IMG/VR virus record: IMGVR_UViG_2718217859_000011 | Span: 23,757-87,756 of that record | DNA: 64,000 nt | Direction: 5' to 3' (one strand) | From: a virus | Taxonomy: Duplodnaviria > Heunggongvirae > Uroviricota > Caudoviricetes | Part shown: piece by piece, positions 1 through 64,000 of the stretch | How the letters are laid out: each line of letters begins with the position of its first letter | Numbering within the stretch: the first letter of the stretch is position 1 | Notes under the pieces: model-generated | The model's database searches: none | The model's input: only the letters and a program-made list of their open reading frames with translations | Told to the model about the DNA's origin: nothing | Made by a program: the position numbers and the translations under genes

Positions 1-19
1 TCTTCTGCATGTGCCATAA

Positions 20-48
20 CCTGCCGTAACAACCCGGCAGGTTTTTTT
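20..48 (+). terminator. Putative rho-independent terminator (GC hairpin cctgccg/cggcagg followed by T7)
   Basis: Inverted repeat at 20-41 followed by ttttttt at 42-48. Confidence 0.45.
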
Positions 49-255
49 ATTGAATAAATTTCCGGTTTCTTCCACCATCGCACCGGCCAGGCGACTATGA
101 GGGGACAACGCCGCGCTCCGTTAACGCAGTAAACCCCGGTGTGTATCGTTTTTGATTATCCCCGCACACTCGCGCAGAGGAGTCTCCCTGTCGGGCTGCG
201 GTCTCTGTTAATGCGGAAATACGGCGACAATACCGCGCATGGATAATAAGGTCGC

Positions 256-480
256 TCAACACACTGGCTGTAATGCAGCCGATACCATGCGGCATTTAGC
301 GGCATTCATCGTACACTCAACGGTTAGCTCTTCATTCGTGGCATTCACCTGAAAGATCCGGGAGTGTAATTGCGTACATTTACCACTGAACGAACCTTCA
401 ACAAGAACACGACCACGCTGCAAAATACGGAACAGAATTGTTCCCTGAAAAGGCTTTACGGTTACCAGTAATTTCTTCAT
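256..480 (-). CDS. Hypothetical small protein (74 aa) downstream of the lysis genes
   Basis: ORF with GGAG RBS 5 nt upstream of ATG at 480; no family recognised. Confidence 0.4.
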   Translation of the reverse strand: MKKLLVTVKPFQGTILFRILQRGRVLVEGSFSGKCTQLHSRIFQVNATNEELTVECTMNAAKCRMVSAALQPVC

Positions 481-503
481 GCATTCTCCGGATAACAAAA
501 ATA

Positions 504-971
504 CTAGTTAATACACTGAGTGCGGATATATTCCTGCGCCCCTTCCAGCTGCTTCTGCATCATCATCAACCGCTCTCTGAGAGTGAAATAATCCCGTTCA
601 ACTGTGTCTGCCAGTCGGGGGCCGGTTGCATTATCCACGCCGGAGGTGCCGGTGGCTTCACGCACGGTACCGGAGCAGGTGGCGTTGATCCGCAGGCGCT
701 TACGACCAGCGGCAACATCAGCACGCAGAGTTTCATTTTCAGCTCTCGCATCGGCTAATTCCCTCGAGTATCTGGCATCAAGTGCAGCGACATCACGCTG
801 GCGTATCTGCATATCAGTAATTGTCGCGTTCGCCAGCTCCAGCTCTCTGACTTTTTTATCGCGCTGCGCTTTGTAGGTGATGGCGTTATCGCGGTAATGA
901 TTCAGCCCCAGACCAAGCGCACCACAGGCTACCAGCAGGACAATAATCACCACACACAGAACACGGTTCAT
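504..971 (-). CDS. Rz: Rz-like i-spanin (lysis)
   Basis: 155 aa, N-terminal TM segment, strong resemblance to lambda Rz ([31 protein letters not shown] motifs); embedded Rz1 frame. Confidence 0.85.
566..751 (-). CDS. Rz1: Rz1-like o-spanin lipoprotein embedded in the +1 frame of Rz
   Basis: 61 aa, lipobox LVVSAC, proline-rich ([15 protein letters not shown]) like lambda Rz1; fully nested in Rz. Confidence 0.8.
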
Positions 972-1111
972 ATCCCCCTCACCCCAGCATCCCCGACGAA
1001 GACAACATCATCCAGCCTAAGAGCAACCAGCATTAGTGAAAATGAAATGCCGACGATTACACAGAGGATCTTCGCCAGCGTTATGAGCTTGTCTGACATG
1101 CTTAATCCTCT

Positions 1112-1294
1112 TCACGATTTCAACGCAATGACCAGTTTTGCCAGCCCATACAGCATCGGAGACACAGCAATACCGACCGCCACCCACTTAATAGCAAAAG
1201 CCAGCGCTCTGCTGATGTCATCAGTTACAGGCGCTTTCAGTTCAAGGCCGTTTTTCATAGTCAACCTCAACAGAATTCGTTTATACTTTTCCAT
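1112..1294 (-). CDS. Small membrane protein (60 aa) between endolysin and Rz
   Basis: ORF starting MEKYKRILL with GGGAG RBS; C-terminal hydrophobic segment. Confidence 0.4.
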   Translation of the reverse strand: MEKYKRILLRLTMKNGLELKAPVTDDISRALAFAIKWVAVGIAVSPMLYGLAKLVIALKS

Positions 1295-1326
1295 GTTCTC
1301 CCTTGCCTTATCCAAGGTCAGAAACA

Positions 1327-1362
1327 CAAAACCCCGCTTGCTGCCAACAAACGGGGTTTTAC
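1327..1362. terminator. Hairpin aaaccccg...cggggtttt (possible bidirectional or partial terminator)
   Basis: Inverted repeat ccccg(n)cgggg flanked by A/T runs on both strands. Confidence 0.3.
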
Positions 1363-1449
1363 TTTTATTCACTTAGGTTTTGCCAGTTCGCAGGATTTCG
1401 TGTTATCCGTCCGCGTTGGTCAACGTCATTTTTCAGCAAAATATTCTGC

Positions 1450-1983
1450 TTATCTGTCGATTCCCCAGCACGCCAGCGCACTTTCCTGATCTCGCCGGGA
1501 TACCTGACCGTAGCAATTATTTGAGCGGATACGGCAGTCTCTGCCACCGTCCTTAATCCACCAGCGAATCGCTTCACACGCTCCCCTGCGATCGCCTGCA
1601 TTAATTCGTTTATAAAACGTCGACGGGAAACACTTACCGGGGCCAATGTTATACGGACAGAATGACGCGATCCCCGCTTTCTGGGGTTCAGTCAGTGGCA
1701 CTTTGATGTTTTTCGCCACCCATGCCAGCGCCTTGTCACGTTCAATGGCGTTAACCCGGTCGCATTTTTCCTTTGACAGCTTCATGCCAGGAATAACAGG
1801 CTTACCATCCACCCGGGTGGCTCCACGGCAGATGGTCCAGATCCCCGCACCATCACGGTATGCCGTGGTGTGGTTACCTTCCTTTTCATCCAGAAACTGG
1901 TCGAGGATTTCAGGCGCAGGCGCACCTGCGGCAATCAGCGCCAGAACGGCAGCCGACAGACCGTATTTGATTTTGGTGTTCAT
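1450..1983 (-). CDS. SAR endolysin (phage lysozyme, GH24-like)
   Basis: 177 aa; N-terminal signal-arrest-release-like hydrophobic stretch (GLSAAVLALIAAGAPA) followed by a lysozyme catalytic region (EGNHTTAYRDGAGIWTICRG). Confidence 0.8.
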   Translation of the reverse strand: MNTKIKYGLSAAVLALIAAGAPAPEILDQFLDEKEGNHTTAYRDGAGIWTICRGATRVDGKPVIPGMKLSKEKCDRVNAIERDKALAWVAKNIKVPLTEPQKAGIASFCPYNIGPGKCFPSTFYKRINAGDRRGACEAIRWWIKDGGRDCRIRSNNCYGQVSRRDQESALACWGIDR

Positions 1984-2111
1984 GGATATTTATCAGGATT
2001 TATCGGTTCCGAATCCCTGGATATGTTAAGTCTTCAGCCTGCCAGTGGTGGGCACTGGTGTTTTACCTGATGGCTGAAATATATCTGACAATTCCCGTCG
2101 AGGATTTAGCA

Positions 2112-2426
2112 ATGTATAACGATGAACATAAATATACCGCCTGCATGCAGGCCATGAATGAACAATTTAAATCAGCATTCCTTAAACTCATTCAGCAAAA
2201 CCACGAAGCAGTAAAATCCATTCAGGCTGAGCCGTATGGACACCTCACACCACCAACTCTCGACATTATGTCCAGAATATTAACACCAGCCATGCTTCTA
2301 CGTCTGAAAGACAATATAAATGACTGGTTAAACGAAGAATTAAACTACCTTGAATGTGAGTGGGATCATCATTACGCCAAATCACAAAAAGAACGCATCT
2401 TCCGTCGATTATCCGGCAACAGATAA
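2112..2426 (+). CDS. Hypothetical protein (104 aa), oriented against the late operon
   Basis: ATG at 2112 with GAGGA RBS; convergent with the 2436-3077 gene; no family recognised. Confidence 0.5.
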   Translation: MYNDEHKYTACMQAMNEQFKSAFLKLIQQNHEAVKSIQAEPYGHLTPPTLDIMSRILTPAMLLRLKDNINDWLNEELNYLECEWDHHYAKSQKERIFRRLSGNR

Positions 2427-2435
2427 CGAGCCAGC

Positions 2436-3077
2436 TTATATACGTCCTTTAAGATAAGTCAGTCCTGGATGAAACCAGTAAGCCGGCACTTTTTTAAAGG
2501 GCGGATTATCAAAATCACGAAGAAGAGCCTCCCGCACAACTGCATCCTTGTCCGCACCACTGGCCAGCGCTTCAATCTCAGCAGCTACCTGCAGATATCC
2601 CATGCAACGACCAATGCGCTTCATTAGTCCCTGCTTTTTATTGTTCTTCAGGTAATCAATGGCAAATTCAATGAGCGCCTCACTGTGCTGGTGCGATGCT
2701 GGTGTTACTTTTCCATCTTCACGGATCGTGATATTCCAGTCATCGCTTGTCACAATAAAAGATGGCCGATTATCCCCCCATTCCTGGTCTTTATCCGGTG
2801 CAGACGCAATAAAATAACGTTTATTGCCTTCCTCTCCGGCACTTTTAACTGTAATGGAGTACTTTTCTGACAATGCGGTCGGTAAAAACTTTTCCTGCAA
2901 AATCTTCGCAAAGGTCCTGCGAGCAATTTTGATGCAATCATCGTAAAACGCTGCTTCCTGCTCATCGCGGCGTTTTTTTTCATCTTCAGAAACCATCAGC
3001 ACCGACAGTTTTTTATTCAGTTCAGTGATTTCATTTTCCAGGCAACTTATGCGCTGATTCATTTCTTCATGGTTCAT
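2436..3077 (-). CDS. Hypothetical protein (213 aa, N-terminal coiled coil), cargo gene inserted between pinholin and endolysin
   Basis: ATG 3 nt after the pinholin stop with GGGGAGAG RBS inside the end of the pinholin gene; AT-rich relative to flanks. Confidence 0.55.
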   Translation of the reverse strand: MNHEEMNQRISCLENEITELNKKLSVLMVSEDEKKRRDEQEAAFYDDCIKIARRTFAKILQEKFLPTALSEKYSITVKSAGEEGNKRYFIASAPDKDQEWGDNRPSFIVTSDDWNITIREDGKVTPASHQHSEALIEFAIDYLKNNKKQGLMKRIGRCMGYLQVAAEIEALASGADKDAVVREALLRDFDNPPFKKVPAYWFHPGLTYLKGRI

Positions 3078-3080
3078 CGT

Positions 3081-3296
3081 CTACTCTCCCCGCGCCGCCT
3101 TACGCCGGTCCTCTCTGATTTTGAAATACAGGTTAGTCAGGTACGTCAGCAGGCCAAACAGCAGACTCCCCAGCACACCTATCGCCACCCACTGGGACGG
3201 AGAGACTTTGTCCAGCAGCTGCAGTAACCAGTATCCCGTCCCCACCGCTGACGTGGTGTATGACACACCTGTTGTGATTTTTTCCATCTGGTACAT
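3081..3296 (-). CDS. Pinholin (phage 21 S21-like holin/antiholin with dual start MYQM)
   Basis: 71 aa; C-terminus [27 protein letters not shown] matches the S21 pinholin pattern; two TM segments; dual-start motif Met1/Met4. Confidence 0.8.
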
Positions 3297-3597
3297 ACCC
3301 CGTCTCCCGTTATCCGGAAGCTGACAACAATAAAAAAGCCACCCGTTAATTACTGATGGCTCTGATGCATAAACGTCATCATTCCCGACCGTTATGATTG
3401 ACAATGGTTATCATTTTTATATAAAAATACTCCCGATATGTGTTACATATCATTTCTCCACGGGGAATATCCCCACGCCAGCGTCAGACTCGTTTTCCCG
3501 TTCTCTTCTGTGCTGGCGTTTTTTTATCATGATGTCGGTACATTTATCTCCAGCACCAGGCTTTCAATCTCAACACCATACGCGGAATTTTTGGGCG

Positions 3598-3627
3598 TAA
3601 AAAATCCCCTCCGGTGAGGGGATTTGC
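3598..3627 (-). terminator. Strong hairpin (aatcccctc cggt gaggggatt) upstream of the lysis cassette
   Basis: 9-10 bp GC-rich stem with flanking A/T runs; lies between the moron block and the pinholin gene. Confidence 0.4.
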
Positions 3628-3856
3628 TTATGTAAACATTTACACTGCTTACCTGCATGGTGCCGGGTGCCTCCCGGTGAATTCAGTATCAGCACCTGAA
3701 TCCGCAATTATCCCATATACCTACTTGCTGATTGCCCCTCCGCACAGGGGGATTCACCATGCGAAATTTTTTTAACAAATGCTCAGTCTGACAGGCAACT
3801 GTCAACTGACTGAATTGTGAGACAATTAAAATTTTCTGGGCGTAACTGATACCCGG

Positions 3857-4021
3857 TTAACTACCTGGCATGTCCTTTTTCACCAAAGGAAAAAGCACCA
3901 CCACAATACCGACCACCAGCACTCCATCCGCCAGCACCGACATGATCCTGCTGGTGAAATCCACCATCACCACCAGAAACAGCAGGAGTGCCACAGCGGC
4001 CAGACGCAGTTTTACCGTCAC
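3857..4021 (-). CDS. Small hydrophobic peptide (54 aa, GTG start overlapping the TerB-like stop)
   Basis: Reverse-strand frame VTVKLRLAAVALLLFLVVMVDF...VVVLFPLVKKDMPGS; GTGA start/stop overlap with the upstream gene; below the 60-aa ORF-track cutoff. Confidence 0.35.
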   Translation of the reverse strand: MTVKLRLAAVALLLFLVVMVDFTSRIMSVLADGVLVVGIVVVLFPLVKKDMPGS

Positions 4022-4449
4022 AGGTGGTTCTCCAGTCGCAGGCCAAGAACACCAGCAATCTCTTCCAGAACCTTACGCTCTTCCGGCTCAATTTCACCAT
4101 CTGCTTCAGCAATGGCCACCGCCACATCCAGCACATCTTCCGCTTCACGCGTATCGTGTTTCACATCTTCAATTTCACGCAACGCTGCACGACGACCAAT
4201 TTTAAAATTGGTGTCAAGCTGACCTGTGATCGTGGCACTGATGGCATTAATTTCTGACGTAAATGCGGACAATGCTGGCTGGTTACGTAATACCTGTTCG
4301 ATCTTCGCTTTCTCTGAAGTCTCACATTCACCATCTGCATAGGCCACCAGGTAGGCAGCATTAATAACCGCCTGTGCCAGATCGCGTTTCTCAAACTTTT
4401 TAATTTCAGTTGCTGCTCTGCGGGTTTTCTTTTTGAAAATACCAAACAT
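4018..4449 (-). CDS. TerB-like (tellurite-resistance TerB family) protein
   Basis: 143 aa with paired ADGExxxxE-type motifs (LVAYADGECETSEKAKIEQV, IAEADGEIEPEERKVLEEI); AAAGGAAA RBS. Confidence 0.55.
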   Translation of the reverse strand: MFGIFKKKTRRAATEIKKFEKRDLAQAVINAAYLVAYADGECETSEKAKIEQVLRNQPALSAFTSEINAISATITGQLDTNFKIGRRAALREIEDVKHDTREAEDVLDVAVAIAEADGEIEPEERKVLEEIAGVLGLRLENHL

Positions 4450-4622
4450 CGTGACTTTTCCTTTTAGTGGGTGAGCCTGCGCCCGGGGGTGACCAGCCCA
4501 CAGAGAAAGTCACACTGACCATCCAGTAAGCTCCCCCCTGAAAAGCTCTGTGGTTTTTGATATGCGCCGGGCGTGGCGCGGATACAAAAAAGGCCCGCAA
4601 AAGCGAGCCAGGAAAATAAGTA

Positions 4623-4699
4623 TGGCGCGTTGTACTGGATTCGAACCAGTGACCGATTGCTTAGAAGGCAATTGCTCTGTCCGACTGAGCTAACAACGC
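4623..4699 (-). tRNA. tRNA-Arg (anticodon UCU)
   Basis: Reverse complement GCGTTGTTAGCTCAGTCGGACAGAGCAATTGCCTTCTAAGCAATCGG...GGTTCGAATCC..ACAACGCGCCA folds as a cloverleaf; anticodon loop CTTCTAA. Confidence 0.8.
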
Positions 4700-4712
4700 A
4701 TGATGCAGATAA

Positions 4713-4793
4713 TGGACCGCCATCGAGGACTCGAACCCCGCACCAACAACCCTGTTATCGTGTCGTCTGCTCTTCCTGATGAGCTAATGGCGG
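4713..4793 (-). tRNA. tRNA-like sequence with atypical anticodon arm (possible degenerate tRNA)
   Basis: Acceptor stem CCGCCAT/ATGGCGG, D-arm and T-arm (GGTTCGAGTCC) are recognisable but no clean 5-bp stem with 7-nt anticodon loop could be folded by eye. Confidence 0.35.
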
Positions 4794-4800
4794 TATGTTA

Positions 4801-4876
4801 TGGTGGCCCTTGCTGGATTTGAACCAGCGACCTGGCGATTATGAGTCGCTCGCTCTCACCACTGAGCTAAAGGGCC
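4801..4876 (-). tRNA. tRNA with anticodon CAU (Ile2/Met type)
   Basis: Reverse complement GGCCCTTTAGCTCAGTGGTGAGAGCGAGCGACTCATAATCGCCAGGTCGCTGGTTCAAATCCAGCAAGGGCCACCA; anticodon loop CTCATAA. Confidence 0.75.
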
Positions 4877-4916
4877 GGGCGCAGGATAATAACGGTACGT
4901 AACTAATTCTGCAATA

Positions 4917-5975
4917 TCATCCGTTCTGACTGACTAAATCCTGAACTTCCCTCACCGTCTGATCAAAACGCCCGGTCTCCAGCTCAACGCCAATTGCACG
5001 ACGTCCCAGCGCCATCGCTGCTTTGACCGTCGAACCCGACCCCATGAAAAAATCTGCAACCAGAGCTCCCGGACGACTGCTGGTGGTAATTATCTGACGC
5101 AACATCTCCGCCGGTTTTTCACAGGGATGTTTGCCGAGGTAATACTGTACAGGCTTATACATCCAGACATCCGTATACGGAACAGCAGCCGATACAGAAA
5201 AATAACGCCGCAAAGATTTGTACTCCTCCAGCGGGCTGGCATATTGCCGGTTAAGTTCACTGTATGTGCTGACCAGCTGGTGGTGTGGCTTTTCCAGTTC
5301 CCCGCGTTGATGTTTTTCTGCTGCAACACGCGCAAACAACGCCTGCAGTTTTCTGTAATCATCCTCGTTCGGTAACTGCCACTGGCGGGCACCAAACCAG
5401 TGCGACACCATGTTTTTCTTTCCGGTGGCTTCCGCTATCTGTTTTGACGTTATTCCCAGTGATTCACGCGCATCACGAAAGTAAGAAATCAGCGGGGCCA
5501 TGACGTGCTGTTTTAGCTCGCGCCCCTTTGCCGCATAGCCGTCATTTTTGGGCTGGTATGGCCCCTGATAATGTTCTGCAAACAGAATGCGTTCTGTCGC
5601 CGGGAAATACGCCCGCAGGCTTTCCTTGCTGCACCCGTTCCAGCGCCCGGACGGCTTCGCCCAGATAATGTGATTCAGCACATTAAAGCGTTCACGCATC
5701 ATGATTTCGATATCAGATGCCAGGCGATGACCACAGAACAGGTAAAGACTTCCGGCGGGCTTTAATACCCGCCAGAACTGCGCCAGACACTGGTCCAGCC
5801 ATTTCAGGTAATCATCATCGCCCTTCCACTGGTTATCCCAGCCCTCGGGCTTCACTTTAAAGTATGGCGGGTCTGTGACTATCAGGTCGACAGAGTTTTC
5901 CGGTAAGGCCTGGATAAACTCCAGGCAATCAGCGTTGATTAACTCACAACTGGATATTTTTACAGTATCAACCAT
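4917..5975 (-). CDS. DNA methyltransferase (N6-adenine/N4-cytosine type; DPPY motif before the C-terminal SAM-binding FMGSGST)
   Basis: 352 aa; motif IV VTDPPY near the N-terminus and FxGxG near the C-terminus (beta-class permutation). Confidence 0.8.
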   Translation of the reverse strand: MVDTVKISSCELINADCLEFIQALPENSVDLIVTDPPYFKVKPEGWDNQWKGDDDYLKWLDQCLAQFWRVLKPAGSLYLFCGHRLASDIEIMMRERFNVLNHIIWAKPSGRWNGCSKESLRAYFPATERILFAEHYQGPYQPKNDGYAAKGRELKQHVMAPLISYFRDARESLGITSKQIAEATGKKNMVSHWFGARQWQLPNEDDYRKLQALFARVAAEKHQRGELEKPHHQLVSTYSELNRQYASPLEEYKSLRRYFSVSAAVPYTDVWMYKPVQYYLGKHPCEKPAEMLRQIITTSSRPGALVADFFMGSGSTVKAAMALGRRAIGVELETGRFDQTVREVQDLVSQNG

Positions 5976-6125
5976 AGATCAATAAGCACTTCTCTGATAG
6001 GCTCATACCGCTTTTGCGCAAAGCAGATGGGCCTGAGGTTTGCTTGTGACCCCAACGCATGAGCAGATGGCTGGCAGGTGCCGCTAACACCCACCAGCCG
6101 CCCATTACCACAAATTAAAAAGCCT

Positions 6126-6323
6126 TCACTGCGGAAGGCGTCTGTAACAACCGAACTGATAATCTGCCAGACCCGCCATAACAAGCTGGGTCAGTATTAA
6201 CTGACAGCGTTCGCGTGAAAGGTAAGTATTCTGCGCAATTTCCCCGACGGTCGCCGGTTCGGTGACACTTAATTCATTAAACACCACTCTGGCGGTTTCG
6301 GTCATATCCTGCTGTTTTAGCAT
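6126..6323 (-). CDS. Small putative DNA-binding protein (65 aa)
   Basis: ORF from MLKQQDMTETARV; HTH-like segment EIAQNTYLSRERCQLILTQL. Confidence 0.35.
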   Translation of the reverse strand: MLKQQDMTETARVVFNELSVTEPATVGEIAQNTYLSRERCQLILTQLVMAGLADYQFGCYRRLPQ

Positions 6324-6497
6324 GTCTTTTTCCCTTTTCTGGTTAACGTGACATACCAATACCTCTTGTCGAAAAAGCCAGCAAGCTGAAAGACCGGTAT
6401 TAATAACCACCAGCGCGTTTAATATACCGCACCACTTTCGGGGCATAAAAAAATGCTCAATGACGGGCAGTAAAAATTCTTTGTTACTCAGGTGATT

Positions 6498-7217
6498 TTA
6501 ACGCACCCTGACAATGTTAATTTCAAAATCATCAATATGTCCGCTATTAAGTATAACGAATTTCGTACTCCCACTTCTGTACGATTTTGATAACACAAGA
6601 CGATCATCATAGCGTGCAAGAACGTAATACCAGACATTATCATAGTGGATCGACTGATATTCCCTCTTAAACTGGGGTTTGTACCAACCGGCAATAAGAG
6701 AGAATGTCCAGAAATAAATCATGAATCCAGCCATCATGAACTCAATTCGGTGATGGCGAATAAAAGATACTTCCGAAAAGCATTTGACTGAAATAAGTTT
6801 TCTTCCTGACCTGACAAAAAGCGTAATTATAAAGACAGCAATAACACAAAAAATAAGCACATCTGGCTCAACGTACTGATGAATGACCGAAAATTCCAGA
6901 ACAGGTGGAATAAAAAGCAGCAATATTGCCAGAAAAAGTCTGATAAAACTCAAATTCTGTATATTGTTTTTTTGTTTTATGCCTAAAAAGAAAACAATAC
7001 CAACACCCCATCCAGTAAGGAATATAACGATAACGGTCACAGCATAAAACAAACTTCGGGCCACATCATCAACGCCAGCTCCGACAACCCACCATGGAAA
7101 GCCATAGTAAAAGGAAGTACCCCATCCATAGAAATAAGCGCTTCCCCATCCAAGACAGCCCATATAAGCAATAAAAAGTGAAGAGTTCCTCAGTAGAGTA
7201 CTGTCATCCATACCCAT
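6498..7217 (-). CDS. AT-rich multi-pass membrane protein (239 aa), late-operon moron
   Basis: 5-6 predicted TM segments rich in W/Y/F/G; markedly AT-rich coding sequence; lies directly downstream of the candidate late promoter. Confidence 0.55.
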   Translation of the reverse strand: MGMDDSTLLRNSSLFIAYMGCLGWGSAYFYGWGTSFYYGFPWWVVGAGVDDVARSLFYAVTVIVIFLTGWGVGIVFFLGIKQKNNIQNLSFIRLFLAILLLFIPPVLEFSVIHQYVEPDVLIFCVIAVFIITLFVRSGRKLISVKCFSEVSFIRHHRIEFMMAGFMIYFWTFSLIAGWYKPQFKREYQSIHYDNVWYYVLARYDDRLVLSKSYRSGSTKFVILNSGHIDDFEINIVRVR

Positions 7218-7351
7218 CTCTCTAACAATTTAAAAACATTGACTCACCTTACATAACAAAGGAGATTCCATGCAGTCAAGAGACTTCAGAGCAGGAGAAA
7301 CTCATTGCACAATCGCCATCACGTTTAACGTTATGCACCGCTTTTCGGGCA

Positions 7352-7373
7352 CAAAAAACCCGCTCTATGGCGG
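7352..7373 (-). terminator. Candidate early terminator of the late promoter transcript (tR'-like)
   Basis: Hairpin cccgc-tctatg-gcggg followed by T6 on the minus strand, about 50 nt downstream of the candidate promoter. Confidence 0.4.
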
Positions 7374-7422
7374 GCTGTAAAAATTCTTCTAACGTCAGGC
7401 ATAAAGCACCCATAATTAGGGC

Positions 7423-7450
7423 AAACTTACCACAGATTCGGGAAAAATCA
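7423..7450 (-). promoter_or_regulatory. Candidate late promoter (pR'-like) immediately downstream of the Q-like gene
   Basis: Minus-strand TTGATT, 16-bp spacer, TAAGTT; position relative to the Q-like gene and downstream hairpin. Confidence 0.3.
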
Positions 7451-7456
7451 ATAACA

Positions 7457-8278
7457 CTAGCACATTACCCTCTTTAACTGCCGCTCCGCCCATGCCTCTT
7501 CAATGTCAAACCGAACCACCAACGTATCGTAAAAGCGCTTCACTGATTTTTTCCATGTATCAAGTGTAATAGCACTCGTCACTTTGCATATGGCATTAAA
7601 TGCCTCTGTTGACGGCAATCTTTCATAGCCACGACCGCCACAACGCTGGCAGTCCCTGATAACCGGCATCCCCCGTTTTTCCGACTCTTCACGATGAACG
7701 GCAATACCGCGCCCACGGCAGTCTTTACAGGCAGTGGAAATCTCCCCCTTCCCTTTACATTCCGGGCAGGAAACTTTTACCACCTCCCTGACTTTTTTCC
7801 ATTCTTCCCAGTAAGACGGATACACACCTTTCGTACACTTTGCCCATACTGGCGGCTTGCCATCCGGATACTGAACCTTGTTTGTAAAAACTTCGCTTTC
7901 AATAAATCTTTCCCCATGGCAACAAGGGCACTGCTTTTTACTCGCTGCGCTGCGGGCGTAATCCTCAAAAGCGTACGAAGCCATAATGCGCATCACTACC
8001 GGTTTTATTTCTGCCGGGAGTTTTCTTAACGCCGAGACGCGATCGCACTGACTTAATGCATAATCTGCCAGTAATTCTGTTGCCCGCGCCCTGTCATTCA
8101 TACTAATGCCCATTTTCCCCAGGAACGCAGAAAATCCCATCTCAGCCCGGTTCTGTGTCATACCCTGCGCAGCCATCACATCAGTGATACTCAGCGCATC
8201 TTTTGACGTCGAAGCGGATGCATCAGTCAGGCCTGGGGATTTTGGGGAATAGTATTTCGGTAAATCTTCCAGTTTCAT
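7457..8278 (-). CDS. Late-gene antiterminator Q-like protein (Cys-rich zinc-binding)
   Basis: 273 aa with multiple CxxC pairs (CPCC, CPEC, CKDC, CQRC); sits between rusA and the late promoter/lysis region, as in lambdoid phages. Confidence 0.55.
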   Translation of the reverse strand: MKLEDLPKYYSPKSPGLTDASASTSKDALSITDVMAAQGMTQNRAEMGFSAFLGKMGISMNDRARATELLADYALSQCDRVSALRKLPAEIKPVVMRIMASYAFEDYARSAASKKQCPCCHGERFIESEVFTNKVQYPDGKPPVWAKCTKGVYPSYWEEWKKVREVVKVSCPECKGKGEISTACKDCRGRGIAVHREESEKRGMPVIRDCQRCGGRGYERLPSTEAFNAICKVTSAITLDTWKKSVKRFYDTLVVRFDIEEAWAERQLKRVMC

Positions 8279-8649
8279 TTTTGGACCTGACCGTCATGCA
8301 TTATTTCGTAAATCTTCACACCCAGCCGACCACCAGGAACAGGCAGTCCGCGCACAATATTAATTTCATCAAACTGCTCGTCGTCGATAAGCAGTCCCGC
8401 ATGCGTCAGCGCATCCAGCGGTGCCTTCAGGATATTGTCCAGGTCACGACGGCGTTTATCCGGTGGCTCTGCAATAATTTTTATTGCCAGCCTTCCCGAC
8501 AGGTTTAATTTCAACCGCTGCTGGCGAACAATGAGCGCCAAATCACGGCGATAACGCTCACCGGCTTTTGATACAAAATATGTGCTGCCATGACGTCGCC
8601 AGTAGGTGTTCACCGTCAGCGGGTAAGGCAAAACAAACTCTATACACAT
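8275..8649 (-). CDS. rusA: RusA Holliday-junction resolvase
   Basis: 124 aa; LPYPLTVNTYWRR and RRRDLDNILKAPLDAL motifs typical of RusA. Confidence 0.8.
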   Translation of the reverse strand: MCIEFVLPYPLTVNTYWRRHGSTYFVSKAGERYRRDLALIVRQQRLKLNLSGRLAIKIIAEPPDKRRRDLDNILKAPLDALTHAGLLIDDEQFDEINIVRGLPVPGGRLGVKIYEIMHDGQVQK

Positions 8650-8661
8650 CAGTACCCCCTT

Positions 8662-9651
8662 TTACCCAAGCACGCCGGTTGCAAAGGCGTGATCAAGAAA
8701 ACGAAAAATTAAATCAACCTGAGAACCATGGTTTTCTTCGAACGCCAGCAGATCCGCATGAAGTTCGTTGTGATGCTCCCGGCACAGCGGTAGTGTAAAA
8801 ATATCGTGGGCCTTTGTTCCCATTCCGCCCTGACCATGACCAATCAGGTGATGGGGATCGTCGGCTGGCTTACCACAACACGCACACGGCTGTGTCTTTA
8901 CCCAACGCGTGTATTTCTCATTCACCCAGCGGCGACGTTTGGGGCGTAACATAAAAGACACCGGCGACTCCGGATCCACTTTCAGCGCCAGCACCTTTTT
9001 CGCTTTATCCTGGATGATGCTGGTGGCAGGAACCGAAGGCCCAAGGTCACACTCCCGGGTGACAGACGGCACAACAGGCGTCGGTAATCTCAGTGCCTTA
9101 CGGGCTGCACTTTCCGGTAAGGCATCCGCCAGGTCATTACGAGCCAGCCACCAGCACAGTTCCGGCATTGTCACAACGTGACTGTCATCAAAACCGAGAT
9201 CCCGACGCACAACAGACAACACCCAGCGGGCACAGTTATCCGTTGCCATTGATTCCAGCCGTTCCGTGAACTGATCGCGCAGCTGGTTATCGCAGTGCCA
9301 GCACAGACGGATTGCGCCCGGAGCGTGTCGCATTGTTGTCATGTTCTCGCTGTGCCAGTCGGAATGAAGCCACTGGCAGCCTTTTTCACGAAGTAACCAG
9401 CGTTCAAGACATTCCACGCCACCAGCACGACGGATCACTGCCTCATTGCGGAACACGGCCCGAACGGCAGGATCATCCGCCAGCGGTTGTGATGCCGCCG
9501 GAACGGCACCACTGGCGAAAGATGAATAACGTTCCGGCTCAGGCTCCAGCAGGACACGCCCCTGCATAAACAGGGGCATCAACTCTGAACCTGGCCTGAA
9601 CAATACGATCCCCATACGTGGGGCAATTTCAGGGGTCAGTAGTGCTCTCAA
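8662..9651 (-). CDS. DUF968-type nin-region protein with C-terminal HNH-like motif
   Basis: 329 aa; C-terminal CACCGK...HHLIGHGQGG...LCREHHNELH resembles an HNH/zinc-finger nuclease motif. Confidence 0.55.
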   Translation of the reverse strand: MRALLTPEIAPRMGIVLFRPGSELMPLFMQGRVLLEPEPERYSSFASGAVPAASQPLADDPAVRAVFRNEAVIRRAGGVECLERWLLREKGCQWLHSDWHSENMTTMRHAPGAIRLCWHCDNQLRDQFTERLESMATDNCARWVLSVVRRDLGFDDSHVVTMPELCWWLARNDLADALPESAARKALRLPTPVVPSVTRECDLGPSVPATSIIQDKAKKVLALKVDPESPVSFMLRPKRRRWVNEKYTRWVKTQPCACCGKPADDPHHLIGHGQGGMGTKAHDIFTLPLCREHHNELHADLLAFEENHGSQVDLIFRFLDHAFATGVLG

Positions 9652-9660
9652 CGTAGAACC

Positions 9661-10176
9661 TCACAGCACAATCTGTTTCAGTTTCTGTACCGCTTTCCCC
9701 ATATCCGCCATAGCATCAACAAACTCATCAAATTTACGACTTGCCATTCCATACGCCTGGAGGATTTCCAGTTTCAGAGGATCCAGTTGCTTTTTAATTT
9801 CCGCACGATCATTAAATTTCTTCTCTGCTTCTTCCGCAGCCCTGATCAGCTCCTCAGCATGCCTGCGTAATTCATCCGGAGTAACGGTCTTTTTAATCAC
9901 AACGGGTTCCTCTGTTTTTACTGGTATTTCACTATTTACTGCCTGATGTCCAAATTTAGGATGATGTAACGTTGTAGTTCTTCCATCATTCGCAACGACC
10001 AGAAGTCCACTGTCGCGGATAATGCCAATGAGTATCTCCTTATCCCTTTTATTCAGCAGACTGTACGCCTGCACTTTCTGTGATATCTGGGTCAGTGTTG
10101 CGCCTTCCGGCATTCGTTCAACAAAACGTTTAACCCTGGATAAAACTGGCTGCAGATGGGGTGGTGTAATTCTCAT
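9661..10176 (-). CDS. Hypothetical protein (171 aa, coiled-coil C-terminus)
   Basis: ORF in the nin region; no family recognised. Confidence 0.45.
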   Translation of the reverse strand: MRITPPHLQPVLSRVKRFVERMPEGATLTQISQKVQAYSLLNKRDKEILIGIIRDSGLLVVANDGRTTTLHHPKFGHQAVNSEIPVKTEEPVVIKKTVTPDELRRHAEELIRAAEEAEKKFNDRAEIKKQLDPLKLEILQAYGMASRKFDEFVDAMADMGKAVQKLKQIVL

Positions 10177-10191
10177 GCTCCACGCCTCCCA

Positions 10192-11007
10192 TCAGTGAAC
10201 GGTATCGAGCAGCTTTAACAGCTCAGGGAATCGGGATTCGAAGAAATGCGGCTGCGTCTCGCGCGGATTTGCAGGACTGGTGATGTTCTTGCCGAACATG
10301 CAGCCTTTCGCCGTCAGCGACCAGAATTTTTTGATGTTGTTAATCGCGGTACGGCTGTATCGTTCGCGTTGTTCAACAATCCCCAGCTTCGCCATCTGGT
10401 GATATGCCTGACTAGCCGTCAGGCGGATACCATACTGCTTCAGCAGTGCACTCAGCGACAGCGTAGGGCGGCTTGAACCATCTGGCGCATCAGCAGGTGC
10501 ATCAATGGCATAGATCGGCATAAGTTCAGGAAGACCTGCTACCTTTGATAATTTCTGGTATGCACCAAGTTTCGAGGAGTTTGACAGATTTAGAGTCTTT
10601 GCTGCTGATTCAAGCAGAATGACCCCGGATTTAATTTTGTCGGATGTGGTTTCTTCTGGTGATGAATTATGAAGCGCATCAAAAGTACGTATCACTTTTA
10701 AGCTGAATGCCGGGCTGATCCACATTGCATATGCATAGACCAGCTCTTTACAGACATACGTCCCACCATTGCGCCCCTGAATGGTGATGACAGGAATACT
10801 ACGGGAATCTCCCGTAGTTTCTTCTTCCAGTAATTCCACAAGAGCCTTCGTTTCAGGACGACGCATAAACTCGTGAACTTCCAGCGAACGGGAGGAGCGA
10901 TTCTCACCAGCGGCAAGAAGAGCAGCTTTCTGAAGGTCGTTAAGACAGTAGTTAGATTCAAAGTACTGGCGCACAGAAACGCCATCAATTACAAGCAACT
11001 GATTCAT
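10192..11007 (-). CDS. KilA-N domain protein (antirepressor-like)
   Basis: Start at 11007 with GGAGAA RBS; N-terminal KilA-N-like segment (GRNGGTYVCKELVYAYAMWISPAFSLKVI). Confidence 0.6.
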   Translation of the reverse strand: MNQLLVIDGVSVRQYFESNYCLNDLQKAALLAAGENRSSRSLEVHEFMRRPETKALVELLEEETTGDSRSIPVITIQGRNGGTYVCKELVYAYAMWISPAFSLKVIRTFDALHNSSPEETTSDKIKSGVILLESAAKTLNLSNSSKLGAYQKLSKVAGLPELMPIYAIDAPADAPDGSSRPTLSLSALLKQYGIRLTASQAYHQMAKLGIVEQRERYSRTAINNIKKFWSLTAKGCMFGKNITSPANPRETQPHFFESRFPELLKLLDTVH

Positions 11008-11158
11008 TGGTTTCTCCACAAATTTCGGGACTGCACTCCCTTTTCGTTGATGCAAGATGAACTTACTGCGATTTTTAATAGTTATCAAGGATACACTGTT
11101 CATAAATACAGTATCTTTAACGAGGTAATACCCAAATTTAGGGTGTTGCTCAATTCCG

Positions 11159-11554
11159 TTACCGAGTTGCTAATTTGCAACTCGCTTTTTCGTACTTACT
11201 GATAGTGATCTCGACCTTACCTTCCGGGATAACCGGTCCCCACTCCACCAGCATTCTTTTCACCTGACTGTCGTCTTCCCACACCCCCGCGTGGGTCAGG
11301 GCGTCAAACAGCGCCTTGTTATAGTTGTCCAGATCGCGGATCCGGTTATCCGGAGGAAACAACACGATCTCCACTGAAGCAGGTGCCGACGTTGGTTTCG
11401 GCAGACGACGTAACTGCTCAACTATTGCTGCGCACGCCGCGCTCTGGAATTTTCGCCCCGCCGCGCTTATCAGGCTCTTACCAGCAAACGCCCCTTTGTT
11501 GGGGTGTCGCCAGTACGTGTTCACGCTGGGCGGGAAAGGCAGTATTAGCTTCAT
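11159..11554 (-). CDS. Second RusA-family resolvase paralog
   Basis: 131 aa; PPSVNTYWRH and NRIRDLDNYNKALFDALTHAGVWEDD match the RusA signature. Confidence 0.7.
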   Translation of the reverse strand: MKLILPFPPSVNTYWRHPNKGAFAGKSLISAAGRKFQSAACAAIVEQLRRLPKPTSAPASVEIVLFPPDNRIRDLDNYNKALFDALTHAGVWEDDSQVKRMLVEWGPVIPEGKVEITISKYEKASCKLATR

Positions 11555-11877
11555 ACTTTCAGGCCCCTCTCATGTAACCAGTGGGTTGCACGCAGCCTGG
11601 CGTTTTCCTCACCGGCAAGCAGTGAGCGGATAATCCCGACCGCCTCGCTGTCGTCGTCCTTCATCGCAGTATGAAGCGTTATCCCCCGGGCCACGCCACG
11701 CTTTATCGTGATGACGCCTTTTTTCTCCAGTGCGCGAAGATGCTCCACCGCTGCATTCACTGAACGGTATCCCAGCATGGTTGCCACCTCCTGATTGGTT
11801 GGCGGGAAGCCACGTTCTTGCTGGTAAGAAATCAGCATATCCAGCACCTGCTGCTGACATTGAGTTAACGTCGTCAT
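11551..11877 (-). CDS. LexA-like N-terminal DNA-binding domain protein (no peptidase domain)
   Basis: 108 aa from MTTLTQCQQQVLDMLISYQQERGFPPTNQEVATMLGYRSVNAAVEHLRALEKKGVI (LexA-type winged HTH); TAATG stop/start overlap with the upstream gene. Confidence 0.5.
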   Translation of the reverse strand: MTTLTQCQQQVLDMLISYQQERGFPPTNQEVATMLGYRSVNAAVEHLRALEKKGVITIKRGVARGITLHTAMKDDDSEAVGIIRSLLAGEENARLRATHWLHERGLKV

Positions 11878-12371
11878 TAAGCCCCCACGTAATTCCCTGA
11901 CAGATACCATTCATCACCCGATACAGCGCGCTTGCTGCTTTTCCGTAAGCACCGCTCACGACGCGCCAGAAAATTGTTTCGTTCTGGCTGGGAGTGGCTT
12001 TCACGGAATGCCTCCATCCACACCGTTGCAGCTCGACGGAATAAGCTCCTAGACTCCAGTTCTTCAGCCTGGCGGGTCAGGCACAAAATCACCCGGGGGT
12101 CGTTAGTGCCGACATAGAAATTGCGCACAGGTCTGGTTTCACGAACAGATTGTGGTTCCGGCTCCTGCGCTCTCTCAGTCAGGCGCGGGAAATGTCTGCG
12201 TGTATCTCCTTCACAACGGTGAGCCACACGCCCACTCTGACGTAACTTGCTTGCTGACTGCAGAACGCGCTGCCGTGAGTAACCAGCAAAAGCATCCGCA
12301 ATGTCTCCGGAAGTACACCCCGGATGGGCTTCAATGAATTTCTGAACTTCATTCAAAAGACTCATAATCAC
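11877..12371 (-). CDS. Hypothetical protein (164 aa) in the position of the replication partner gene
   Basis: ATGA overlap with the stop of the O-like fragment; no DnaC or lambda P signature seen. Confidence 0.45.
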   Translation of the reverse strand: MIMSLLNEVQKFIEAHPGCTSGDIADAFAGYSRQRVLQSASKLRQSGRVAHRCEGDTRRHFPRLTERAQEPEPQSVRETRPVRNFYVGTNDPRVILCLTRQAEELESRSLFRRAATVWMEAFRESHSQPERNNFLARRERCLRKSSKRAVSGDEWYLSGNYVGA

Positions 12372-12769
12372 CCCCTGAATCCTGCCGGGATCTGGCTGTA
12401 GTCCACGTTGTCGTAACTGGCTTTGAAGTACGGGTCCTCGCGTCTGGCTGCAGATACTGCAGGAACTTCCCAGGATTCTTCGAAATGACGATCCGGACCA
12501 AAGAACGTGACAGCCTGTTTCACAAATTGTGTGCCGCTGTTACCCATCGCAGATACCCAGCCCGCGTAGCGTTTCACACCTTCCAGCATGGTTTCGGGGT
12601 TTACCCCCTCATTCAAACGGGCTTTCCAGGCTTTGAAGGCTGCAGATTTTAAATTGCCACCAGCACGTTTGGGATAGGCCAGCCATGCCTGCTCAAACTC
12701 CGGAGAGTATTCCGGTCGGTTTGAACGAACTCGCACAGACTCATCAGCAGATGCACCAACAGCTATTGG

Positions 12770-12925
12770 TTCATTGACTGGTTCTTTGACTGGTTCAAAA
12801 GAGTGACTGGTTCTGGGTGAATCTCCTGCACTACCCCCTGGTGCAACTCCTGCACTACCTGGTGAATTTGCTGCACCAGATAGTGAATTATTTGCACTAC
12901 CCCCTAGTGAATCTCCTGCACCATC
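12770..12925. repeat. Iteron-like direct repeats (lambdoid ori within the O gene)
   Basis: Tandem imperfect repeats (tgactggttc x3; tgcactacc..ggtgaat units) that remain in frame and encode GSAG-type linker repeats. Confidence 0.5.
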
Positions 12926-12946
12926 AAGATGAAGGAGATAGATATT

Positions 12947-12951
12947 ACTTG
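12947..12951. repeat. Target-site duplication ACTTG (left copy) of the Mu-like insertion
   Basis: Identical 5 bp at 51963-51967. Confidence 0.6.
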
Positions 12952-13110
12952 TGTGGGGTAGTGATCAATTCTGGGCGGACTTAGTGCAGCCTGGTAGAAC
13001 CAGCAAGCCTTGTGTGGCGCGGGGTGTGGTGATTTAGTGTGATTCTGGGCGGATTTGTGAGAAATGACCAAAAACGCTTTTTTTTGCGCTTTTTTCTGGG
13101 CGCTTTTGAT
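12952..13110. repeat. Mu-like left end with three direct TTCTGGGCG-containing repeats (putative transposase binding sites)
   Basis: caattctgggcgga (12966-), gattctgggcgga (13040-), ttttctgggcgc (13093-); terminal TG. Confidence 0.5.
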
Positions 13111-13263
13111 CTGGTTCTGCTACAAACTTAACGGGTTTTAAATGCTTTTAAAAAAGTGTTTTATCCTTACCCGTTTTCCTCAATTTGTTCTCATCTGTGT
13201 GTTCGGTTTTGTTGTGGTTATTGCTGATTAGCTAACAGCACACGCCCCGCCAAAACGAGGCGC

Positions 13264-13926
13264 TTATGCTGATTTCTTGTTTACAGGCTTAGTTTCTTGC
13301 TCCGGTGTGACGGGAACGCGATCACCTGGTGTTCCAGCACAGAAAATAGCTTTGGCGCGGCGCAAAATCTCTTTGTCATTTTCCTCATCGCCAGCTAATG
13401 CCATGCAAACAGCGTCTTTAAGCGATTGCCTGATGTTCAGGCTTTGAATGGCCTTCCTTTGTTCCTCAAGTTCGCTATCGGCTTGCTTGGTTTGCCTGGT
13501 GGGTTGCTGTAGGCGTTCAAGGACTCCTTTGATGCCAATACAACACAGCATATCAATAAGACGCTCTCTATCTTCTGGAGTAGCTCGCCTTAGTATTTCA
13601 TCGACAATACTTGTGTTTGGGCGGTTAACGTCTTCTGTAGGCACCTTTTTTTCTATTATTGGATCACGATCGCCCTCACCGTAGACCAGCCATTCCAGTG
13701 ATACATTCTCTAATTTTGCTATCGTAGCGACCACATTTAGGCCGGGAGTGGTGCCTTTCTCAAAGTAGTTATTTATGGTCGAGTACGGCAACCCCCAGTC
13801 TGAGGTGGCTTTACGCAGACTCCTAGTGCCAACCAGTTGCTTGATTCTGTCCTGAATGCTTTCTTTTCTATTCTGAGAAAAGGAAAAATCATCGGCGGTT
13901 TGTTTACTCACTTTCTTTCCTCTCAA
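13264..13926 (-). CDS. Mu-like repressor (c / Repc family)
   Basis: 220 aa, divergent from ner; N-terminal DNA-binding region and C-terminal region resembling Mu repressor. Confidence 0.65.
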   Translation of the reverse strand: MRGKKVSKQTADDFSFSQNRKESIQDRIKQLVGTRSLRKATSDWGLPYSTINNYFEKGTTPGLNVVATIAKLENVSLEWLVYGEGDRDPIIEKKVPTEDVNRPNTSIVDEILRRATPEDRERLIDMLCCIGIKGVLERLQQPTRQTKQADSELEEQRKAIQSLNIRQSLKDAVCMALAGDEENDKEILRRAKAIFCAGTPGDRVPVTPEQETKPVNKKSA

Positions 13927-14040
13927 TCTATTGATTTACAACACATTTCTACAAAAAGACTTTCTTTTCACCAAAGCAAGAAAAGAAAGCTTGTAATTTT
14001 CTATTTATGGATCAATACTTATATCCGAAGGGATAACACG

Positions 14041-14062
14041 GCGGTGTTATCCGCACGGATAA
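14041..14062. promoter_or_regulatory. Perfect palindrome GGATAACAC-ggcg-GTGTTATCC in the c/ner intergenic region (candidate operator)
   Basis: 9-bp inverted arms with 4-bp spacer; additional GGATAAC half-site at 14066-14072. Confidence 0.4.
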
Positions 14063-14079
14063 CTTTTAAGGGTAACCTA

Positions 14080-14316
14080 ATGATGGTTAGAAATGAAGTA
14101 ATGAACAAAGACTGGCACCGCGAGTACATCGTTGCCGCTGTGCACACCAAAGGTTTTACATTGCGTGAACTTTCTGAACGCGCTGGTCTAAAAAAAGACT
14201 CTTTAAAAAATGCACTGTATCGCTCATGCCCTAAATATGAACGCATCATAGCCGATGCTATTGGTGTGGAACCTGCGGAGATCTGGCCAAGCCGGTATGC
14301 CAGTAAGGCGGCGTAA
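14080..14316 (+). CDS. ner: Ner-like DNA-binding protein
   Basis: 78 aa; WHREYIVAAVHTKGFTLRELSERAGL...IADAIGVEPAEIWPSRY resembles Mu Ner/Nlp. Confidence 0.8.
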   Translation: MMVRNEVMNKDWHREYIVAAVHTKGFTLRELSERAGLKKDSLKNALYRSCPKYERIIADAIGVEPAEIWPSRYASKAA

Positions 14317-16358
14317 TGTTTTATTCAGCCAATGAGCTGGCCGGTCTTCCTGGTTTGCCCGGTACAGTTCAGGGGGTGCGCTGGACGCTCAATCGGATCA
14401 CAGATACGCACCCGGAATGGAAGCGCAAGCGCGAAGGCACCAAAGCATTCGAGTATCACATCGACTGCCTGCCCGCTGAAGCGCAGAAAGTTTTACGTAA
14501 GCGCCTGACCCATCAGGTTCTGGAAGATGCACAACTGCCCGCCGTGGTTGAGCAGAAGGCAGTTAAAAACGTCGCCGTTCGCGATGAACTGGAAGTGATG
14601 GTCAAATGCCCGGAACTGGCATTACGCGAAGTCCAGGCACTGACCGACAAGCAAAAGGCCATTGCTGATGCGCGGATATTGCTGGCTACTGAAGTGCATA
14701 AACTGCGTGAATACGCCGGAATGACCAGGAAGGCCGCGTTAAAGCACATCGTTGATGGTGTGCGCATGGGGGCGTTGCCTGACCGCATTATCGAAGCAGC
14801 GAATACTGCAAATGCACGTCAGGGAAAGCGAACCGGTGTCAGCACCGGCAGCCTGGATAGCTGGTACTCCAGCTGGGTGATGGCGCGCGGTGATGCCAAT
14901 CAGTTACTGGCGTTACTGGCTCCCGGTCATCATAAGGGAACACCGTGGGAGCAGGTCTGGTGGTTGAGCGATTTCTTTATGTTCTATCGCTCATGGAAGC
15001 GCCCGACCGTTGAATATGCGTATCGCGAGTTTTCAGCCTGGTGGCATGAGAAGCACGCGAACGATGCGGGAATGCTGGCGGCACTGCCTTCCGTTCACGC
15101 AGTAAGACGGGTATTAAGCAGTGTCCCGGTGATTGTTAAGGAGCGTTTCCGCTCCACCGGTTCAGCCTGGCGTTCGCTCAATCCCTTTGTGCGACGCGAC
15201 TGGAGCACATTACCGGTTAATGCGGTATGGGTCGGGGATGGTCACTGTATGAAACTGATGGCATTCAGCCCTGCCACCGGGAATACATTCCGGCCAGAAG
15301 TGACGCTGGTTATGGATGCAGGACAACGCTTTATTGTGGGCTGGTCGCTGTCCCTGTCGGAGAACGTGGTGGCCGTTGCTGATGCATTGCGTCATGGCAT
15401 GTCACAACACGGAATACCGCTGATTTATTACTCCGATAACGGGGGCGGTGAAAAAAACCGGGTGCTTGATGCCGATATTACCGGGATTTTGCCCCGGCTG
15501 GGTGTGGAACATCACACGGGGATACCAGGTAACCCGCAGGGGCGCGGGGTAATAGAACGGGCAAACAAAGGAATACCCAAAGATGTGGCTCTGAGTTTCC
15601 AGACGTACTGCTCAAAAAATGCAGACAAGGAAACGGTGATGATGCAGCAACGCATCACACAGTCAGCCATTAAGGCCACCCACAAAGGGAAGGAGCTGAC
15701 AAAGCGGCAGGTTAAAGCAATGGGAGAAGTCCCCACCTTTGAGCAATTGATGGCCGCAATAGAGCTGGAGGTAAAACGGTATAACAACCGCCCACACAGC
15801 AGCCTTCCCCGCAAAGAGGATGGCGAACATTACAGCCCGGCAGCGTATCGCCGGAAACTGATAAAAGAGCAGAAAGCTGAAATCGACATGCTGTCGCCGG
15901 AAGAACTTCACGAAATGTTCCGACCGGAAAGCATCTGCACAGTGCGACGCGGTGAAGTGGTGTTATTCAGAAACATCTATTTCTCCACAGAACTGGCAGC
16001 AGAGCACGGAAATGAAGTCAGGGTTTGTTACGACATTCACGACGCAAACAGCGTGATTGTCAGGCGGATGGACGGTTCTTATATCTGCGATGCCATCTGG
16101 AACGGTAACAAGGTTGATGCGTTCCCTAAAGCTGTTATCGAACAACAGCAGGAGAAACGCACCAGAGGCCGCATTGCACGGGCCGCGCAGAAAATCGAAG
16201 AGGCTAAACGCGAGCTTACTCCGGCTATTACGCAGAAACCTGACTTTAATTTTGGATTTGGTCTGGAGCGCCCGGAGAAAAAGGAAAAAGAAGAACTTTA
16301 TTTATTCGCATCTGAACGCGAACGCAATTTAAAGAAAAACGGCACAAACAACCGTTAA
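14316..16358 (+). CDS. A: Mu-type DDE transposase A
   Basis: 680 aa; N-terminal end-binding region (ANELAGLPGLPGT) and DDE core resembling MuA; followed by the B gene. Confidence 0.85.
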   Translation: MFYSANELAGLPGLPGTVQGVRWTLNRITDTHPEWKRKREGTKAFEYHIDCLPAEAQKVLRKRLTHQVLEDAQLPAVVEQKAVKNVAVRDELEVMVKCPELALREVQALTDKQKAIADARILLATEVHKLREYAGMTRKAALKHIVDGVRMGALPDRIIEAANTANARQGKRTGVSTGSLDSWYSSWVMARGDANQLLALLAPGHHKGTPWEQVWWLSDFFMFYRSWKRPTVEYAYREFSAWWHEKHANDAGMLAALPSVHAVRRVLSSVPVIVKERFRSTGSAWRSLNPFVRRDWSTLPVNAVWVGDGHCMKLMAFSPATGNTFRPEVTLVMDAGQRFIVGWSLSLSENVVAVADALRHGMSQHGIPLIYYSDNGGGEKNRVLDADITGILPRLGVEHHTGIPGNPQGRGVIERANKGIPKDVALSFQTYCSKNADKETVMMQQRITQSAIKATHKGKELTKRQVKAMGEVPTFEQLMAAIELEVKRYNNRPHSSLPRKEDGEHYSPAAYRRKLIKEQKAEIDMLSPEELHEMFRPESICTVRRGEVVLFRNIYFSTELAAEHGNEVRVCYDIHDANSVIVRRMDGSYICDAIWNGNKVDAFPKAVIEQQQEKRTRGRIARAAQKIEEAKRELTPAITQKPDFNFGFGLERPEKKEKEELYLFASERERNLKKNGTNNR

Positions 16359-16376
16359 TTTAAAAGGTATTTAATT

Positions 16377-17270
16377 ATGAGTTTAATTACGCAATTAAAT
16401 GACGTAATGGCCCGTCGCGGCTATACGCAGACCCACGTCGCCCGTGCTATTGGTCGTAGCAGCGCCGTTATCAGCCAGTATTTGCAGGGTAAATATCAGG
16501 GCGATATGTCTGATATTGAAGAACGCATTTCTGCCTTTGTGACCCGTGAGCGGGAAAAAGAAAACAGCCGCCGTATTAAAGCAAAGTTTGTGACCACCGG
16601 TATGGCTGCCAAAGGACTGGAGGTGCTGGCCTACGCTCACCTGGAATGTGAAATCTGTGTGCTGTATGGCGCAGCAGGTCTTGGCAAAACAATGATTCTG
16701 CGTGAATACGCCGCCAGAAACCGGGATGCGGTCCTGATTGAAGCCGACCCGGGCTATACAGCCAGAACACTGCTTGAGGAGCTGTGCCGCCAGCTGGGGG
16801 TAAAAGTTCGCGGCAATATCCACGAACTGATTGATGCATGTGTGCGAGAACTGCGTGATTCCGGTCGTCTGCTGATGGTGGACGAGGCTGAACTGCTCCC
16901 CTATCGCGCACTGGAGGTTCTGCGCCGTCTGCATGACAAAGCGGGTATCGGGGTTGTTCTGGCGGGTATGCCTCGCCTTCTGATTAACCTCAAGGGGCGT
17001 CGTGGTGAGTTCGCCCAGTTATACAGCCGCGTGGCGCTGGCGCTTAACCTGGGCGATACGTTGTCGCAGGAAGATTTTAACCAGATAGCTACCGGGTTGA
17101 TGCCGGAAGCAGCAGAGCCGGAAATCAGCGAGGCGCTTTATACACGTTCGCTGGGTAATGCCCGCCGTCTGTTCAAGCTGGCGCGTGGTGTGTACCGGAT
17201 TTGTGATATCAGCGATGCGCCGGTCAGTGTGCAGGCCATTGATAAATTCGCAGAAATGTTAATTCACTGA
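16377..17270 (+). CDS. B: Mu B-like ATP-dependent target-DNA activator
   Basis: 297 aa; N-terminal HTH, Walker A GAAGLGKT, Walker B LLMVDEAE. Confidence 0.8.
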   Translation: MSLITQLNDVMARRGYTQTHVARAIGRSSAVISQYLQGKYQGDMSDIEERISAFVTREREKENSRRIKAKFVTTGMAAKGLEVLAYAHLECEICVLYGAAGLGKTMILREYAARNRDAVLIEADPGYTARTLLEELCRQLGVKVRGNIHELIDACVRELRDSGRLLMVDEAELLPYRALEVLRRLHDKAGIGVVLAGMPRLLINLKGRRGEFAQLYSRVALALNLGDTLSQEDFNQIATGLMPEAAEPEISEALYTRSLGNARRLFKLARGVYRICDISDAPVSVQAIDKFAEMLIH

Positions 17271-17509
17271 TGGAGAACAAGACGATGGACAAGCAGACCA
17301 TTAACGCCGTCCGTTCCCGTGCCCGTGTGGCCATCCACACCACTGGTGGTCGTGTAACGGGACAACATCACCGTTTACCTGTGGTTTATGCCTGCCCGCC
17401 CGTGGGTGGTCCTGTATGGCCGGTAACGGAAATCATCCAGACATTCAGCGGCCTGCGCCGCGTGGTTAAAACGTCCTGTATCGACGGCTGCACCGTCGTA
17501 TGGCAATGA
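17270..17509 (+). CDS. Hypothetical early protein (79 aa)
   Basis: ATGA overlap with B stop. Confidence 0.4.
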   Translation: MENKTMDKQTINAVRSRARVAIHTTGGRVTGQHHRLPVVYACPPVGGPVWPVTEIIQTFSGLRRVVKTSCIDGCTVVWQ

Positions 17510-17521
17510 GAGGAAATCAGA

Positions 17522-17737
17522 ATGGCGGTCAAGTTAGAAGTAATTATCTATACCGATGAAAACGGTACGCTTCGTGTCAGGAGCATGGGGGCTGTTGATA
17601 AAAAAGGATTTACGGATGAAGAGGTCGGAGTAAGACAACGGTTATGGGAGGTAATGAATCAAACTCTTAATAAAGAATTTAACGGCGTTGATTTATTTTC
17701 TGTTGGCGTGGAACCCTGCGCGCAAAACACACATTAA
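17522..17737 (+). CDS. Hypothetical early protein (71 aa)
   Basis: ORF with RBS in the Mu-like semi-essential early region. Confidence 0.4.
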   Translation: MAVKLEVIIYTDENGTLRVRSMGAVDKKGFTDEEVGVRQRLWEVMNQTLNKEFNGVDLFSVGVEPCAQNTH

Positions 17738-17766
17738 TTTGTAAATATCACTGAGGTAATTTAATT

Positions 17767-18411
17767 ATGACGACTGAAAATAAAGTTAAGCAATACACGA
17801 AAACTGAAGCGCCTGAAGGTTACTGGGTGGATGCCCGTGGCGTAATGACACCTGAAAGTCTTATCAAAGATATTGACCGCGACCGTGAGCAGCTGGTCGG
17901 TGAGCTTGTGGAGATGGTGATTGCTGCCTCCGCCTCACTGCGTGAACTGAAACTGCGTGCGTTTGGTGATATTCAGGCGTTTATTGACCTGTCGGCGGAG
18001 AAATACGGCGCTGTGAAAGGCGGTAAAAAAGGGAATATCACGCTTTACAGCTTTGACGGGCGTTACAAGATTCAGCGCGCCATGCAGGACCGTATCGCGT
18101 TTGATGAACGCATTCAGACCGCGAAGTCGCTGATTGATGATTGCCTGGCTGACTGGACGGAAGGTGCACGTCCTGAAATAAAAGCCATCATCAGCGAAGC
18201 ATTCAGCACGGACAAGGAAGGCAACATCAACACCGGGCGCGTTCTGGCTCTGCGTCGTCTCGATATTACGGAGGAGCGCTGGGATAACGCCATGAAACTG
18301 ATTGGTGAAGCCGTCCAGGTGGTTGGCAGCAAAAGCTATATCCGCGTGTATGAGCGCGTCGGTGATTCCGACGAATACCGCGCAATCCCGCTTGATATTG
18401 CAGGGGTTTAA
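17767..18411 (+). CDS. Mu-like early-region protein (214 aa)
   Basis: ORF typical of Mu-like early regions; family not resolved by eye. Confidence 0.45.
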   Translation: MTTENKVKQYTKTEAPEGYWVDARGVMTPESLIKDIDRDREQLVGELVEMVIAASASLRELKLRAFGDIQAFIDLSAEKYGAVKGGKKGNITLYSFDGRYKIQRAMQDRIAFDERIQTAKSLIDDCLADWTEGARPEIKAIISEAFSTDKEGNINTGRVLALRRLDITEERWDNAMKLIGEAVQVVGSKSYIRVYERVGDSDEYRAIPLDIAGV

Positions 18412-18412
18412 C

Positions 18413-18646
18413 ATGCATCAGGATATCAAAGAGTACAGAGCCGGAAATAGTTGCGCGGCGTATTCGCTGGGCGCGTCCAGAGCAGAACAACGCGGCGATT
18501 ATGCCGAGGCTGAAAAGTTGTGGCGTAAGGCAGCGCAAAGCCCGTGTAGCACCCTGCGCCGCATCTGGGCTGAACATCGTGCGGAGTTCTGCGCTAACGC
18601 TCACCTGAAGGGATGGAGGCCACGCCATGAATGCGAAGAACTTTAA
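18413..18646 (+). CDS. Hypothetical early protein (77 aa)
   Basis: ATG at 18413 directly after the previous stop. Confidence 0.35.
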   Translation: MHQDIKEYRAGNSCAAYSLGASRAEQRGDYAEAEKLWRKAAQSPCSTLRRIWAEHRAEFCANAHLKGWRPRHECEEL

Positions 18647-18818
18647 TAAGCAGTATCCGCCAGGGACTCGCTTCATGCACACGGCACATCCGGCGTTGCG
18701 CGGTGGCCGGGTGGTGAAAACCGTTGCACCGGCCAGAGATTTTAAATGTGGTTGTGTGGTTGAAATTAATGTCGAGCCTTATTTCGTAAAAGTCGAAACA
18801 CTGAAAGCAGCGCATTAA
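18627..18818 (+). CDS. Hypothetical early protein (63 aa)
   Basis: ORF overlapping the upstream gene end. Confidence 0.35.
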   Translation: MNAKNFNKQYPPGTRFMHTAHPALRGGRVVKTVAPARDFKCGCVVEINVEPYFVKVETLKAAH

Positions 18819-18898
18819 TTTAATTCGTTTTTAATTGTTATTTAAAACAGGCGTAAACCCGCCGGGGCTGGCTTACGCCTGAATCTGAGGGATTCATT

Positions 18899-19627
18899 AT
18901 GGAAAATAAAAGCAAATATATCGCCAGAATTAAAAAACTGTTACGCCTTGCCAGAGGAACATCAAGCCCGGAAGAAGCCGCTAACGCTATTGCAAAAGCC
19001 CAGGCTTATATGCGCCAGCATGGTATCAGCGAAAACGACGCGGAATTGTTCGACATTCAGGAAGCTGCCAGCGCGGGTGCGCCGAGTGATGCCAGTACAC
19101 CGCCGCGTTATATGCACATCCTGTGTGACCTGGTATGTAAAGCCTTCGGTGTCGAGTGTTACATCTCCGGTGAATACCGGGCTTCTGGTTCACTCAAACG
19201 TTACGTTCGTTTTTATGGTCCTGACAGCCGCCCGGAAATTGCGGCCTACGCGTTTGATGTGCTTTCCCGTCAGATGATGGCAGAGCGTAATCAATATCAG
19301 GATAAACACTGTAAGCGTTGCAAACCATCCACGCGGGTGGCCCGTGGCGACCAGTTCTGCGAAGGCTGGGTCTTTGGTGCCCGTGATGTCATTGCGGTGT
19401 ATGACGTCTCCCCGGAAGAAAAAAGCCGCCTTGAGCTTTACAGAGAAAACCTGCACAGGACTAAAGTGCGGCGCGACGGGGATATGCGCACAGCTAAAGC
19501 GTGTCGGGGTGCAGAGTTTGCCGCTACTGCTGGTTTTATCGCCGGGAAAAATGCCAGGTTGCATCAGGGGGTTAATGGTCAGAGCAACAGGCCGCTGGCG
19601 CTGGGAGGGGATAACGATGGCTTTTAA
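18899..19627 (+). CDS. Hypothetical early protein (242 aa)
   Basis: ORF with upstream RBS; Cys-containing middle region (CKRCKPSTRVARGDQFCEGW). Confidence 0.45.
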   Translation: MENKSKYIARIKKLLRLARGTSSPEEAANAIAKAQAYMRQHGISENDAELFDIQEAASAGAPSDASTPPRYMHILCDLVCKAFGVECYISGEYRASGSLKRYVRFYGPDSRPEIAAYAFDVLSRQMMAERNQYQDKHCKRCKPSTRVARGDQFCEGWVFGARDVIAVYDVSPEEKSRLELYRENLHRTKVRRDGDMRTAKACRGAEFAATAGFIAGKNARLHQGVNGQSNRPLALGGDNDGF

Positions 19628-19844
19628 ACTTCTCAGTGTTACCGAAGCAATATACCAGCCGCCAGAAGAACGCCACGAATACAGGATGAATGACGGCAGC
19701 GCGGCGGTTGAGTTTCCCAAATATCCGGGGGCTTCCCGGTGGCGGTTCTATGACAGTGCGGGACGCCGGATTATTAAAAGAACCGTGCACAACGCCATGA
19801 AAGCCGCTGTAGAACGTCACAAAAGAAGGTTTAACTGCAAATGA
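19617..19844 (+). CDS. Hypothetical early protein (75 aa)
   Basis: ATG at 19617 with GGAGG RBS. Confidence 0.4.
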   Translation: MAFKLLSVTEAIYQPPEERHEYRMNDGSAAVEFPKYPGASRWRFYDSAGRRIIKRTVHNAMKAAVERHKRRFNCK

Positions 19845-20071
19845 ATATTGAATTTTATGACTACGGAGTCACCTCAAAAATCATTGTTACCTGCTGGTTC
19901 TGGGAGTTCCGTCGCTATTGCCGGGTTGTGGATGCGGCGTTGTTTGTGGCTCCTGAAGTGCGCCACCAGAGTGGCGGTGGCCTTTTAATGAAAACCGTCA
20001 TCACCGGTAAAACGGTCCCGATGTTACGGGCGTTTAAAGTGGCAAAACAGGAGGCTTGCAATGGTCATTGA
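19841..20071 (+). CDS. Hypothetical early protein (76 aa)
   Basis: ATGA overlap with the upstream stop. Confidence 0.35.
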   Translation: MNIEFYDYGVTSKIIVTCWFWEFRRYCRVVDAALFVAPEVRHQSGGGLLMKTVITGKTVPMLRAFKVAKQEACNGH

Positions 20072-20351
20072 TAAAACGATAACGATCGATGTAGCCATGA
20101 ATACAGGTCTGGCGCTTATCGGTTATGGCTATATCACTTTTATGTCATTCAGGTGGTTGATTTCTTCGTTCTTTAAGCAATGTGAAAAACGTTGCCGCAA
20201 AGACAAGCGCGTGAAGGCACTAAATGCGTTTAATGACGCTTTTGATATTGACCGTATGCAACAGGGAGACCCGGCACGCGTAATTACCCAGGGAGATGTC
20301 GTGATTTTGGTATACCGGAGTGAAAAAAATGAACAGGAGGCGGCGCAGTGA
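20061..20351 (+). CDS. Hypothetical membrane-associated early protein (96 aa)
   Basis: Hydrophobic N-terminal segment. Confidence 0.35.
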   Translation: MVIDKTITIDVAMNTGLALIGYGYITFMSFRWLISSFFKQCEKRCRKDKRVKALNAFNDAFDIDRMQQGDPARVITQGDVVILVYRSEKNEQEAAQ

Positions 20352-20656
20352 ACCAGCAAACCAGAATAAGCGATAAGAGCCTGACCAGACTGATTGCCGA
20401 TGCTGACAAAATGCTTGATATGCGCGGACCGATTGTAGACAGAGAGTGGTGGATGCTTTTACGGCAGTCCCTGGTTGAACTTCAGGAACGCCGGAGTGCT
20501 GGAATCATTCCAGTGACGCTGAGAGTAAAGGAGCATCAGGTCAGAGAGCTGGTTAATCAGTTACGAGATGTGGCAATCAAATACCACGGAACGCAGCAAT
20601 TACGGGAGCGTATTGCAACAACAGTCATTTATTCAGAACTGGTTTCAGGGGAATAA
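20348..20656 (+). CDS. Hypothetical early protein (102 aa)
   Basis: Overlapping start/stop with neighbours. Confidence 0.4.
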   Translation: MNQQTRISDKSLTRLIADADKMLDMRGPIVDREWWMLLRQSLVELQERRSAGIIPVTLRVKEHQVRELVNQLRDVAIKYHGTQQLRERIATTVIYSELVSGE

Positions 20657-20660
20657 TCAG

Positions 20661-20843
20661 ATGAAAAACCGTAAGGCAAAAATTCTGTTAGCTCGCAGAA
20701 ACGGTGTTGGGGTCTGGCGATGGTTGAGGATTAGTAACAGACGAGTGAGGTTGACGGGGTGTCGTGGTGTGATGGGGCACAGTTGTTGCAAAAAGCCCAG
20801 CGCGGCGCAAAACCGCTGGAAGAATCACACTAACGCAAAGTAA
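20661..20843 (+). CDS. Small basic protein (60 aa)
   Basis: ATG at 20661 with AGGGGA RBS; Arg/Lys-rich. Confidence 0.3.
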   Translation: MKNRKAKILLARRNGVGVWRWLRISNRRVRLTGCRGVMGHSCCKKPSAAQNRWKNHTNAK

Positions 20844-20874
20844 TTAAATAATAACCAATAGCAGACCAAAATAT

Positions 20875-21189
20875 ATGTTTTGGTCTGCCAAAAGCGATGT
20901 TTTGGTCATTATGAAGATTGAACAAATCGGAATGGCAGCCTTCCGGCAGCAGGCTGAAAGCGGTGGCGTGGATGAGTTCGTCGTGCAGAGGTTCGGTGGT
21001 GTGTATCACCTCTTCGCTGTGAATCGCCGCGCTGGTGTGTCTTATTTTCTACAGGAACGCCGTGGCGATTACAAGACGTGGCTGTCTCTTGACCGTGCCG
21101 CCGCGTTCCTGTCAGGGATTGGCGTTTCACGTTTTACCGTGCGTTTTGAGGATAACAAACATGCTGAAAAAGATGATCGGAGCCATTAA
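20875..21189 (+). CDS. Hypothetical early protein (104 aa)
   Basis: ORF preceding gemA. Confidence 0.35.
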   Translation: MFWSAKSDVLVIMKIEQIGMAAFRQQAESGGVDEFVVQRFGGVYHLFAVNRRAGVSYFLQERRGDYKTWLSLDRAAAFLSGIGVSRFTVRFEDNKHAEKDDRSH

Positions 21190-21559
21190 AGCCGGTCAGG
21201 CGTATCTGGGGTGGGATGATGTCCTTTATCGCCAGACGCTGGCCCGCCTGACCGGTAAAACCAGCACCACACGCTGCAACCTCGATGAACTGCGCATCAT
21301 CCGGGAATACATGCACGAACAGGGATTTCCGCGCAAAGCACCCGCCGGTAAAGGTCGCCGCCCCCGTGTTGCAATGAGCAGAAAATCAGTATTATCCAAA
21401 ATTGAAGCGTTGCTGGCTGATGCCGGTCGTTCCTGGGCATATGCAGAAGGGCTGGCATCTCACATGTATAAGCAACATGTGATCGAATGGCTGACGGATG
21501 AACAGCTTTTTGGGGTAATGGTGGCGCTGGTTAAAGATTCAAGAAGGAGAAATCAATGA
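21161..21559 (+). CDS. GemA-like regulatory protein (Mu gp16 family)
   Basis: 132 aa from MLKKMIGAIKAGQAYLGWDD; position before mor. Confidence 0.55.
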   Translation: MLKKMIGAIKAGQAYLGWDDVLYRQTLARLTGKTSTTRCNLDELRIIREYMHEQGFPRKAPAGKGRRPRVAMSRKSVLSKIEALLADAGRSWAYAEGLASHMYKQHVIEWLTDEQLFGVMVALVKDSRRRNQ

Positions 21560-22035
21560 TGAAAAAATGGTTGTTTTGTTTAGTAGGGGTTATTTTCTCT
21601 TGTTCTGCGTTGGCTCAGACAGAGGAACAGGCGCAAAAGGAACTGAAACGTTATCAGGATATGAAACCACAGGTTGAGCAACTTCTGAGGGAAAGCCTGA
21701 AACTCTATTATGACATGCCAGACGCTGCATCAGAATATAATAACGGTAACCCTGAAAAATGGCGTAAGGTCATAACAGGCCTGAAGGAATTCGATAAACA
21801 AATAGAGAAAATTGGCGGTAATGGCTTCGATCCTGTTTATAGTTCCTGTGTAAATATGGGGATTCAACTACAGGATTACTGGTCTAACGTCCTCGGCAAC
21901 AACAAACAGTTTCTCGAGCGTTCCAGAAGTTTGTTTATACAGGATCGCATGGATTGCTTTGATCAATTCGTCTTTGGTAAAGAACGTATAGAGGCCAGAA
22001 AAGACCTTGCCATTGTTAATGTCTGGGATGAATAA
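21556..22035 (+). CDS. Secreted/periplasmic protein with signal peptide (moron between gemA and mor)
   Basis: AAGGAG RBS; N-terminal signal peptide MMKKWLFCLVGVIFSCSALAQ; followed by its own terminator. Confidence 0.55.
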   Translation: MMKKWLFCLVGVIFSCSALAQTEEQAQKELKRYQDMKPQVEQLLRESLKLYYDMPDAASEYNNGNPEKWRKVITGLKEFDKQIEKIGGNGFDPVYSSCVNMGIQLQDYWSNVLGNNKQFLERSRSLFIQDRMDCFDQFVFGKERIEARKDLAIVNVWDE

Positions 22036-22042
22036 ACAGGAA

Positions 22043-22066
22043 CCTCCGCAAACGCGGAGGTTTTTT
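22043..22066 (+). terminator. Rho-independent terminator after the secreted-protein moron
   Basis: cctccgc-aaa-gcggagg hairpin followed by tttttt. Confidence 0.6.
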
Positions 22067-22129
22067 ATGAACTGTACAGGCGATCATGTATGGCTATAAT
22101 AACAGTAAGTTACTACCGGAGACGCCATC

Positions 22130-22597
22130 ATGCAGACCTTCAGTGAAACAGATCTTCGCGATGCGCAGGTACTGCTGCCCGATTCCGTACAGCAACTGAT
22201 TAGCGTGATTGGCTTCCCCGCCCTGACCCGGTTAATCCGTTCTTTTGGTGGCGTGACGTTAAGCGGTAAAACCGGCGCACACGCCGGACGCACCGGCGGT
22301 GTCCATGCCCTGTTACATGACGTGCTGACCGAAGACGAAATCAACAAATTGATCCGCTTTCTTGGCGGTGCACCGTTTTACATTCCTCGTTGCGATCATG
22401 CGTTACGTGCCCTGCGTAACACCCGTTTTATGGCTGATTTACAGCAGCATGTAAAAGACGGATGCTCACACCGGCAGGCGCTGGCACTACTCTGTCCCCG
22501 TTACGGGATTTCAGACCGGTACGCATGGCAACTGATACACCGACGACAAAAACAGACTTCGCTGAAAAGCCCCACCCAGGTGGGGCTTTTTGATTAA
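22130..22597 (+). CDS. Mor/C-family transcription activator (Mu middle/late regulator)
   Basis: 155 aa; C-terminal HTH region (CSHRQALALLCPRYGISDRYAWQLIHRRQ) typical of Mor/C. Confidence 0.6.
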   Translation: MQTFSETDLRDAQVLLPDSVQQLISVIGFPALTRLIRSFGGVTLSGKTGAHAGRTGGVHALLHDVLTEDEINKLIRFLGGAPFYIPRCDHALRALRNTRFMADLQQHVKDGCSHRQALALLCPRYGISDRYAWQLIHRRQKQTSLKSPTQVGLFD

Positions 22598-22622
22598 CAG
22601 GCCTCAGAAAAAGGAGACACTT

Positions 22623-22901
22623 ATGACCAACTATACGGCACCAGGCGAGTATACGGCCTACTCAGAGCAGGCCCGGGATGCTGCCGGACGCCGCTTCGCT
22701 TATATGAAAAATCTGGCCAGCCAGCTAAACCGAATGGCCGAACAACCGGATATGGTTGTTCAGGAAGAAGCGTTGCAGTGTGCCATTGCTGACATCATCG
22801 CCAGCGAAAACGAGATGCGCGCAGCGATGGAAAAGGCGAACGCCTCTGCTCCGCTTTGTAATAAACCTCTTATTACGCCGGATTCTCTTTCCCGCTTCTG
22901 A
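22623..22901 (+). CDS. Hypothetical protein (92 aa)
   Basis: AGGAG RBS; followed by a perfect palindrome. Confidence 0.4.
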   Translation: MTNYTAPGEYTAYSEQARDAAGRRFAYMKNLASQLNRMAEQPDMVVQEEALQCAIADIIASENEMRAAMEKANASAPLCNKPLITPDSLSRF

Positions 22902-22904
22902 TTT

Positions 22905-22928
22905 AGCACCCCGCCGCGGCGGGGTGCT
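22905..22928. promoter_or_regulatory. Perfect 24-bp palindrome agcaccccgccg/cggcggggtgct
   Basis: 12-bp arms without loop, no downstream T-run; terminator or protein-binding site. Confidence 0.35.
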
Positions 22929-23084
22929 GAACTCCCCCAGCAGTACCCACCACACCAGACCGTTTACCCTCTCCACTCAGACCACAAGGCACCTTAAGGG
23001 ATAGCGCCCGGCAAAAGTCATTCTGTGCCTTTGACCGGGTGTTATTTACGGGCCGTCAGTGGCTCAGATTTACAGGAGAAACTC

Positions 23085-23477
23085 ATGTCTGAACCCTTAT
23101 CAGGCGGCGGAGCTGTGGCAGTCACCATCGGTGGTGCCAGTGTGTTTGGTCTTCTCACCAATACCGATTTTGGCGTCGTGGTGGGCGCGTTTGCCGGGGC
23201 GCTTTTTGTTGTCACGCAACAGAAAGAAATCCCGGTGTGGCGAATGGCCATCCACCTGCTCGTCGCGTTTGTGGTTGGCGTTCTGGGGGCTGGCGTGGCT
23301 GCGTCACTGATGCAGTGGCTGACCCACTACAACGACAAGCCGCTCGATGCATTGTGTGCGGTCGGTGTCTCGGCGTTATCCATCAAGATACTGACCTTTC
23401 TTTATCAACAGGAAATTTCATCGCTGTTCGGCCTGTTTTCCAGACTGCGCGGCGGAGGGGGTGGAAATGGAAAGTAG
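23085..23477 (+). CDS. Membrane protein, holin candidate (130 aa)
   Basis: Several hydrophobic segments; immediately upstream of the endolysin gene. Confidence 0.4.
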   Translation: MSEPLSGGGAVAVTIGGASVFGLLTNTDFGVVVGAFAGALFVVTQQKEIPVWRMAIHLLVAFVVGVLGAGVAASLMQWLTHYNDKPLDALCAVGVSALSIKILTFLYQQEISSLFGLFSRLRGGGGGNGK

Positions 23478-23745
23478 CCTTGCCGGTATCGTGAATGTCT
23501 GGCTGTGTCTCGCCATTGTGCTGGGGTTGTTTGTGTATCGCCGTCACGGTGCGGCGCATAAACCGATGATTACCTGGCTGGCGTACTGGCTGATGCTCGG
23601 CTACATCATCATCCCGTTCCGCTGGCTGTCAGGTACATACACACACTCCAGCTGGCTGGTTGTGGCGCTGAATCTGGTGTTCTGTGCGCTTATCGTGTGG
23701 GCGCACGGGAATTTGTCAAAAATCCTTTCGTTACTGCGGAGGTGA
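23461..23745 (+). CDS. Membrane protein (94 aa, three TM segments), holin/antiholin candidate
   Basis: Hydrophobic profile; lysis-cassette position. Confidence 0.4.
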   Translation: MEMESSLAGIVNVWLCLAIVLGLFVYRRHGAAHKPMITWLAYWLMLGYIIIPFRWLSGTYTHSSWLVVALNLVFCALIVWAHGNLSKILSLLRR

Positions 23746-23747
23746 AT

Positions 23748-24125
23748 ATGTCGGAAAAATTCCGTTTCAGTCAACGTAGCGAGAAAAATCTGGCTGGTGT
23801 AAAACCACAACTGGTGGCGGTTGTACGCCGTGCGCTGGCGTTGTCGGACGTCGATTTTGGTATTACCGAAGGTTTACGCACGAAAGAACGTCAGAAACAA
23901 CTTGTCGCTGAAGGCAAGAGCCAGACCATGAACAGCCGTCACCTTACTGGCGATGCTGTTGATGTCGTGGCTTACGTTGGTGGCACCATTTCATGGGACT
24001 GGCCGTTATACGAAAAAATCGCCCGAGCCTTTAAACAGGCTGCCGCAGAGCTGGGTGTCGCCATCGAATGGGGCGGAGACTGGAAAACGCTGAAAGACGG
24101 GCCTCATTTCCAGTTAAAACGCTGA
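23748..24125 (+). CDS. Endolysin, peptidase M15-like (L-alanyl-D-glutamate peptidase type)
   Basis: 126 aa from MSEKFRFSQRSEKNL; motifs SRHLTGDAVDV and DGPHFQ; GGAGG RBS. Confidence 0.65.
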   Translation: MSEKFRFSQRSEKNLAGVKPQLVAVVRRALALSDVDFGITEGLRTKERQKQLVAEGKSQTMNSRHLTGDAVDVVAYVGGTISWDWPLYEKIARAFKQAAAELGVAIEWGGDWKTLKDGPHFQLKR

Positions 24126-24138
24126 TGCGGGAGGGATT

Positions 24139-24321
24139 ATGAACAGAAGTCACTGGCCCCACAGAACGCCACGTAAAGCCGTGCGCTGTGTTCTGGCCCT
24201 GTTTCTGGTGATGTTGCTTCCGGTGGGATGCACTGACATTAACAGAGCGGGCCAGCTGTTTGACGCGGCGGCACAGGTCTGCCGGATTATCGACGGTATC
24301 CGGCAGTGTTCGCAGAACTGA
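24139..24321 (+). CDS. Small lipoprotein (spanin candidate)
   Basis: 60 aa; lipobox-like LLPVGC after a signal sequence. Confidence 0.4.
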   Translation: MNRSHWPHRTPRKAVRCVLALFLVMLLPVGCTDINRAGQLFDAAAQVCRIIDGIRQCSQN

Positions 24322-24341
24322 TTTTTTGAAGGTCTGGCACA

Positions 24342-24548
24342 GTGAGCGTTATCAGATTTACAGAATACACAGGTTCAGGAGGTGCAGGCGCTGTCATGGT
24401 GCTCGCTGAACGCATCACCCATTTTTACCGTCAGCACGGTACACATGATGGCACTGTCATTGAACTGGATACCGGGAAAAACGTGTTCGTTCTTGAAAAT
24501 CCCGACGAAGTTCAGCGCAGGATTGAACAGGCTCAGAAGGACACTTAA
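24342..24548 (+). CDS. Hypothetical protein (68 aa)
   Basis: ORF between lysis and packaging genes. Confidence 0.35.
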   Translation: MSVIRFTEYTGSGGAGAVMVLAERITHFYRQHGTHDGTVIELDTGKNVFVLENPDEVQRRIEQAQKDT

Positions 24549-25048
24549 TGGCGTGGTCACAGGATATCAGGGACAAAGTCCGTAACGGGTACATCTTTGA
24601 CCAGCTTCCGCTGGATATCGTCGCCATGAAGTACGCCGTGCCGCACGATACCGCGCGGCGCTGGAAAACGCAGGCGATGAAGAACGGTGACGACTGGGAC
24701 AAGCTGCGGGCCGCTCACGCGCTCGCCGGTGACGGGCTGGAAAGTGTCGCCCGCACCGTGCTTATCAGTCTGGTGGTGAAGTGTCAGACGACGCTTGAAC
24801 GGCTGAACCAGAACCCGGACATCCCGCCGCAGGAGTCCGTCGAACTGCTGGCGAGTCTGTCTGACAGTCTCAGTAAGGCGGTGGCCAGCAGTAAAAAAAT
24901 CCTGCCGGAAACCGACCGGCTCGCCACGGCACTGGAAGTGGTGCAGCGGCTCGGCGCGTTCATCAAGGAGCGTCACCCGGCACAGTATGCCGCGTTCCTT
25001 GAGGTGCTCGAAGGCTTCGCTAAAGAGCTTGAGGATAATTTCAGTTAA
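24548..25048 (+). CDS. Putative terminase small subunit / DNA-binding packaging protein (Mu gp27-like)
   Basis: 166 aa, positioned upstream of the large terminase; assignment by position only. Confidence 0.35.
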   Translation: MAWSQDIRDKVRNGYIFDQLPLDIVAMKYAVPHDTARRWKTQAMKNGDDWDKLRAAHALAGDGLESVARTVLISLVVKCQTTLERLNQNPDIPPQESVELLASLSDSLSKAVASSKKILPETDRLATALEVVQRLGAFIKERHPAQYAAFLEVLEGFAKELEDNFS

Positions 25049-25094
25049 CCACAGCGGCCCGGTTTTCCGGGCCGTCTGATATTCGGGATTTGTA

Positions 25095-25835
25095 ATGCAA
25101 AAACAGATTATTGGTAACGCAACGTTGTATTGCGGTGATGTTCTTGATGTGCTGCCAGCGTTATCCGAACGTTTTGATGCCGTCATTACCGACCCGCCTT
25201 ACAGCAGTGGTGGCACACATAAATCAGACCGCAGCATAGCCCCTTCGGACAAGTATGTCGGTCACACCCGGTATGCCGAGTTCACCGGCGATAACCGCGA
25301 CCAGCGCAGCTGGGCGTTCTGGTGTTCCATGTGGATTTCTCATGCATTGCACAGGCTGAATCCCGGCGGTTATTTCATGGTGTTCAGTGACTGGCGACAA
25401 CTACCGGCGCTTACCGATGCATTTCAGGCCGGTGGTGTGCTGTGGCGTGGTCTGGTTGTCTGGGATAAAACGCAGGCTTCCCGTGCGCCACACACCGGCT
25501 ATTTCCGGCATCAGGCCGAGTATGTGGTCTGGGGCAGCAACGGAAAACTCGACAAATGCCCGCACGGTGGCCCGTTCCCTGGTGTGATTACGCAGCGTGT
25601 TGTCCCGTCTGAAAAACTGCACATGACCGCAAAGCCAGTTCAGCTGATGGCCGAGCTGGTTAAACCGCTGGCACCGGATGCGCACGTCCTCGATCCGTTT
25701 ATGGGAAGCGGCACCACCGCCATCCCTGTACTTGCCCGTGGCGGACGGTTTACCGGCATTGAAATGACTAACCAGTATTTTGATATCGCCTGCGCACGTA
25801 TCGAAAAAGCGCAGGCAGAAGCAGCGCAGGTGTGA
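25095..25835 (+). CDS. DNA methyltransferase (N6-adenine/N4-cytosine type) inserted between packaging genes
   Basis: 246 aa; motif IV ITDPPYSSGG N-terminal and motif I FMGSGTT C-terminal. Confidence 0.8.
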   Translation: MQKQIIGNATLYCGDVLDVLPALSERFDAVITDPPYSSGGTHKSDRSIAPSDKYVGHTRYAEFTGDNRDQRSWAFWCSMWISHALHRLNPGGYFMVFSDWRQLPALTDAFQAGGVLWRGLVVWDKTQASRAPHTGYFRHQAEYVVWGSNGKLDKCPHGGPFPGVITQRVVPSEKLHMTAKPVQLMAELVKPLAPDAHVLDPFMGSGTTAIPVLARGGRFTGIEMTNQYFDIACARIEKAQAEAAQV

Positions 25836-25836
25836 C

Positions 25837-27477
25837 GTGGCAAAACGTAAACTTTCCATTAAAGAGTTTCAGAGAAGCTTACAGGAGTACATCGCCAACC
25901 TCCGCCAGACCATTGAGGCTGAATGTCTGGGGTTTGATGTTAACCCGCAGGCCACACAGGCCCGCCGGGCGGCAGTCTGCGACCCGGTGACGGGCTACGA
26001 TTATTTTGTCGAAAACTATTTCCCGCACTACGTCCGCAACCCGGCAAAAAGTGAGCTGCATAAATACCTGTTCAGCCGTCTGCCACAGGTTGTGGCAAGC
26101 CCGGACCCGGAGAACGACGCCATCGCCGCGCCCCGTGGTGAAGCAAAATCCACGCTGGTGACTCAGCTGTTTACCCTGTGGACCATTATCCGGGCCATTA
26201 AACATTATCCGGTCATCATTATGGACAGTATCGACCAGGCTTATCCGATGCTGGAAGCCATCAAGGCTGAACTGGAGTTTAACCCCCGTTTAAAAAACGA
26301 TTTCCCGGAGGTGTGCGGGCAGGGTCGCGTCTGGCGTATGGGGACCATCGTCACAGCCAACAATATCAAGGTGACCGTTGCCGGTAGTGGTAAAAAGCTG
26401 CGTGGTCTGCGCCACGGCCCGTACCGTCCTGACCTGGTTATCCTCGACGATATCGAGAACGACGAGATGGTGCGTAACCCGGAGCAGCGCGACAAGCTGC
26501 ATGACTGGCTCACCAAAACCGTGATGCCACTGGGTGAGGCTGGCGGTAAAACCGATATTATTTATATCGGAACCATCCTGCATTACGACTCCGTACTGTC
26601 GCGCACGCTGAATAACCCGATGTGGAAAACGGCCCGTTTTAAGGCCGTCATTCAGTGGCCTGCCAATATGAAGTTGTGGGACGAGTGGGAAGAACTCATC
26701 CGCAACAAACAGCCGGAAGCGGCGGAGGCACTTTACCGGCAGAACGAAGCCGAGATGCTCGCCGGGTCGGTGGTGTCATGGGCGGCGCGTCCCCTGCTGG
26801 CACTGATGAAAATCCGTGTCCGTGACGGTCACGACACCTTTGATTCTGAATACCAGAACGACCCGGTCAGCGGTGAAGATGCGCTGTTTGCGGGCTGCAT
26901 TAAGTTCTGGGTTAACCGTCTTGATGAATGGGTGTTCTACGGCGCTGTTGACCCCAGTCTCGGGAAGAAAAACAAAAACCGCGACCCGTCGGCCATTCTC
27001 GTGGGGGGCTTTAACCGCTTTACCGGCATTCTGGATGTGGTTGAAGCCGATATCCGCCGACGTCTGCCAAATAAACTTATCGAAGACGTGATCAAGTATC
27101 AGCGGGAATACCACTGTCTGTGCTGGTCGTTTGAGTCCGTTCAGTTTCAGGAGTTTCTGCGTACCGTGCTGGTTGAGCGTTCGGCGGCGCTGGGCGTACC
27201 GGTTCCGGCGCTGCCGGTCATCCCTCTGGAGGATAAGGCGCTGCGTATTGAGTCCCTTCAGCCGCATATGGCCAACGGCCTGATTCGCATCAGTCCCGCA
27301 CATCAGACTCTGATTGACCAGCTGCGCCACTACCCCAAAGCCGACCATGATGACGGCCCGGACTGTCTGCACATGCTGTGGACGCTGGCAGTGTCGCGCA
27401 GCGCAAAATTTCAGATACACACCCCACGCAGCACCGGGCGTGACCGTGGCGGGCGTTTTGGTTCAGGAGGATGGTAA
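25837..27477 (+). CDS. Terminase large subunit (Mu gp28-like)
   Basis: Long ORF (frame open from 25780; likely GTG start at 25837, 2 nt after the MTase stop); precedes the portal gene. Confidence 0.65.
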   Translation: MAKRKLSIKEFQRSLQEYIANLRQTIEAECLGFDVNPQATQARRAAVCDPVTGYDYFVENYFPHYVRNPAKSELHKYLFSRLPQVVASPDPENDAIAAPRGEAKSTLVTQLFTLWTIIRAIKHYPVIIMDSIDQAYPMLEAIKAELEFNPRLKNDFPEVCGQGRVWRMGTIVTANNIKVTVAGSGKKLRGLRHGPYRPDLVILDDIENDEMVRNPEQRDKLHDWLTKTVMPLGEAGGKTDIIYIGTILHYDSVLSRTLNNPMWKTARFKAVIQWPANMKLWDEWEELIRNKQPEAAEALYRQNEAEMLAGSVVSWAARPLLALMKIRVRDGHDTFDSEYQNDPVSGEDALFAGCIKFWVNRLDEWVFYGAVDPSLGKKNKNRDPSAILVGGFNRFTGILDVVEADIRRRLPNKLIEDVIKYQREYHCLCWSFESVQFQEFLRTVLVERSAALGVPVPALPVIPLEDKALRIESLQPHMANGLIRISPAHQTLIDQLRHYPKADHDDGPDCLHMLWTLAVSRSAKFQIHTPRSTGRDRGGRFGSGGW

Positions 27478-27480
27478 TTA

Positions 27481-29076
27481 ATGGCACAGCTTGTTGATAT
27501 TTACGGACGCCCGCTGAAACGTGAGGCACTCAAAACCACGCAGTCGGTCAGAGTGGCAGAACGGCTGCGCATTTATCCCGACCACCCGTCCCGTGGTCTG
27601 AATATCAGAAAACTGCCGCGCATTCTGGAAGCTGCCGAACGCGGCTATCTTCCGGCGCAGGCGATGCTGTTTGCGGATATGGAAGAACGTGATGGCCATC
27701 TGTTCGCAGAGATGGAAAAGCGCAAAAAAGCCTTGCTGACGCTGGACTGGTCGGTGGAGCCGCCCCGCAATGCCTCGAAGGCAGAAAAGGAGCTGGCCGC
27801 CGCCGTGGATGAATGGCTGCACGGTATCCCGGACATGGAGGACATCATCCTCAACGGGATGAGTAGTGTCGGTTACGGCTTCAGCTGTCAGGAAATCAGC
27901 TGGGCGTTCGTGGATAAAACGTGGTTACCGGATGCGGTGACGCTGCGCCCGCATAACTGGTTTATTACCCTGCCGGAACACAATGACGAACTCCGCCTTG
28001 ATGACGGCAACCGTGGGGAAGATGGTAAGGACGGCTCCGCACTGTGGCCGTTCGGCTGGCTGGTTCATCGTTACAACGCCCGGTCGGGGTTCCTGGGTTC
28101 ATCCGGCCTGTTCCGCGTACTGGTCTGGCCGTATCTGTTTAAAAACTTTGCGTTGCGTGATATGGCGGAATTTCTGGAGATTTACGGCCTTCCGGCGCGC
28201 ATTGCGTACTATGCACAGGGCACCAGTGACGAAGACCGGGACAACATTCTCGAAGCCCTGGTTAATCTGGGCCATGAAGCGGTGGCAGCCCTGCCGCAGG
28301 GTAACGAAATCGAGTTCAAGGAAGCCGCGTCCGGTGGGCCGGAGGCGTTCATGTCGATGGTGGAATGGGCGGAGCGTACCACCTCAAAAGTGATTCTGGG
28401 CAGTACGCTGACCAGCCAGGCTGACGGTAAAACCTCCACCAACGCGCTGGGTAATGTGCATAACGAGGTCCGGCACGACATTCTGGCCGCCGATGCGCGC
28501 CAGCTGTCCGGCATGTTCAGCAGCCTGATACAGATGATGGCCAGCCTCAACGGCTGGCAGGATATCCCGCCACGCCGTCTGCCGCGTCTGGTGTTTGATG
28601 TGCAGCAGGAAGCCGACATTAAGGGGGTGGCGGAAGCCGTCAGTGTGCTGGTCAACAATGTGGGAATGAAGGATATCCCGGTGTCGTGGGTGCGCAAAAA
28701 AACCGGTATCCCCACCCCGAAAGACGGCGAAGAGGTACTGGTTCCGGTGGCACAGCGTCTCCCTGTGCAGGCCGGTCTCAGCCAGCTGCGTGAGCGGATG
28801 AATGTTGCCGCACTCAGTCAGCAGGACAACGGGGAGGACGACCCGGCACAGCGCGCCATCGACCGGGCAGCACTTCCGGCAGAGGCCATCGCGCAGGGAA
28901 TGAACGAACTGGTGGCCCCGCTGGTGCAGGCCATACAGGAAGGCCGGAATGCAGACGAGGTCATGAACGTACTGGCGGATGCATGGACGGAGCTGCCGGA
29001 TGACACACTGCGGCAGTTGCTGGCGCAGGCATTCTTTGTGGCGGATATCTGGGGGCGACTGAATGCCGACAGCTGA
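27481..29076 (+). CDS. Portal protein (Mu gp29/H-like)
   Basis: 531 aa; position after the terminase. Confidence 0.75.
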   Translation: MAQLVDIYGRPLKREALKTTQSVRVAERLRIYPDHPSRGLNIRKLPRILEAAERGYLPAQAMLFADMEERDGHLFAEMEKRKKALLTLDWSVEPPRNASKAEKELAAAVDEWLHGIPDMEDIILNGMSSVGYGFSCQEISWAFVDKTWLPDAVTLRPHNWFITLPEHNDELRLDDGNRGEDGKDGSALWPFGWLVHRYNARSGFLGSSGLFRVLVWPYLFKNFALRDMAEFLEIYGLPARIAYYAQGTSDEDRDNILEALVNLGHEAVAALPQGNEIEFKEAASGGPEAFMSMVEWAERTTSKVILGSTLTSQADGKTSTNALGNVHNEVRHDILAADARQLSGMFSSLIQMMASLNGWQDIPPRRLPRLVFDVQQEADIKGVAEAVSVLVNNVGMKDIPVSWVRKKTGIPTPKDGEEVLVPVAQRLPVQAGLSQLRERMNVAALSQQDNGEDDPAQRAIDRAALPAEAIAQGMNELVAPLVQAIQEGRNADEVMNVLADAWTELPDDTLRQLLAQAFFVADIWGRLNADS

Positions 29077-30229
29077 CGATGTTGACCTGGGGTATGCGTA
29101 CACACTGAAACCGGAAGAAGCGATTAAGTATTTCGAAAGTAAGGGATACGTTATCGGCTTCCGCTGGCACGATGTGAAGGATATCGCCAACGCCCGGGCG
29201 TTCACGGTGGCGGGCGTGCTGAAACTGGATGTGCTGAAGGATATCCGTGATGGCCTGACGGCCGCACTGGCTGACGGCGGGACGTTCCGGGAGTTTGCTG
29301 CACAACTGGAGCCACTGCTGGAGAAAAAAGGCTGGCTGGGTAAAAAACTGATTGTGGACGAGGACACCGGCGAACTGCACGGCAGACAGCTGACGCCGCG
29401 CCGGTTGCGCACGATATTTGATACCAACATTCAGTCGTCCTACAACGCCGGACGTTATCAGCAACAGATGGCGAACGTGGCCGACCGGCCTTATTTTGAG
29501 CGCGTGGCGGTGATGGACCTTCACACACGCCCGAAACACGCCGCCCTGAACGGCTTTACCGCCCGGGCGGATGACCCGGTCTGGGAGTATTTCTACGCCC
29601 CTGACGGGTACGGATGCCGCTGCCGTATCCGGGCGCGTTCGGCGTCTGATGTGGAGAAATATGGCCTGACGGTGCAGAGCAGCGAGGGGCGACTGGTTGA
29701 GGTTGAGCAGGAATATGGCCAGCCGGGCCTGACCATCAGAACAATGGGACTGAAGATGCCGGACGGCTCCGTGTATACCGCCGACCCGGGCTTCGGATTT
29801 AATCCCGGTCGGGTGGCATGGCAGCCGGAACTGGAGAAATATGATTACCGCAGTGCCCGCCAGTATGTCACCGGCACTCTGACCGGGCCGGATTTTGCCC
29901 GGGGACTGGCGAACGTCAGCGAACTGGATGCGCGCCAGCGATATCCGCTGGCCATCCGTTCACCGGAACAGGTCGCCGCCACGGGCGCTGCACGGCAGAC
30001 GGTAAACCTTACGGCTGACGTTATGAAGCGCCTCAGTGCAACAGACACGCCCCCGGCCGCCGCCGACTATGTGCTGATGCAGCAGACCATCGAACGGGCG
30101 GAGCATGTCACGCAGGACGGCAACGCGTGGCGGTATGCGTTACAGTCGGGCGACCGCTGGTCAGTGGCGACGGTTGAGGATGACGTGCTGACAGACTGGG
30201 TTATGCAGGATACCCCGGAGGCATCATGA
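29063..30229 (+). CDS. Head morphogenesis protein (Mu F/gp30-like)
   Basis: 388 aa; overlaps the portal stop. Confidence 0.7.
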   Translation: MPTADDVDLGYAYTLKPEEAIKYFESKGYVIGFRWHDVKDIANARAFTVAGVLKLDVLKDIRDGLTAALADGGTFREFAAQLEPLLEKKGWLGKKLIVDEDTGELHGRQLTPRRLRTIFDTNIQSSYNAGRYQQQMANVADRPYFERVAVMDLHTRPKHAALNGFTARADDPVWEYFYAPDGYGCRCRIRARSASDVEKYGLTVQSSEGRLVEVEQEYGQPGLTIRTMGLKMPDGSVYTADPGFGFNPGRVAWQPELEKYDYRSARQYVTGTLTGPDFARGLANVSELDARQRYPLAIRSPEQVAATGAARQTVNLTADVMKRLSATDTPPAAADYVLMQQTIERAEHVTQDGNAWRYALQSGDRWSVATVEDDVLTDWVMQDTPEAS

Positions 30230-30777
30230 GCAACGGTAAACTGGATATTAAGATTGATTTAAGCGCGTATAACACCACGCTGGGGAAACTGATTCGTTCC
30301 GTGAAGGACCGGCGCGATCTGATGACGGCACTTGCGGGTTCCATGCTGGATGCGGTTGAGACTAACTTTGAACAACAGGGGCGCCCGAAATGGATGGGCT
30401 GGAGTCCGGCTTATGCGAAACGGCGCGGCCCCGGGCAAATCCTTCAGAAATCCGGGCGACTGGCTGCCAGTATCCGCTCTGCGGTTAACAATAACGAGGC
30501 CACGGTCGGGACAAACGTCCGTTATGCCCGTATCCACAACGAAGGCGGCGAAATCCGCCATCAGGCACGGACGCAGAACCTGTATTTTAAACAGTACAAA
30601 AACGGCAGCGTCAGCACCCGCTTTGTGAAAAAGCGCAACAGTAATTTTGTGCAGAGCGCAACGGTCGGAGCGTATACGGTCAACATGCCCGCGCGCCCCT
30701 TCCTTCAGCTTGTACAGGACGACATCGACGAGCTGGAGAACACCGCAAACCGCTATTTTGCGCGTGTGATTGACTGA
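30226..30777 (+). CDS. Virion morphogenesis protein (Mu G-like)
   Basis: 183 aa; ATGA overlap with F. Confidence 0.6.
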   Translation: MSNGKLDIKIDLSAYNTTLGKLIRSVKDRRDLMTALAGSMLDAVETNFEQQGRPKWMGWSPAYAKRRGPGQILQKSGRLAASIRSAVNNNEATVGTNVRYARIHNEGGEIRHQARTQNLYFKQYKNGSVSTRFVKKRNSNFVQSATVGAYTVNMPARPFLQLVQDDIDELENTANRYFARVID

Positions 30778-30932
30778 ATGACCACAAACGCGCTGTAATC
30801 GTCTGTGGCAACATAAACGCCTCACGGATGAGGCATTACAGCACCGCACCCCGTAAATGCTGTCAGAATCGTTTTTAAAAGGGTTTTAAAAACGGTTTTA
30901 TTTCCCCTTTTATCCTTTCGCGTTATGGCTGG

Positions 30933-32102
30933 GTGCTGAACACCCTCCACAGTACCCCGTGTTCCCCTTCCGTCATCATGCCGCGTATGAAACTGAACAT
31001 TGCGGCGTTAAGCCTCGAAATTACTAAAGCAACCCACAGCGAAATCCAGCTGTTTCCGGCGGGCGAGTTCAGCGCGGTGGATGGTCGCCCACATACCGAT
31101 GAAGTCGAAAGCGGTAAATGGGTGCTGACCGCTGAACTGGCCGCGCAGCTTGTCGCGCAGGTGGCCGCCCGTACCACGCCTTTTGTCATTGATTACGAAC
31201 ATCAGACGCTGCGCGCCGTAAACAACGGCAAGCCCGCCCCGGCGGCGGGCTGGTTCAGCCAGGTGGAATGGCGAGAAGGCGCGGGCCTGTATGCCACCGG
31301 TGTGGAGTGGACGGATAACGCGGTGGCCATGATTGCCGCCGGTGAGTACAAATTTATTTCCCCTGTTTTTGCCTACAACAAGCGCGGCGAAGTGCTGGAG
31401 CTGTTACATGCTGCGCTGACCAATACCCCGGCGCTCGACGGTATGGACGCGGTCATGCTGGCTGCGGCCAGCCGTCTGGCGAGTCTGTCAACTGAAACGG
31501 AGAACACAACGGTGGATGAAGAACTGTTAAACGACTTGCTGTCCAGTCTGCGCTGGATGCTTAACCTCCCGGTTACCTCAACGGCGGAAGATATCAAAAA
31601 CGAGCTGCAAAAGGTCGTTGACATGATTTCGAACGGTCAGGGAACGGCGGCGGCATCCGTCAGCCTGCTGGCCCTGCTGAATCAGAAAGACGAGCAAATC
31701 GCCAGCCTGTCAGCCAGTGCCTATGACCCGTCAAAACACATTTCCCTTGCGGCCTTTGAAGAACTTCAGGGGCGTTATGCCGCACTGGCGCAACAGTCCG
31801 GTGAGGCCGAAGCCGGGGCACTGATTCAGGCGGCGCTGTCTGACGGGCGACTGCTTCCGGCGCAGGAAGACTGGGCGAAAGATTACGCCAGCCGCGATAT
31901 CAACGGCTTTAAGTCCTGGCTGGATAACGCACCAAAACTTGTTGCACTCAGTCAGACCCAGACCGGCGGTAAACCACCCCAAACGCCGTCGCCTGCCCCG
32001 GCGCAGATTAAAACCGGTGATGACATCGATGTCGATATCGCCATTTGTTCAATGATGGGCGTTGATCCAGAGGATGTCGCCCGTTACGCAGGAGACAAGT
32101 AA
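30933..32102 (+). CDS. Head protease/scaffold (Mu I-like); N-terminus uncertain
   Basis: 389-aa frame starting at GTG 30933 (alternative ATG starts at 30978/30987); precedes the major head gene. Confidence 0.6.
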   Translation: MLNTLHSTPCSPSVIMPRMKLNIAALSLEITKATHSEIQLFPAGEFSAVDGRPHTDEVESGKWVLTAELAAQLVAQVAARTTPFVIDYEHQTLRAVNNGKPAPAAGWFSQVEWREGAGLYATGVEWTDNAVAMIAAGEYKFISPVFAYNKRGEVLELLHAALTNTPALDGMDAVMLAAASRLASLSTETENTTVDEELLNDLLSSLRWMLNLPVTSTAEDIKNELQKVVDMISNGQGTAAASVSLLALLNQKDEQIASLSASAYDPSKHISLAAFEELQGRYAALAQQSGEAEAGALIQAALSDGRLLPAQEDWAKDYASRDINGFKSWLDNAPKLVALSQTQTGGKPPQTPSPAPAQIKTGDDIDVDIAICSMMGVDPEDVARYAGDK

Positions 32103-32498
32103 ATGGATCGCAATACCCCCTATCGTGACGGCGAGCTGAACCCGGTGCCGGTTGCCGCTGCGACCGAAATTTTTGGCGGCCATATGGTGGCCGTTAACGC
32201 ATCCGGTTATGCCGTTCCGGCCAGTGCCACGGCCTCACAGATTACGCTGGGCGTGTCTGATGGCTGGGTGGATAACAGCACCGGCAGCGATGGCGACGCC
32301 ACCGTTCTGGTGCGTTGCGGCAAAGCCTTTCTGATGGCGAACAGCACCTCAGACCCGGTCACGCAATCGCAGGTCGGCAAGGTGTGCTACGTGGAAGACA
32401 GCGTGACCGTGGCAAAAACCGACAACAGCAGCGCCCGCCCTGTCGCCGGGAAAATAATCGGCATCGGTGACGATGGCGTCTGGGTTCATTTCAGTTAA
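32103..32498 (+). CDS. Hypothetical head-associated protein (131 aa)
   Basis: Directly between the protease/scaffold and major head genes. Confidence 0.4.
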   Translation: MDRNTPYRDGELNPVPVAAATEIFGGHMVAVNASGYAVPASATASQITLGVSDGWVDNSTGSDGDATVLVRCGKAFLMANSTSDPVTQSQVGKVCYVEDSVTVAKTDNSSARPVAGKIIGIGDDGVWVHFS

Positions 32499-32508
32499 GG
32501 AGCAAAAC

Positions 32509-33417
32509 GTGATAGTCAACGTTAAAAACGTCAAACAGATTTTTATCAATCTGAAGGCCACCTTCCAGAAAGCCTTCGACCAGTCACCAACTGACTGGCA
32601 GAAGGTGGCAATGGAAGTGCCATCAAACGGCAAGGAGAACGACTACAGCTGGTTAAGTCGTTTCCCGAAAATGCGCGAGTGGATTGGTGACAAGGTCGTT
32701 AAATCACTGGCGGCATTTAACTACACCATCCGTAACAAGGACTGGGAAGCCACGGTTGAAGTCGATCGTAACGACATCGAGGACGACCAGATTATGGGCT
32801 ATGCCCTTCAGGCGAAAGGGGCCGGACAGTCGGCGGCAGAGCTACCAGCAGATATTGTGGCGTCCCTTATCAGTAACGGTTTTACCAATCCCTGTTACGA
32901 CGGCCAGCCGTTCTTTGATACCGACCACCTGGTCGCCGGTAAATCGGTGTCCAACAAAGGCACCAAAAAACTCAAAGTTGGCTCGCTTGCCGAGGCGAAA
33001 GCCTCCTACGGTGCCGCCCGTACATCCATGCGCAGCCTGAAAGATGACGAAGGCGCATCCCTTAAAATTCGCCCGAATCTGCTGGTTGTGCCACCGGCGC
33101 TGGAAGATGACGCGAACTACCTGATGACCGCCGAGAAGTTCCCGGACGGTACGCCGAACCCGTACCGCAACACCGCCGACGTGCTGGTGATGCCGGAGCT
33201 GGCGTCGGATTCTGCATGGTTCCTGTTTGACACCACCAAACCGGTGAAACCGCTGATTTATCAGCTGCGTAAAAAGCCTGTTTTTGTGGAGCAGACGGAC
33301 TACAGCAGCGACAACGTGTTCGCGCGTAAGAAGTTCCTGTTTGGTGCCGAAGCGCGCTGTAACGGCGGTTACGGCTTCTGGCAGATGGCATTTGGTTCTG
33401 ATGGTACGACGGAGTAA
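32509..33417 (+). CDS. Major head subunit (Mu T/gp34-like)
   Basis: GTG start at 32509 with AAGGAG RBS at 32497-32502. Confidence 0.7.
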   Translation: MIVNVKNVKQIFINLKATFQKAFDQSPTDWQKVAMEVPSNGKENDYSWLSRFPKMREWIGDKVVKSLAAFNYTIRNKDWEATVEVDRNDIEDDQIMGYALQAKGAGQSAAELPADIVASLISNGFTNPCYDGQPFFDTDHLVAGKSVSNKGTKKLKVGSLAEAKASYGAARTSMRSLKDDEGASLKIRPNLLVVPPALEDDANYLMTAEKFPDGTPNPYRNTADVLVMPELASDSAWFLFDTTKPVKPLIYQLRKKPVFVEQTDYSSDNVFARKKFLFGAEARCNGGYGFWQMAFGSDGTTE

Positions 33418-33420
33418 TGC

Positions 33421-33762
33421 ATGGAAAAGGTGATTGAAATTACCGCCCGCCGTGAAGGTTTTCGCCGCTGCGGTGTGGCGCACAGTGCAACCACGAAGGC
33501 ATGGCCTGCGGATGCGTTCACCCCGGAACAGCTGGCGGTGCTGAAGGCTGACCCCATGCTGATTGTGGTGGAGCGCGATAAAGCGTCCGGCCAGAACGAC
33601 GCGCTCCGGGGTGATGAACTGGCCGCACAGCTTGATGCCGAGCGTCAGAAAGTCAGCGAACTGACGGCGCAACTGGAAGAAGAGCGCCAGAAAGTCAGTG
33701 AACTGACCGCACGGCTGAACGCCGCACAGAAAACACAAAAAGCGGACAAAAAGGAGAAGTAA
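33421..33762 (+). CDS. Hypothetical head-tail region protein with coiled coil (113 aa)
   Basis: Repeated ELTAQLEEERQKVSELTA segment. Confidence 0.4.
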   Translation: MEKVIEITARREGFRRCGVAHSATTKAWPADAFTPEQLAVLKADPMLIVVERDKASGQNDALRGDELAAQLDAERQKVSELTAQLEEERQKVSELTARLNAAQKTQKADKKEK

Positions 33763-33765
33763 CCC

Positions 33766-34197
33766 ATGTCTTACGCCACACCGGAACAGTTCATCAGGGC
33801 GTTCAGTGAACGCGAGGCACGCACACTGACGGATGAAGACATGACGGGATTCATCGACGAAGAAAAGCTGGCCTCCGCGCTTGCGCGTGCCAGTGCCCAG
33901 ATTGATGGCTATCTGGTGGGGCGTTACCGGACCCCGTGGCCTGACAGCCCGGGGATTCTGGTGGGTTACTGCTGCGATATCGCCCGTTATCACCTGGCGA
34001 CCGATTACCGTATCTGCTCAGAAGAAATTCAGATGCGCTACCGGGACGCCATCCGCTTTCTGGAGAAAGTCGCGGCAGGACAAATCAACCTCGGACGGGA
34101 TACGTCCGGCAGCGTGATCCAGTCATCGTCACAGGTGCGTATCCGCTCCGGCTCCCGTCAGTTCGGGCGTGAGTCCACGCGGGGAGGTGCATTCTGA
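33766..34197 (+). CDS. Head-tail joining protein (Mu gp36-like)
   Basis: 143 aa; position and size. Confidence 0.55.
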   Translation: MSYATPEQFIRAFSEREARTLTDEDMTGFIDEEKLASALARASAQIDGYLVGRYRTPWPDSPGILVGYCCDIARYHLATDYRICSEEIQMRYRDAIRFLEKVAAGQINLGRDTSGSVIQSSSQVRIRSGSRQFGRESTRGGAF

Positions 34198-34250
34198 TTA
34201 CTGAAATTGAACGGGCGCTGGTTGAGCGTCTGCGCTGTGGTCTGGGGCAT

Positions 34251-34847
34251 ATGGTGCAGGATGTCCGCACCTATGCCGGTGAACTGGATGAAGACCCGGG
34301 CCGGATTGTTCGCAGCCTTCCGGCAGCCTGGGTGACGTTCGGCGGCATCGTGAAAACCGAACGCTATTCCACGTCACGCCGGAAATACATTGCCACCGGA
34401 CGCTTTGTGGTTGTGGTGGGTGATTACAACACCCGCAGCGAACAGAGCGCCAGACAGGGAGGCACCGTCCGGGATGAAGTCGGGACAAACCTGCTGGTTG
34501 AATCCGTCCGCCGTCTGCTGACCGGTCAGGATTTGGGGCTGGAGATTGATTATTTCGAACCCGGGCGGGTCAGGACGCTGTTTAACACCGGCGTGGCAGA
34601 GCGGGCAATGTCCGTATTTGCCTGTGAGTTCGATACCCGCTGGGTGGAGCACGCGCTGGAGAACGGCAAATGGCCGGAGCGCGGCGCAGAAGCGGACCGC
34701 CTCTTCAACCGCTACCACGGCAGGCTGTCAGACCCTGACCCGGAACTGCTGAACCTTGGCATCCTGTACCAGATGCAGGACAGCGACGCTGAAATATCAG
34801 GGCTGACTGAATTAAGAGAGCAACAGCATGAACAAAATGAAGGTTAA
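34251..34847 (+). CDS. Mu gp37-like protein; start may lie upstream
   Basis: 198 aa from ATG 34251; frame open upstream to 34194. Confidence 0.5.
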   Translation: MVQDVRTYAGELDEDPGRIVRSLPAAWVTFGGIVKTERYSTSRRKYIATGRFVVVVGDYNTRSEQSARQGGTVRDEVGTNLLVESVRRLLTGQDLGLEIDYFEPGRVRTLFNTGVAERAMSVFACEFDTRWVEHALENGKWPERGAEADRLFNRYHGRLSDPDPELLNLGILYQMQDSDAEISGLTELREQQHEQNEG

Positions 34848-35070
34848 GGCGGCTCCCGGGATGAAGTTCCCGATGGAGGATAACGCCCGGAAATACATCA
34901 CCACGGAAGCAGTGACCGTTGAGAACACCGCTTATTACCGGCGCGCCGTTCAGGACGGTGACCTGATTCTGGTGAAGGATGAGCCTGAAACCACCGTGAC
35001 GGCTGAACAGGACGCCGTGCAGGTAAAAGCGAAGGCGAAGAGAGAGAAACAGGTGGATTCCGATGAGTGA
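34828..35070 (+). CDS. Hypothetical protein (80 aa) preceding the sheath gene
   Basis: Small ORF with conserved synteny position. Confidence 0.4.
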   Translation: MNKMKVKAAPGMKFPMEDNARKYITTEAVTVENTAYYRRAVQDGDLILVKDEPETTVTAEQDAVQVKAKAKREKQVDSDE

Positions 35071-36484
35071 AATTCAGTTTGACACCATTTCGGGCGGCAT
35101 CCGTAAGCCCGGTGTGCATTTTGAGTTCAATACCCGGCTGGCCGTTAACACGCTGCCGGGTAACGAACAGCGTGTTCTGGTGATTGGCCCGATGCTGTCA
35201 GGCGGCACCGCCACGCCCCTGAATGCGGTTTCCGTGTATTCCGAAGACGAAGCGGATTTGTATTTCGGGGCCGGTTCGCTGGCCGCTGCAATGGCGCGCG
35301 CGGCTATTAATGCCAACAGCTATCTGCAACTGGATGTTATCGGTATTGCAGACAGTGGCGCAGGAAAGGCAGCAACCGGCGCGGTTACCGTCAACGGTAC
35401 GGCAATCAGCAGCGGCACACTGTCGGTATGGGTTGCTGGTGAGCAGGTCACGGTGGATGTGGAAACCGGCGATGAACCGTCGAAAATCATTCCTGCACTG
35501 GTGGAGGCAATGACGCAGACGCCATCGCTTCTGGTCACGGGGGAATACAAATCAGAAGCCTCTCAGCTGACGGTGACCACCCGGACCAAAGGAGCCTGGG
35601 GGAATGACATTACCCTGTCAGCATCCACCACGGCAGGTGGTCTGACCGTGAGCGCCACGCCGATGGCGAACGGTGAAATGGACCCGGATATTCAGCCCGC
35701 ACTGGATGCGGTCTTTGCCGCCGGTCACAACATTCTGATTTGTCCGTTCAGTACCACGCCAGCCCTTGCCGCCCTGAAGCAGCATCTGGAGAAAACCGGG
35801 AACGCGATGGAACAGCGCGGCGCGATTGGCTGTGCGGGCTGGACGGGCAGTCTCGGAAACGGGATCACCCTGGCAGCCGGTGTGAACAGCGGGCGCGTGT
35901 CCGTCCCCTGGTATCGCGGCTCCGTGAAGCTGCCAGCGGTACTGGCTGCCATCTACGGCGCTGTGATGGCGGGCGAGGAAGACCCGGCGCGTCCGCTGAA
36001 CTCGCTGGCGCTGTCCGGGCTGGATGTGGTCGCCATGTCACAGCGTGAAAGCCGTAACGAGCAGGAAAACGCCCTGCATAACGGCCTGACGCCGGTTGAG
36101 GTTGGCCCGGGTAACACGGTGCAGATTGTGCGTGCGGTCAGTACGTACACGGTTAACGCACAGGGCGTGACTGACGTCTCGTTACTGGATATCACGTCCA
36201 TCAGAACGCTGGACTACACCCGCAAGGCGTGCCGCGAACGCATCAGCCTTCGCTTCCCGCGCGAAAAACTCAGCACCCGCACTATCGCAAAAGTGGAAAG
36301 CGAACTGTATGACGTGCTGATTAAGCTGGAGGAAGCGGAAATTCTGGAGAACGTGGAAGCGAACAAGGCAAAGCTGCGCGTTCAGCGAAACGGGAAAGAT
36401 GCAAACCGTCTCGACTGCGTGGTTCCGGCGGATGTGGTTAACGGCCTGCATGTGTTTGCCGGTCGCATCGACATGATTTTGTAA
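35063..36484 (+). CDS. Tail sheath protein (Mu L-like)
   Basis: 473 aa; followed by tube, chaperone and tape-measure genes. Confidence 0.8.
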   Translation: MSEIQFDTISGGIRKPGVHFEFNTRLAVNTLPGNEQRVLVIGPMLSGGTATPLNAVSVYSEDEADLYFGAGSLAAAMARAAINANSYLQLDVIGIADSGAGKAATGAVTVNGTAISSGTLSVWVAGEQVTVDVETGDEPSKIIPALVEAMTQTPSLLVTGEYKSEASQLTVTTRTKGAWGNDITLSASTTAGGLTVSATPMANGEMDPDIQPALDAVFAAGHNILICPFSTTPALAALKQHLEKTGNAMEQRGAIGCAGWTGSLGNGITLAAGVNSGRVSVPWYRGSVKLPAVLAAIYGAVMAGEEDPARPLNSLALSGLDVVAMSQRESRNEQENALHNGLTPVEVGPGNTVQIVRAVSTYTVNAQGVTDVSLLDITSIRTLDYTRKACRERISLRFPREKLSTRTIAKVESELYDVLIKLEEAEILENVEANKAKLRVQRNGKDANRLDCVVPADVVNGLHVFAGRIDMIL

Positions 36485-36496
36485 GGAGCGCGGTAA

Positions 36497-36871
36497 ATGT
36501 CCATTAAAGAATATGTCGGCTCGATTGTGCTGGAGGTGGACAGCCAGGAAATCGAGATCACCGACTTCGATGTTCAGATCAACACCGGGCGAAAGCTGGT
36601 CAAGACCATGAACAAAACTGGCAGGGCAAAAGGCTTTGCCCGTGGCATTGCCACTTACGATATTTCAGTTTCGGCGGTTATCCCTGATACCAACGAGCCG
36701 GACTGGGAAAATCTGGAAGGTGTGAAAATTTCAATTTATCCGCTCAGCAACAGCGGCAAGCGCACCTCCTATCTGGACTGCTTCACTGTTGAAGTGGGTG
36801 AGAAATACACCGTCGACAGTGAAGCGAAAATTGATATCAAAATGGCTGCACTCAGGAAGGTGACAGGATGA
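36497..36871 (+). CDS. Tail tube protein (Mu M-like)
   Basis: 124 aa directly after the sheath gene. Confidence 0.75.
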   Translation: MSIKEYVGSIVLEVDSQEIEITDFDVQINTGRKLVKTMNKTGRAKGFARGIATYDISVSAVIPDTNEPDWENLEGVKISIYPLSNSGKRTSYLDCFTVEVGEKYTVDSEAKIDIKMAALRKVTG

Positions 36872-37251
36872 CTTTGATTAATACACAGACCGGCGAACTG
36901 TCTGATGGCGTGGTATTTAACGGCACCGTTCATAAAAACTTTGAGCTGCGTCTGCCGGTCATGCGTGATAACGGGCAGGCACTGGAAGAAACCGAAGAAC
37001 GCTTTCAGACGGTGGACGGCTTCGCGGCAGATTATTACTACCGTTGCGCAGTGATGGCGGCAACGCTGGTCCGTCTTGGGGATATCCCGCAGGAAGAACT
37101 GACGGCGGATCTGTTGCACGACAACATGACGCCGGACGATTTTAATATTCTGCTGGCATCACGCAACGTCCTGAAGGTAAAGCGGAACGGCGGGAATCCC
37201 GGCTCGCCGGACTCCGGCTCGCAGTCCTTATCCTCGGGCGCTACGGAATAA
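36868..37251 (+). CDS. Tail assembly chaperone
   Basis: 127 aa between the tube and tape-measure genes. Confidence 0.55.
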   Translation: MTLINTQTGELSDGVVFNGTVHKNFELRLPVMRDNGQALEETEERFQTVDGFAADYYYRCAVMAATLVRLGDIPQEELTADLLHDNMTPDDFNILLASRNVLKVKRNGGNPGSPDSGSQSLSSGATE

Positions 37252-37428
37252 CCGAAGAGCAAATCATGACCATGAGCCGTCCCGAGCTGGACGGCTGGCT
37301 TGCCGCCGTTGACAGGCTGAACGGCGGCGGTTCAGGAAGAAAGGACACCTCACAGACCACCCGCCAGTCATTTAAATCCCTCAGAAAGAAACGCAGAAAA
37401 GGTAAGCAGAAAAATGGCCGGTAATTTC
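37146..37428 (+). other. -1 frame extension overlapping the chaperone 3' end (candidate programmed frameshift product)
   Basis: -1 frame open from 37146 to a stop at 37426-37428, bridging the chaperone stop and overlapping the tape-measure start. Confidence 0.3.
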
Positions 37429-39393
37429 AAAGTTGGCATGACCCTGACTGCGAAGGACGAAGCCTCGCAGGTTCTGGAAAAGGGACAAAAACAGGTTATC
37501 AAAGCCACCGAAGGTGTAACAAAGGCAACACGGAAGGCAGGCGCAGAGCAGAAGCGTACCGAGCAGGAAAGCATTAACAGCACGAAAAAGGCCGCAAAAG
37601 AGATACAGCGTGCCGCCCGTGCCCGGGAAACGCTCGGTATTCGTGCAGAACGTGAAATCCGGCGTGAAATTTATCAGACAGTTGCCAGCTATAACCGTCT
37701 GGCCCGCGCCGGTTTTGAATCTGCGCAGGAGCAGGAGCGCGCCATGCAGGCCGCCCGGGAAAAAGCCCGGGCACTCAAGCGTGAACTGGATGGCGTCACT
37801 CAGGCTCAGATGAAGATGGCGAAAACACCTGTTATCCCGGAGCCGGGGCGTTTTGCACGTGCGGCAGCATTTGGCGGGAATGCCGTGACAATAGGTGGTG
37901 GTATCGCGGCAGGTGCTGCCATTATGGCGCAGCCGGTCAAAAAGCAGATGAGCTACGAACGCCAGCTGGCAATGATGGCCAATACCGCCTTCAGTGATGG
38001 CGGACTGGAGGGGCGCAAAGCCGGTCTTGAGCAGATGAAAAGCAGCATCCGTAACGCGGTGACCTATGGTGGCGGCACAAAAGAGGATGCAGCCGAAACA
38101 CTGGATGCCCTGCTGAAAGATGGCGGTATTTCATTTGACACAGCCAGCAAGTGGCTGCCTGAACTGATGAAATACGCCACGGCTTCCGGTGCATCAGCGA
38201 CAGACCTGGCTAATGTGATGCTTAAGGGCAAAAAGACTTTTGGATTCAGGGATGAAGATATTTCCACCGTTCTGAATATGGCAATTGCAGCGGGCAAAGA
38301 AGGCAGCTTTGAACTGAGCGACATGGCCCGATGGTTATCTTCGCAACTGGGGTCAGCGTCAGCTGCGGGGATGAAAGGCAAAGATGATTTCGTCAAGATT
38401 CTGGCACTGAATGAAGCTGCTGCCATCACGGCGGGAAGCAGTGATGAGGCCGGAAATAACGTGTTTAACCTGCTGGCTAAACTGACCAGCCACGATATTG
38501 AAACAGCGGCAAAGAGCATTGATTACAACGGTAAAGGAATTGATTTTTCCGGTACGCTGGTTCAGGCGCGCGAGCATGGGCTTGATCCGATAGATGCGCT
38601 GTCCAGCCTGATAGACAAAATCGTTGCCAGCGATAAACGCTTTCAGGAGTTGCAAAAGAAACTGGCCTCCGCCCGGGATAAAGGTGAGCAGACGGCTGTT
38701 TACGATTCGATGGCAAAACTCCTTGAAGGCTTTGGTGTCGGGAAACTGGTTGCAGACCAACAGGCGTTAAAAGCGTTGCTGGCTTACCGTAACAACCCTG
38801 AATACCGCAAGAAGGTTGAAGATGCGGTTAATCAGCAGCGCACCCTGCCGGAAGGTCAGCGCGCGGGTGATGTGGATTTTAACTTCATATCCGGCCTCAA
38901 TGACTTTAAAACCGAACAGGCTAAAAACACGCTTGAATTTTCACAAATGGATGGTGTGAAAAAACTGGCTGATGCATCCGGGACTGTGGCCGATGCCATA
39001 AGCTGGGCGGGTGAAAAATTTCCGGGGCTGACCACAGCAGTGGTGACAGCTACCACAGCCATTAAAGCGATGACAGCAGCGGCCGTCACGTTTGCGGGGC
39101 TGAAACTTATTACCGGTAATCCAGTGTCCGGAGGAGCAGATAAGCCCGATGATACTGGGGATACTGCATCCAAAGTTAAAGATATCAGTGAAGTCGCTTC
39201 CGGCAATCAGGGACGTCTGGGAAAAATAATGGGCGCTGCCGGAAAAATTGCAACCATTTACGCAGGCTATGAGGCCGCAGAAGAACTTTATGGGGCTGTT
39301 GTTGGCGATACCATCAAGAACTTTACAGATAATCATGGTTTGTTTTTTGCAGACGATGGCTCCTTGTTCTTTACCCGTGAAGGAATGCTTAAA
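37414..39393 (+). pseudogene. Tail tape measure gene, 5' part (interrupted by IS66-family insertion)
   Basis: Frame continues in phase at 42093-42361 after removal of the IS and one TSD copy; last 8 codons before the stop at 39418-39420 are IS-encoded. Confidence 0.75.
39386..39393. repeat. Target-site duplication TGCTTAAA (left copy) of the IS66-family element
   Basis: Identical 8 bp at 42093-42100. Confidence 0.7.
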
Positions 39394-39423
39394 GTAAGCG
39401 ACTCGTCAGAACCGTATTGATAT

Positions 39424-40995
39424 TTACTGAGAGCTCAGATCAACTTTCCAGGGCAACAGATCGCGTACCCGGTTTGCCGGCCAGTCCTGGATATGTTCAA
39501 TGACGTAACGCAGCCACTTTTCTGGCTCCACATTGTTCAGACGGCATGTGCCGATCAGCGAGTACAACACCGCCGCATGTTCACCACCGCTGTCGGAACC
39601 CGCGAACATCCAGTTTTTCCGGCCTACGGCCACTCCCCGTAAGGCGTTCTCTGCGATGTTGTTGTCGATTTCCACCCAGCCATTACTGCAGTACACGTTC
39701 AGTGCATCCCACTGTTTCAGCAGGTATGCGAACGCTTTTGCCGTATCTGAGTGACGCGACAGTGTTTTCATCTGTTGCTGTATCCAGTCATACAGTGACT
39801 GCATCAGTGGCGCGGCTCTGGCTTTTCTTGCCGCCAGACGCTGTTCTGCTGAACAGCCCCGGACCTCTGCCTCGATGGCATACAGTTCACCGATACGCTG
39901 CAGGGCTTCCGTGGTGATGTAGGTGGGCGCTCTTGCATGCACATCGTGGATTTTTCTCCGGGCATGAGCCATACACGCGGCTTCCGTTATTCTGCCGGAT
40001 TCGTATAACGCCCGGTAACCACCGTAAGCATCGGCCTGAAGCACACCGCTGTAACCGGCCAGGTGATTTTGTGGATGGATACCTTTCCGGTCCGGACTGT
40101 ACGCGAACCAGACCGCCGGGGGCATCTGTGAACCGGCGTTACGGTCATCACGGACGTAGACCCACAGCCGGGCTGTCCGGGTTTTACCGCTGCCCGGCTC
40201 CTGGACCGGGACGGGGATATCATCAGCATGGACTTTACCGGGCATCAGCACATACTGGCGCAGGACGTCATACAGCGGCTCCAGCAGTTCAGCAACAGCA
40301 CCTGTCCAGCGCCCCAGTGTGGCACGGCTCAGCTCCACTCCCTGACGACGGTATATTTCTGACTGGCGGTATAACGGCAGATGGTCTGCATATTTCCCGG
40401 TGACAACATGGGCCAGAAGCCCCGCTCCGGCATAACTGCGTGCAATGGGTTTTGAAGGTACTGGTGCCTGCACGATATGGTCGCACCGGCAACAGGCCTG
40501 TTTCGGACGTTGTGTTTCGATAACCTTAAAGGCGCTGCTGATAAGCTCCAGTTGCTCTGACACATCACATCCCAGAGAACTGAGTTCACCACCACAGGCA
40601 GGACAGCATTCCTCTTCCGGCCGGATAACCCGGGTTTCACGGGGAAGTGAGGCCGGTAACGGTTTACGGGCTGAAGACTGGCGCAGGGCGGATGGCAGTA
40701 CCGGGTCATATTGCTCACCCAGCGTTTCCGCCATTTCTTCCTGAAGTGCGCTGATTCGCTCCTGTGCTTCCTGTATCTGCCGTTCGGTTTTTGCACGAAG
40801 TTTTTCTGAGCTTTTACCGAACTGCATACGTTGCAGTTTCGCAACCAGCGCCTTCAGCCGGTTGATTTCGGAAGCATAAGCCGCCACCCGCTGTGAGAGC
40901 AGGCGGTTGTATTCAGCCATCTGGCGGATGGTGTCCTGTTGCGTCTGCAACAGTGCCCGCAGGCGGGCGTTCTCATGAGCAAGTGAGGTGTCCAT
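39424..40995 (-). CDS. IS66-family transposase TnpC
   Basis: 523 aa; N-terminal leucine zipper, Cys-rich zinc-finger region (CPACGG...CRCDH) and DDE core. Confidence 0.85.
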
Positions 40996-41014
40996 ATCCT
41001 CACTTTACAACGGG

Positions 41015-41362
41015 TTATATGCGGATTCCAGCGCGTTCCGTTCGTTTCGGGTGCTTCCAGTTGATACCTTCAAGAAGCATGGATAACTGAGCCGGAGTAA
41101 GGTGCACCTTGCCGTCACGGGTGACTGGCCAGACGAAGCGGCCCCGCTCCAGGCGTTTGGTGAAGAGGCACAGTCCGTCACTGTCAGCCCACAACACTTT
41201 TATCTGGTCACCCCGGCGTCCGCGGAAGATGAACAGGTGTCCGGAGAACGGGTCATCCTTCAGGACGTTCTGAACTTTTGATGCCAGGCCGTTAAAGCCA
41301 TTTCGCATATCGGTGATACCTGCAACCAGCCAGATACGCGAACCTGCAGGGAGAGATATCAT
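41015..41362 (-). CDS. IS66-family TnpB (Orf2)
   Basis: 115 aa; typical size and sequence of IS66 Orf2. Confidence 0.8.
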   Translation of the reverse strand: MISLPAGSRIWLVAGITDMRNGFNGLASKVQNVLKDDPFSGHLFIFRGRRGDQIKVLWADSDGLCLFTKRLERGRFVWPVTRDGKVHLTPAQLSMLLEGINWKHPKRTERAGIRI

Positions 41363-42039
41363 CAGTGGCTGCTCCCTTTTATTTCGCGGATAAGTGTCTG
41401 TAATAACGCCGGCGTCAGTTTACCTTTAAGCCTGAGAGTTCCGGCCGGCAGAACCAGCTCACAACACAGACTGTCGGACGGTGTATTTATCTGCTCTGGT
41501 TCCTGTGCGGGGGCCGGGATTTTATTATCCGGCTCCGGCGTTAACGTCACGGGAAGCAGTGCCGGCATATTTTTTCCGGAAGGCAGCAGGCCACCTTTCC
41601 GGTATTGATGGCGCCAGTTGAAGAGCAGGTTATCGTTGATTCCGTTTTCCCGGGCGATCTGCGCCACACAGGCTCCGGGCTGCAGTGACTGCTCCACTAA
41701 GGCGATTTTAAACTCATAAGGGAAGTTGGGCCGCCGGGGACGTTTTTTTACCACGGGGGCTTCGGATATAACGGTGCTTTCAGGACGTACGACTGGTACC
41801 GTGGAAAATTGTCCGTAAAGGCAGGCATCAAGTTCCTGCTCCGACATGCCTGCGGGCAAAGGCCACGAAAGGCCAGCTCTCCGAAAGCGCACGAACATAC
41901 TACAAACTGTTGATTTTGGTACACCCAGGCGACGCCCGGCCACAACCCGGGGTAAATGTTCTTCAAAGTGAAGACGTAAAGCTTCAGTGATCCAGGTCCG
42001 GTGTTTCATACGATAGTGTCCATTAAAAATGATGGACAT
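41362..42039 (-). CDS. IS66-family accessory protein TnpA (Orf1)
   Basis: 225-aa ORF with ATGA overlap to tnpB; HTH-like N-terminal region. Confidence 0.55.
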   Translation of the reverse strand: MSIIFNGHYRMKHRTWITEALRLHFEEHLPRVVAGRRLGVPKSTVCSMFVRFRRAGLSWPLPAGMSEQELDACLYGQFSTVPVVRPESTVISEAPVVKKRPRRPNFPYEFKIALVEQSLQPGACVAQIARENGINDNLLFNWRHQYRKGGLLPSGKNMPALLPVTLTPEPDNKIPAPAQEPEQINTPSDSLCCELVLPAGTLRLKGKLTPALLQTLIREIKGSSH

Positions 42040-42092
42040 TATTTTTGTAGAGCCGGAGGAAACAGACCAGACGGTTTAAATGAGCCGGTTAC

Positions 42093-42100
42093 TGCTTAAA
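42093..42100. repeat. Target-site duplication TGCTTAAA (right copy) of the IS66-family element
   Basis: Matches 39386-39393. Confidence 0.7.
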
Positions 42101-42361
42101 CGGGATAATGAGCTGAAAGCCGCAGCTGATGCTCTGCCATCACCGGAGCAGGTGAACAAAGCCGCCGGAAACACAACGCCTGAATCAGCATCAAAGCAAC
42201 CCGGACGCATCACCCAGCCGGAATACCTCACGCACTGGGGACCACCTGCCAGCCCCATTAATTTCACCACACAACTGGTGCTCGATGGTCAGGTCGTGGC
42301 GGAGGCAGTGAACAAATACAACCTTCAGGACGGCAACAGAGGCACGGGAGGAACTTACTGA
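42093..42361 (+). pseudogene. Tail tape measure gene, 3' part
   Basis: In phase with 37414-39393 across the duplicated 8 bp; ends by overlapping the next gene. Confidence 0.7.
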
Positions 42362-43710
42362 TGGGCTGGGCTGAAAACCTGCAAAACGCCTCCTTTCGTG
42401 GCGTGCAGTTTGATGTACTGAACACGGATGAACAAATCAGCCGCGACCATGCGGTCTATGAATACCCGTTTGTTGACGGGGCGGATTTGCACGACCTCGG
42501 ACGCAAGGCGCGACCGTTCCGCATGACGGCGTTCCTGTGGGGGGAGTATTACGAATATAAACTTGAAAAGCTGATCGCCGCCCTGGATAAAGGCGGTGAT
42601 GGTGAGCTGATTCACCCGGTTTACGGCTCCGTACCGTCGGTGATTGTGACCGGCTACAGCATCCGCCATGACGCAGAAAGCCCGGACAGCTGCACCATCG
42701 ACATGAGTTTTCTGGAGAACCGCACCGGCAGCGCGTTGTTCAGCACCCCGTTACCGGAGCTGTTTGCACAGAAGTTATTTGAAGAACTGGATAAGTTACT
42801 GGCACAGTTAAGCGAATTATTTGACGCTGTTACGGCCCCTTTAAAGACCATTAACAGCGTGATTAAAAAAATCCAGACGGTGCGTGCCACGCTGGTGAAT
42901 ACCCTGCTGACATTCAAAAGCGATTTTCTCTCATCCATCGACAATATGATGTCACTGGCCAGCGAACCCGGAAAGTTCATCGGCGGGCTGGCAGAGGTGC
43001 TGGAAATCCACACGTCAGATGTCGGGCACGCGGTGCCGGTGCTGGAGCGTACTGATTCCGCCACCACGACCGGACTGACCGGGGAAGACAGCGTCGCCAG
43101 TTCTGCGACAGTGATGACCTGCTGGAATGAGGTGATGGCAGATATGGATGAGCTGGTCGCACTGCCGGTCGCACTGGTCAGCGGTGATAAAACGCCGTCT
43201 GTGGCACTTCCGCCGGATGCGTCCGTGGAAGACGTGCAGGACGTGAAAGCGGCATATGCGGTTCTGGCAGCCTCAGAGCTGGCCAGCGTGGCGACGGCGA
43301 TACTGTCAGATGAGGCCCAGTCAGAGCAGCTTATACCGGCGGATATCGGGCGACTGGTCGGGGATGTGCGCACCCGCTTACAGGCAGCCATCACGCTGTT
43401 CCGTGAACGCTATGAAGGCGAACGCGAACGGATAACCGAAACCGCATCACCGCTGGGGCTGATGTACCCGGAAATCATTCAGAGCATGAAGAACGTGGCG
43501 GCATCCGTGCAGGATGTCGGCCTGCTGGTTCTGTCTCGCCGCCCACCGCTGACGCAGAAACAGGTGCAGGCGGACAGCTGTCTGCTGTTGCTGGCGTGGC
43601 AGTGGTACGGCGATTACAGCCGTGCGGCAGAGCTGCAACGTCTGAACCCGCAGCTGCGTGACCCGAACAACATAACCGCCGGGATGGTGATTAATGCCTA
43701 TGCAAAATAA
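42361..43710 (+). CDS. DNA circularisation protein (Mu N/gp43-like)
   Basis: 449 aa immediately after the tape measure. Confidence 0.7.
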   Translation: MGWAENLQNASFRGVQFDVLNTDEQISRDHAVYEYPFVDGADLHDLGRKARPFRMTAFLWGEYYEYKLEKLIAALDKGGDGELIHPVYGSVPSVIVTGYSIRHDAESPDSCTIDMSFLENRTGSALFSTPLPELFAQKLFEELDKLLAQLSELFDAVTAPLKTINSVIKKIQTVRATLVNTLLTFKSDFLSSIDNMMSLASEPGKFIGGLAEVLEIHTSDVGHAVPVLERTDSATTTGLTGEDSVASSATVMTCWNEVMADMDELVALPVALVSGDKTPSVALPPDASVEDVQDVKAAYAVLAASELASVATAILSDEAQSEQLIPADIGRLVGDVRTRLQAAITLFRERYEGERERITETASPLGLMYPEIIQSMKNVAASVQDVGLLVLSRRPPLTQKQVQADSCLLLLAWQWYGDYSRAAELQRLNPQLRDPNNITAGMVINAYAK

Positions 43711-44905
43711 CGACGACAAAATCAGCCTGGTCATTGCCGGAAGGTCGCATTCTGACTGGAGCAGTTATCGTATTGACAGCGATTTCCTGAAAGCCGCCGA
43801 CGGCTGGCAGCTTCAGCTGGGACTGCCTGAAAAGGTGTTCCCGGCGGATATCGTCCGGGGTGCGCCGGTCCGTTTGCAGGTGGGAGACGAGACGGTCCTC
43901 AGTGGTCGCGTGGACAGCGTGCGCCGCAGTGTATCCCGTCAGAGCTGCACGCTGACCCTGTCCGGGCGTGATGATGCCGCCATCCTGGTGGACTGTGCCG
44001 CACCGGTGTTCAGCGCCAACCAGCTGACACTGGACGAGGTCATCGACAGGATAGTCAGACCGCTGGGGATACAGCGCATCCGTATTCAGGCGTCCGGTGT
44101 GTCACGTAATGACAAGGTCGTTATAGAGCCGGGGATGCGTGCGTGGGATGCACTGGCTAAAGCTGCCGCCGGTCGCGGCTTATGGCCGTGGTTTGAGCCT
44201 GACGGGACGCTGGTTGTGGGTGGCCCTGACTACACCACCACGCCGGTGGACACGCTGATTATGAAGCTGGACGGCACCGGGAACAACGTGATGGAGCTGG
44301 ACGATACCCGGTCCATTAACGGCTGTTTCTCCGAGCTGACGGTGCTGGCCCAGAGCCACGCCCGCCGCGCAGACAGCAAGAAACAACTGGCCGTGGTGCC
44401 GCTGGATATCTGGAACGAGGACGGCAGCGTGCGCACATTGTCCGGGCAGGACAGCGGTAATACGGACAGTGGCCAGACGGGCATTCATAACATGAAAGCC
44501 GTGGCCACCGACCCCACCGTGGATTATTACCGCCCGCAGATAATCACCCAGGGCGACACCAGTAACATGGAGCAGGTGAACTGGCGCGCCAAAAAAATGA
44601 TGAGTGATGCCCGTCTGTCGGGGCTGGATATCGTCGCACTGGTTGCAGGTCATCGCACGGCGGACGGTGTCCTGTGGCAGCCCGGCCAGCGTGTGCGGAT
44701 TGTCAGCGAACCCCACGGCATCGACGCCATCTTTTTCCTGATGGGGCGTGAGTTCAGCGGAGGCCGGAGCGGGCAGACAACCCGGCTCCGCTTTAAGGAG
44801 GATGGCGTGTGGATACCTGATGCCTTCCCGCGCGAGACGAAACGCCATCACCGCAGGGGCAAAAAGAAAAAAGAGGTCGCCATTGTTAAGGTCTGGGAGA
44901 AATGA
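43694..44905 (+). CDS. Baseplate hub protein (Mu P/gp44-like)
   Basis: 403 aa; synteny. Confidence 0.7.
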   Translation: MPMQNNDDKISLVIAGRSHSDWSSYRIDSDFLKAADGWQLQLGLPEKVFPADIVRGAPVRLQVGDETVLSGRVDSVRRSVSRQSCTLTLSGRDDAAILVDCAAPVFSANQLTLDEVIDRIVRPLGIQRIRIQASGVSRNDKVVIEPGMRAWDALAKAAAGRGLWPWFEPDGTLVVGGPDYTTTPVDTLIMKLDGTGNNVMELDDTRSINGCFSELTVLAQSHARRADSKKQLAVVPLDIWNEDGSVRTLSGQDSGNTDSGQTGIHNMKAVATDPTVDYYRPQIITQGDTSNMEQVNWRAKKMMSDARLSGLDIVALVAGHRTADGVLWQPGQRVRIVSEPHGIDAIFFLMGREFSGGRSGQTTRLRFKEDGVWIPDAFPRETKRHHRRGKKKKEVAIVKVWEK

Positions 44906-45558
44906 TGTGGGACAAGGTTAATCAGCGCATACAGCAGGCACTGGCCGCCGTTCGCCAGGCATTCAGGGTGGTGACCGGTACGGTGGACAGTTCGACCAAA
45001 GTACAGTTGCTTCAGCTGAACGGGCTGGCAGGCGAACAGCTGGACGGTGCGGAGTATTTTCAACATTACGGCCTCACCACATCCCCGCCGCCCGGCTCGA
45101 TGGGTATTGCCGTTCCGCTGAATGGTAATACCTCCCATACCGTCGTCGTGGCCACAGAGCACGGCGCATATCGCCTGACGGAATTGAAACCCGGGGAAGT
45201 GGCCCTGTATACCGACGAAGGCGCGAAAATTGTGCTGAAGCGCGGACGTGTGATTGAAACGGAGTGTGATATTTACCGGGTGAAATGTAATTCGTTTGAA
45301 GTTGAAGCAAAGGACAGCGCTGGTTTTATTACTCCCCAACTTACCGCAAGTGAGCAATTAATTGCTGAAGGGAAAATATCCGGTAATGGGGGTATGGCCA
45401 TTAAAGGCGGCAAAGGAAAATATACTGCCACCTTTGAAGGCAATATCAACCACACAAGCGGTGTGATTACCTCCGTTGACGTCACCATTAATGGCGTTAA
45501 AATCGGAACGCACAAACACCCGACCCCACACGGCATGTCTGACACGCCGGTTAATTAA
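44902..45558 (+). CDS. Baseplate assembly protein (Mu Q/gp45-like)
   Basis: 218 aa; synteny. Confidence 0.6.
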   Translation: MMWDKVNQRIQQALAAVRQAFRVVTGTVDSSTKVQLLQLNGLAGEQLDGAEYFQHYGLTTSPPPGSMGIAVPLNGNTSHTVVVATEHGAYRLTELKPGEVALYTDEGAKIVLKRGRVIETECDIYRVKCNSFEVEAKDSAGFITPQLTASEQLIAEGKISGNGGMAIKGGKGKYTATFEGNINHTSGVITSVDVTINGVKIGTHKHPTPHGMSDTPVN

Positions 45559-45611
45559 GTGCTGAACACCCTCACCTGATTCTGACCTGTCCATGCTGCC
45601 AGACTGGCGGC

Positions 45612-45962
45612 ATGGACCAGACGATTTCACCTGCAACCGGCGACTACGAACGCCGCCGGATTTATACACTCCATAACGCGGTTTATCTGCGACTGGCGAC
45701 ACCGCTTGGCAGTTACTGGGCGGATGCGTCGCTGGGGTCACGCCTGCACGAACTGAAGCGGGAAAAAGACGTTTCCCGTGTTCACAGGCTGGCGGCGCAG
45801 TATGCCAGCCAGGCACTTCAGCCCCTGCTTGATGACGGGCGGGCAAAATCCATTACCGTTGACACGAAAGCGGGCCAGCGAGGCTGGCTGTTGCTGTTAA
45901 TCACCGTCACGGATAACGCGGGCACACCGCAGACGTTTGAACACCCTGTGAGGATTATGTAA
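45612..45962 (+). CDS. Baseplate protein (Mu gp46-like)
   Basis: 116 aa; synteny. Confidence 0.5.
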   Translation: MDQTISPATGDYERRRIYTLHNAVYLRLATPLGSYWADASLGSRLHELKREKDVSRVHRLAAQYASQALQPLLDDGRAKSITVDTKAGQRGWLLLLITVTDNAGTPQTFEHPVRIM

Positions 45963-47041
45963 TGCCGTTTCCTGTTCCGGGCGTTGCTGAAAACACAGAA
46001 CGCCAGCTACGTGATATCGCTAACGCCCTGCCGGGAGAAACCATCGACACCGGCGCTGACAGCGATTACCGCATTCGTGCAAATGCCGTATCCGGCGTGG
46101 CGGACGGACTTTATATGCATCAGGGATGGATCCTCCGTCAGGTGTTTCCTGACACGGCAGACCCTGAATATCTGGAGCTGCACTGCCGTACGCGCAATGT
46201 TTTTCGTAAAAAAGCAACGGCCTCATCCGGTCCGGTAGTGATTACCGGCACACCCGGTAAGACGCTGCCAGCCGGTGCGGAAATTCGTGGTGAAGGTGTC
46301 AGCGTGGCCACCACAGCAGACTGCACCATCGGTGATGAAGGCAGCGCAGAGGTGACGGTAAAAAGCACCGCCACGGGTGTACAGACGAACGCATCCGCAA
46401 CGCAGACGGCAACGCTGGTCAGCCCGCCGGAAGGCATCAACAGCACGGTGACGATTAAATCCCTGACCGGTGGAACGGACAGGGAAAGTGACACCGACCT
46501 GCTGGCGCGTTATCTGGATATCCTGCGCAGGCCGCCCGCTGGCGGTAACAAATATGATTACAAACGCTGGGCGCTGGAAGTGGATGGCGTTACCTCAGCA
46601 TATGTGGAGCCGTTACGTCGTGGGTTGGGGACGGTTGATGTGGCCATTACGTCAGCCAATGACCTCCCTTCGCAGGAACTGATTAATGCCGTGCTGGCAC
46701 ATATTGAGGAAGTCCGCCCGGTCACAGCGAAGGACACAATGGTACTGGCCCCGACGAAAAAAGCCGTTGATTTCGTTGTTCGGGTAAAAACCAGCGGCCT
46801 GACCGTTGAGCAGATAAAACCGCAGATAACTGACGTTATCACGGATTTTATGAACCGGCTGGAGCCGGGGCAGGAATTAATAATTTCACAACTGGAAACC
46901 CAGATTTCATTAATTTCCGGTGTCAGTGACCGGCGAATCATTACGCCAGCAGACAACGTAAAAGCCATTATTAACGCGTCAACGTGGGAATGGCTGCGCC
47001 CGGGAAATATTGATATTCAGTCTTTTCCACGTGAGGGGTGA
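45962..47041 (+). CDS. Baseplate J-like protein (Mu gp47-like)
   Basis: 359 aa; synteny. Confidence 0.65.
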   Translation: MPFPVPGVAENTERQLRDIANALPGETIDTGADSDYRIRANAVSGVADGLYMHQGWILRQVFPDTADPEYLELHCRTRNVFRKKATASSGPVVITGTPGKTLPAGAEIRGEGVSVATTADCTIGDEGSAEVTVKSTATGVQTNASATQTATLVSPPEGINSTVTIKSLTGGTDRESDTDLLARYLDILRRPPAGGNKYDYKRWALEVDGVTSAYVEPLRRGLGTVDVAITSANDLPSQELINAVLAHIEEVRPVTAKDTMVLAPTKKAVDFVVRVKTSGLTVEQIKPQITDVITDFMNRLEPGQELIISQLETQISLISGVSDRRIITPADNVKAIINASTWEWLRPGNIDIQSFPREG

Positions 47042-47045
47042 TTTT

Positions 47046-47618
47046 ATGAATATGGTCGATTTATTTCGCGCCATGCTGCCACCTGTCAGTTATGACCTGA
47101 ACGGGAAATATATTTCCGCAGAACTGACAGCCGAGGCTGACGTCATGGAGGCCGTGAAGGCCTCAGCGGCGCGCGTTCTGGCACAAATCACCCCGTTGCA
47201 GGCATCGATGACGCTGTCCGACTGGGAGCGCGTGTACAGTGTTGTCCCCCGTGAAGAGGCAACACAACAGGAGCGGCGGCAGAACATTCTGGTAAAAATG
47301 GCAGCCACTGGCGGACTGTCAATCCCTTACTTTAAGAGCCTTGCCGCCAGTCTGGGCTATACCATCACCATTACGGAGCCGCGACCGTTCCGGGTGGGGA
47401 TAAACCGCTGCGGCGACCGTCTGCTGATACCGGAAATCCGCTGGGCGTGGCAGGTCAACGTTATCGGGACAAAAACACCGGTCTACCGGTTCAGAACGGG
47501 CGCATCGGCAACCGGCGAACCTCTGACGGCCTTTGGTGAATCCATTTTAGAAAACACGTTTAAAGACCTTAAACCGGCTTTTACAGACTGTTATTTTACG
47601 TATGAGGTGGAGGAATAA
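47046..47618 (+). CDS. Tail protein (Mu gp48-like)
   Basis: 190 aa; ATG at 47046. Confidence 0.55.
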   Translation: MNMVDLFRAMLPPVSYDLNGKYISAELTAEADVMEAVKASAARVLAQITPLQASMTLSDWERVYSVVPREEATQQERRQNILVKMAATGGLSIPYFKSLAASLGYTITITEPRPFRVGINRCGDRLLIPEIRWAWQVNVIGTKTPVYRFRTGASATGEPLTAFGESILENTFKDLKPAFTDCYFTYEVEE

Positions 47619-48421
47619 TGCAGAATTTAATGCCCCCGGTGAATACGCCGGATAAGTTATTTCATGATGGTGACCCGACTCAGGGAATTGAGGGAACCAT
47701 CGTTACTGCTGAATTTATGAATAATCATCAGGCAGCAACGCGTGATTTGCAGCAGGAGGTGATTAACGTCCTTAAAGAGGCTGGCGTCACCCCTGACCCG
47801 GAAAAACAAAACCAGCTGGTTGAGGCGCTGACCTCGTTTATTGGTCAGAAAGTCCCGGATGCATCGCTGACGCAAAAAGGCGTGGTGCAGCTTAACAGTG
47901 CTGTTAATAGTGAATCAGAAACAGAAGCTGCCACACCAAAAGCGGTCAAAATTGCGATAGATAACGCAAACGCCAGACTGGCAAAAGACCGTAACGGCGC
48001 AGACATCCCGAATAAACAGTTGTTTCTGGATAACATCAGCGGTGTGCCAAAAGCACGCAAGGTCAACGGTATGGCCCTGACTTCGGATATCACCATCAGC
48101 AGCATCAGCGGCAACGCCGGAACAGCAACCCGCCTTCAGAACGCCCGCAGAATCAACAATGTGCTGTTTGATGGCTCCAGCGATATCACAATCACCAGTA
48201 CCGATTCTGGTGCTGTGCGTAATTTCCAGTATACCAACGAGGTGTTTCATAATCCCGGCGGTGCTGAAATTACATGGACATTCCGGGCACCTTCCGGCTG
48301 TCAGTTGTCAGGCATTTATGTCCAGGAAACGGGAGATAATACAGCAGACAATATCGGTGGTGTGTATTACAAATCCGCGCAGATTTATATCAATGGCTCA
48401 TGGCGCACCGTATCCGGTTAA
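47618..48421 (+). CDS. Tail fibre protein (set 1)
   Basis: 267 aa; shares an ATPKAVK motif with the second fibre. Confidence 0.6.
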   Translation: MQNLMPPVNTPDKLFHDGDPTQGIEGTIVTAEFMNNHQAATRDLQQEVINVLKEAGVTPDPEKQNQLVEALTSFIGQKVPDASLTQKGVVQLNSAVNSESETEAATPKAVKIAIDNANARLAKDRNGADIPNKQLFLDNISGVPKARKVNGMALTSDITISSISGNAGTATRLQNARRINNVLFDGSSDITITSTDSGAVRNFQYTNEVFHNPGGAEITWTFRAPSGCQLSGIYVQETGDNTADNIGGVYYKSAQIYINGSWRTVSG

Positions 48422-48435
48422 TTAAGGAGAAAATA

Positions 48436-48960
48436 ATGGAACTCAGAAACGTCACGCGTTATTACCCGGAAGAAATGCCTTATGGTGAAAACATTCAGTA
48501 TTTCCGCAGTGAAGACGGACAGGATTTTTATGAATCACTGGATAAATTCACGAAGAAATACAAATTGTGTATTCACCCTGAAACCGGCGTGATTTATTCG
48601 ATGGCGGAAGACGTGTCCCGTCTTTATCCGGCTGGTTTCACTATTGTGGAAGTGGACGAACTGCCGGAGGGTTTTGGCATTGAAGCCTGCTGGTATTACC
48701 GGGATGGCGAAGTGCTGCCGGTTCCGGTTGATTATTCGCAACTGGCAGAAAAGCAACGCCAGCGTCTTCTGGCTGAAGCCAGGGACATCACCTCCGACTG
48801 GAAAACCGAGCTGGGACTGGGCACCATCAGCGACGATGACAAAGCCCGTCTTACGCAGTGGATGGCATATATCAAAGCGGTGAAGGCGCTGGATTTAAGC
48901 CTGGTCAGTGATAAATCTTCCTTTGATTTAATTCAGTGGCCGGAAAAACCTGACGTGTAA
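48436..48960 (+). CDS. Tail fibre assembly chaperone (set 1)
   Basis: 174 aa directly downstream of fibre 1. Confidence 0.65.
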   Translation: MELRNVTRYYPEEMPYGENIQYFRSEDGQDFYESLDKFTKKYKLCIHPETGVIYSMAEDVSRLYPAGFTIVEVDELPEGFGIEACWYYRDGEVLPVPVDYSQLAEKQRQRLLAEARDITSDWKTELGLGTISDDDKARLTQWMAYIKAVKALDLSLVSDKSSFDLIQWPEKPDV

Positions 48961-49008
48961 AACAGTAACGGTCGCTGTCTGGTGACCGTTTTCAGTTCAG
49001 AAGGCTTT

Positions 49009-51288
49009 ATGTCTGTATTAATTTCAGGAGCGCTGATTAATGGCGCTGGCATTCCGATGGCGGAATGCAAAATTTATTTAGATGCACTGGTTAATACCAG
49101 TGAAGTGGTTATTGAATCATTTGCGGTTATTGAAACCGATGCGGCGGGACAGTATGCCTTTGAAGCACAAAAAGGCAAATACACCGTACACATCAAACAA
49201 AAGAACGGCCCTAAGTGCTGTGTGGGTGATATTTCGGTTTACGATGACTCAAAGCCCGGCACACTGAATGATTTTCTGACCGCGCTGGATGAAGGCGACC
49301 TCAAGCCCGACGTGGTGAAACGCTTTGAGGAAATGGTGGCGCAGGCGCAGCAGAGCGCGGAAGCAGCAGCGGAAAGCGAGCGACAGGCCGGGCAACATGT
49401 CGCTGATGCGCAGAAGATAAAGGAAGACTGCGAGACGCTGGCGGATAACGTACAGCAGAATGCAGAAGCCGTTGCCGAAGACAAAAATCAGGTGGCGTTG
49501 CTGGCGTCATCTGCCACACAGGATGCAGCCCGCGCAGAGCAGGCTGTCAAGGATGCCGACACGATAGTCCGGAAAGCGGTCGATAAACTTGCTGATGCTG
49601 CAACGCTGACCGGCGAGGCAAAAGCCAGTGCCGGAGCTGCCGCACAAAGCGAACAGAATGCGGAAAATCACGCTGATAATGCAGCACAAAGCGCACAGCA
49701 GACCGCGCAGGATGTGCAGGCAACGGTCACAGCCCGCAGTGATGCGGAACGTTTTGCGGGTGAGGCAGAAAACAGCGCACAGTCATCAGGCACAGCGCGG
49801 GACGAATCAGTCGATGCCGCCGAACGCGCCCGCCTTTATCATAATACCGCATCATCAGCAGCGACCAGTTCAGGACTGTCGGCAAATGCGGCGCTGGGGT
49901 ACAAAAACAGCGCCGCTGAATACGCCCGACAGGCTAAAGCCAGCCAGGATGCAGGTGCAGACAATGCGCAGGAAGCGAAACAGTACAGGGATGAGGCACA
50001 GCAGATAGTTGATGACCTGAATGCAACAAATGCCAGCACGACAGAAAAAGGTCTGGTGCAACTCTGTAGTGATACGGACAACGACAGCGAGGAACTGGCT
50101 GCCACGCCAAAGGCTGTCAAAGACGTCATGGACGAGACGAAAACAAAAGCGCCACTGGACAGCCCGGCCTTCACCGGCACCCCAACCACCCCAACCCCAC
50201 CGGATGATGCCGCCGGTCTGGAAGCAGCGAACGCAGCGTTTGTGCGCAAACTGCTTGCTGCGCTGGTTGGCTCATCGCCGGAAGTTCTGGACACCCTGAA
50301 CGAGCTGGCAGCGGCGCTGGGCAATGACCCGAACTTTGCGACGACAATCACAAACGCGCTGGCAGGCAAACAACCGCTTAATGACGTCTTAACGGCAATC
50401 AGCGCACTGACGCAACGGGCAGATAATCTTCTGTACTTCAATACAGACGGGAATGCCTCACTGTCTCTGCTGTCAGAGAAGGGCCGCGCATTACTGGCGC
50501 ATGACACGGCTGAAGCCATGCGCACGGAGCTTGAGCTGAGCGCGTCTGCGACGATGGAACCCCAGAGTGATATCCGTGACCGCACACCGGGCAGGCTGGC
50601 CCTGTCCGGGATGTATGGGTTTGGACAGGCATTCACCAGCGCCGAAGCTCTGTCATTTAACGGACAGGCTGATTTCGTTGAGTGGTTGAAGAAAGTCACG
50701 CCGGGGCGGTATGCGGTCAGTATTGCGGACTCCTCCACGCTGCTGGTGGGCACCACGAAATTTAACGGTATCATTGATGTGATGTGGTCACCCTCTGATA
50801 ACAATGGTTCAGACTCAGCGCGTAAATTCAAAACGCTGCTGTACTACAACCAGTATTACGAGGATGAGCACAGCATACATTGTATGCGTTATCGCTACAG
50901 TGGTAACAGCTGGAATGCAACATCAAGCCTTATTGTGTATGACGGCAACTCCCTGGCATATCTGATGTCCTCAACCGCCGGTAATGGTCCGTTCTCATAT
51001 TACCAATACCCGGCCGTCGGTGTGCCGATTATGGCGGTATATCAGGGAGAAAGTTTTGGTGAAAATGCTTCTCTGGGACTCGGTGATACTGTGCCGGGTT
51101 CCCGTCTTGGTCCTCTGGCCATGAGTGCACAGGTTAGTGATACAGGGACATACGCATCCTCACCGCAGGTTGTGATTGGCGGTGCCGGTGAATACAACTT
51201 CCCCGGTCGTTACAAGGCGCTTTCGGGCCTGGGTAACAATTATGGTACTCAGCGTGGCTTTATCGGTCTTTTTGTACGCATTGAGTAA
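49009..51288 (+). CDS. Long side tail fibre protein (set 2)
   Basis: 759 aa; Ala/Gln-rich repeats, ATPKAVKDVMDE motif, C-terminal variable domain. Confidence 0.7.
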   Translation: MSVLISGALINGAGIPMAECKIYLDALVNTSEVVIESFAVIETDAAGQYAFEAQKGKYTVHIKQKNGPKCCVGDISVYDDSKPGTLNDFLTALDEGDLKPDVVKRFEEMVAQAQQSAEAAAESERQAGQHVADAQKIKEDCETLADNVQQNAEAVAEDKNQVALLASSATQDAARAEQAVKDADTIVRKAVDKLADAATLTGEAKASAGAAAQSEQNAENHADNAAQSAQQTAQDVQATVTARSDAERFAGEAENSAQSSGTARDESVDAAERARLYHNTASSAATSSGLSANAALGYKNSAAEYARQAKASQDAGADNAQEAKQYRDEAQQIVDDLNATNASTTEKGLVQLCSDTDNDSEELAATPKAVKDVMDETKTKAPLDSPAFTGTPTTPTPPDDAAGLEAANAAFVRKLLAALVGSSPEVLDTLNELAAALGNDPNFATTITNALAGKQPLNDVLTAISALTQRADNLLYFNTDGNASLSLLSEKGRALLAHDTAEAMRTELELSASATMEPQSDIRDRTPGRLALSGMYGFGQAFTSAEALSFNGQADFVEWLKKVTPGRYAVSIADSSTLLVGTTKFNGIIDVMWSPSDNNGSDSARKFKTLLYYNQYYEDEHSIHCMRYRYSGNSWNATSSLIVYDGNSLAYLMSSTAGNGPFSYYQYPAVGVPIMAVYQGESFGENASLGLGDTVPGSRLGPLAMSAQVSDTGTYASSPQVVIGGAGEYNFPGRYKALSGLGNNYGTQRGFIGLFVRIE

Positions 51289-51302
51289 TGAGGAAATCAG
51301 GC

Positions 51303-51881
51303 ATGAAAATCAGAGCGGTGAAAGGCATCAGAAACGCACATTATCTTGAAAATGGTGCGGTTGACTGCGAGGTGTTATTTGAAGGTGAAACGGAGTTTGC
51401 CCTGTATACCGCCATACAGGATGACACGGCCCCGACAGGCCAGCACATCTGGCAGGAGCTGCAAAGCGGGAAATGGGGCGAAATCGCCCCGTTCACTGTC
51501 ACGCCTGAACTTATTGCAGCGGCAAAGGATGCCAAAAGGCGGGAAATTGAGGCATGGCGCGACAGTCAGGAAAACGTTGAGTTTATTTTCACGTTTGATG
51601 GCCGTCGTTTTGATGGCGGAAAAACCTCGCAGTCACGCCTTGCCCCCGTGGTTGCAACAGCACAGGCCGGACTGCTTCCGGATGGTTTTTTCTGGACTGA
51701 TGCGGATAATAACAACGTCGTACTGACCAGGGAGAAACTTATTGCGCTGAACGATGCCATGATGGTGGCCATGGTGGCGGAGGGCTTTAAAATCCACGAA
51801 CGTCAGCGGAAGATGAAAGAGGAACTGAGTAGCCTGGAGGATTTACGCTCAATCAGAGCGATGGCGATTAGTGGTAATTAG
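51303..51881 (+). CDS. Tail fibre assembly chaperone (set 2)
   Basis: 192 aa directly downstream of fibre 2. Confidence 0.65.
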   Translation: MKIRAVKGIRNAHYLENGAVDCEVLFEGETEFALYTAIQDDTAPTGQHIWQELQSGKWGEIAPFTVTPELIAAAKDAKRREIEAWRDSQENVEFIFTFDGRRFDGGKTSQSRLAPVVATAQAGLLPDGFFWTDADNNNVVLTREKLIALNDAMMVAMVAEGFKIHERQRKMKEELSSLEDLRSIRAMAISGN

Positions 51882-51962
51882 CGGTCAATTCTGGGCTTTT
51901 GGGTTGCGCGCTCCCCGCCCGGAATTGCGCGTCAATTAGCCCAGAAAAAAACGCGAAGTTAC
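51880..51962. repeat. Mu-like right end with inverted copies of the end repeats
   Basis: gcccagaaaaaaacgc and cgcccggaattg are reverse complements of left-end motifs (gcgcttttttctgggcg, caattctgggcg). Confidence 0.5.
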
Positions 51963-52202
51963 ACTTGAGTTACCTTTTTCACCTTTCCGGGTGACTTTTT
52001 TTACCAGCCCAGACTCACAAAGGGCCGCAATATGATTCATCACAGAACGTTTGCTAATCTCGCACTGGTCAGCAATATGCTGGTAGCTGGGCCAGCACTC
52101 CCCCTGATCGCTGGCATTATCAGCCAGCTTGATCAGAACCAGTTTTCGCAATGGATTACCCACTCGAATTTTCATCGCTTTAACCATCAGCTCCATACTC
52201 AT
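51936..52202 (-). pseudogene. 5' fragment of lambdoid O-like replication initiator gene (N-terminal HTH domain), truncated by the Mu-like insertion
   Basis: 88-aa ORF whose last 9 codons are encoded by the Mu-like right end; joins in frame with 12368-12951. Confidence 0.6.
51963..51967. repeat. Target-site duplication ACTTG (right copy) of the Mu-like insertion
   Basis: Matches 12947-12951. Confidence 0.6.
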
Positions 52203-52423
52203 GCTGCACCTCCGAGATGCTTCATGTTTTTTCCGGAGCGAAAGGCTATAAGCGGCATACTGACGCGGTAATTACGGCCCAGCGGTTCACAAATCACCTT
52301 CTGACATTCACGGTCAACCAGGCTAACACGTAGAACATGCCCTGCTGGCGTGGTGTACCACTGACCGGGGAGAGGACAACGGAAAGTCTGATTGGTAAAT
52401 CGTTTGAAAATATTCCGGATCAT
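52199..52423 (-). CDS. Hypothetical protein (74 aa)
   Basis: ATGA overlap with the downstream gene. Confidence 0.4.
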   Translation of the reverse strand: MIRNIFKRFTNQTFRCPLPGQWYTTPAGHVLRVSLVDRECQKVICEPLGRNYRVSMPLIAFRSGKNMKHLGGAA

Positions 52424-53571
52424 TTACGCCCCCTTACCTCTGAAGAGTTCAGCGACGAATGAATAAGACGGGCAAGAAATGCCGCATCGTTAATTCGGTC
52501 ATACAGACTTACAGCCAGCGGTGATTCAGCTTTTTCCAGCATGGGATAAAGCTGCTGCAACCAGACCTGATGAATTGATGAAATGTAGGAATAGAGTACG
52601 CTGGCGTTATGTGCAACGTCGCTCGGTACAGCGGGCTTTGAAAGCTGTTTCTCCATCTGGTTAAAGGCATTGATGTATGCCTCTTTGAACTGGGCAGCAC
52701 GTTTACCCGTGAAACCCATAGCAAGAAACGCAAAACCGTCGCGGGTTATTTGATAGCAAGGTAGTTTGCGGCCTGTGCAATCGGTGTAATCACTCACCGA
52801 AAAATTGCGGGCAGTGAATGATGCGGAGCATTCAAGCGTGCGGATCTTTTTCAGTACATCGTCATGACGTTTGGAGAAGAAGTTGGCAACAGCCAGGGAT
52901 GAAGTAACAGCCTGACCATCAACGATGGCAATTTCAGGTTGAGTGAGGGTTGGGATCGTAGCCATGATGGCAGCCTCTTTGGTGATTTTTAATAACTCAC
53001 CACCAAGGCTTTCCACGACCTTATTGGTGGTGAGACGTACAGGGGTGGAAATACCGGTCACCAAAGAACCCGGCCCAACCGAAGTTGGCCCTGCACGCCC
53101 CACCATAATTTGGGCGTAATGCTGCTCATGACACAAAAAAACCGCAAGAGCGCGGTTGTGCGCTTTGGTGAATTCCGGGTTTCCACGCCCGGCACCCGCT
53201 TTATAAGGTGCCTGAACAGTGTAACGTCCCGGAATGGCAGAATCAATGTGCTGGTGGTCCTTCACACTCAACAAAATCACGCCTGAATTTCCACAAAGGG
53301 CTAAAGCACTCATGCGGGTAGTCTTTGCGAAGATAGATAACGCGCTGTGTTTCTGGCTCCCAACGAATAACATGAACATAAAGTCCTCTTCCGTCACGAA
53401 ACCAGCGGTTAAGTTCCTGCACAACTCGCCCCCCACAGTCAGGTAAAGTTCTCTGTGGTTACTTACAGCCAGGAGATTTGGTAATCTGCATTCATGCCGT
53501 AACAACAGGTGTTCAGCGACGCTGACCACCAGCTGTTGCGACAAATGGTTATTTGCCGTTAAACTGTTCAT
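52420..53571 (-). CDS. Rha-family regulatory protein (Rha domain from the ATG at 52965; the N-terminal 200 codons of the open frame are of uncertain status)
   Basis: C-terminal 181 aa MATIPTLTQPEIAIVDGQAVTSSLAVANFFSKRHDDVLKKI resembles the Rha family; AAGAGG RBS before 52965. Confidence 0.5.
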   Translation of the reverse strand: MNSLTANNHLSQQLVVSVAEHLLLRHECRLPNLLAVSNHRELYLTVGGELCRNLTAGFVTEEDFMFMLFVGSQKHSALSIFAKTTRMSALALCGNSGVILLSVKDHQHIDSAIPGRYTVQAPYKAGAGRGNPEFTKAHNRALAVFLCHEQHYAQIMVGRAGPTSVGPGSLVTGISTPVRLTTNKVVESLGGELLKITKEAAIMATIPTLTQPEIAIVDGQAVTSSLAVANFFSKRHDDVLKKIRTLECSASFTARNFSVSDYTDCTGRKLPCYQITRDGFAFLAMGFTGKRAAQFKEAYINAFNQMEKQLSKPAVPSDVAHNASVLYSYISSIHQVWLQQLYPMLEKAESPLAVSLYDRINDAAFLARLIHSSLNSSEVRGRK

Positions 53572-54131
53572 GCGTTAGTTTCTCCACAGATACAAAACGC
53601 CACGACGCCCGGAGCTGCACACTCGCGGGCGTCACTCTTTTCTGGAGCGCAAAAGATTTTGTAGACCAGTGCTGCATGCTCCTGGAGCTTCGAAATTGAC
53701 AGATACAACTCATCATTAATTGCTGTCTGCTCGTGTGGCTCCACTACCCCATCTTCGATTGCCGAACGAATCTGCTTTGAGTAACTCCCGATCTGTTCGA
53801 TGACTTCCAGCAGGCGCTGGTTTATATCGGCGTTCTCTACTTCCTCAATTTCAGGAAGCGATACAAACACCCCACCAGCAGACTGTGCGACAGCATCCGC
53901 AATGTAGTGAGTGCCAGCCGCGCGCTGTAAAATCATTGCCCATCCCAGCGGGAAAATCTGATCGCCATCTGCACGAAGGCGGTTGAATAAAGCGTTCTCT
54001 GTTACATCCAGCCACTCAGCAGCTTCAGAGTAACCCCCCGGCAACGCCGCGATAGTTTTTCTGACAGCTTTCACGTACCACTCAGGCTGTTTTTCTACTT
54101 TCCAGTGATGCTTACCCACGGTTAGCCTCAT
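53568..54131 (-). CDS. Hypothetical regulatory protein in the cII position
   Basis: 187 aa directly downstream of the Cro-like gene; assignment by position only. Confidence 0.4.
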   Translation of the reverse strand: MRLTVGKHHWKVEKQPEWYVKAVRKTIAALPGGYSEAAEWLDVTENALFNRLRADGDQIFPLGWAMILQRAAGTHYIADAVAQSAGGVFVSLPEIEEVENADINQRLLEVIEQIGSYSKQIRSAIEDGVVEPHEQTAINDELYLSISKLQEHAALVYKIFCAPEKSDARECAAPGVVAFCICGETNA

Positions 54132-54162
54132 CGTTCTGTGGTTAAAAATTAAAGGTGTTCTG

Positions 54163-54363
54163 TTAATCTTTCGGATAGATATCCGGTCTTAAGTCAGATT
54201 TCGTAATTGCACCTGACGTGCATTGCTCAAGTTTTTTAGCCAGCACAAAACTGGCTTTTTTATAACCATTGAAAACCAGCCGTAAGTAGCCTGGTGTTGA
54301 GCCAACTTTTCCGGCCAACTCGCCCTGCTGTTCTTTGGTTAAAGAGTCCCAATACGCTTTCAT
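54163..54363 (-). CDS. Cro-like repressor (Cro/CI-type HTH)
   Basis: 66 aa from MKAYWDSLTKEQQGELAGKVGSTPGYLRLVFNGYKK; divergent from the CI-like gene. Confidence 0.6.
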   Translation of the reverse strand: MKAYWDSLTKEQQGELAGKVGSTPGYLRLVFNGYKKASFVLAKKLEQCTSGAITKSDLRPDIYPKD

Positions 54364-54366
54364 ACA

Positions 54367-54437
54367 ATATGTATCTCTTATATACATATTACATGATTGA
54401 AATGAACCTTCAAGATACTTGTACCCTATCGGTACAA
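54367..54437. promoter_or_regulatory. Immunity-region operator/promoter segment with two palindromes
   Basis: ATATGTAT-n7-ATACATAT (54367-54389) and TTGTACC-ctatc-GGTACAA (54419-54437) between the divergent Cro-like and CI-like genes. Confidence 0.4.
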
Positions 54438-54453
54438 AGGTTTTAATTTCGTT

Positions 54454-55128
54454 ATGAAAACAGTCCATGACATCCGGCGGTCTAACGCCAGAAAACTGAG
54501 AGATGGTGTTGGCGGGAATTCTTCCTTTGCCACCATGATTGATCGCGAACCAACCCAGACCAGCAGGTTTATGGGAGATGGTGCTACTAAAAATATCGGT
54601 GACAGCATGGCACGGCACATCGAAAAATGTTTCGACCTGCCTGTCGGATGGCTTGATCAAGAACACCAGACAACGAACATCACAAAAAAACCTGATGTTT
54701 CAATCACTAATAAACAAATAACGTTAGTCCCTGTCATATCATGGGTACAGGCCGGAGCATGGAAAGAAGTTGGCTATTCTGAGGTTGATTTGAGCACAAC
54801 AGAAACATATCCCTGCCCTGTACCCTGTGGCGAAATGACTTATATATTGAGGGTGATTGGTGATTCAATGATTGATGAGTACCGTCCGGGGGACATGATT
54901 TTTGTCGATCCAGAAGTACCAGCCTGCCACGGTGATGACGTTATTGCATTGATGCACGATACAGGTGAAACCACCTTCAAAAGGTTGATAGAAGACGGGA
55001 CACAGCGTTATCTCAAAGCATTAAACCCCAACTGGCCTGAGCCTTACATTAAGATAAACGGTAATTGCTCTATCATTGGTACAGTTATTTTCTCAGGAAA
55101 ACCAAGAAGATACAAAATTAAAGCCTGA
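54454..55128 (+). CDS. CI-like repressor (N-terminal HTH, C-terminal LexA/S24-type peptidase domain)
   Basis: 224 aa; C-terminal region with Ser...Lys-type self-cleavage domain pattern (RVIGDSMIDEY...KRL). Confidence 0.7.
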   Translation: MKTVHDIRRSNARKLRDGVGGNSSFATMIDREPTQTSRFMGDGATKNIGDSMARHIEKCFDLPVGWLDQEHQTTNITKKPDVSITNKQITLVPVISWVQAGAWKEVGYSEVDLSTTETYPCPVPCGEMTYILRVIGDSMIDEYRPGDMIFVDPEVPACHGDDVIALMHDTGETTFKRLIEDGTQRYLKALNPNWPEPYIKINGNCSIIGTVIFSGKPRRYKIKA

Positions 55129-55140
55129 TCAATGTCTATG

Positions 55141-55166
55141 AACCTGCTTCGGCAGGTTTTTTTATA
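55141..55166 (+). terminator. Rho-independent terminator after the CI-like gene
   Basis: aacctgc-ttcg-gcaggtt hairpin followed by ttttttt. Confidence 0.6.
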
Positions 55167-55323
55167 CTTGACAATGTACCATTAAGATACATAATGTACC
55201 TGCATAAGATATCGAACAGGCAGGACGCCCACGAAGTAGCCGTCCGGGGCATACGAAGACCGGAATGATTCGTAAATAAAAAAGCGCCCAAGTGGACGCT
55301 TCACTTTTGAACTGGATTTATAA

Positions 55324-55533
55324 TCAATTATTTTCTTCATAAATGTTTTGTAATGTATTTATGAGATTTGGTATTTCTTTTATGGGAAAAGAATATATTG
55401 GACTTTCGATAATTTTATCAGATTCAAATGGTGGTTGTTTGCAGGACAGTTGAACTATAACTGAATTATGATCTTTAACTGGCACACAGTACCAACCACA
55501 TACATCAAAAACAGGAGTATTTTGATTATCCAT
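55324..55533 (-). CDS. Small AT-rich protein (69 aa) adjacent to the immunity region
   Basis: ATG at 55533 with GAGG RBS; very AT-rich gene and flanks. Confidence 0.4.
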   Translation of the reverse strand: MDNQNTPVFDVCGWYCVPVKDHNSVIVQLSCKQPPFESDKIIESPIYSFPIKEIPNLINTLQNIYEENN

Positions 55534-55799
55534 TATGTCCTCGACAACTAAAAACACTGCGTACAAACCTCAAAAGCAGGGAGTTATTTATAAAATTTCA
55601 TAAAGAATAATTACTGATAGCGACAATTCATTGTTCTTGAATTTTGAAAAATAGCAAGACAAAACAATGTAAACTTATTTAAGAAAACTTCTTATTATGT
55701 AAACAAAACAACCAATTCGTTATATAGGAAAAACAAATAGTACGCAAGAAAATATTCAACAGGGGTATTACATTCAACCATAAGAGTAATCGTCTCTTT

Positions 55800-56377
55800 G
55801 GTAACTAATACCGAACATTTTATTGTAACACGTCGTATGGCACATGCGTCGTTAGCGGTCTGGGGACGTTAAAGGGGACAATCCACTCCTTGCTCGGGCA
55901 AACAAACCAGGTAGCCGGAATGTGCAAGTCAATGATGATGCTGATAAGACGCCTAACCAGCGTGGCGATCCGGTTTGACGCCTGGGAAGAGACCAGGGTG
56001 CAACGATGAGGGCATTTATGGAGCCGCGACAAAGTGTGGTGCCGTAACTGGCTAAGTGCTCTCAGCGTTGTGGTAATCCGCGAAATGGCGCGGCGGTAAG
56101 TATGGCGGGGTTACTCTTTCCCCGTTGAGGACACCGGATTGTCAGGTTGACCATACGCCTGAGTGACAACCCCACCACAACAGCCACTGCTTTGGCGGTA
56201 CCAGTTTGTACACTTGCTTCCGGCTGGTACCGCTCTTTTTACAAAACAGAGAAGAGCATCACCGGACGACGGGCTCATAACCCAATCCATCCGGGCGGCT
56301 GCCACCGCAGGTGTTCTTCTCTGTTTTGTGGAGAAACCAACCGACCTTGCAGGGTCGATATGATGAGGAGCAGCAAA
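55800..56377 (+). other. ORF-poor, structured leader region upstream of the early operon
   Basis: About 580 bp without a convincing ORF on either strand; several long inverted repeats. Confidence 0.35.
56196..56240 (+). terminator. Strong hairpin with U-tract inside the leader (candidate terminator/attenuator with boxA-like CGCTCTTTTTA)
   Basis: gcggtaccag...ctggtaccgc 10-bp stem followed by tcttttta. Confidence 0.45.
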
Positions 56378-56614
56378 ATGGCTAGCGAACGCAGTACTGA
56401 TGTGCAGGCATTTATCGGGGAGCTGGACGGCGGCGTATTTGAAACCAAAATCGGCGCAGTTCTCAGTGAAGTCGCTTCCGGTGTGATGAACACGAAAACC
56501 AAAGGTAAGGTCTCACTCAACCTGGAAATCGAACCATTTGATGAGAACCGTGTGAAAATCAAACACAAACTCTCATATGTTCGCCCGACTAACCGCGGGA
56601 AAATTTCCGAATAA
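56378..56614 (+). CDS. Hypothetical early protein (78 aa); frame continues past an in-frame TAA to 56740
   Basis: GAGGAG RBS before ATG 56378; in-frame TAA at 56612-56614 followed by 41 further sense codons. Confidence 0.45.
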   Translation: MASERSTDVQAFIGELDGGVFETKIGAVLSEVASGVMNTKTKGKVSLNLEIEPFDENRVKIKHKLSYVRPTNRGKISE

Positions 56615-56805
56615 GACACCACCGAAACGCCGATGTATGTCAATCTCGGTGGTCGCCTGACTATTCTGCAGGAAGACCAGGGACAATTACTGACTCTTGC
56701 CGGTGAACCTGACGGAAAACTACGCGCAGCAGGTCATTAATATCGTTCTTAATTAACTGATTATTTATCTCATCACTGAATATCTTTATATAGTGAGGAC
56801 TTATT

Positions 56806-57630
56806 ATGTCTCAGAACTTAGACGCAACCGCAATTAATCAAATCCATGCCCTTATTTCTGCTCAGGGTGTTAATGAAATTATCAGTAAGATTGGTGCCGA
56901 TGCTGTGGCATTGCCTGAGAATTTCCGCATTCATGATCTGGAAAAATTTAATTTAAATCGCTTCCGTTTCCGTGGTGCGCTTTCCACTGCCAGCATCGAT
57001 GACTTTACCCGTTATTCTAAAGATCTTGCAGATGAAGGCACCCGCTGCTTTATCGATGCCGATAATATGCGTGCCGTCAGTGTGCTTAACCTGGGTACTA
57101 TTGATGAACCAGGTCACGCAGATAACACCGCCACTCTCAAACTGAAAAAGACAGCGCCGTTCTCTGCTCTGTTGTCTGTTAATGGCGAGCGTAACTTCCA
57201 GAAGTCACTGGCAGAATGGATTGAAGACTGGGCCGACTACCTTGTGGGCTTTGATGCTAATGGTGACGCCATTCAGGCAACAAAAGCAGCTGCGGCAGTC
57301 CGTAAAATCACAATTGAAGCAAACCAGACCGCTGATTTTGAAGACAATGACTTCAGCGGCAAACGCTCTCTGATGGAGTCTGTCGAAGCGAAGACCAAAG
57401 ACATTATGCCAGTGGCATTTGAATTTAAATGCGTTCCGTTTGAAGGTCTGAAAGAACGTCCGTTTAAATTACGCCTCAGCATTATCACTGGCGATCGTCC
57501 TGTACTGGTTCTGCGCATTATTCAGCTGGAAGCGGTGCAGGAAGAAATGGCTAACGAATTTCGTGATCTGCTTGTTGAGAAATTCAAAGACAGCAAAGTA
57601 GAAACCTTTATTGGTACTTTCACCGCCTGA
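56806..57630 (+). CDS. YfdQ-like prophage protein (DUF2303-type)
   Basis: 274 aa; recalled resemblance to CPS-53 YfdQ (unverified). Confidence 0.5.
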
Positions 57631-57757
57631 TTTCATTACTGCAAATGCCCCTGCGGGGGCATTTATGGAAACGTAATTAACTCAATAATCGCCTGAAGGC
57701 GAGGGTTTTCTTTAACCAAAATTCAGAGCGGTGCAGCGCATATACGTGGAGAACAAA

Positions 57758-58294
57758 ATGTCATTTATTAAAACTTTTTCCGGGAAGCATTTTTATTATG
57801 ACAAGATAAATAAAGACGACATCGTGATTAACGATATCGCGGTTTCCCTTTCAAATATCTGCCGCTTTGCCGGTCATCTTTCTCACTTCTACAGTGTCGC
57901 CCAACATGCGGTGCTTTGCAGCCAGCTGGTGCCGCAGGAATTTGCTTTTGAAGCGTTAATGCATGATGCAACAGAAGCGTATTGCCAGGACATTCCCGCA
58001 CCACTGAAACGCCTTCTTCCTGACTATAAACGGATGGAAGAAAAAATAGACGCCGTAATCCGTGAGAAATACGGGTTACCCCCAGTTATGAGTACACCCG
58101 TGAAATATGCCGATCTCATCATGCTGGCAACCGAACGCCGCGATCTCGGGCTTGATGATGGCTCTTTCTGGCCTGTACTGGAAGGCATCCCGGCAACAGA
58201 GATGTTCAACGTGATTCCACTGGCACCGGGCCATGCCTACGGGATGTTTATGGAACGCTTCAACGAGTTATCGGAATTACGCAAATGTGCATAA
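57758..58294 (+). CDS. HD-domain phosphohydrolase (YfdR-like)
   Basis: ATG at 57758; HD motif region (HLSHFYSVAQHAV, EALMHDATEAY). Confidence 0.55.
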   Translation: MSFIKTFSGKHFYYDKINKDDIVINDIAVSLSNICRFAGHLSHFYSVAQHAVLCSQLVPQEFAFEALMHDATEAYCQDIPAPLKRLLPDYKRMEEKIDAVIREKYGLPPVMSTPVKYADLIMLATERRDLGLDDGSFWPVLEGIPATEMFNVIPLAPGHAYGMFMERFNELSELRKCA

Positions 58295-59163
58295 CTCATG
58301 TAGTTAGTTTTTCTGGCGGGAGAACATCCGCATATCTTGTTCACCTGATGGAAGAACAAAGAAAGGCTGGCAATAACGTCTGCTACATCTTTATGGATAC
58401 CGGTTGCGAACATCCGCTGACATACCGCTTTATCCGGGAGGTTGTGAAGTTCTGGGACATACCACTAACTGTGTTACAGGTCGATATAAATCCTGAGCTT
58501 GGGCAGCCAAATGGTTATACAGAATGGGAGCCAAAGGATATTCAGACACGAATGCCGGTGCTTAAACCGTTTATGGACATGGTTAAAAAGTACGGTACGC
58601 CATACATCGGCGGCGCGTTCTGTACTGACAGGCTAAAACTCATCCCTTTCACGAAATACTGCGATAACCATTTCGGGCGAGGTAATTACATCACATGGCT
58701 GGGTATTCGTGCAGACGAACCCCGTAGGCTGAAACCGAAATCGGGCGTCCGGTATCTTGCCGAGCTGTCAGATTTTGATAAGTCGGATGTTATCCGGTGG
58801 TGGCGAAAACAACCTTTTGATTTGCAAATCCCGGAGCATCTCGGGAACTGTGTTTTCTGCATCAAAAAGTCAACGCAAAAGCTGGGGCTTGCATGTAAAG
58901 ACGAACCAGGTCTGATGCGAGTTTTTAATGAGCTGGTTACAGGCAAACACGTCAGGGATGGTCATCGCAGAACAGGTAAAGACATTATGTACCGTGGTCA
59001 CCTGACGCTTGACGGAATTGCCAGAATGTCTGCCAACAGCGACTACAGAAATTTGTATCAGGCGATGGTACAGGACAGGCGATTCGATACCGGCTCGTGT
59101 TCAGAGTCATGTGAAATCTGGGGTGATCAATTGGAATTGGAATTCGAAGAGGTAGGGGTATGA
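58285..59163 (+). CDS. PAPS-reductase-like PP-loop protein
   Basis: 292 aa; PP-loop SFSGGRTS near the N-terminus. Confidence 0.65.
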   Translation: MCITHVVSFSGGRTSAYLVHLMEEQRKAGNNVCYIFMDTGCEHPLTYRFIREVVKFWDIPLTVLQVDINPELGQPNGYTEWEPKDIQTRMPVLKPFMDMVKKYGTPYIGGAFCTDRLKLIPFTKYCDNHFGRGNYITWLGIRADEPRRLKPKSGVRYLAELSDFDKSDVIRWWRKQPFDLQIPEHLGNCVFCIKKSTQKLGLACKDEPGLMRVFNELVTGKHVRDGHRRTGKDIMYRGHLTLDGIARMSANSDYRNLYQAMVQDRRFDTGSCSESCEIWGDQLELEFEEVGV

Positions 59164-59507
59164 CAACCGAAATTAACTACCATGCACTGCTTGAGCGCGC
59201 ACGGAATAAAGTGCAGAGCATTGAGTTCGCCTTAACACAGAGTGCATTCGCTGAGATTCGCGCTGAGCTTGAAAATGATTTAGAACTGGCACGGATTGCA
59301 CTGGCATCTCTGGAAGTTGAGCCAGATGAACGCGCAGCCTATGAATTATTTATGGAAAAGCGTTTCGGTAAAACAGTCGATCGTCGGAGAGCAAAAAACG
59401 GTGATAACGAGTACATGGCGTGGGATATGGCTCTCGGCTGGGTCGTCTGGCAACAACGCGCTGGCATGAGTCTTTCAACTGCACAACCACAGGAGGGTCA
59501 ACAATGA
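59160..59507 (+). CDS. Hypothetical protein (115 aa)
   Basis: ATGA overlap with neighbours. Confidence 0.4.
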   Translation: MTTEINYHALLERARNKVQSIEFALTQSAFAEIRAELENDLELARIALASLEVEPDERAAYELFMEKRFGKTVDRRRAKNGDNEYMAWDMALGWVVWQQRAGMSLSTAQPQEGQQ

Positions 59508-59698
59508 ACAACTTAATGACAACAAAACAAGTCGCCGAATTCTGTGGCGTTTCAATATCGACGGTGCTTCGCTGGAACAGCGTAAACCGGAGAACTGGCC
59601 AGAAGTACAGGCCTGATTTTCCAGATCCTGATATTAAATCATGCCCAAATAAATGGGCATCACGCAAGATTTACAGGTTTGCAGGAGTTATTGAATGA
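59504..59698 (+). CDS. AlpA/Xis-family DNA-binding protein (excisionase-like)
   Basis: 64 aa; MTTKQVAEFCGVSISTVLRW HTH typical of AlpA/TorI/Xis. Confidence 0.6.
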   Translation: MNNLMTTKQVAEFCGVSISTVLRWNSVNRRTGQKYRPDFPDPDIKSCPNKWASRKIYRFAGVIE

Positions 59699-59987
59699 CG
59701 TATGTGAACAGACACGTCTATGGCACGGTAAGCGTCTGTCTGAGCGATACAGGCACGGACGTTGCTATCCACAAGCATTAATTATCAGGAAACGGGGACC
59801 GCTCCCCAAGCATGATGTATTGAAACGAAGACATTTACACAATGATAGAAAAAATACTAAAATAATGATTCAACTCAAAGAGTTGATGTACATAAAATGC
59901 CTCACCAGCCTAGGTGAACATTTTCATGGGTGGGGAAAAACATGATGTGGACCACACTTCCCCCTCTAAAAAGAGGGGAAAGAGTAT

Positions 59988-59995
59988 GGTTTTGT
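59988..59995. repeat. Target-site duplication GGTTTTGT (left copy) of IS1
   Basis: Identical 8 bp at 60764-60771. Confidence 0.7.
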
Positions 59996-60050
59996 GGTGA
60001 TGCTGCCAACTTACTGATTTAGTGTATGATGGTGTTTTTGAGGTGCTCCA

Positions 60051-60326
60051 GTGGCTTCTGTTTCTATCAGCTGTCCCTCCTGTTCAGCTACTGACGGGGT
60101 GGTGCGTAACGGCAAAAGCACCGCCGGACATCAGCGCTATCTCTGCTCTCACTGCCGTAAAACATGGCAACTGCAGTTCACTTACACCGCTTCTCAACCC
60201 GGTACGCACCAGAAAATCATTGATATGGCCATGAATGGCGTTGGATGCCGGGCAACAGCCCGCATTATGGGCGTTGGCCTCAACACGATTTTACGTCACT
60301 TAAAAAACTCAGGCCGCAGTCGGTAA
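60051..60326 (+). CDS. insA: IS1 InsA
   Basis: 91 aa [23 protein letters not shown]... Confidence 0.9.
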
Positions 60327-60748
60327 CCTCGCGCATACAGCCGGGCAGTGACGTCATCGTCTGCGCGGAAATGGACGAACAGTGGGGCTATGTCGGGGCT
60401 AAATCGCGCCAGCGCTGGCTGTTTTACGCGTATGACAGTCTCCGGAAGACGGTTGTTGCGCACGTATTCGGTGAACGCACTATGGCGACGCTGGGGCGTC
60501 TTATGAGCCTGCTGTCACCCTTTGACGTGGTGATATGGATGACGGATGGCTGGCCGCTGTATGAATCCCGCCTGAAGGGAAAGCTGCACGTAATCAGCAA
60601 GCGATATACGCAGCGAATTGAGCGGCATAACCTGAATCTGAGGCAGCACCTGGCACGGCTGGGACGGAAGTCGCTGTCGTTCTCAAAATCGGTGGAGCTG
60701 CATGACAAAGTCATCGGGCATTATCTGAACATAAAACACTATCAATAA
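60245..60748 (+). CDS. insB: IS1 InsB (expressed as InsAB' by frameshift)
   Basis: 167-aa ORF overlapping insA in the -1 frame. Confidence 0.9.
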
Positions 60749-60763
60749 GTTGGAGTCATTACC

Positions 60764-60771
60764 GGTTTTGT
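60764..60771. repeat. Target-site duplication GGTTTTGT (right copy) of IS1
   Basis: Matches 59988-59995. Confidence 0.7.
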
Positions 60772-60818
60772 TGTACACTAAAGGCCATATGGTTTTTTAT
60801 TATGTTTGGATAAGATAA

Positions 60819-61004
60819 ATGAATGTAATAGCATTTGATGAAATAGAATCTAGCATAGCCGCCAATGATCAGGTTGATTCTATCTGCATTGAATTAACAA
60901 CATTTAATCAAGATAATGTCATTTCATTTGAAAGTAAAAAGAAAAATAAAGAAATTCTTGATGCATTTTTTGAAATAATAAATACTGATATAGTTTTCGA
61001 CTAG
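60819..61004 (+). CDS. Small acidic AT-rich ORF (61 aa) upstream of the deaminase gene
   Basis: Weak; could be a real small protein or a noncoding/sRNA region. Confidence 0.3.
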   Translation: MNVIAFDEIESSIAANDQVDSICIELTTFNQDNVISFESKKKNKEILDAFFEIINTDIVFD

Positions 61005-61091
61005 GTAATTAGCAATGGCTGAAGCAGCAAAAAAACTCCACAAAAGCTGAATGAAAAAAAAGGCTCAACATCGGCATCATCACTTGAGATT

Positions 61092-62609
61092 GTGAATTCA
61101 CGACAATCAAAAGATATTTATCTTGGATTGTGTGGATATGTTGGATGTGGCATGAGAACGATAAACAAAATTATCGAAGAGATATCCAAAGAATGGGGGT
61201 ATAATGTTGTACACATCCGCATAAGTGCGCTTATGGAAAACCCATTATATTTTGAGCCAGCAGCACTGAAGGTATCCGAAAGCACACAAGTTAATAGACA
61301 TTTAAAACTCCAGGATATTGCCAATAAACTTCGTAAACATTACAAAAAAAATGAGTTGCTTGCAGAAGCTGCTATTGCAGCAATCGCAGCAGAGAAAAAT
61401 AATATTGATTATAATAATGATGAATATAAAGGTACTGTCTTCATCATTGATCAATTCAAAAGGCCGGAAGAAATAGAGTTATTCAGAGTTATATATCAGC
61501 ATAATTTCTATTTGTTAGGAGTTTTGCGCGATTTAGATTACCGAATTCCGAATCTCATTGATGACGAATCGACAAAGAACGACCTTCATTTAATTATCAA
61601 TATTGATAATAAATCCTCTGATCCGTATGGACAAAGAACCGGGGAGACCATTCTTGATTCAGATTTTTTTATTAAAAATAACTTCAGCCAAAAAAGTGAA
61701 TTAAAGAAGAAGATTGATCGGTTTTTCGGTCTTATTCATGGCAAAAATGGTTTAACACCAACTTTTAACGAGAAAGGTATGTATGCTGCCTTTTCAACAT
61801 CATTACAATCAGCTTGTTTATCACGTCAAGTAGGGGCTGCACTGTTTGATGATGAAGGGAATTTGCTTGCCGTGGGTAAGAACGACGTACCTAAAGCTGG
61901 TGGCGGGTTGTATAGCAGTGATGATTTTGATAACGATCATCGATGCGTTCACAAAAGTGGTAAGTGTTATAATGATGCAAACAAGCTAAAAATTAAAGAC
62001 CGTATAAAAAGCATATTATCAACCGAAGTAAGAACTGTATTAGGTATTTCCGCAGGACAAACTGTTGCCGATATTAATATAACACGACTTCTAAACAAAT
62101 TAGATAATATTGCAGAAGGCATTTACAAAGACAGCAAAATATCAAGTGTAATGGAGTACTCCAGATCAATTCATGCTGAAATGGACGTCATTACATCAAT
62201 GGCTAGAAAACAAAACGGCGATACTAAAGATAAAATTCTTTTTACGACAACCTATCCCTGCCACAACTGTGCAAGGCATATTGTCGCAGCTGGAATAAAA
62301 AAAGTAGTATATATAGAGCCATTTGATAAAAGCCTTGCTCTTGATCTGCATAATGATGCAATAACAAAGAACGAAGAATCTTCCAAAGTAATATTTTGTG
62401 ATTTTGAGGGGGTATCACCCCGCCGCTACCATAAATTTTTTAGACCAACGGATGAACGTAAAGATGATAAAACAGGGGCTGCAAATAAATTTAATGCTCG
62501 CTACAAAAATCATATAGATGTTCAATATCTTGATGATTATAGAAAGTATGAGACTGTTGTAGCTAAGAAATTTATAAACGAGATTGCTAAACCAGAGTCT
62601 CAGCCATAA
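61092..62609 (+). CDS. Two-domain protein: N-terminal NTP-binding-like domain + C-terminal cytidine/deoxycytidylate deaminase domain (AvcD/dCTP-deaminase-like defence candidate)
   Basis: 505 aa; C-terminal zinc-deaminase signature HAEMDVI ... PCHNCARHIVAAGIKKVVYIEP; N-terminal glycine-rich loop GLCGYVGCGMRT; strongly AT-rich. Confidence 0.65.
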   Translation: MNSRQSKDIYLGLCGYVGCGMRTINKIIEEISKEWGYNVVHIRISALMENPLYFEPAALKVSESTQVNRHLKLQDIANKLRKHYKKNELLAEAAIAAIAAEKNNIDYNNDEYKGTVFIIDQFKRPEEIELFRVIYQHNFYLLGVLRDLDYRIPNLIDDESTKNDLHLIINIDNKSSDPYGQRTGETILDSDFFIKNNFSQKSELKKKIDRFFGLIHGKNGLTPTFNEKGMYAAFSTSLQSACLSRQVGAALFDDEGNLLAVGKNDVPKAGGGLYSSDDFDNDHRCVHKSGKCYNDANKLKIKDRIKSILSTEVRTVLGISAGQTVADINITRLLNKLDNIAEGIYKDSKISSVMEYSRSIHAEMDVITSMARKQNGDTKDKILFTTTYPCHNCARHIVAAGIKKVVYIEPFDKSLALDLHNDAITKNEESSKVIFCDFEGVSPRRYHKFFRPTDERKDDKTGAANKFNARYKNHIDVQYLDDYRKYETVVAKKFINEIAKPESQP

Positions 62610-62615
62610 CTGTTT

Positions 62616-62654
62616 CCACTCCTTATTTCTGTAAGGATAAGGAGTGGTGTTTTT
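62616..62654 (+). terminator. Rho-independent terminator after the deaminase gene
   Basis: ccactcctta...taaggagtgg stem followed by tgttttt. Confidence 0.55.
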
Positions 62655-62761
62655 ATAAGTATAATGACCGTCTCTTCATAAATCGGCAAATCGAAATATC
62701 AGCAACCAGTTAATTATAAGCCAAGAATCATTACTATTTTCTTACTCTGTATGTCTATTCA

Positions 62762-64000
62762 TTATTCAATAGGCTGTCTGTTGGAACCTAAATTAGTGTA
62801 AGTAAGAATCGAATCAACCCTATCCCACCATGCCTGATAGGCTTTACGCTGTTCTTCTAGATAATCGCTCTTATCATAAACTTGCCATACCCCTGGCAGT
62901 TTATGACCGAGCATTATTTCAGCAATATGAGGCGCAGTAAGATCAGAAAAGTTTGTTCGTGCTGTTCGTCTCAAATCATGAAGAGACCAATGAGGAAATT
63001 GATACCCCAAACGCCGCCATGCGTACTGCATTAAATTGTAAGGCAGCGACTGCAATGATGTCCGACCAACTGGCTCCTTGCTTCCTTCCTTGGTAAAAAG
63101 CATATCGGAACCGTTGTTCATAGAGATAACGTATTTTATAAGCTCTTCAACCGGTTCAATAATGGGGCGCTTTAGCGGTTCGCCTGTTATATCACCTGTC
63201 TTATGTCGTTCTGGCGGTACAGTCCATACCTTATTAATGAAATCAAAATCATCCATCCTGGCAGTAATCAGCTCTGAACTACGACAGCCGAAATGCAGCA
63301 ATAGTTTAATGAAGGCCCGGTATTTGGGAACCATTCGAGAACCATCGATCGCAGCATAAAGGATTTTAATTTCATCGTGTGTCAGAAACCGTTTCTTCTG
63401 ACCTTTACGTATATCCATATCTTTACCCGTGATATCCGACAGAGGGCGAGTTTCAATGAGCTTTCTCTTATACGCCCAGACATGGGCCTGCTTTGCGTTA
63501 ATTAGCAATCGGTCTGCTATTGCTGGAGTCTTAGTGCTAAGAGGCTCCAGGACCTCTAACCAATCATGCAATGTAGCTACATCGTGAGGGATAATCCCGA
63601 TTTTAGAGAACAGGTGCAGTTCAAATGAGCGGAGTATCTGCTCAGAACCTTTTTTATTTTTTACACAATATGCGTCATACCAGGCACGGATCACAGACTC
63701 CACCGTCATGGCTTCAGTAGCTTTGCGTTTTTCTGCCTGCTTGACCAATCGTGGATTGCGGTTTGACTCGAGTTCACCACGAAGACGGATAACTTCTTCT
63801 CTGGCCTCTTTTAGTCCAGTTGCCGGGTAAGTTCCGATATCAAGACGCTCACCTTTCCCTGCCCATTGATAACGATATTGGAACACTACGCGACCTTTCG
63901 GTGATACTCTGACAGACAGACCATCCCGATCTGATTTAACCAAAACCTTATCACGTTCCTTTCCAACGACTGAACGCAACCACGCATCAGAAAGCGCCAT
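62762..64000 (-). CDS. Tyrosine recombinase/integrase (prophage integrase)
   Basis: 412 aa; C-terminal catalytic region with R...HxLRR...Y pattern (HDLRRTARTN, LGHKLPGVWQVYD); ATG at the window edge. Confidence 0.85.
   Translation of the reverse strand: MALSDAWLRSVVGKERDKVLVKSDRDGLSVRVSPKGRVVFQYRYQWAGKGERLDIGTYPATGLKEAREEVIRLRGELESNRNPRLVKQAEKRKATEAMTVESVIRAWYDAYCVKNKKGSEQILRSFELHLFSKIGIIPHDVATLHDWLEVLEPLSTKTPAIADRLLINAKQAHVWAYKRKLIETRPLSDITGKDMDIRKGQKKRFLTHDEIKILYAAIDGSRMVPKYRAFIKLLLHFGCRSSELITARMDDFDFINKVWTVPPERHKTGDITGEPLKRPIIEPVEELIKYVISMNNGSDMLFTKEGSKEPVGRTSLQSLPYNLMQYAWRRLGYQFPHWSLHDLRRTARTNFSDLTAPHIAEIMLGHKLPGVWQVYDKSDYLEEQRKAYQAWWDRVDSILTYTNLGSNRQPIE

Follow-up and report, generated by a model that had tools for sequence, protein, structure and literature searches.

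Two tandem tail-fibre and chaperone sets in a putatively replaceable cassette at the right end of a Mu-like Escherichia coli prophage

The prophage and its ends

Positions 12952-51963 of the window (the whole 64-kb stretch of DNA that was analysed) are occupied by a Mu-like transposable E. coli prophage with TG...CA ends (Table 1). A MuA-type transposase and a MuB-like AAA ATPase are encoded beside the repressor/Ner region at the left end, and the remainder of the element includes genes for Mor, a DNA-circularisation protein, gp36, gp37 and the tail sheath. The tape-measure gene is split by an IS66-family element, which renders the window copy defective, while the prophage of strain OkiPb01701 is 99% identical to it. 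A search of 5,426 complete E. coli genomes places the left end of this lineage in 48, at many differing loci. Among the sequenced phage isolates in the collection the nearest transposase is that of Pseudomonas phage VW-6B (50% identical), and a megablast search of these isolates with 24 kb of backbone revealed no close DNA relative, just a 165-bp patch. Since no sequenced isolate there has a transposase more than 50% identical to its own, the lineage falls outside the genus of Mu.

Table 1. Coordinates of the prophage features discussed in the text (positions in the window)
Feature	Position	Strand	Evidence and remarks
Target duplication, left copy	12948-12951		CTTG, 4 bp
attL, left end	12952-13110	+	Begins 5'-TGTGGGG; three direct TTCTGGGC-containing repeats at 12969, 13043 and 13094
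CI-type repressor	13264-13926	-	Left-end region
MuA-type DDE transposase	14316-16358		PF02316, PF09299, rve
AAA_22/TniB-like ATPase	16377-17270		Adjoins the transposase
Tail sheath	35063-36484		Virion type: Mu-type contractile tail
gp47, baseplate wedge (Baseplate_J)	45962-47041	+	PF04865, 228 bits; 32.7% identical to Mu gp47; conserved backbone
gp48, baseplate wedge (YmfQ family)	47046-47618	+	PF10076, 106 bits
Fibre 1, Mu S-type baseplate fibre	47618-48421	+	267 aa; PF03406; PDB 5yvq (Mu S), E = 3e-25
Putative replaceable host-range cassette	47758-51873	+	Between the conserved fibre-1 N-terminus and attR
Tfa1, Mu U/U'-type assembly chaperone	48436-48960	+	PF02413 (Caudo_TAP), 75.5 bits
Fibre 2, side-tail-fibre type	49009-51288	+	759 aa; PF08400, 168 bits (cut-off 26.6), plus PF03406
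Fibre 2, N-terminal collar domain	49009-49287		Residues 1-93
DUF4376 protein, last prophage gene	51303-51881	+	PF14301, 68.1 bits (cut-off 25), residues 78-182; phrog_1141
attR, right end	51882-51963	+	82 non-coding bases; terminal ...GTTACA; three end-repeat copies
Target duplication, right copy	51964-51967		CTTG, 4 bp

The attL junction was fixed by comparing independent insertions. The terminus at position 51963 (...GCGAAGTTACA) was deduced from the uninterrupted target, GATATTACTTGAGTTACC, found in phage cdtI, and from an alignment to two independent insertions of this phage, in which agreement ends precisely at that A. The original prediction had the last gene ending about 80 bp from the terminus, which is accurate (82 bp), but placed the terminus itself at 51962. 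The same terminus and a target duplication occur at a lambdoid O gene (the window copy), fliH, chbG, eutC, a prophage capsid gene and ypdF, and these six insertions have identical ends with the duplications CTTG, ATTG, CGCT, CACT, ACTT and CGCT. A duplication of 4 bp fits all six independent insertions, while that of Mu is 5 bp; 4 bp is also the length given by the depositors of LC727895 for a further Mu-like phage of E. coli. A 5-bp, Mu-style duplication, with the prophage ending at 51962, was also considered; it fits four of the insertions and is contradicted by a mismatch in each of the other two, OkiPb01701 (G versus A) and Ec55 (C versus A).

The end repeats of attR are located at 51889-51896 (plus strand), at 51939-51946 (minus strand) and, in the imperfect form TTCCGGGC, near 51918-51925 (minus strand), and they look like transposase-binding sites. 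The motif occurs seven times in the window (2.4 expected), with five of the seven copies within the two ends. The TG...CA termini, the repeated end sites and the short duplications at unrelated loci are those of a Mu-like phage. OkiPb01701 and RM9088 have exactly this attR sequence, and relatives carrying other cassettes share 78-94% identity with it; the terminal 82-90 bp with their end repeats are conserved and, in at least seven insertions at differing loci, immediately follow the final gene, whichever that is. As this terminus is shared by independent insertions, the right end is natural rather than truncated, and annotators of prophages should not read the missing gin and mom as truncation.

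Fibre genes and the absence of an inversion switch

Four co-oriented genes follow the baseplate gene gp48, coding for a short fibre, a U-like chaperone, a long fibre and a DUF4376 protein. Their start codons were taken from the RefSeq annotation of the OkiPb01701 prophage, and the gaps between them measure 14, 48 and 14 nt, the last lying between the fibre 2 stop codon and the DUF4376 gene. No matches were obtained for the four proteins in an NCBIfam scan. Fibre 1 is 38.7% identical to residues 12-196 of Mu S (tblastn, E = 3e-27), with similarity at its C-terminus to the short tail fibre of phiTE (9cuy, E = 3e-14); approximately 46 N-terminal codons belong to the conserved backbone, while the remainder is variable. 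Tfa1 is related to Mu U' (31% identity; tblastn, E = 3e-25) and to Mu U (PDB 5yvq_B, E = 2e-15). In Mu, gp48 is the fibre-docking protein, with the N-terminus of gp49 anchored on a gp48 loop in the cryo-EM structure (PMC11915804).

Residues 1-93 of fibre 2 match the collar domain of Ur-lambda Stf (PDB 9e7m, E = 3.5e-17) and the collar spike of the Vibrio myophage XM1 (7kjk, E = 6e-7). The collar assignment uses these sequence matches to solved structures and not the single-sequence AlphaFold2 model of the collar region (130 aa), which is poor (mean pLDDT 47). The middle of the gene (49214-50573) shares 86% DNA identity with stf of the lambdoid phage Rac-SA53, and the distal part, from approximately 49330 onwards, varies among relatives. 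The lambdoid look that the original prediction had attributed to this long fibre is thus real, and the domain analysis for which it called distinguishes a Mu S-type fibre 1 (PF03406) from an Stf-type fibre 2 (PF08400). Members of the DUF4376 family are intermolecular fibre chaperones by experiment (PMC7289586, PMC10579305, PMC7882524), and the need of the upstream fibre for its DUF4376 chaperone has been demonstrated for V22 gp27 and for the CJIE1 H-fibre partner (PMC7289586, PMC7882524). By analogy, the DUF4376 protein is the putative chaperone of fibre 2, so that the two co-oriented fibre/chaperone pairs in tandem described in the original prediction are indeed found, with the DUF4376 protein as the second chaperone.

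All four genes are intact, with dN/dS values of 0.08-0.37 (0.11 for fibre 1, 0.08 for Tfa1, 0.11-0.37 for fibre 2 and 0.11-0.18 for its collar domain), as expected under purifying selection, and both sets appear to be maintained. A promoter scan of the fibre region gave promoter-like sites no more often than chance and no clear signal between the two sets, while a scan for terminator-like sequences gave 15 weak matches where seven were expected, including one shortly inside fibre 2 (49049).

No homologues of Mu Gin, Com or Mom are encoded in the window. When these proteins were compared by tblastn with all six frames of the 64 kb, no match was better than E = 0.2 (best values: Gin 1.2, Com 0.22, Mom 1.1), while the same queries recovered Mom at 95% identity in the prophage of strain 06-00048, which served as positive control. 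Open reading frames in alternative frames within 47618-51963 gave no Pfam match, and none of the open reading frames there has an invertase match in Pfam. Beyond the last gene there are only the 82 non-coding bp with their repeats, leaving no room for an invertase or a Mom-type gene, as had been anticipated. The absence of an invertible G segment was likewise foreseen: the best match in the window to the first 26 bases of the 34-bp repeat of Mu has nine mismatches, the core AAACCnnGGTTT is absent from the window, and the longest inverted repeats between 45000 and 53000 (28 nt, 71-75% complementarity) do not flank the fibre genes. In the Gin/G-segment switches of Mu, P1 (cin) and e14 (pin) there are a serine invertase, gix-type sites and an inverted second set sharing one constant N-terminus; here both sets lie on the plus strand and fibre 2 has a complete N-terminal domain of its own.

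The cassette in relatives and comparable phages

Relatives with the same backbone differ in the contents of the right end. Megablast identity with the prophage inserted in eutC of the enteropathogenic strain E2348/69, whose backbone shares 85-97% DNA identity with the window element between the left end and approximately codon 46 of fibre 1, stops at 47757, and similarity in attR restarts at 51874-51878 in B1172, M8 and JNE21-009. With the backbone match lost after 47757 and regained from 51874, and with alternative contents on the same backbone, the stretch between these mosaic boundaries appears to be a swappable cassette. The tandem dual set occurs on this backbone in OkiPb01701, RM9088 and M8, and also in B1172, where the Stf-type fibre has a different distal end and the DUF4376 gene is missing. 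The cassette of JNE21-009 codes for a fibre, a Tfa and an unrelated 351-aa protein, and those of Ec55 and SCAID WND1-2021 for a single long fibre. The E2348/69 prophage has the same attR as the window element and a 4-bp duplication, but its cassette resembles a G segment (fibre, Tfa, inverted Tfa', inverted fibre C-terminus) without an Stf-type fibre, and its gin gene is truncated to 31 codons (77% identical to Mu Gin, approximately 45 bp from attR). Fibre 2 is absent altogether from some same-backbone relatives and is therefore dispensable.

Two tracts, 48112-48944 (89%) and 49519-51826 (97.4%), are common to the window element and a different Mu-like prophage, that of strain 06-00048, and cover only the distal fibre parts and the chaperones. 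The latter prophage has kept com and a Mom 95% identical to that of Mu, without gin. Together with the identity breaks, these tracts agree with the earlier suggestion of recombination-derived host-range modules. The lineage's stretch from the fibre N-terminus to the transposase-binding end would act as a plug-in slot for receptor-binding modules and, for phage engineering, would offer a slot with natural recombination boundaries, in which the Stf collar may be a portable fibre anchor.

The comparison with Mu, D108 and SfMu that had been proposed holds in part. As in these phages, the fibres follow gp48, the N-terminus of fibre 1 resembles that of Mu S, Tfa1 resembles U/U', and the aim would be two receptor specificities. 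The right end is, however, not SfMu-like: SfMu retains the G segment, gin and mom (PMC4406740), and where these phages have an S-U-U'-S' G segment followed by gin, com and mom, the window element has no invertase, gix site, inverted set, com or mom. The second set of Mu shares the constant S N-terminus, unlike fibre 2 with its own Stf-type N-terminus. The Sp18-type Mu-like phages of Shiga toxin-producing E. coli (for example Mu_JNE122137 in LC727895), which are frequently inserted in lambdoid or Stx prophages (PMC10132054), are transposable like the window phage, but their transposase is just 44% identical. The Gin homologue of the Sp18-type element shares 75% identity with that of Mu and accompanies a Tfa/fibre set in inverted orientation, and a Com-like gene is present as well. 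The invertible G segment of Mu is not a fixed trait among the transposable phages of E. coli.

The closest parallels in gene order are integrase-based, unlike the window phage. In the Stx2e phage phiP27 (NC_003356) the same four genes occur in the same order and orientation as L54-L57 behind a Mu-type baseplate with gp47 and gp48 homologues (tblastn identities of 31-75% across the annotated module L52-L57), and Actinobacillus phage vB_Apl-pPE4 has the same order in gp67-gp70, also behind a Mu-type baseplate. In both, the module is followed by the prophage end, the collar region (first 150 residues) is 75-77% identical to that of the window element, and the DUF4376 proteins are 53-56% identical (56% for phiP27 L57); the baseplate proteins, by contrast, reach just 25-27% identity where a match is detectable at all, and the fibres are unlike in their distal parts. 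The Stf-type fibre is thus an established partner of Mu-type tail modules rather than a one-off lambdoid capture. The phiP27 paper reportedly dates from 2002, and the four-gene order, already in the phiP27 record for years, gains a further example in the window element. Nothing here overturns current understanding, tail-fibre mosaicism being a familiar theme.

Display of the two fibres and rival explanations

It is probable that the locus represents the natural and functional right end of a transposable Mu-like lineage, with a replaceable two-fibre/two-chaperone cassette in place of a Gin-inverted G segment. Fibre 1 would dock on gp48 through its Mu S-type N-terminus and be folded by the U-type chaperone, while fibre 2, with its lambda Stf-type collar domain, would be folded by the DUF4376 chaperone. 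The four genes are presumably co-transcribed from the late tail operon, in which case both fibres would be made in every lytic cycle and displayed together. Host range would then differ between lineages through homologous recombination, not within a clone through inversion, and the DNA exchanged by this recombination may be either the distal portions of the fibres together with their chaperones or everything from the conserved N-terminus to the 82-bp end.

In lambda, twelve StfN domains form a collar around the gpV/gpM rings (PMC12617516), and in the myophage XM1 the N-terminal domain of gp40 binds the neck (PMC10457771). Fibre 2 shares with these proteins a beta-sandwich collar domain of approximately 93 residues followed by a long coiled-coil region, but lambda Stf has a lambda-type Tfa as its downstream neighbour and belongs to a non-contractile tail, and XM1 gp40 is encoded apart from the baseplate genes, whereas fibre 2 has a DUF4376 partner and lies within a Mu-type tail module. 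By analogy, the collar domains of fibre 2 would most likely be arranged in a ring that encircles one of the hexameric rings exposed on the virion, and in a contractile-tailed phage the neck, as in XM1, is the likeliest site. A more tentative reading, possible but held with less than even confidence, is that one backbone alternates between a Mu-style invertible segment, decayed in E2348/69, and constitutive display of two fibres, with the Stf collar mounted off the baseplate, probably at the neck. If this were true, the Stf collar would be a portable, backbone-independent adaptor for siphophage and myophage tails.

The collar partners in lambda are tail-tube and tail-tip proteins, which in a myophage lie beneath the sheath, and this counts against the incorporation of fibre 2 into a contractile-tailed virion.

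That the right end is instead a deletion remnant, in which a decaying prophage lost an ancestral G segment, gin and mom to leave a defective end, is highly improbable. Truncation of gin does occur in the lineage (E2348/69), and the window copy is itself defective through the IS66-family insertion, but a conserved 82-90 bp end at seven or more loci with target duplications requires transposition with exactly that end, the differing flanks contradict the descent of all copies from one insertion, and the intact cassette genes bear the mark of purifying selection. It is scarcely credible that inversion still switches host range in trans through a Pin/Gin-type invertase of the host or a co-resident element, given that this needs inverted crossover sites and that the window offers a best gix-like match with nine mismatches in 26 bases, no AAACCnnGGTTT core and weak inverted repeats, with both sets in the same orientation and complete with their own N-termini. 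Such invertases may nevertheless be at hand, as E. coli strains often have pin genes on their cryptic prophages (compare PMC12529663), and there are relatives with an inverted fibre set yet an incomplete gin.

The second fibre/chaperone pair could also be a passenger from a lambdoid prophage, expressed or silent, that forms no part of the Mu-like virion. The N-terminal domain is that of lambda Stf, whose partners in lambda itself are siphophage proteins (gpV and gpM), the middle of the fibre is close to the Rac-SA53 stf, the fibre is missing from same-backbone relatives, and collar identity (66-67% to phiP27 and pPE4, 34% to the 06-00048 phage) tracked none of sheath, tube, N, gp44-48, fibre 1 or Tfa when compared across five relatives. 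A passenger is nonetheless unlikely, as the order of S-type fibre, U-type Tfa, Stf-type fibre and DUF4376 protein recurs behind baseplates of Mu type, or of other contractile tails, in phiP27, pPE4, the 06-00048 phage and a prophage of Kosakonia, the collar domain has the low dN/dS given above, and a homologous domain anchors the collar spikes on the XM1 neck. In headful-packaging Mu-like phages, moreover, genome size leaves little space for 2.9 kb of ballast. Mounting of fibre 2 on fibre 1 or on its retained chaperone, as a branched baseplate fibre without an independent collar, is distinctly unlikely. In every example examined, an S-type fibre and U-type Tfa lie immediately ahead of the Stf-type fibre, Mu U remains bound at the fibre tip (PMC7882524, citing North et al.), and the lack of a link between collar identity and backbone proteins would suit such a branch. 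In the 06-00048 phage, however, identity to the window element is 82-92% for the C-terminus of fibre 1 and for Tfa against 34% for the collar, so that the collar does not co-vary with fibre 1 and Tfa, and both solved collars bind tail or neck rings rather than another fibre.

As context for these arrangements, a gp47 scan of genome contigs yielded 15 loci, 13 of which had enough downstream DNA to be read, a sample too small for statistics. A single fibre is encoded at ten of them, in some cases along with a recognisable Tfa; of the other three, one codes for Gin, another for Mom, and the third, in Kosakonia, for a second Stf-type N-terminus.

The Mu-like prophage and its right terminus

A transposable, Mu-like prophage occupies positions 12952 (5'-TGTGGGG...) to 51963 (...GCGAAGTTACA-3') of the window. 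It is classified as such from its MuA-type transposase, MuB-like ATPase, CI-type repressor, Mor, gp36, gp37 and DNA-circularisation protein. Among the sequenced phage isolates in the collection searched, none has a transposase more than 50% identical to that of this prophage, and the Mu transposase is absent among the 15 best matches listed. The tape-measure gene is split by an IS66-family element, and the copy in the window therefore probably cannot make tails.

Features of the Mu-like prophage and its flanks (window coordinates; start codons of the four fibre and chaperone genes are as annotated in RefSeq for a prophage 99% identical to this one)
Feature	Coordinates	Remarks
Target duplication copies	12948-12951 and 51964-51967	
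MuA-type transposase	14316-16358	Mu DNA-binding domain, rve core, Mu-transposase C-terminal domain
MuB-like AAA ATPase	16377-17270	
CI-type repressor		strand opposite to transposase and ATPase genes
Mor, DNA-circularisation protein, gp36, gp37		further Mu-like families
N6/N4 DNA methyltransferase	25095-25835	PF01555, 87 bits
IS66-family element	39394-42092	2,699 bp; 8-bp duplication; three minus-strand ORFs; HTH_Tnp_1, TnpB_IS66, DDE_Tnp_IS66
Baseplate gp47	45962-47041	right-hand gene
Baseplate gp48/YmfQ	47046-47618	right-hand gene
Fibre 1	47618-48421	first of four co-oriented genes after gp48
Tfa chaperone (Tfa1)	48436-48960	second
Fibre 2	49009-51288	third
DUF4376 protein	51303-51881	last
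Ash and Rha domain ORF	52420-53571	383 aa, minus strand

The window and the insertions in fliH (E. coli OkiPb01701) and chbG (E. coli RM9088) align identically through ...GTTACA, beyond which they are unrelated. To the right, the flanking DNA holds the first 79 codons of a lambdoid prophage's O-like replication gene, and the uninterrupted target, GATATTACTTGAGTTACC, occurs in phage cdtI. Given this shared boundary and intact target, the last gene stops 82 bp before the true end, in line with the original prediction that it lies close to the terminus. In the seven insertions examined, a conserved end of 82-90 bp directly follows whatever gene is last, and a target duplication surrounds the element in the six for which both junctions were read. 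Since these insertions lie at separate loci, transposition must have used exactly this end, and the right end is, on this comparison, natural and not truncated. Among 5,426 complete E. coli genomes, 48 contain the left end, inserted at a wide variety of positions.

A 4-bp duplication with TG...CA ends fits all six independent insertions (CTTG, ATTG, CGCT, CACT, ACTT and CGCT), while a 5-bp duplication, as in Mu, fails in two of them. Four of the six have an A immediately 5' of the left copy, and 4 bp are also annotated by the depositors of LC727895 for a Sp18-type Mu-like phage. Three copies of a TTCTGGGC-type repeat occur in the terminal 82 bp and three at the left end; a search of the window yielded seven occurrences of the motif (2.4 expected), five of them within the two ends. 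By their likeness to the R1-R3 sites of Mu, these repeats may represent transposase-binding sites.

The Mu-like phage is nested in a lambdoid prophage (1-12951 and 51964-64000) related to cdtI and Stx2c phages, with 95-96% identity across approximately half of the right flank, and splits its O-like replication gene after approximately codon 79. Mu-like phages within prophages are known from STEC (PMC10132054). The lambdoid prophage also encodes a protein which combines Ash and Rha domains.

Two fibre/chaperone sets without an inversion system

Fibre 1 (267 aa) shares 38.7% identity with residues 12-196 of Mu S and also matches the solved Mu S structure, and at its C-terminal tip it is similar to the phage phiTE short tail fibre. 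Tfa1 belongs to the Caudo_TAP family and is a homologue of Mu U and U'. Fibre 2 (759 aa) carries PF08400 (Pfam) at its N-terminus, and residues 1-93 can be aligned with the N-terminal domain of the side tail fibre of Ur-lambda (E = 3.5e-17) and, less strongly, with that of the collar spike gp40 of the Vibrio myophage XM1. Its middle part shows 86% DNA identity to the side tail fibre gene of the lambdoid phage Rac-SA53. DUF4376 proteins, the family to which the last gene product belongs, are required fibre chaperones in the Alteromonas phages V22 and A5 and the Campylobacter CJIE1 prophage (PMC7289586, PMC10579305, PMC7882524). These matches bear out the two co-oriented fibre/chaperone pairs and the lambdoid second fibre of the original prediction. 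The dN/dS values of all four genes against diverged relatives (0.08-0.37) indicate purifying selection.

The expected lack of gin, mom and an invertible segment was likewise observed. With Gin, Com and Mom of Mu (NC_000929) as queries against all six reading frames of the entire window, no homologue was found (best E = 1.2, 0.22 and 1.1, respectively); since these queries do retrieve Com and a 95% identical Mom from another prophage, and Gin from further prophages, the search is able to detect these proteins. No counterpart of the 34-bp gix repeat of Mu was found, its first 26 bases matching nowhere with fewer than nine mismatches; only short, weak inverted repeats occur in 45000-53000, and alternative-frame ORFs within the fibre region have no family match. 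The N6/N4 DNA methyltransferase gene, located between a DUF1804 gene and terL, upstream of the latter, is kept in relatives, and its product may stand in for the absent Mom against restriction.

Mu, D108 and SfMu (PMC4406740) carry S-U-U'-S' in an invertible segment together with gin, com and mom, as do Yersinia Mu-like phages (PMC10434027), and in the Sp18-type Mu-like phages of STEC an inverted fibre set occurs together with a Gin homologue, whereas the window prophage lacks these features and, by sequence, is not close to any of these phages. The four-gene order is shared with phiP27 (L54 fibre, L55 Tfa, L56 Stf-type fibre and L57 DUF4376-like), where it directly follows the Mu-type baseplate genes and adjoins the prophage end, and with vB_Apl-pPE4; the arrangement is thus already in databases, and no paper discussing its function was found. 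The window prophage belongs to a recurrent lineage whose fibre module is of a known type, rather than representing a new system.

A replaceable cassette and module exchange

Relative to the same-lineage prophage in eutC of E. coli E2348/69, the backbone DNA identity of 85-97% stops at 47757 (approximately codon 46 of fibre 1) and returns only at the right prophage end (attR), at 51874. Between these anchors, at least four kinds of content occur across the lineage. The tandem dual set, with three different fibre 2 distal ends, is found in the window and in strains OkiPb01701, RM9088, M8 and B1172 (the last without the DUF4376 gene), while JNE21-009 encodes fibre 1, Tfa and an unrelated 351-aa protein, and Ec55 and SCAID WND1-2021 a single long fibre. 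As same-lineage relatives lack it, fibre 2 is optional; the junction of fibre 1, Tfa and the fibre 2 N-terminus occurs in 22 complete genomes. The fourth kind, in E2348/69, is G-segment-like, with a fibre, Tfa, an inverted Tfa' and inverted fibre C-terminus (locus L031 33492-35971; NC_011601.1 2749191-2751670) and, approximately 45 bp from attR, a gin gene reduced to 31 codons with 77% identity to Mu Gin. Only one 14-nt inverted repeat was found here (L031 33784/35681), suggesting that this segment is probably frozen. In JNE21-009, a second, oppositely oriented Mu-type tail module (L007 10725-15486; DNA circularisation protein, tape measure, tube and sheath) lies immediately past the prophage right end, and two such elements thus abut.

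Strain 06-00048 harbours a Mu-like prophage of a different lineage, with a Mom 95% identical to that of Mu and a Com homologue; no Gin homologue was found in the 17.6-kb region read. It shares with the window the tracts 48112-48944 (fibre 1 C-terminus and Tfa; 89%) and 49519-51826 (distal fibre 2 and DUF4376; 97.4%), and the fibre N-termini are only 34-43% identical. As read from these alignments, this is the classical pattern in which host-range modules recombine and virion-attachment ends stay with the backbone. With the cassette swaps, these tracts support the recombination-derived host-range modules of the original prediction, which was real as a finding and right in its reading. Within a single assembly, the 06-00048 region occurs on both the chromosome (1812181-1829787) and the 136-kb plasmid record pCFSAN004178P_01 (97336-114932), with identical protein accessions save one frameshifted DUF4376 gene, which reflects either a second transposition event or a duplicate created by the assembly.

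Possible attachment of fibre 2

The dual set raises the question of the place of a lambda-type collar fibre on a contractile tail. A loop of gp48 is the docking site of the fibre N-terminus in Mu (PMC11915804), the gpV/gpM rings of Ur-lambda are surrounded by a collar of twelve Stf N-terminal domains (PMC12617516), and the homologous gp40 domain of XM1 attaches at the neck, to the connector and tail terminator (PMC10457771). Fibre 1 would take the six baseplate sites, and fibre 2 could encircle an exposed ring as a collar, with the neck as the most plausible place. Each burst would yield both, as products of the late tail operon, making an inversion switch unnecessary. The collar is 66-67% identical to the phiP27 and pPE4 domains, far above the identity of any tail protein, and shows low identity (34%) to that of the 06-00048 phage, a pattern which fits, without proving, a fairly generic ring-binding adaptor.

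Follow-up and report, generated by a model that had tools for sequence, protein, structure and literature searches.

The window analysed here, the whole 64,000-nt stretch of phage DNA, contains at 54454–55128 a cI-like repressor gene whose product matches Peptidase_S24 and which, as the first-pass annotation had proposed, ends in an intrinsic terminator (Table 1). Beyond this terminator lies a putative early-left promoter, PL, directed toward yfdP, yfdQ and yfdR, which agrees with the consensus at 11 of 12 positions and is the best match in a promoter scan of 54100–56800. PL is kept in SfV and in the IMG/VR loci of the same immunity type, and phages with other repressors carry different promoter/operator sequences in its place. 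The inverted repeat that overlaps PL spans 17 bp, matches in form two sites in the cI-cro interval, and is a predicted binding site of CI.

The leader of the presumed PL transcript is nearly invariant across 10 distinct phage leaders, including those of other immunity types. Its hairpin is paired in 96% of the cells of this comparison, with compensatory changes at four of the five pairs, and none of 500 shuffles was as good. Neither the leader nor its loop motif recurs elsewhere in the window; as a single-copy element the leader has no nutR-type partner, and a nutL/nutR logic for the hairpin was rejected. On balance, we regard 55168–55273 as the early-left control region of the prophage, comprising PL, an overlapping CI operator and the opening ∼70 nt of the transcript.

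The leader ends abruptly at an AT-rich island, with a GC content of 0.27–0.37 over 55300–55800 in 200-bp segments. Its limits, 55274 and 55813, are the points at which homology to related phages breaks: on the left, similarity to SfV, F1055 and IMG/VR relatives is lost at 55272–55275, and on the right, similarity to mEp460, cdtI, Stx phages and ∼2,300 E. coli genomes restarts at 55814. Between these limits the DNA is 29.8% GC, compared with 44%–54% in the flanks and a mean of 51.4% (SD 6.2%) for 540-bp segments across the whole 64 kb, of which only 0.08% are as GC-poor. The first-pass annotation had described an AT-rich segment of about 630 bp directly after the CI-like terminator. A sharp AT-rich island is indeed present, but it is ∼540 bp long and begins only at 55274; the first 107 bp of the span originally flagged (55167–55273) are 47.7% GC, thus not AT-rich, and carry the promoter, operator and leader described above.

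Table 1. Features of the repressor-proximal region of the window
Feature	Position	Strand	Description
cI-cro intergenic sites	54370–54386; 54420–54436		TGTAT-N7-ATACA; TGTAC-N7-GTACA
Intrinsic terminator of the cI-like repressor gene	55140–55159	+	8-bp GC-rich hairpin, then TTTTTAT; same element annotated as terminator in phage SfV
Putative early-left promoter PL	55168–55195	+	TTGACA, 16-nt spacer, CATAAT
Candidate CI operator OL	55175–55191	.	TGTAC-N7-ATACA; overlaps spacer and −10 of PL
Conserved 5′ leader of the PL transcript	55213–55273	+	Covarying hairpin, stem 55243–55247/55260–55264, loop GGCATACGAAGA
AT-rich cassette (putative moron)	55274–55813	.	540 bp, 29.8% GC, the minimum for segments of this length in the window
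Intrinsic terminator of the small gene	55281–55302	−	9-bp stem GAAGCGTCC/GGGCGCTTT, loop ACTT, then TTTATTT
69-aa gene, divergent, C-terminally short BssS-like protein (WP_021559686.1; assignment tentative)	55324–55533	−	dN/dS, homologs, profile links, AlphaFold2 model
Shine-Dalgarno GAGGA	55538–55542	−	4 nt before ATG; read from sequence
AT-rich upstream region	55543–55813	−	29% GC; presumed site of the gene's own promoter
GC-rich non-coding leader upstream of yfdP	55814–56377	+	Common to mEp460, cdtI, Stx phages and ∼2,300 E. coli genomes

The cassette is rare. It occurs whole in 29 of 5,426 complete E. coli genomes, whereas each of its flanks is found in more than 2,200, and none of the 5,426 was found to have an exact empty site in which 55273 adjoins 55814. 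The two flanks are leader types of different kinds that recombine at the insertion point. Taken together, we slightly favor a model in which the cassette was acquired horizontally, at a mosaic junction within the PL leader, in an orientation opposed to PL. The right flank is itself structured, with a terminator-like hairpin and a 25-bp stem predicted within 56190–56380 (z = −6.0). Other phages have minus-strand open reading frames annotated across this flank; in the window these are interrupted, and they look spurious. One of these, a 190-aa gene upstream of bssS in F1055, was considered as an operon partner and rejected: its product is Cys/Arg-rich, the corresponding DNA of the window has stops and gaps, and it overlaps the conserved structured leader.

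The single gene of the cassette was correctly called in the first-pass annotation as a 69-codon gene on the opposite strand with a good ribosome binding site, and the same frame is annotated by RefSeq in identical prophages as a hypothetical protein. Its length alone is not significant, given that 6.4% of shuffles of the island yield 81 or more codons without a stop (p ∼0.06). Rather, we hold the gene to be real because of purifying selection, the existence of homologs and the way in which conservation ends at its edges. Against relatives that are 71%–78% identical in protein and 78%–80% in DNA, dN/dS is 0.12–0.19 at a dS of ∼0.9–1.0; similarity to the ∼80% identical relatives is lost beyond 55545, and so takes in the frame and its Shine-Dalgarno sequence. 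Among close variants, divergence is 0.5%–1.9% within the frame and 2.5%–8.9% in its upstream region, and the frame is intact in all 29 genomes that carry the cassette. These comparisons identify 55324–55533 as a genuine gene under strong purifying selection across contexts. The encoded protein is acidic (pI 4.4, GRAVY −0.34), with no hydrophobic or membrane segment.

The gene has a strong terminator of its own, which begins 21 nt past the stop codon and moves with the frame to unrelated loci (55275–55321 of the window matches loci L005–L007). Read in the plus direction, this hairpin has only CACTTTTG after it, and this reverse face may cause partial termination of PL transcripts. The region upstream of the gene is unique to the cassette and evolves 4–10 times faster than the frame, with one fully conserved block at 55750–55816. 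A consensus scan gave no minus-strand promoter candidate in 55543–55813; the only two minus-strand matches (9/12) fall within the small frame, and inspection by eye of the upstream region yielded weak −35/−10 candidates only. The promoter of the gene is presumed to lie in this upstream region.

Direct searches with the 69-aa protein returned no usable match in Pfam, PHROG, PADLOC or NCBIfam, and a tblastn search against 50,697 phage records gave none either. Its detectable relatives are BssS-family proteins only, and these are reached through intermediates. BssS, also named YceP, is the "biofilm regulator through signal secretion" known from E. coli and other Enterobacteriaceae. The Pfam BssS HMM (PF13991; gathering threshold 27 bits) scores E. 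coli BssS at 83.3 bits, F1055_0037 at 61.9, and the intermediates P0007 and P0013 at 31.6 and 27.9; the window protein and proteins P0002 and P0003 have no match to it even at E ≤ 10. Searched against 1.84 billion representative proteins, a profile of the subfamily picks up P0007 (E = 7e-6) and P0010 (E = 3e-4). In profile comparison with hhalign, BssS together with the intermediates is matched at 97.2% probability (E = 3e-11), but BssS proper at only 27.8%, over 38 columns (p = 6e-4). An HMM built from 114 sequences of BssS proper (113 database proteins and F1055_0037) scores the window protein at 11.1 bits (p = 2e-5 as a single test). In the alignment, the window protein and BssS have in common the pattern PVFxVxGW...PP...NLIxxLQ, and G13, W14 and L61 are kept in all 27 aligned sequences. 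By way of these intermediates, we tentatively place the protein in the BssS (YceP) family, as a highly diverged form without the C-terminal tail.

Structure prediction is consistent with this assignment. The mean confidence of the AlphaFold2 model rose from a pLDDT of 66.8, with three sequences in the alignment, to 87.6 once BssS relatives were added. The improved model comprises three predicted β strands (residues 10–19, 24–32 and 41–50) followed by an α-helix (51–68). Foldseek searches found no PDB match at E < 0.29 for the first, poor model and weak matches in BFVD for the better one, to an IraD/Gp25-like protein (E = 0.04) and to a viral "BssS family" protein (E = 0.29). Sequence searches of the PDB gave matches at chance level only with the BssS-like profile (E ≥ 0.36) and none with E. 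coli BssS; thus there is no solved relative. The predicted model also resembles COMM domains, PUR-alpha and PC4, but in shape only: identities are 4%–15%, there is no sequence similarity, and the likeness does not amount to membership of these families. The acidic character of the protein argues against nucleic acid binding of the kind seen in PUR and PC4.

The first-pass annotation had viewed the region as an immunity-proximal accessory slot, and comparison of related phages bears this out and shows the slot to be hypervariable. Between repressor and yfdP, SfV has an unrelated 98-aa gene, an O25b:H4 prophage has nothing, strain DDG220 has two small plus-strand genes, and many phages carry a BssS-family gene. 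The proposed search for homologs in other prophage immunity regions was informative, as BssS-family genes recur beside repressors. Of 22 related IMG/VR contigs, at least 17 have a canonical BssS gene at this position, likewise antisense, as does Salmonella phage F1055. A cI-like gene lies on one side in 17 of the 22 IMG/VR loci and yfdP-yfdQ on the other side as well in 10, with BssS always antisense. Two of these loci (L013 and L018) encode a repressor 85%–87% identical to that of the window and have a canonical 83-aa BssS in the slot. In F1055 (OP745618), F1055_0037 follows the PL leader and precedes the early-left genes, from which it differs in strand; phages of this type pair their BssS gene with one for a 61-aa ClpX zinc-finger-like protein. 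The gene for P0007 adjoins a CI/Cro pair, its transcription converging with that of cI. Full-text searches on BssS, several of whose matches concern the restriction enzyme Nb.BssSI, found no paper on prophage-encoded BssS or on BssS genes in this slot.

The frame and its terminator are also found on plasmids, beside an EtpBAC-like adhesin locus comprising TpsB, TpsA, an HMW1C-type glycosyltransferase, a DUF2919 protein and a LuxR-type HTH protein. They constitute a unit that has moved between unrelated loci, and the presence of close relatives at the adhesin locus shows that the gene also exists apart from phage immunity regions. Since the 78%–80% relatives lie downstream of a two-partner-secretion gene, an orphan CdiI-type immunity protein was considered and rejected: the locus is EtpBAC-like rather than cdiBAI, and ∼400 bp separate the small gene from it.

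These observations lead us to lean toward a model in which the cassette is a moron expressed in the lysogen, with a small acidic β3-α product that acts as a BssS-like regulator of host physiology. In the lysogen CI would shut off PL, and we propose that the antisense gene can then be transcribed from its own promoter. The product, probably a dimer, would bind a host protein and thereby shift stress, biofilm or signaling behavior as chromosomal BssS does, a form of lysogenic conversion. Upon induction, transcription from PL would run head-on across the cassette and should silence the small gene. Counting against this model, no convincing sigma-70 promoter was found upstream of the gene, and H-NS frequently silences such AT-rich DNA. 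To say that the protein works like BssS is, in addition, a statement at the level of phenotype only. Moreover, its function may differ from that of BssS, as the last ∼15 conserved residues are absent. BssS has been described as a small regulator induced by stress and biofilm growth, and, with a yceP mutant, pathogens were able to colonize the mouse gut (PMC3646849).

The gene had also been read, in the first-pass annotation, as occupying a rex-like position and as a possible exclusion gene, and neither proposal holds up well. The gene lies beyond PL and its operator (55168–55195), on the opposite strand and with its own terminator, and the cI terminator precedes PL; it is thus outside the cI transcript and antisense to the early-left transcript. 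The lambda rexAB genes share a transcript with cI and are situated between it and OL/PL. Superinfection exclusion or abortive infection, in which a small protein made by the lysogen blocks other phages as Rex and SieB do, would draw on the general enrichment of immunity-proximal hypervariable slots of temperate phages in exclusion and defence genes, on an orientation and terminator that fit lysogen expression, and on the recurrence of BssS-family genes beside repressors in many phages. We nevertheless judge it unlikely. Beyond its place outside the cI operon, the protein matches no PADLOC or other defence model and is soluble and acidic, unlike RexB and SieB, which are membrane proteins. Its relatives include the conserved, housekeeping-type chromosomal bssS and the plasmid copies beside the adhesin locus, and the prophage has a recognizable defence gene elsewhere, a dCTP deaminase at 61092–62609. 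The small gene is probably an ordinary prophage passenger gene rather than a Rex-like exclusion gene or a new immunity system.

Two further readings appear quite improbable to us. By analogy with DinI-like proteins, the product could bind RecA, a protease or an adaptor and so tune cleavage or stability of CI and set the threshold for induction of the prophage. Both here and in most phage relatives, the gene's neighbor is a repressor of the S24 type (LexA-like, self-cleaving), chromosomal bssS lies directly 3′ of dinI, the F1055-type gene has a ClpX zinc-finger-like partner, and the predicted fold resembles protein-protein interaction modules such as the COMM domain. This is an argument from context, however, with no sequence or fold likeness to DinI; the relatives at the adhesin locus have no repressor nearby, and the published phenotypes of BssS concern biofilm and signaling, not SOS (PMC3646849). 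Alternatively, the cassette could be a silenced hitch-hiker whose protein has little or no role, the local effect, if any, being that AT-rich, H-NS-prone DNA and a two-faced terminator dampen early-left transcription. Its location within the PL leader, the short T run after the plus-strand face of the hairpin, and the poor showing of the upstream region in promoter scans would all suit such an element, as would the insignificant length of the frame and the decay nearby (a nonsense mutation in yfdP, and IS1). Set against this are the strong purifying selection on the frame across contexts, its better conservation than the upstream region within the cassette lineage, its intactness in every genome that carries the cassette, and the fact that what moved between loci was the frame with its terminator. 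Considered together, these data are most readily accommodated by a lysogen-expressed moron encoding a BssS-like regulator.

The protein, which every database lists as "hypothetical", thereby receives an identity, albeit a tentative one, as BssS-like. In addition, BssS-family genes are seen to recur, among SfV/F1055-like temperate phages of E. coli, Shigella and Salmonella, in one defined slot beside the repressor, where they lie antisense within the early-left leader. Should the phage-borne genes function as bssS does in the chromosome, the prophages carrying them would alter the biofilm, stress and colonization behavior of their hosts, and the 69-aa and 84-aa forms together offer a compact set of natural variants for dissecting the molecular function of BssS. 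A bolder proposal, and a rather improbable one, is that BssS is at heart an accessory family of temperate-phage immunity regions, concerned with the induction threshold or with exclusion of rivals; the chromosomal bssS after dinI would then be a domesticated prophage gene, and the 69-aa lineage a minimal functional β3-α core, without the tail, now dispersed among prophages, IncF plasmids and an adhesin island. Were this so, a long-unexplained "biofilm regulator" would acquire a concrete and testable molecular role.

A moron, in the concept of Hendrix and Juhala, is an autonomous promoter-gene-terminator unit of deviant composition that is present in some relatives and absent from others. The cassette resembles lambdoid morons in its deviant base composition, its own terminator, an orientation independent of the surrounding operon, and presence/absence polymorphism with sharp mosaic junctions, alternative occupants and an empty slot. 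Lambdoid morons, however, lie between late genes, whereas the cassette lies within the untranslated PL leader, and its promoter is a putative one. With lambda rexAB and the sieB genes of lambda and P22, the window gene has in common an accessory nature, proximity to a lambdoid repressor and presumed expression in the lysogen. In contrast to the rexAB genes in the cI operon, and to the membrane proteins RexB and SieB, it lies past PL, is antisense with its own terminator, and encodes a soluble protein without a sequence or model match to them.

The closest comparison is with BssS itself. Both proteins are small, acidic and cytoplasmic, with an N-terminal xVFxVxGW motif, a central PP loop and a C-terminal amphipathic helix (NLIxxLQ), in the window protein within a predicted β3-α architecture. 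Identity to E. coli BssS is only ∼13%–15%, however, and whereas BssS has 83–85 residues (84 in E. coli) and a conserved tail (..SGD/SSD.....H), the window protein stops after the helix. E. coli bssS, at 45% GC compared with 29% for the window gene, sits at a conserved chromosomal dinI-bssS-solA locus, while the window lineage is found in a prophage or on plasmids. The phage BssS genes (F1055_0037 and those of the 22 IMG/VR contigs) share with the window gene its slot, after the repressor and PL leader and before yfdP-yfdQ, and its antisense orientation; they also have in common the conserved PL leader, ending at the same junction. These genes are nonetheless canonical, encoding 83 residues at 44%–50% GC, and have no DNA similarity to the window cassette, whose gene represents a separate AT-rich lineage almost confined to E. 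coli.

The lowest-GC stretch of its size in the 64 kb is a 540-bp cassette (55274–55813; 29.8% GC; window mean, 51.4%), with values of 0.27–0.37 in 200-bp windows across 55300–55800. The AT-rich island picked out by the first-pass annotation is thus real and extreme, but it does not begin immediately after the cI terminator as described, since the 107 bp directly 3′ of that terminator have 47.7% GC. On the left, SfV, Salmonella phage F1055 and all IMG/VR relatives lose homology at 55272–55275; on the right, mEp460, cdtI, Stx phages and ∼2,300 E. coli genomes regain it at 55814, which is a recurrent recombination junction. Of 5,426 complete E. coli genomes, only 29 contain the entire cassette. 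No direct 55273–55814 join was found among genomes, and the cassette therefore lies at the junction of two leader types rather than within a known empty site. The same slot, between the repressor/PL leader and yfdP, is occupied in SfV by a plus-strand gene of 98 aa, which is unrelated and has a terminator of its own, and in strain DDG220 by two small plus-strand genes; in an O25b:H4 prophage it is empty, a different repressor and PL being joined straight to the segment from 55823 onward. The earlier description of an immunity-proximal accessory slot holds.

The surrounding prophage is of the SfV/e14-like lambdoid type, from E. coli, and 801 bp spanning the cassette region are 100% identical to prophages of E. 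coli GB089, 09-00049 and others. From the gene strands around cI, the early-right operon runs leftward, with cI and the early-left genes oriented rightward. A C4 antisense RNA (53023–53110, −; 83.6 bits) and the Hfq-binding sRNA isrK (53135–53211, −; 67 bits) are located upstream of the Rha/Ash gene, within a mechanical 383-aa ORF (52420–53571) that begins earlier than the RefSeq start of Rha; the c4 target a1/b1 is matched weakly. The arrangement is that of a P1/P7-immI-like or Gifsy-like module for antirepressor control. An anti-phage dCTP deaminase gene (61092–62609, +; PADLOC dCTPase, 540 bits; dCMP_cyt_deam_1), the recognizable defence cargo of the prophage, occupies the second lowest-GC patch in the window and lies between an IS1 transposase ORF just upstream (60245–60748) and the adjoining integrase (62762–64000, −).

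Features of the cassette and the flanking immunity region
Feature	Coordinates	Strand	Remarks
Rha/Ash gene			further left of cII-like gene
cII-like gene	53568–54131	−	Phage_CP76
cro-like gene	54163–54363	−	
cI-like repressor	54454–55128	+	Peptidase_S24; annotated ymfK
cI terminator	55140–55159		
Sigma-70 promoter match	55168–55195	+	TTGACA-16 nt-CATAAT; 11/12 positions, best in region
17-bp inverted repeat	55175–55191		TGTAC-N7-ATACA; spans promoter spacer and −10
Conserved leader, 60 nt	55213–55273	+	just after putative PL start; hairpin 55243–55264
Cassette terminator	55302–55281	−	9-bp hairpin + T run; begins 21 nt past stop codon
69-codon ORF	55324–55533	−	RefSeq hypothetical protein WP_021559686.1
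Shine-Dalgarno	55538–55542	−	GAGGA, 4 nt before ATG
AT-rich upstream region	55543–55813	−	5′ end of cassette reading
yfdP, yfdQ (DUF2303), yfdR, PAPS-reductase-like gene		+	right of cassette

The 69-codon ORF and its good ribosome-binding site are present as first reported. Its length alone is not significant in so short a stretch, an equally long open run arising in 6.4% of shuffles. Against relatives with 71%–78% protein and 78%–80% DNA identity, dN/dS is 0.12–0.19, at a dS (0.9–1.0) that is near saturation, and DNA similarity to these relatives is limited to the ORF, Shine-Dalgarno and terminator (55275–55545). Within the cassette lineage itself the ORF diverges by 0.5%–1.9%, versus 2.5%–8.9% for the AT-rich upstream region. 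On this evolutionary evidence, we consider the ORF a real gene. No convincing promoter for it could be located in the cassette, whose anatomy otherwise matches that of a moron.

The window protein has no match in PHROGs, PADLOC, NCBIfam or Pfam, the last even at E ≤ 10, and close relatives are found only in E. coli, as a handful of clusters among 5.8 billion, and in prophage fragments on plasmids of Salmonella and E. coli. A subfamily profile searched against 1.84 billion representative proteins retrieves two of 84–85 aa, P0007 (E 7e-6) and P0010 (E 3e-4); P0007 and a further database protein, P0013, in turn score 31.6 and 27.9 bits against Pfam BssS (PF13991; gathering threshold 27 bits). When the subfamily is compared, profile against profile, with E. 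coli BssS plus these intermediates, the probability is 97.2% (E 3e-11, 63 columns). A profile of BssS proper only (113 database sequences and F1055_0037) scores the window protein at 11.1 bits (p = 2e-5, a single planned test), and hhalign with BssS proper only gives p = 6e-4, but a probability of 27.8%. The window protein fails the formal Pfam test for BssS but resembles the family and is joined to it via intermediates. Both share an xVFxVxGW strand, a PP-containing loop and an NLIxxLQ helix; BssS continues into a tail of ∼15 residues, whereas the window protein ends straight after the helix. Adding BssS relatives to the alignment raises the AlphaFold2 pLDDT from 66.8 to 87.6, for a model with three antiparallel strands and a C-terminal helix. 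Acidity (pI 4.4–5.6) is common to the window protein and every BssS relative examined. Judged from sequence, it is a genuine, very divergent, tail-less relative of BssS, and we regard the cassette anatomy and this family link, as a joint claim, as very probably correct.

The strongest contextual result is the recurrence of BssS-family genes in this slot. In F1055 a clear member (61.9 bits), encoded on the opposite strand to PL, is flanked by the conserved PL leader and the early-left genes. Among 22 IMG/VR contigs with F1055-type BssS genes (59%–100% identical), 17 have a cI-like repressor gene 0.3–2 kb to one side; ten also have yfdP-yfdQ on the far side, and the BssS gene is antisense to both in every case. 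In two such contigs (L013, L018) the repressor is 85%–87% identical to that of the window. The P0007 gene adjoins a CI/Cro pair, convergent with cI, and the P0013 contig also carries a holin and a KilA-N gene. The window cassette has no DNA similarity to these phage BssS genes and differs in GC content (29% versus 40%–50%); it belongs to the same family and occupies the same place, but forms a lineage of its own. On IncF plasmids and chromosomes, the 78%–80% relatives are located after a two-partner-secretion adhesin locus of EtpBAC-like type (TpsB, TpsA, HMW1C-type glycosyltransferase, DUF2919 and a LuxR-type regulator); the gene is therefore not tied to phage immunity regions. Large conjugative plasmids (loci L004 and L046; Salmonella IncFIB-IncFIC plasmids and E. 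coli p1054c) carry a prophage fragment corresponding to 55178–56387 (90.6% identity) that takes in PL, cassette and yfdP leader and adjoins ArtA/ArtB-like (pertussis-like/subtilase AB5) toxin genes, a holin pseudogene and IS elements.

F1055-type phages carry, as the first gene past the PL leader, one for a 61-aa protein consisting of little more than a single ClpX-type C4 zinc finger (PF06689, 40.4 bits; 3810–3995, −, in locus L009 of phage F1055). It is convergent with the BssS gene, recurs in loci L012–L014, L029, L032–L033 and L051, is absent from the window, and may act as a mimic or an inhibitor of ClpX. On the chromosome, bssS immediately follows dinI (pyrC-dinI-bssS-solA; E. coli metagenome contigs L049, L050). 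Since prophages commonly carry dinI-like genes, and their immunity regions repeatedly harbor BssS genes, the dinI-bssS pair may be of phage origin.

The inverted repeat in the promoter match has the same form as two cI-cro intergenic sites (54370–54386 and 54420–54436). Promoter and operator are kept in SfV and two IMG/VR phages with repressors 85%–87% identical, and phages with other repressors have different sequences at this position. We read the two elements as putative PL and, overlapping it, OL, a candidate CI operator. The leader that follows is near-invariant, even across phages of differing repressor or immunity type. Its hairpin has a 5-bp stem (55243–55247/55260–55264) and a loop (GGCATACGAAGA) of 12 conserved nucleotides (GGCRYAHGAAKN). 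Across 10 distinct sequences, 96% of the cells in the stem are paired and four of its five pairs show compensatory changes, a signal reached in 0 of 500 shuffles; slid controls are at most 62% paired. No second copy of the leader exists within the window, and we therefore rejected a classical nutL/nutR pair.

Beyond the cassette, 55814–56377 is non-coding (53.9% GC) and conserved in mEp460, cdtI, Stx phages and ∼2,300 E. coli genomes. The minus-strand ORFs annotated over it elsewhere (F1055_0036, 190 aa; mEp460_036 and _037) are probably false gene calls made over an RNA leader, because they are Cys/Arg-rich and their frames are broken in the window. Upstream of yfdP, 56190–56380 (+) is exceptionally structured (MFE −80.9 kcal/mol, z = −6.0; no Rfam match), comprising a terminator-like 13-bp hairpin with U run (56194–56240), a ∼97-nt stem-loop closed by a perfect 25-bp stem, possibly an RNase III target as in the lambda N leader, and a short hairpin ahead of the yfdP Shine-Dalgarno. 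The window copy of yfdP (56378–56740, +) is probably a pseudogene: G>T at 56612 converts codon 79 from GAA to TAA, with a second change, R90L, whereas the GB089 prophage, near-identical otherwise, has an intact gene (120 aa).

The cassette is a self-contained ORF and terminator under purifying selection, antisense within the PL leader. In a lysogen, CI would repress PL and the gene would be transcribed from its own putative promoter. After induction, PL transcription would collide with the gene and antisense RNA would cover it; yfdP would be reached only by read-through of the plus-strand face of the terminator (hairpin, then CACTTTTG), and the transcript would also have to pass 540 nt of untranslated AT-rich RNA and the terminator-like hairpin at 56194–56240. 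[quoted passage not shown] Because BssS is the only functional lead for the protein, we favor lysogenic conversion, in which a small dimeric protein-binding regulator would shift host stress and biofilm behavior. The whole package, a BssS-like moron for lysogenic conversion, seems to us somewhat better than an even bet; the proposed function in host stress/biofilm regulation, argued by analogy, is tentative. That the protein tunes the prophage switch or the SOS response is improbable: the idea is suggested by neighbors alone, namely the adjoining S24 repressor, the chromosomal dinI-bssS adjacency and the ClpX-zinc-finger partner in F1055-type phages. We give the same low weight to a silenced passenger whose DNA merely obstructs PL. 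Phage exclusion, the function first proposed from the immunity-proximal position of the gene, is slightly less improbable than these two but still unlikely; nothing ties the protein to known exclusion or defence proteins.

The BssS family is already known, as is the moron as a kind of element. What is new is the placing of an orphan protein in a BssS-like subfamily that lacks the tail, and the finding that SfV/F1055-like phages repeatedly carry BssS-family genes antisense in their early-left leader, an arrangement of which full-text searches on BssS returned no description. The position is not rex-like, contrary to what had been supposed. Lambda rexAB lies between cI and PL, within the cI transcript; the window gene, in contrast, lies past PL, on the opposite strand and with its own terminator.

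Follow-up and report, generated by a model that had tools for sequence, protein, structure and literature searches.

The window, by which we mean the whole stretch of 64,000 nucleotides analysed here, carries a lambdoid prophage with e14-type immunity. cI lies on the plus strand, cro (ymfT) and a gene of the CII family lie on the minus strand, and the plus-strand genes found 3' of the leader discussed below are yfdP, yfdQ (DUF2303), yfdR, a PAPS-reductase-like gene and a gene for an anti-phage dCTP deaminase. The landmarks from cI to yfdP are:

54454-55128, plus strand: cI (ymfK)
55140-55159: terminator of cI, directly 5' of the candidate pL
55168-55195, plus strand: candidate pL promoter, TTGACA-16-CATAAT, a prediction with 11/12 consensus matches
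55274-55813, minus strand: AT-rich insertion (moron), GC content 0.33, between pL and the leader
56342-56346 / 56353-56357, plus strand: small hairpin, kept in homologs before the ATG
56365-56370, plus strand: Shine-Dalgarno sequence GAGGAG, of which GAGG is kept before the ATG in homologs
56378, plus strand: start codon of yfdP, a gene annotated in GB089 and cdtI

A query of 841 bp (55560-56400) is 100% identical to E. coli GB089 (NZ_CP013663), and two base differences between the window and GB089 lie within yfdP, just 3' of that query. The presence of a nonsense mutation in yfdP hints that the left operon of this prophage is decaying. The candidate promoter overlaps an operator-like TGTACCC..GATACA repeat which, as read from the sequence, is related to the repeats between cI and cro. 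It is taken to be pL because of its position after cI and because equivalent promoters follow cI in cdtI, SfV and Ayreon, the one in phage Ayreon being annotated as a promoter. The absence of a gene for an N-like protein, remarked upon in the earlier note, holds between pL and yfdP in the window and likewise in cdtI, Ayreon, mEp460 and SfV; orf33 of SfV was considered as a hidden N and rejected, since its product is acidic and has no arginine-rich motif. The moron, of about 600 bp, carries an ORF of 80 amino acids (55324-55566, minus strand) and its own, partly bidirectional terminator (55302-55281); neither the product of this ORF nor YfdP has a match in Pfam. It is missing from cdtI and mEp460, in which the leader begins about 25-50 nt past the promoter, and homology to other phages starts at 55814. 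As this antisense insertion, whose terminator works partly in both directions, stands between pL and the leader, transcription of the leader may be weak in the window. Taken jointly with the whole of the explanation developed below, the host element is probably an N-less lambdoid prophage of the e14/cdtI type, and 55814-56377 the untranslated leader of its early-left (pL) operon.

The GC content of the leader is 0.54, against 0.33 for the preceding insertion and 0.51 for the entire window, and in the ORF list only short ORFs overlap it. Neither Aragorn (55000-57000) nor the Rfam tRNA model detects a tRNA in the leader. Its single-sequence folding energy is not significantly better than that of shuffled sequences (z = -1.4 and -0.3), and for the 5' domain the minimum-energy fold disagrees with the one supported by covariation; the evidence for structure in the leader is comparative, drawn from the alignments, and not thermodynamic. 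The comparisons divide the leader into the following elements:

55831-56003, plus strand: module A, a structured RNA domain of about 173 nt (covariation, covariance model R2)
55831-55839 / 55843-55851, plus strand: helix P1 of module A
within module A, plus strand: helix P2, which encloses the variable helix P3; helix P4 is also variable
55949-55952 / 55960-55963, plus strand: helix P5 of module A
55955-55958 with 55972-55975, plus strand: pseudoknot of module A, P5 loop AACC with GGTT
55981-55985 / 55993-55997, plus strand: helix P6 of module A, with a GAAGAGA loop
56000-56017 / 56054-56071, plus strand: P7, a long irregular helix of 18 bp around a small insert (covariation), putative RNase III site
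56068-56190, plus strand: module B (P8 domain), a 'dicF-like' precursor domain (Qin and P1 homology)
about 56067-56076 / 56176-56185, plus strand: closing helix of module B in the predicted fold, GUUGUGGU with ACCACAAC, enclosing inner hairpins
56194-56240, plus strand: module C, the hairpin and U-tract flagged in the earlier note, a Rho-independent terminator of the DicF/sRNA-17 type
56236-56260 / 56310-56334, plus strand: the 25-bp duplex of module D (56236-56334; covariation), putative second RNase III site

Module A is predicted to consist of five helices and a pseudoknot, with strong covariation. In an alignment of 42 representatives, each less than 93% identical to any other, its 33 pairs are 94% paired and 17 of them show compensatory changes; the covariation score was reached by 0/500 shuffles, and slid controls were at most 46% paired. 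P1, P2, P3, P5 and P6 covary, blocks of invariant single-stranded sequence lie between them, and the P5 loop forms the pseudoknot with a GGUG stretch. Since many of the pairs are G-U, the fold is available to the plus strand only. A long-range GCACAU/AUGUGC helix proposed by RNAalifold from a first alignment was dropped, as both of its strands are invariant and it conflicts with helix P1, which covaries. The covariance model built on module A (R2) finds one copy in the window (130.6 bits, E = 4e-34), and when run against HK022, HK639, Qin, 16 put loci and 29 yfdP loci it matches true copies of module A only; Qin has none.

The first approximately 175 nt of the leader recur 5' of a tRNA-Arg in another prophage, and also in Kosakonia and Phytobacter. 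An exact 18-mer of module A is present in at least 120 IMG/VR contigs, and the module itself in 1828 of 5426 complete E. coli genomes (34%), where 546 of the places are on plasmids and PGAP annotates none. It is found too in phages P1 and P7, between trnI and ban, and is unannotated in the curated P1 record. No Rfam family matches module A at E <= 10, and its exact sequence has no match in the searchable literature; nor did the Rfam covariance-model search that the earlier note proposed return a family for the leader, at gathering or at permissive thresholds. By these comparisons module A is a new RNA family, for which we found neither a description nor an Rfam family nor an annotation, and its distribution marks it as an independent, mobile RNA module. 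SfV, a viable phage whose operon is in other respects equivalent, does without it, and judged by that phage module A is dispensable there.

Next to module A, the 18 pairs of P7 are 93.6% paired and six of them show a compensatory change, in strands pre-selected by duplex energy. It is at the 3' end of P7 that homology to Qin begins (window 56067; position ~3000-3001 of the Qin locus). Module B is 89-93% identical to the Qin sequence just 5' of dicF; most E. coli genomes contain a counterpart of 56067-56173, which lies between ydfC and dicB of Qin. Module B is also homologous to the annotated 'dicF-like region' that follows Pban in phage P1. Compensatory changes relative to phage P1 are visible (GUAUGG/CCAUAC versus GCAUGG/CCAUGC, and GGGG/CCCC versus CUGGG/CCCAG). 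Counted on Qin, the junction between P7 and module B is located 190 nt 5' of the 3' end of DicF. The 5' end of the 190-nt DicF species of Qin is made by RNase III, and a 53-nt form is made by RNase E (PMC10448788). We suggest, from its position and the shape of the helix, that P7 is an RNase III site, cleavage having been shown at the homologous position of Qin.

The same junction coincides with the end of a second small RNA. sRNA-17 of E. coli K1 RS218 is 193 nt long, with its ends mapped by 5' and 3' RACE and the RNA detected on a Northern blot (PMC7719688); its mapped 5' end (GTTGTG...) falls on the P7/B junction, as seen in mEp460, which carries a full sRNA-17, from GUUGUG at the P7/P8 junction to the U-tract, between P7 and module D. 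Both landmarks are present in the window, GUUGUG at 56068 and the U-tract at 56236-56240, and a stable small RNA of about 173 nt (approximately 56068-56240) is predicted by analogy. The 5' end of such an RNA could instead arise from an internal promoter and not from processing. This is how the authors of sRNA-17 read it, as a transcription start with an ArcA-controlled promoter (PMC7719688), but our promoter scan found no promoter-like site on the plus strand within 55800-56400.

The hairpin at the end of this predicted RNA is the feature to which the earlier note drew attention, as terminator-like and followed by TCTTTTT, and both parts of that description are borne out. The predicted stem pairs G56194-G56204 with C56224-T56234 through 10 Watson-Crick pairs and one G-U pair, and can be extended by two further G-U pairs; a loop of 15-19 nt separates the arms, and TCTTTTT occupies 56234-56240. 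Thus a stem of 11-13 bp is directly followed by UCUUUUU, as in Rho-independent terminators; a simple terminator scan missed the hairpin only because it was limited to loops of 8 nt. The hairpin, which starts UUUGGCGGUA and ends CCGCUCUUUUU at the place homologous to dicF, matches the terminator at which the 3' end of sRNA-17 was mapped by RACE, and in a pairwise alignment with Qin it occupies the position of DicF, UUUGGCGGUAyCAGUUU and CCGCyCUUUUUA being common to both. The location is also that of DicF, at the end of the precursor domain, in a repressor-controlled early operon, with a Rho-independent terminator. Its homolog, the hairpin of DicF, is known to end transcription (PMC10448788). 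On this evidence hairpin C is the predicted 3' stem-loop of a small RNA of the DicF/sRNA-17 type, that is, already known biology. It is not an antiterminator resembling nut or put.

The copy in the window is not DicF, and it corresponds to part of sRNA-17. The Rfam DicF model (RF00039; gathering score 48 bits) has no match in 55780-56400 at E <= 10 or in 53000-59000 at E <= 1, whereas DicF of Qin, the positive control, scored 76.7 bits in the same search. The DicF seed UUUCUGGUGAC, which pairs with the ftsZ and xylR mRNAs, is absent, and a gap of 19 nt in the alignment falls exactly over it. Window positions 56175-56241 are the reverse complement of the 67-nt row for CP013663.1 (GB089) in the supplementary alignment of sRNA-17, listed by its authors as 'degenerative sRNA-17' (PMC7719688); identity to the 193-nt RNA is limited to these 3' 67 nt, and the 5' domain is a different, Qin-type module. 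The window copy is by alignment a chimera, in which a module B of the Qin/P1 type is joined to a hairpin of the sRNA-17 type without the 5' seed of DicF, and for want of that seed it should not repress ftsZ as DicF does.

Downstream of the terminator, the earlier note had described a long-range stem (56251-56326). The stem is real and larger than claimed, about 25 bp; across 19 sequences of different genera its pairing amounts to 94.9%, with a compensatory change in 15 pairs. Its covariation score was reached by 0/500 shuffles, and slid controls were at most 56% paired. The compensatory changes that a comparative alignment was expected to reveal are present in module A (17 pairs), P7 (6) and module D (15). 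Module D encloses conserved inner hairpins, has a core (AGAGCAU/GUGCUCU) that resembles P7, and accompanies yfdP in Mangrovibacter, Enterobacter, Kosakonia, Phytobacter and others. Because the duplex contains the U-tract of the terminator, it can form only in read-through transcripts. As PMC10448788 cites Faubladier (1990), DicF ends are generated by RNase III in read-through transcripts. Module D may then be a second RNase III site, usable only when the terminator is passed, as its position, the shape of the helix and the DicF read-through ends suggest.

Across 128 loci a recurring order is seen: module A, P7, a slot, an optional small hairpin and a DicF-type terminator. The slot is filled either by a P8-type domain (the window, Qin, phage P1) or by a tRNA. 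In about 26 loci it holds a tRNA-Arg, the first base of which abuts the 3' strand of P7 and which is followed by a DicF-type terminator, and tRNAs lie directly 5' of module A in phage P1 and at one further locus (L069); in 14 related loci, Rfam detects tRNAs only. Modules A, B, C and D occur in differing combinations, as by free recombination, with morons at their borders. These homologies, the covariation and the shuffling of modules are direct observations of this work. From the slot shared by tRNA and P8 domain, the flanking tRNAs and the order of modules across loci, the leader unit looks like a phage tRNA operon, with module A and P7 as its leader and the small RNA with its terminator as its trailer.

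We therefore favour as a probable explanation a processed pL leader of several domains, in the order A, P7, B, terminator C, D and yfdP mRNA. On derepression of pL, RNA polymerase would transcribe A, P7 and B, and a large share of the transcripts would stop at terminator C. Cleavage by RNase III in P7, possibly with RNase E acting further downstream, would release the RNA of about 173 nt (~56068-56240), as the counterpart in this prophage of sRNA-17 and the 190-nt DicF species, together with a separate 5' RNA of about 200 nt containing module A. Read-through of C would give the yfdP-yfdQ-yfdR... mRNA; in such transcripts the U-tract would pair with GUGGAGA, completing the D duplex, and its cleavage would trim the 3' end of the small RNA and leave the mRNA with a defined, hairpin-protected 5' end. 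The RNA ends and their dependence on RNase III and RNase E were established by others on homologs; for the prophage in the window we infer the processing, the balance between termination and read-through, and any function of module A. The earlier note had proposed an element of RNA-based antitermination or processing, or another structured noncoding RNA. What stands is a conserved, structured noncoding leader, with processing as the best-supported function of its two long stems; what falls is the hairpin as an antiterminator of the nut or put kind. If any part of the leader acts on elongation, the only plausible candidate is its 5' domain, module A (55831-56003), which the note had not singled out.

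Could module A be a cis-acting RNA that modifies RNA polymerase, as put of HK022 does? put RNA binds the zinc-binding domain of the beta' subunit and suppresses termination without protein factors. Acting in this manner, module A would replace N by giving read-through of terminator C, of the terminator after yfdQ and of Rho sites within the long leader, which is untranslated. The niche is that of put, 3' of pL in the early operon and 5' of a strong terminator in phages without N, and the invariant single-stranded blocks and the pseudoknot suggest a specific macromolecular partner. The hairpin of helix P1 and stem I of put both read ACGGCG...CAUGCGUCG(N1-2)AGCG with a G-U pair at the same position, and the GGAAGAG loop of module A resembles the loop of stem II of HK639; the resemblance is local (9 + 4 nt) and was noted by eye. 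N-lacking phages of the yfdPQR type 'may' use a put-like mechanism (PMC12315714), and mEp460, although without an N gene, belongs to a collection of phages that was defined as Nus-dependent. Covariance models, however, speak against kinship in both directions. Rfam holds no put family, and a model built from 39 put sequences (R1; HK022, HK639 and IMG/VR) has no match on 55800-56400 at E <= 10, with filters on or off, its 9-bit match at 53509-53567 on the minus strand being probably due to chance; conversely, R2 does not match HK022, HK639 or the 16 other put loci. Nor does the distribution of module A fit such a role. SfV has no module A, although its pL, P7, P8, terminator C and D stem are the same and xis and int close its left operon; Qin transcripts pass the DicF terminator without it; in phage P1 it lies 2.3 kb from the promoter, after tRNAs; elsewhere it sits in a small island among late genes; and morons insert on both of its sides. 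The region of phage P1 that contains it is dispensable for lytic growth under CRISPRi. A put-like role for module A is thus, in our judgement, unlikely. The wider proposal, that module A is a new class of element acting on the transcription machinery independently of N, possibly with the Nus factors, and shielding long untranslated phage transcripts (of tRNAs, small RNAs and early genes) against termination, whether intrinsic or dependent on Rho, has a similarly small chance of being correct; if true, module A would be the third type of RNA-only processive antiterminator, after put and EAR. Between a stable RNA acting in trans and an antiterminator acting in cis, we hold the former to be the likelier, and we favour for module A the role of an accessory RNA, processed and probably acting in trans. 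That it is a functional mobile phage RNA gene, with a protein-binding or catalytic activity of its own, seems rather more credible than the contrary.

The size of module A, its pseudoknot and its invariant junction nucleotides are also reminiscent of an aptamer, and with a terminator downstream the leader could be a riboswitch or attenuator in which module A, sensing a ligand or a protein, controls the formation of terminator C. A possible switch is offered by GUUG (56067-56070), for which CAAC of P7 and the 3' strand of P8 are alternative partners. Against this, module A and the terminator are about 190 nt apart, with two domains that fold independently lying in between, and no alternative pairing of module A with the terminator was found. 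Moreover, what lies downstream of module A varies (a tRNA, the ban leader, an ORF, or no nearby terminator), and the cargo genes share no common metabolic theme. We regard such a switch as quite improbable in place of the processed leader.

The 3' arm of the hairpin, CGCUCUUUUUA, was noted earlier for its likeness to boxA of lambda, and matches 7 of 8 positions of CGCUCUUA. As a nut site it would recruit NusB and NusE, with or without an unrecognised N-like protein. The phage group has been reported as Nus-dependent, GCUCUU-like strings occur in the 3' strands of P7 and D, and homologs show UGCUCUUU followed by UGUGUGG, reminiscent of boxA and boxC of rrn, the consensus of which served for the comparison. 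The boxA-like CGCTCTT is present as claimed (56231-56237), but at chance frequency, the 7-mer occurring 6 times in the window for 7.5 expected; it is absent from 18 of 19 homologous terminators, is base-paired within the terminator stem, and is followed by no boxB-type hairpin, in an element without an N gene. The recurrent GCUCUU strings lie within long duplexes. A lambda-type nut site is rejected on these grounds, and we give this reading very little credence.

The idea that the region codes for protein, through minus-strand ORFs (cdtI orf40, mEp460 036/037) or an extension of yfdP started at TTG, is scarcely tenable: ORFs of 64-155 amino acids do exist, some of them annotated in phage records, and one or more stop-free frames occur in 38 of the 42 homologs of module A, but measured from a fixed anchor these frames fall in five different combinations of strand and frame, the lengths of the 5' domain fall in all three classes modulo 3, substitutions track base-pair covariation, and PGAP annotates nothing at the site in E. 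coli genomes. Since the open frames are scattered and the lengths fall in every class, no protein is conserved over the 5' domain, and the ORFs annotated on the opposite strand elsewhere (cdtI orf40, mEp460_036/037) are very likely spurious. The description of the leader as an ORF-free stretch of normal GC content survives this comparison, which covered the stop-free frames over the 5' domain in 42 diverged homologs.

The processed leader has consequences beyond this prophage. DicF, sRNA-17 and the 'dicF-like region' of phage P1 emerge as versions of one modular cassette (leader, RNase III stem, slot for a tRNA or former tRNA, trailer small RNA with terminator) that appears undescribed. Such a tRNA-operon-like cassette explains the 190-nt DicF species and turns the 5' end of sRNA-17 into a probable processing site. 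Often the cassette opens with the pseudoknotted domain of about 170 nt found in a third of complete E. coli genomes, in P1-type plasmids and in phage P1, and an RNA domain conserved between phage P1 and widespread E. coli prophages is relevant to RNA and phage biologists alike. That N-less phages must pass a strong terminator ahead of all their early-left genes poses a directly testable question. What is new here is module A and the unified architecture of the cassette; the hairpin and the long stem belong to a known type of element.

Among known systems, the dicBF operon of Qin is close in several respects. It too is a repressor-controlled, pL-like operon, module B is 89-93% identical to the sequence just 5' of dicF, the hairpin at the DicF position has its 5' arm and terminator tail in common with DicF, and the 5' end made by RNase III maps by position to the P7/B junction. 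The window differs in lacking the 19 nt that hold the 5' seed of DicF (UUUUCUGGUGACG), and in its loop and 3' arm; Qin, for its part, has no module A, and the protein genes ydfABC precede dicF. With sRNA-17 the 3' 67 nt, including the whole of the flagged hairpin, are identical, whereas in place of the 5' ~125 nt of that RNA (its P8 domain) the window has a module B of the Qin/P1 type. In the sRNA-17 paper the RNA is treated as an independent, ArcA-regulated gene; neither its setting in a leader nor its relation to DicF is described there, and nor are module A and the RNase III stems (PMC7719688). The 'dicF-like region' of phage P1 (AF234172) has module B and the terminator hairpin about 100 nt after the C1-controlled Pban, in an operon that also includes tRNAs and stems of the P7 type, and with module A between trnI and ban; there, however, B and the terminator come first and module A, unannotated, follows 2.3 kb later. 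put of HK022 and HK639 resembles the leader in lying 3' of pL and 5' of a terminator in an N-less lambdoid phage, and in the likeness of its stem I to helix P1. It is an RNA of about 75 nt with two stems and conserved GAACGGCGCG, UAAACCAUGCGUCGG, GGCGGG and CGGCAAU, of which the invariant GGCGGG and CGGCAAU are missing here, whereas module A has about 170 nt and a pseudoknot, and searches with covariance models fail both ways. Finally, small RNAs are known from the spacers and trailers of tRNA operons, 3'ETS-leuZ being one example, and an RNase III site is known in the N leader of lambda. The window copy differs from these in having no tRNA, and in that the processing enzymes of the leader are putative ones. 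With small RNAs of the 3'ETS-leuZ type it shares a predicted terminator-proximal small RNA, cut from a transcript whose equivalents in sister cassettes contain a tRNA, and with the lambda N leader a long duplex between pL and the first gene.

Judging by their cargo, the operons that begin with the leader are rich in genes for defence and counter-defence: in some cassettes (loci L069 and L092) the first protein gene 3' of the leader encodes a domain that resembles Tad2 (anti-Thoeris; Pfam, E = 1e-9), and an anti-phage dCTP deaminase gene (61092-62609) is the last of the window's own left operon. In the window the leader is followed by a copy of yfdP that is a pseudogene; relative to GB089, a nearly identical E. 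coli strain, and to phage cdtI, in both of which YfdP is 120 residues long, a G-to-T change at 56612 converts E79 to a stop codon (TAA, 56612-56614), and a second G-to-T change, at 56646, replaces R with L.

Other RNA elements lie elsewhere in the window:

3593-3791 and 4626-4876, (-) strand: STnc100 (148.7 bits) and two phage tRNA genes

STnc100 is located about 800 nt downstream of the two tRNA genes, on the same strand, and a sub-threshold STnc100-like match (34 bits) is found in the Qin prophage (L002, 3182-3391), where it overlaps the region directly 3' of dicF and the start of dicB. STnc100 may be a further module of the tRNA/small-RNA leader toolkit to which the leader belongs. Rfam detects adjoining C4 antisense and isrK RNAs (83.6 and 67 bits) at 53023-53211 (-), accompanied by a weak match to the c4-a1b1 target. 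The C4 and isrK matches fall within the 5' part of an ORF named by RefSeq as a Rha-family regulator. Because its antirepressor-like domain does not start before about 52950, the ORF is probably over-extended across a P1-type C4/ant immunity RNA system. Directly after pL, a stretch of about 70 nt (55200-55273; CAGGCAGGACGCCCACGAAGUAGCCGUCCGGGGCAUACGAAGACCGGAAUGAUUCG) has two small hairpins; it is kept in SfV, 5' of orf33, and is missing in cdtI and mEp460.

Within the leader, GUUG (56067-56070) has two mutually exclusive partners: at the base of P7 it can pair with CAAC (56001-56004); alternatively, GUUGUGGU, which includes it, can pair with ACCACAAC (56176-56183) in the closing helix of P8. 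This competition may represent a processing-dependent rearrangement. The 3' strand of module D (56310-56336) reads GGUGCUCUUUUGUGUUGUGUGGAGAAAC in the aligned homologs, more clearly in loci L009-L030, and the version in the window, GGUGUUCUUCUCUGUUUUGUGGAGAAAC, is more diverged. The succession of UGCUCUUU and UGUGUGG in the homologs, where it lies in a long duplex as its 3' strand, recalls the boxA and boxC of the rrn operons.

The best immunity-region match to the put covariance model (53509-53567 (-); AACGGCA..AACCAUUUGUCG; 9 bits, E ~0.06 over 8 kb) is probably due to chance; it sits in the pR operon, in the gap that separates the CII-family gene from the gene after it, a place equivalent to that of putR in HK022. 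In phage P1 (AF234172; L280, about 2528-2800), UUUUCUGGUGAUGA lies directly 3' of module A and is followed by a 14-codon upstream ORF and then by ban. The 5' seed of DicF (UUUCUGGUGACG) is similar to this UUUUCUGGUGAUGA at the 3' edge of module A, and may have been derived from a junction of the P1 module A/UUUUCUGGUGAUGA type.
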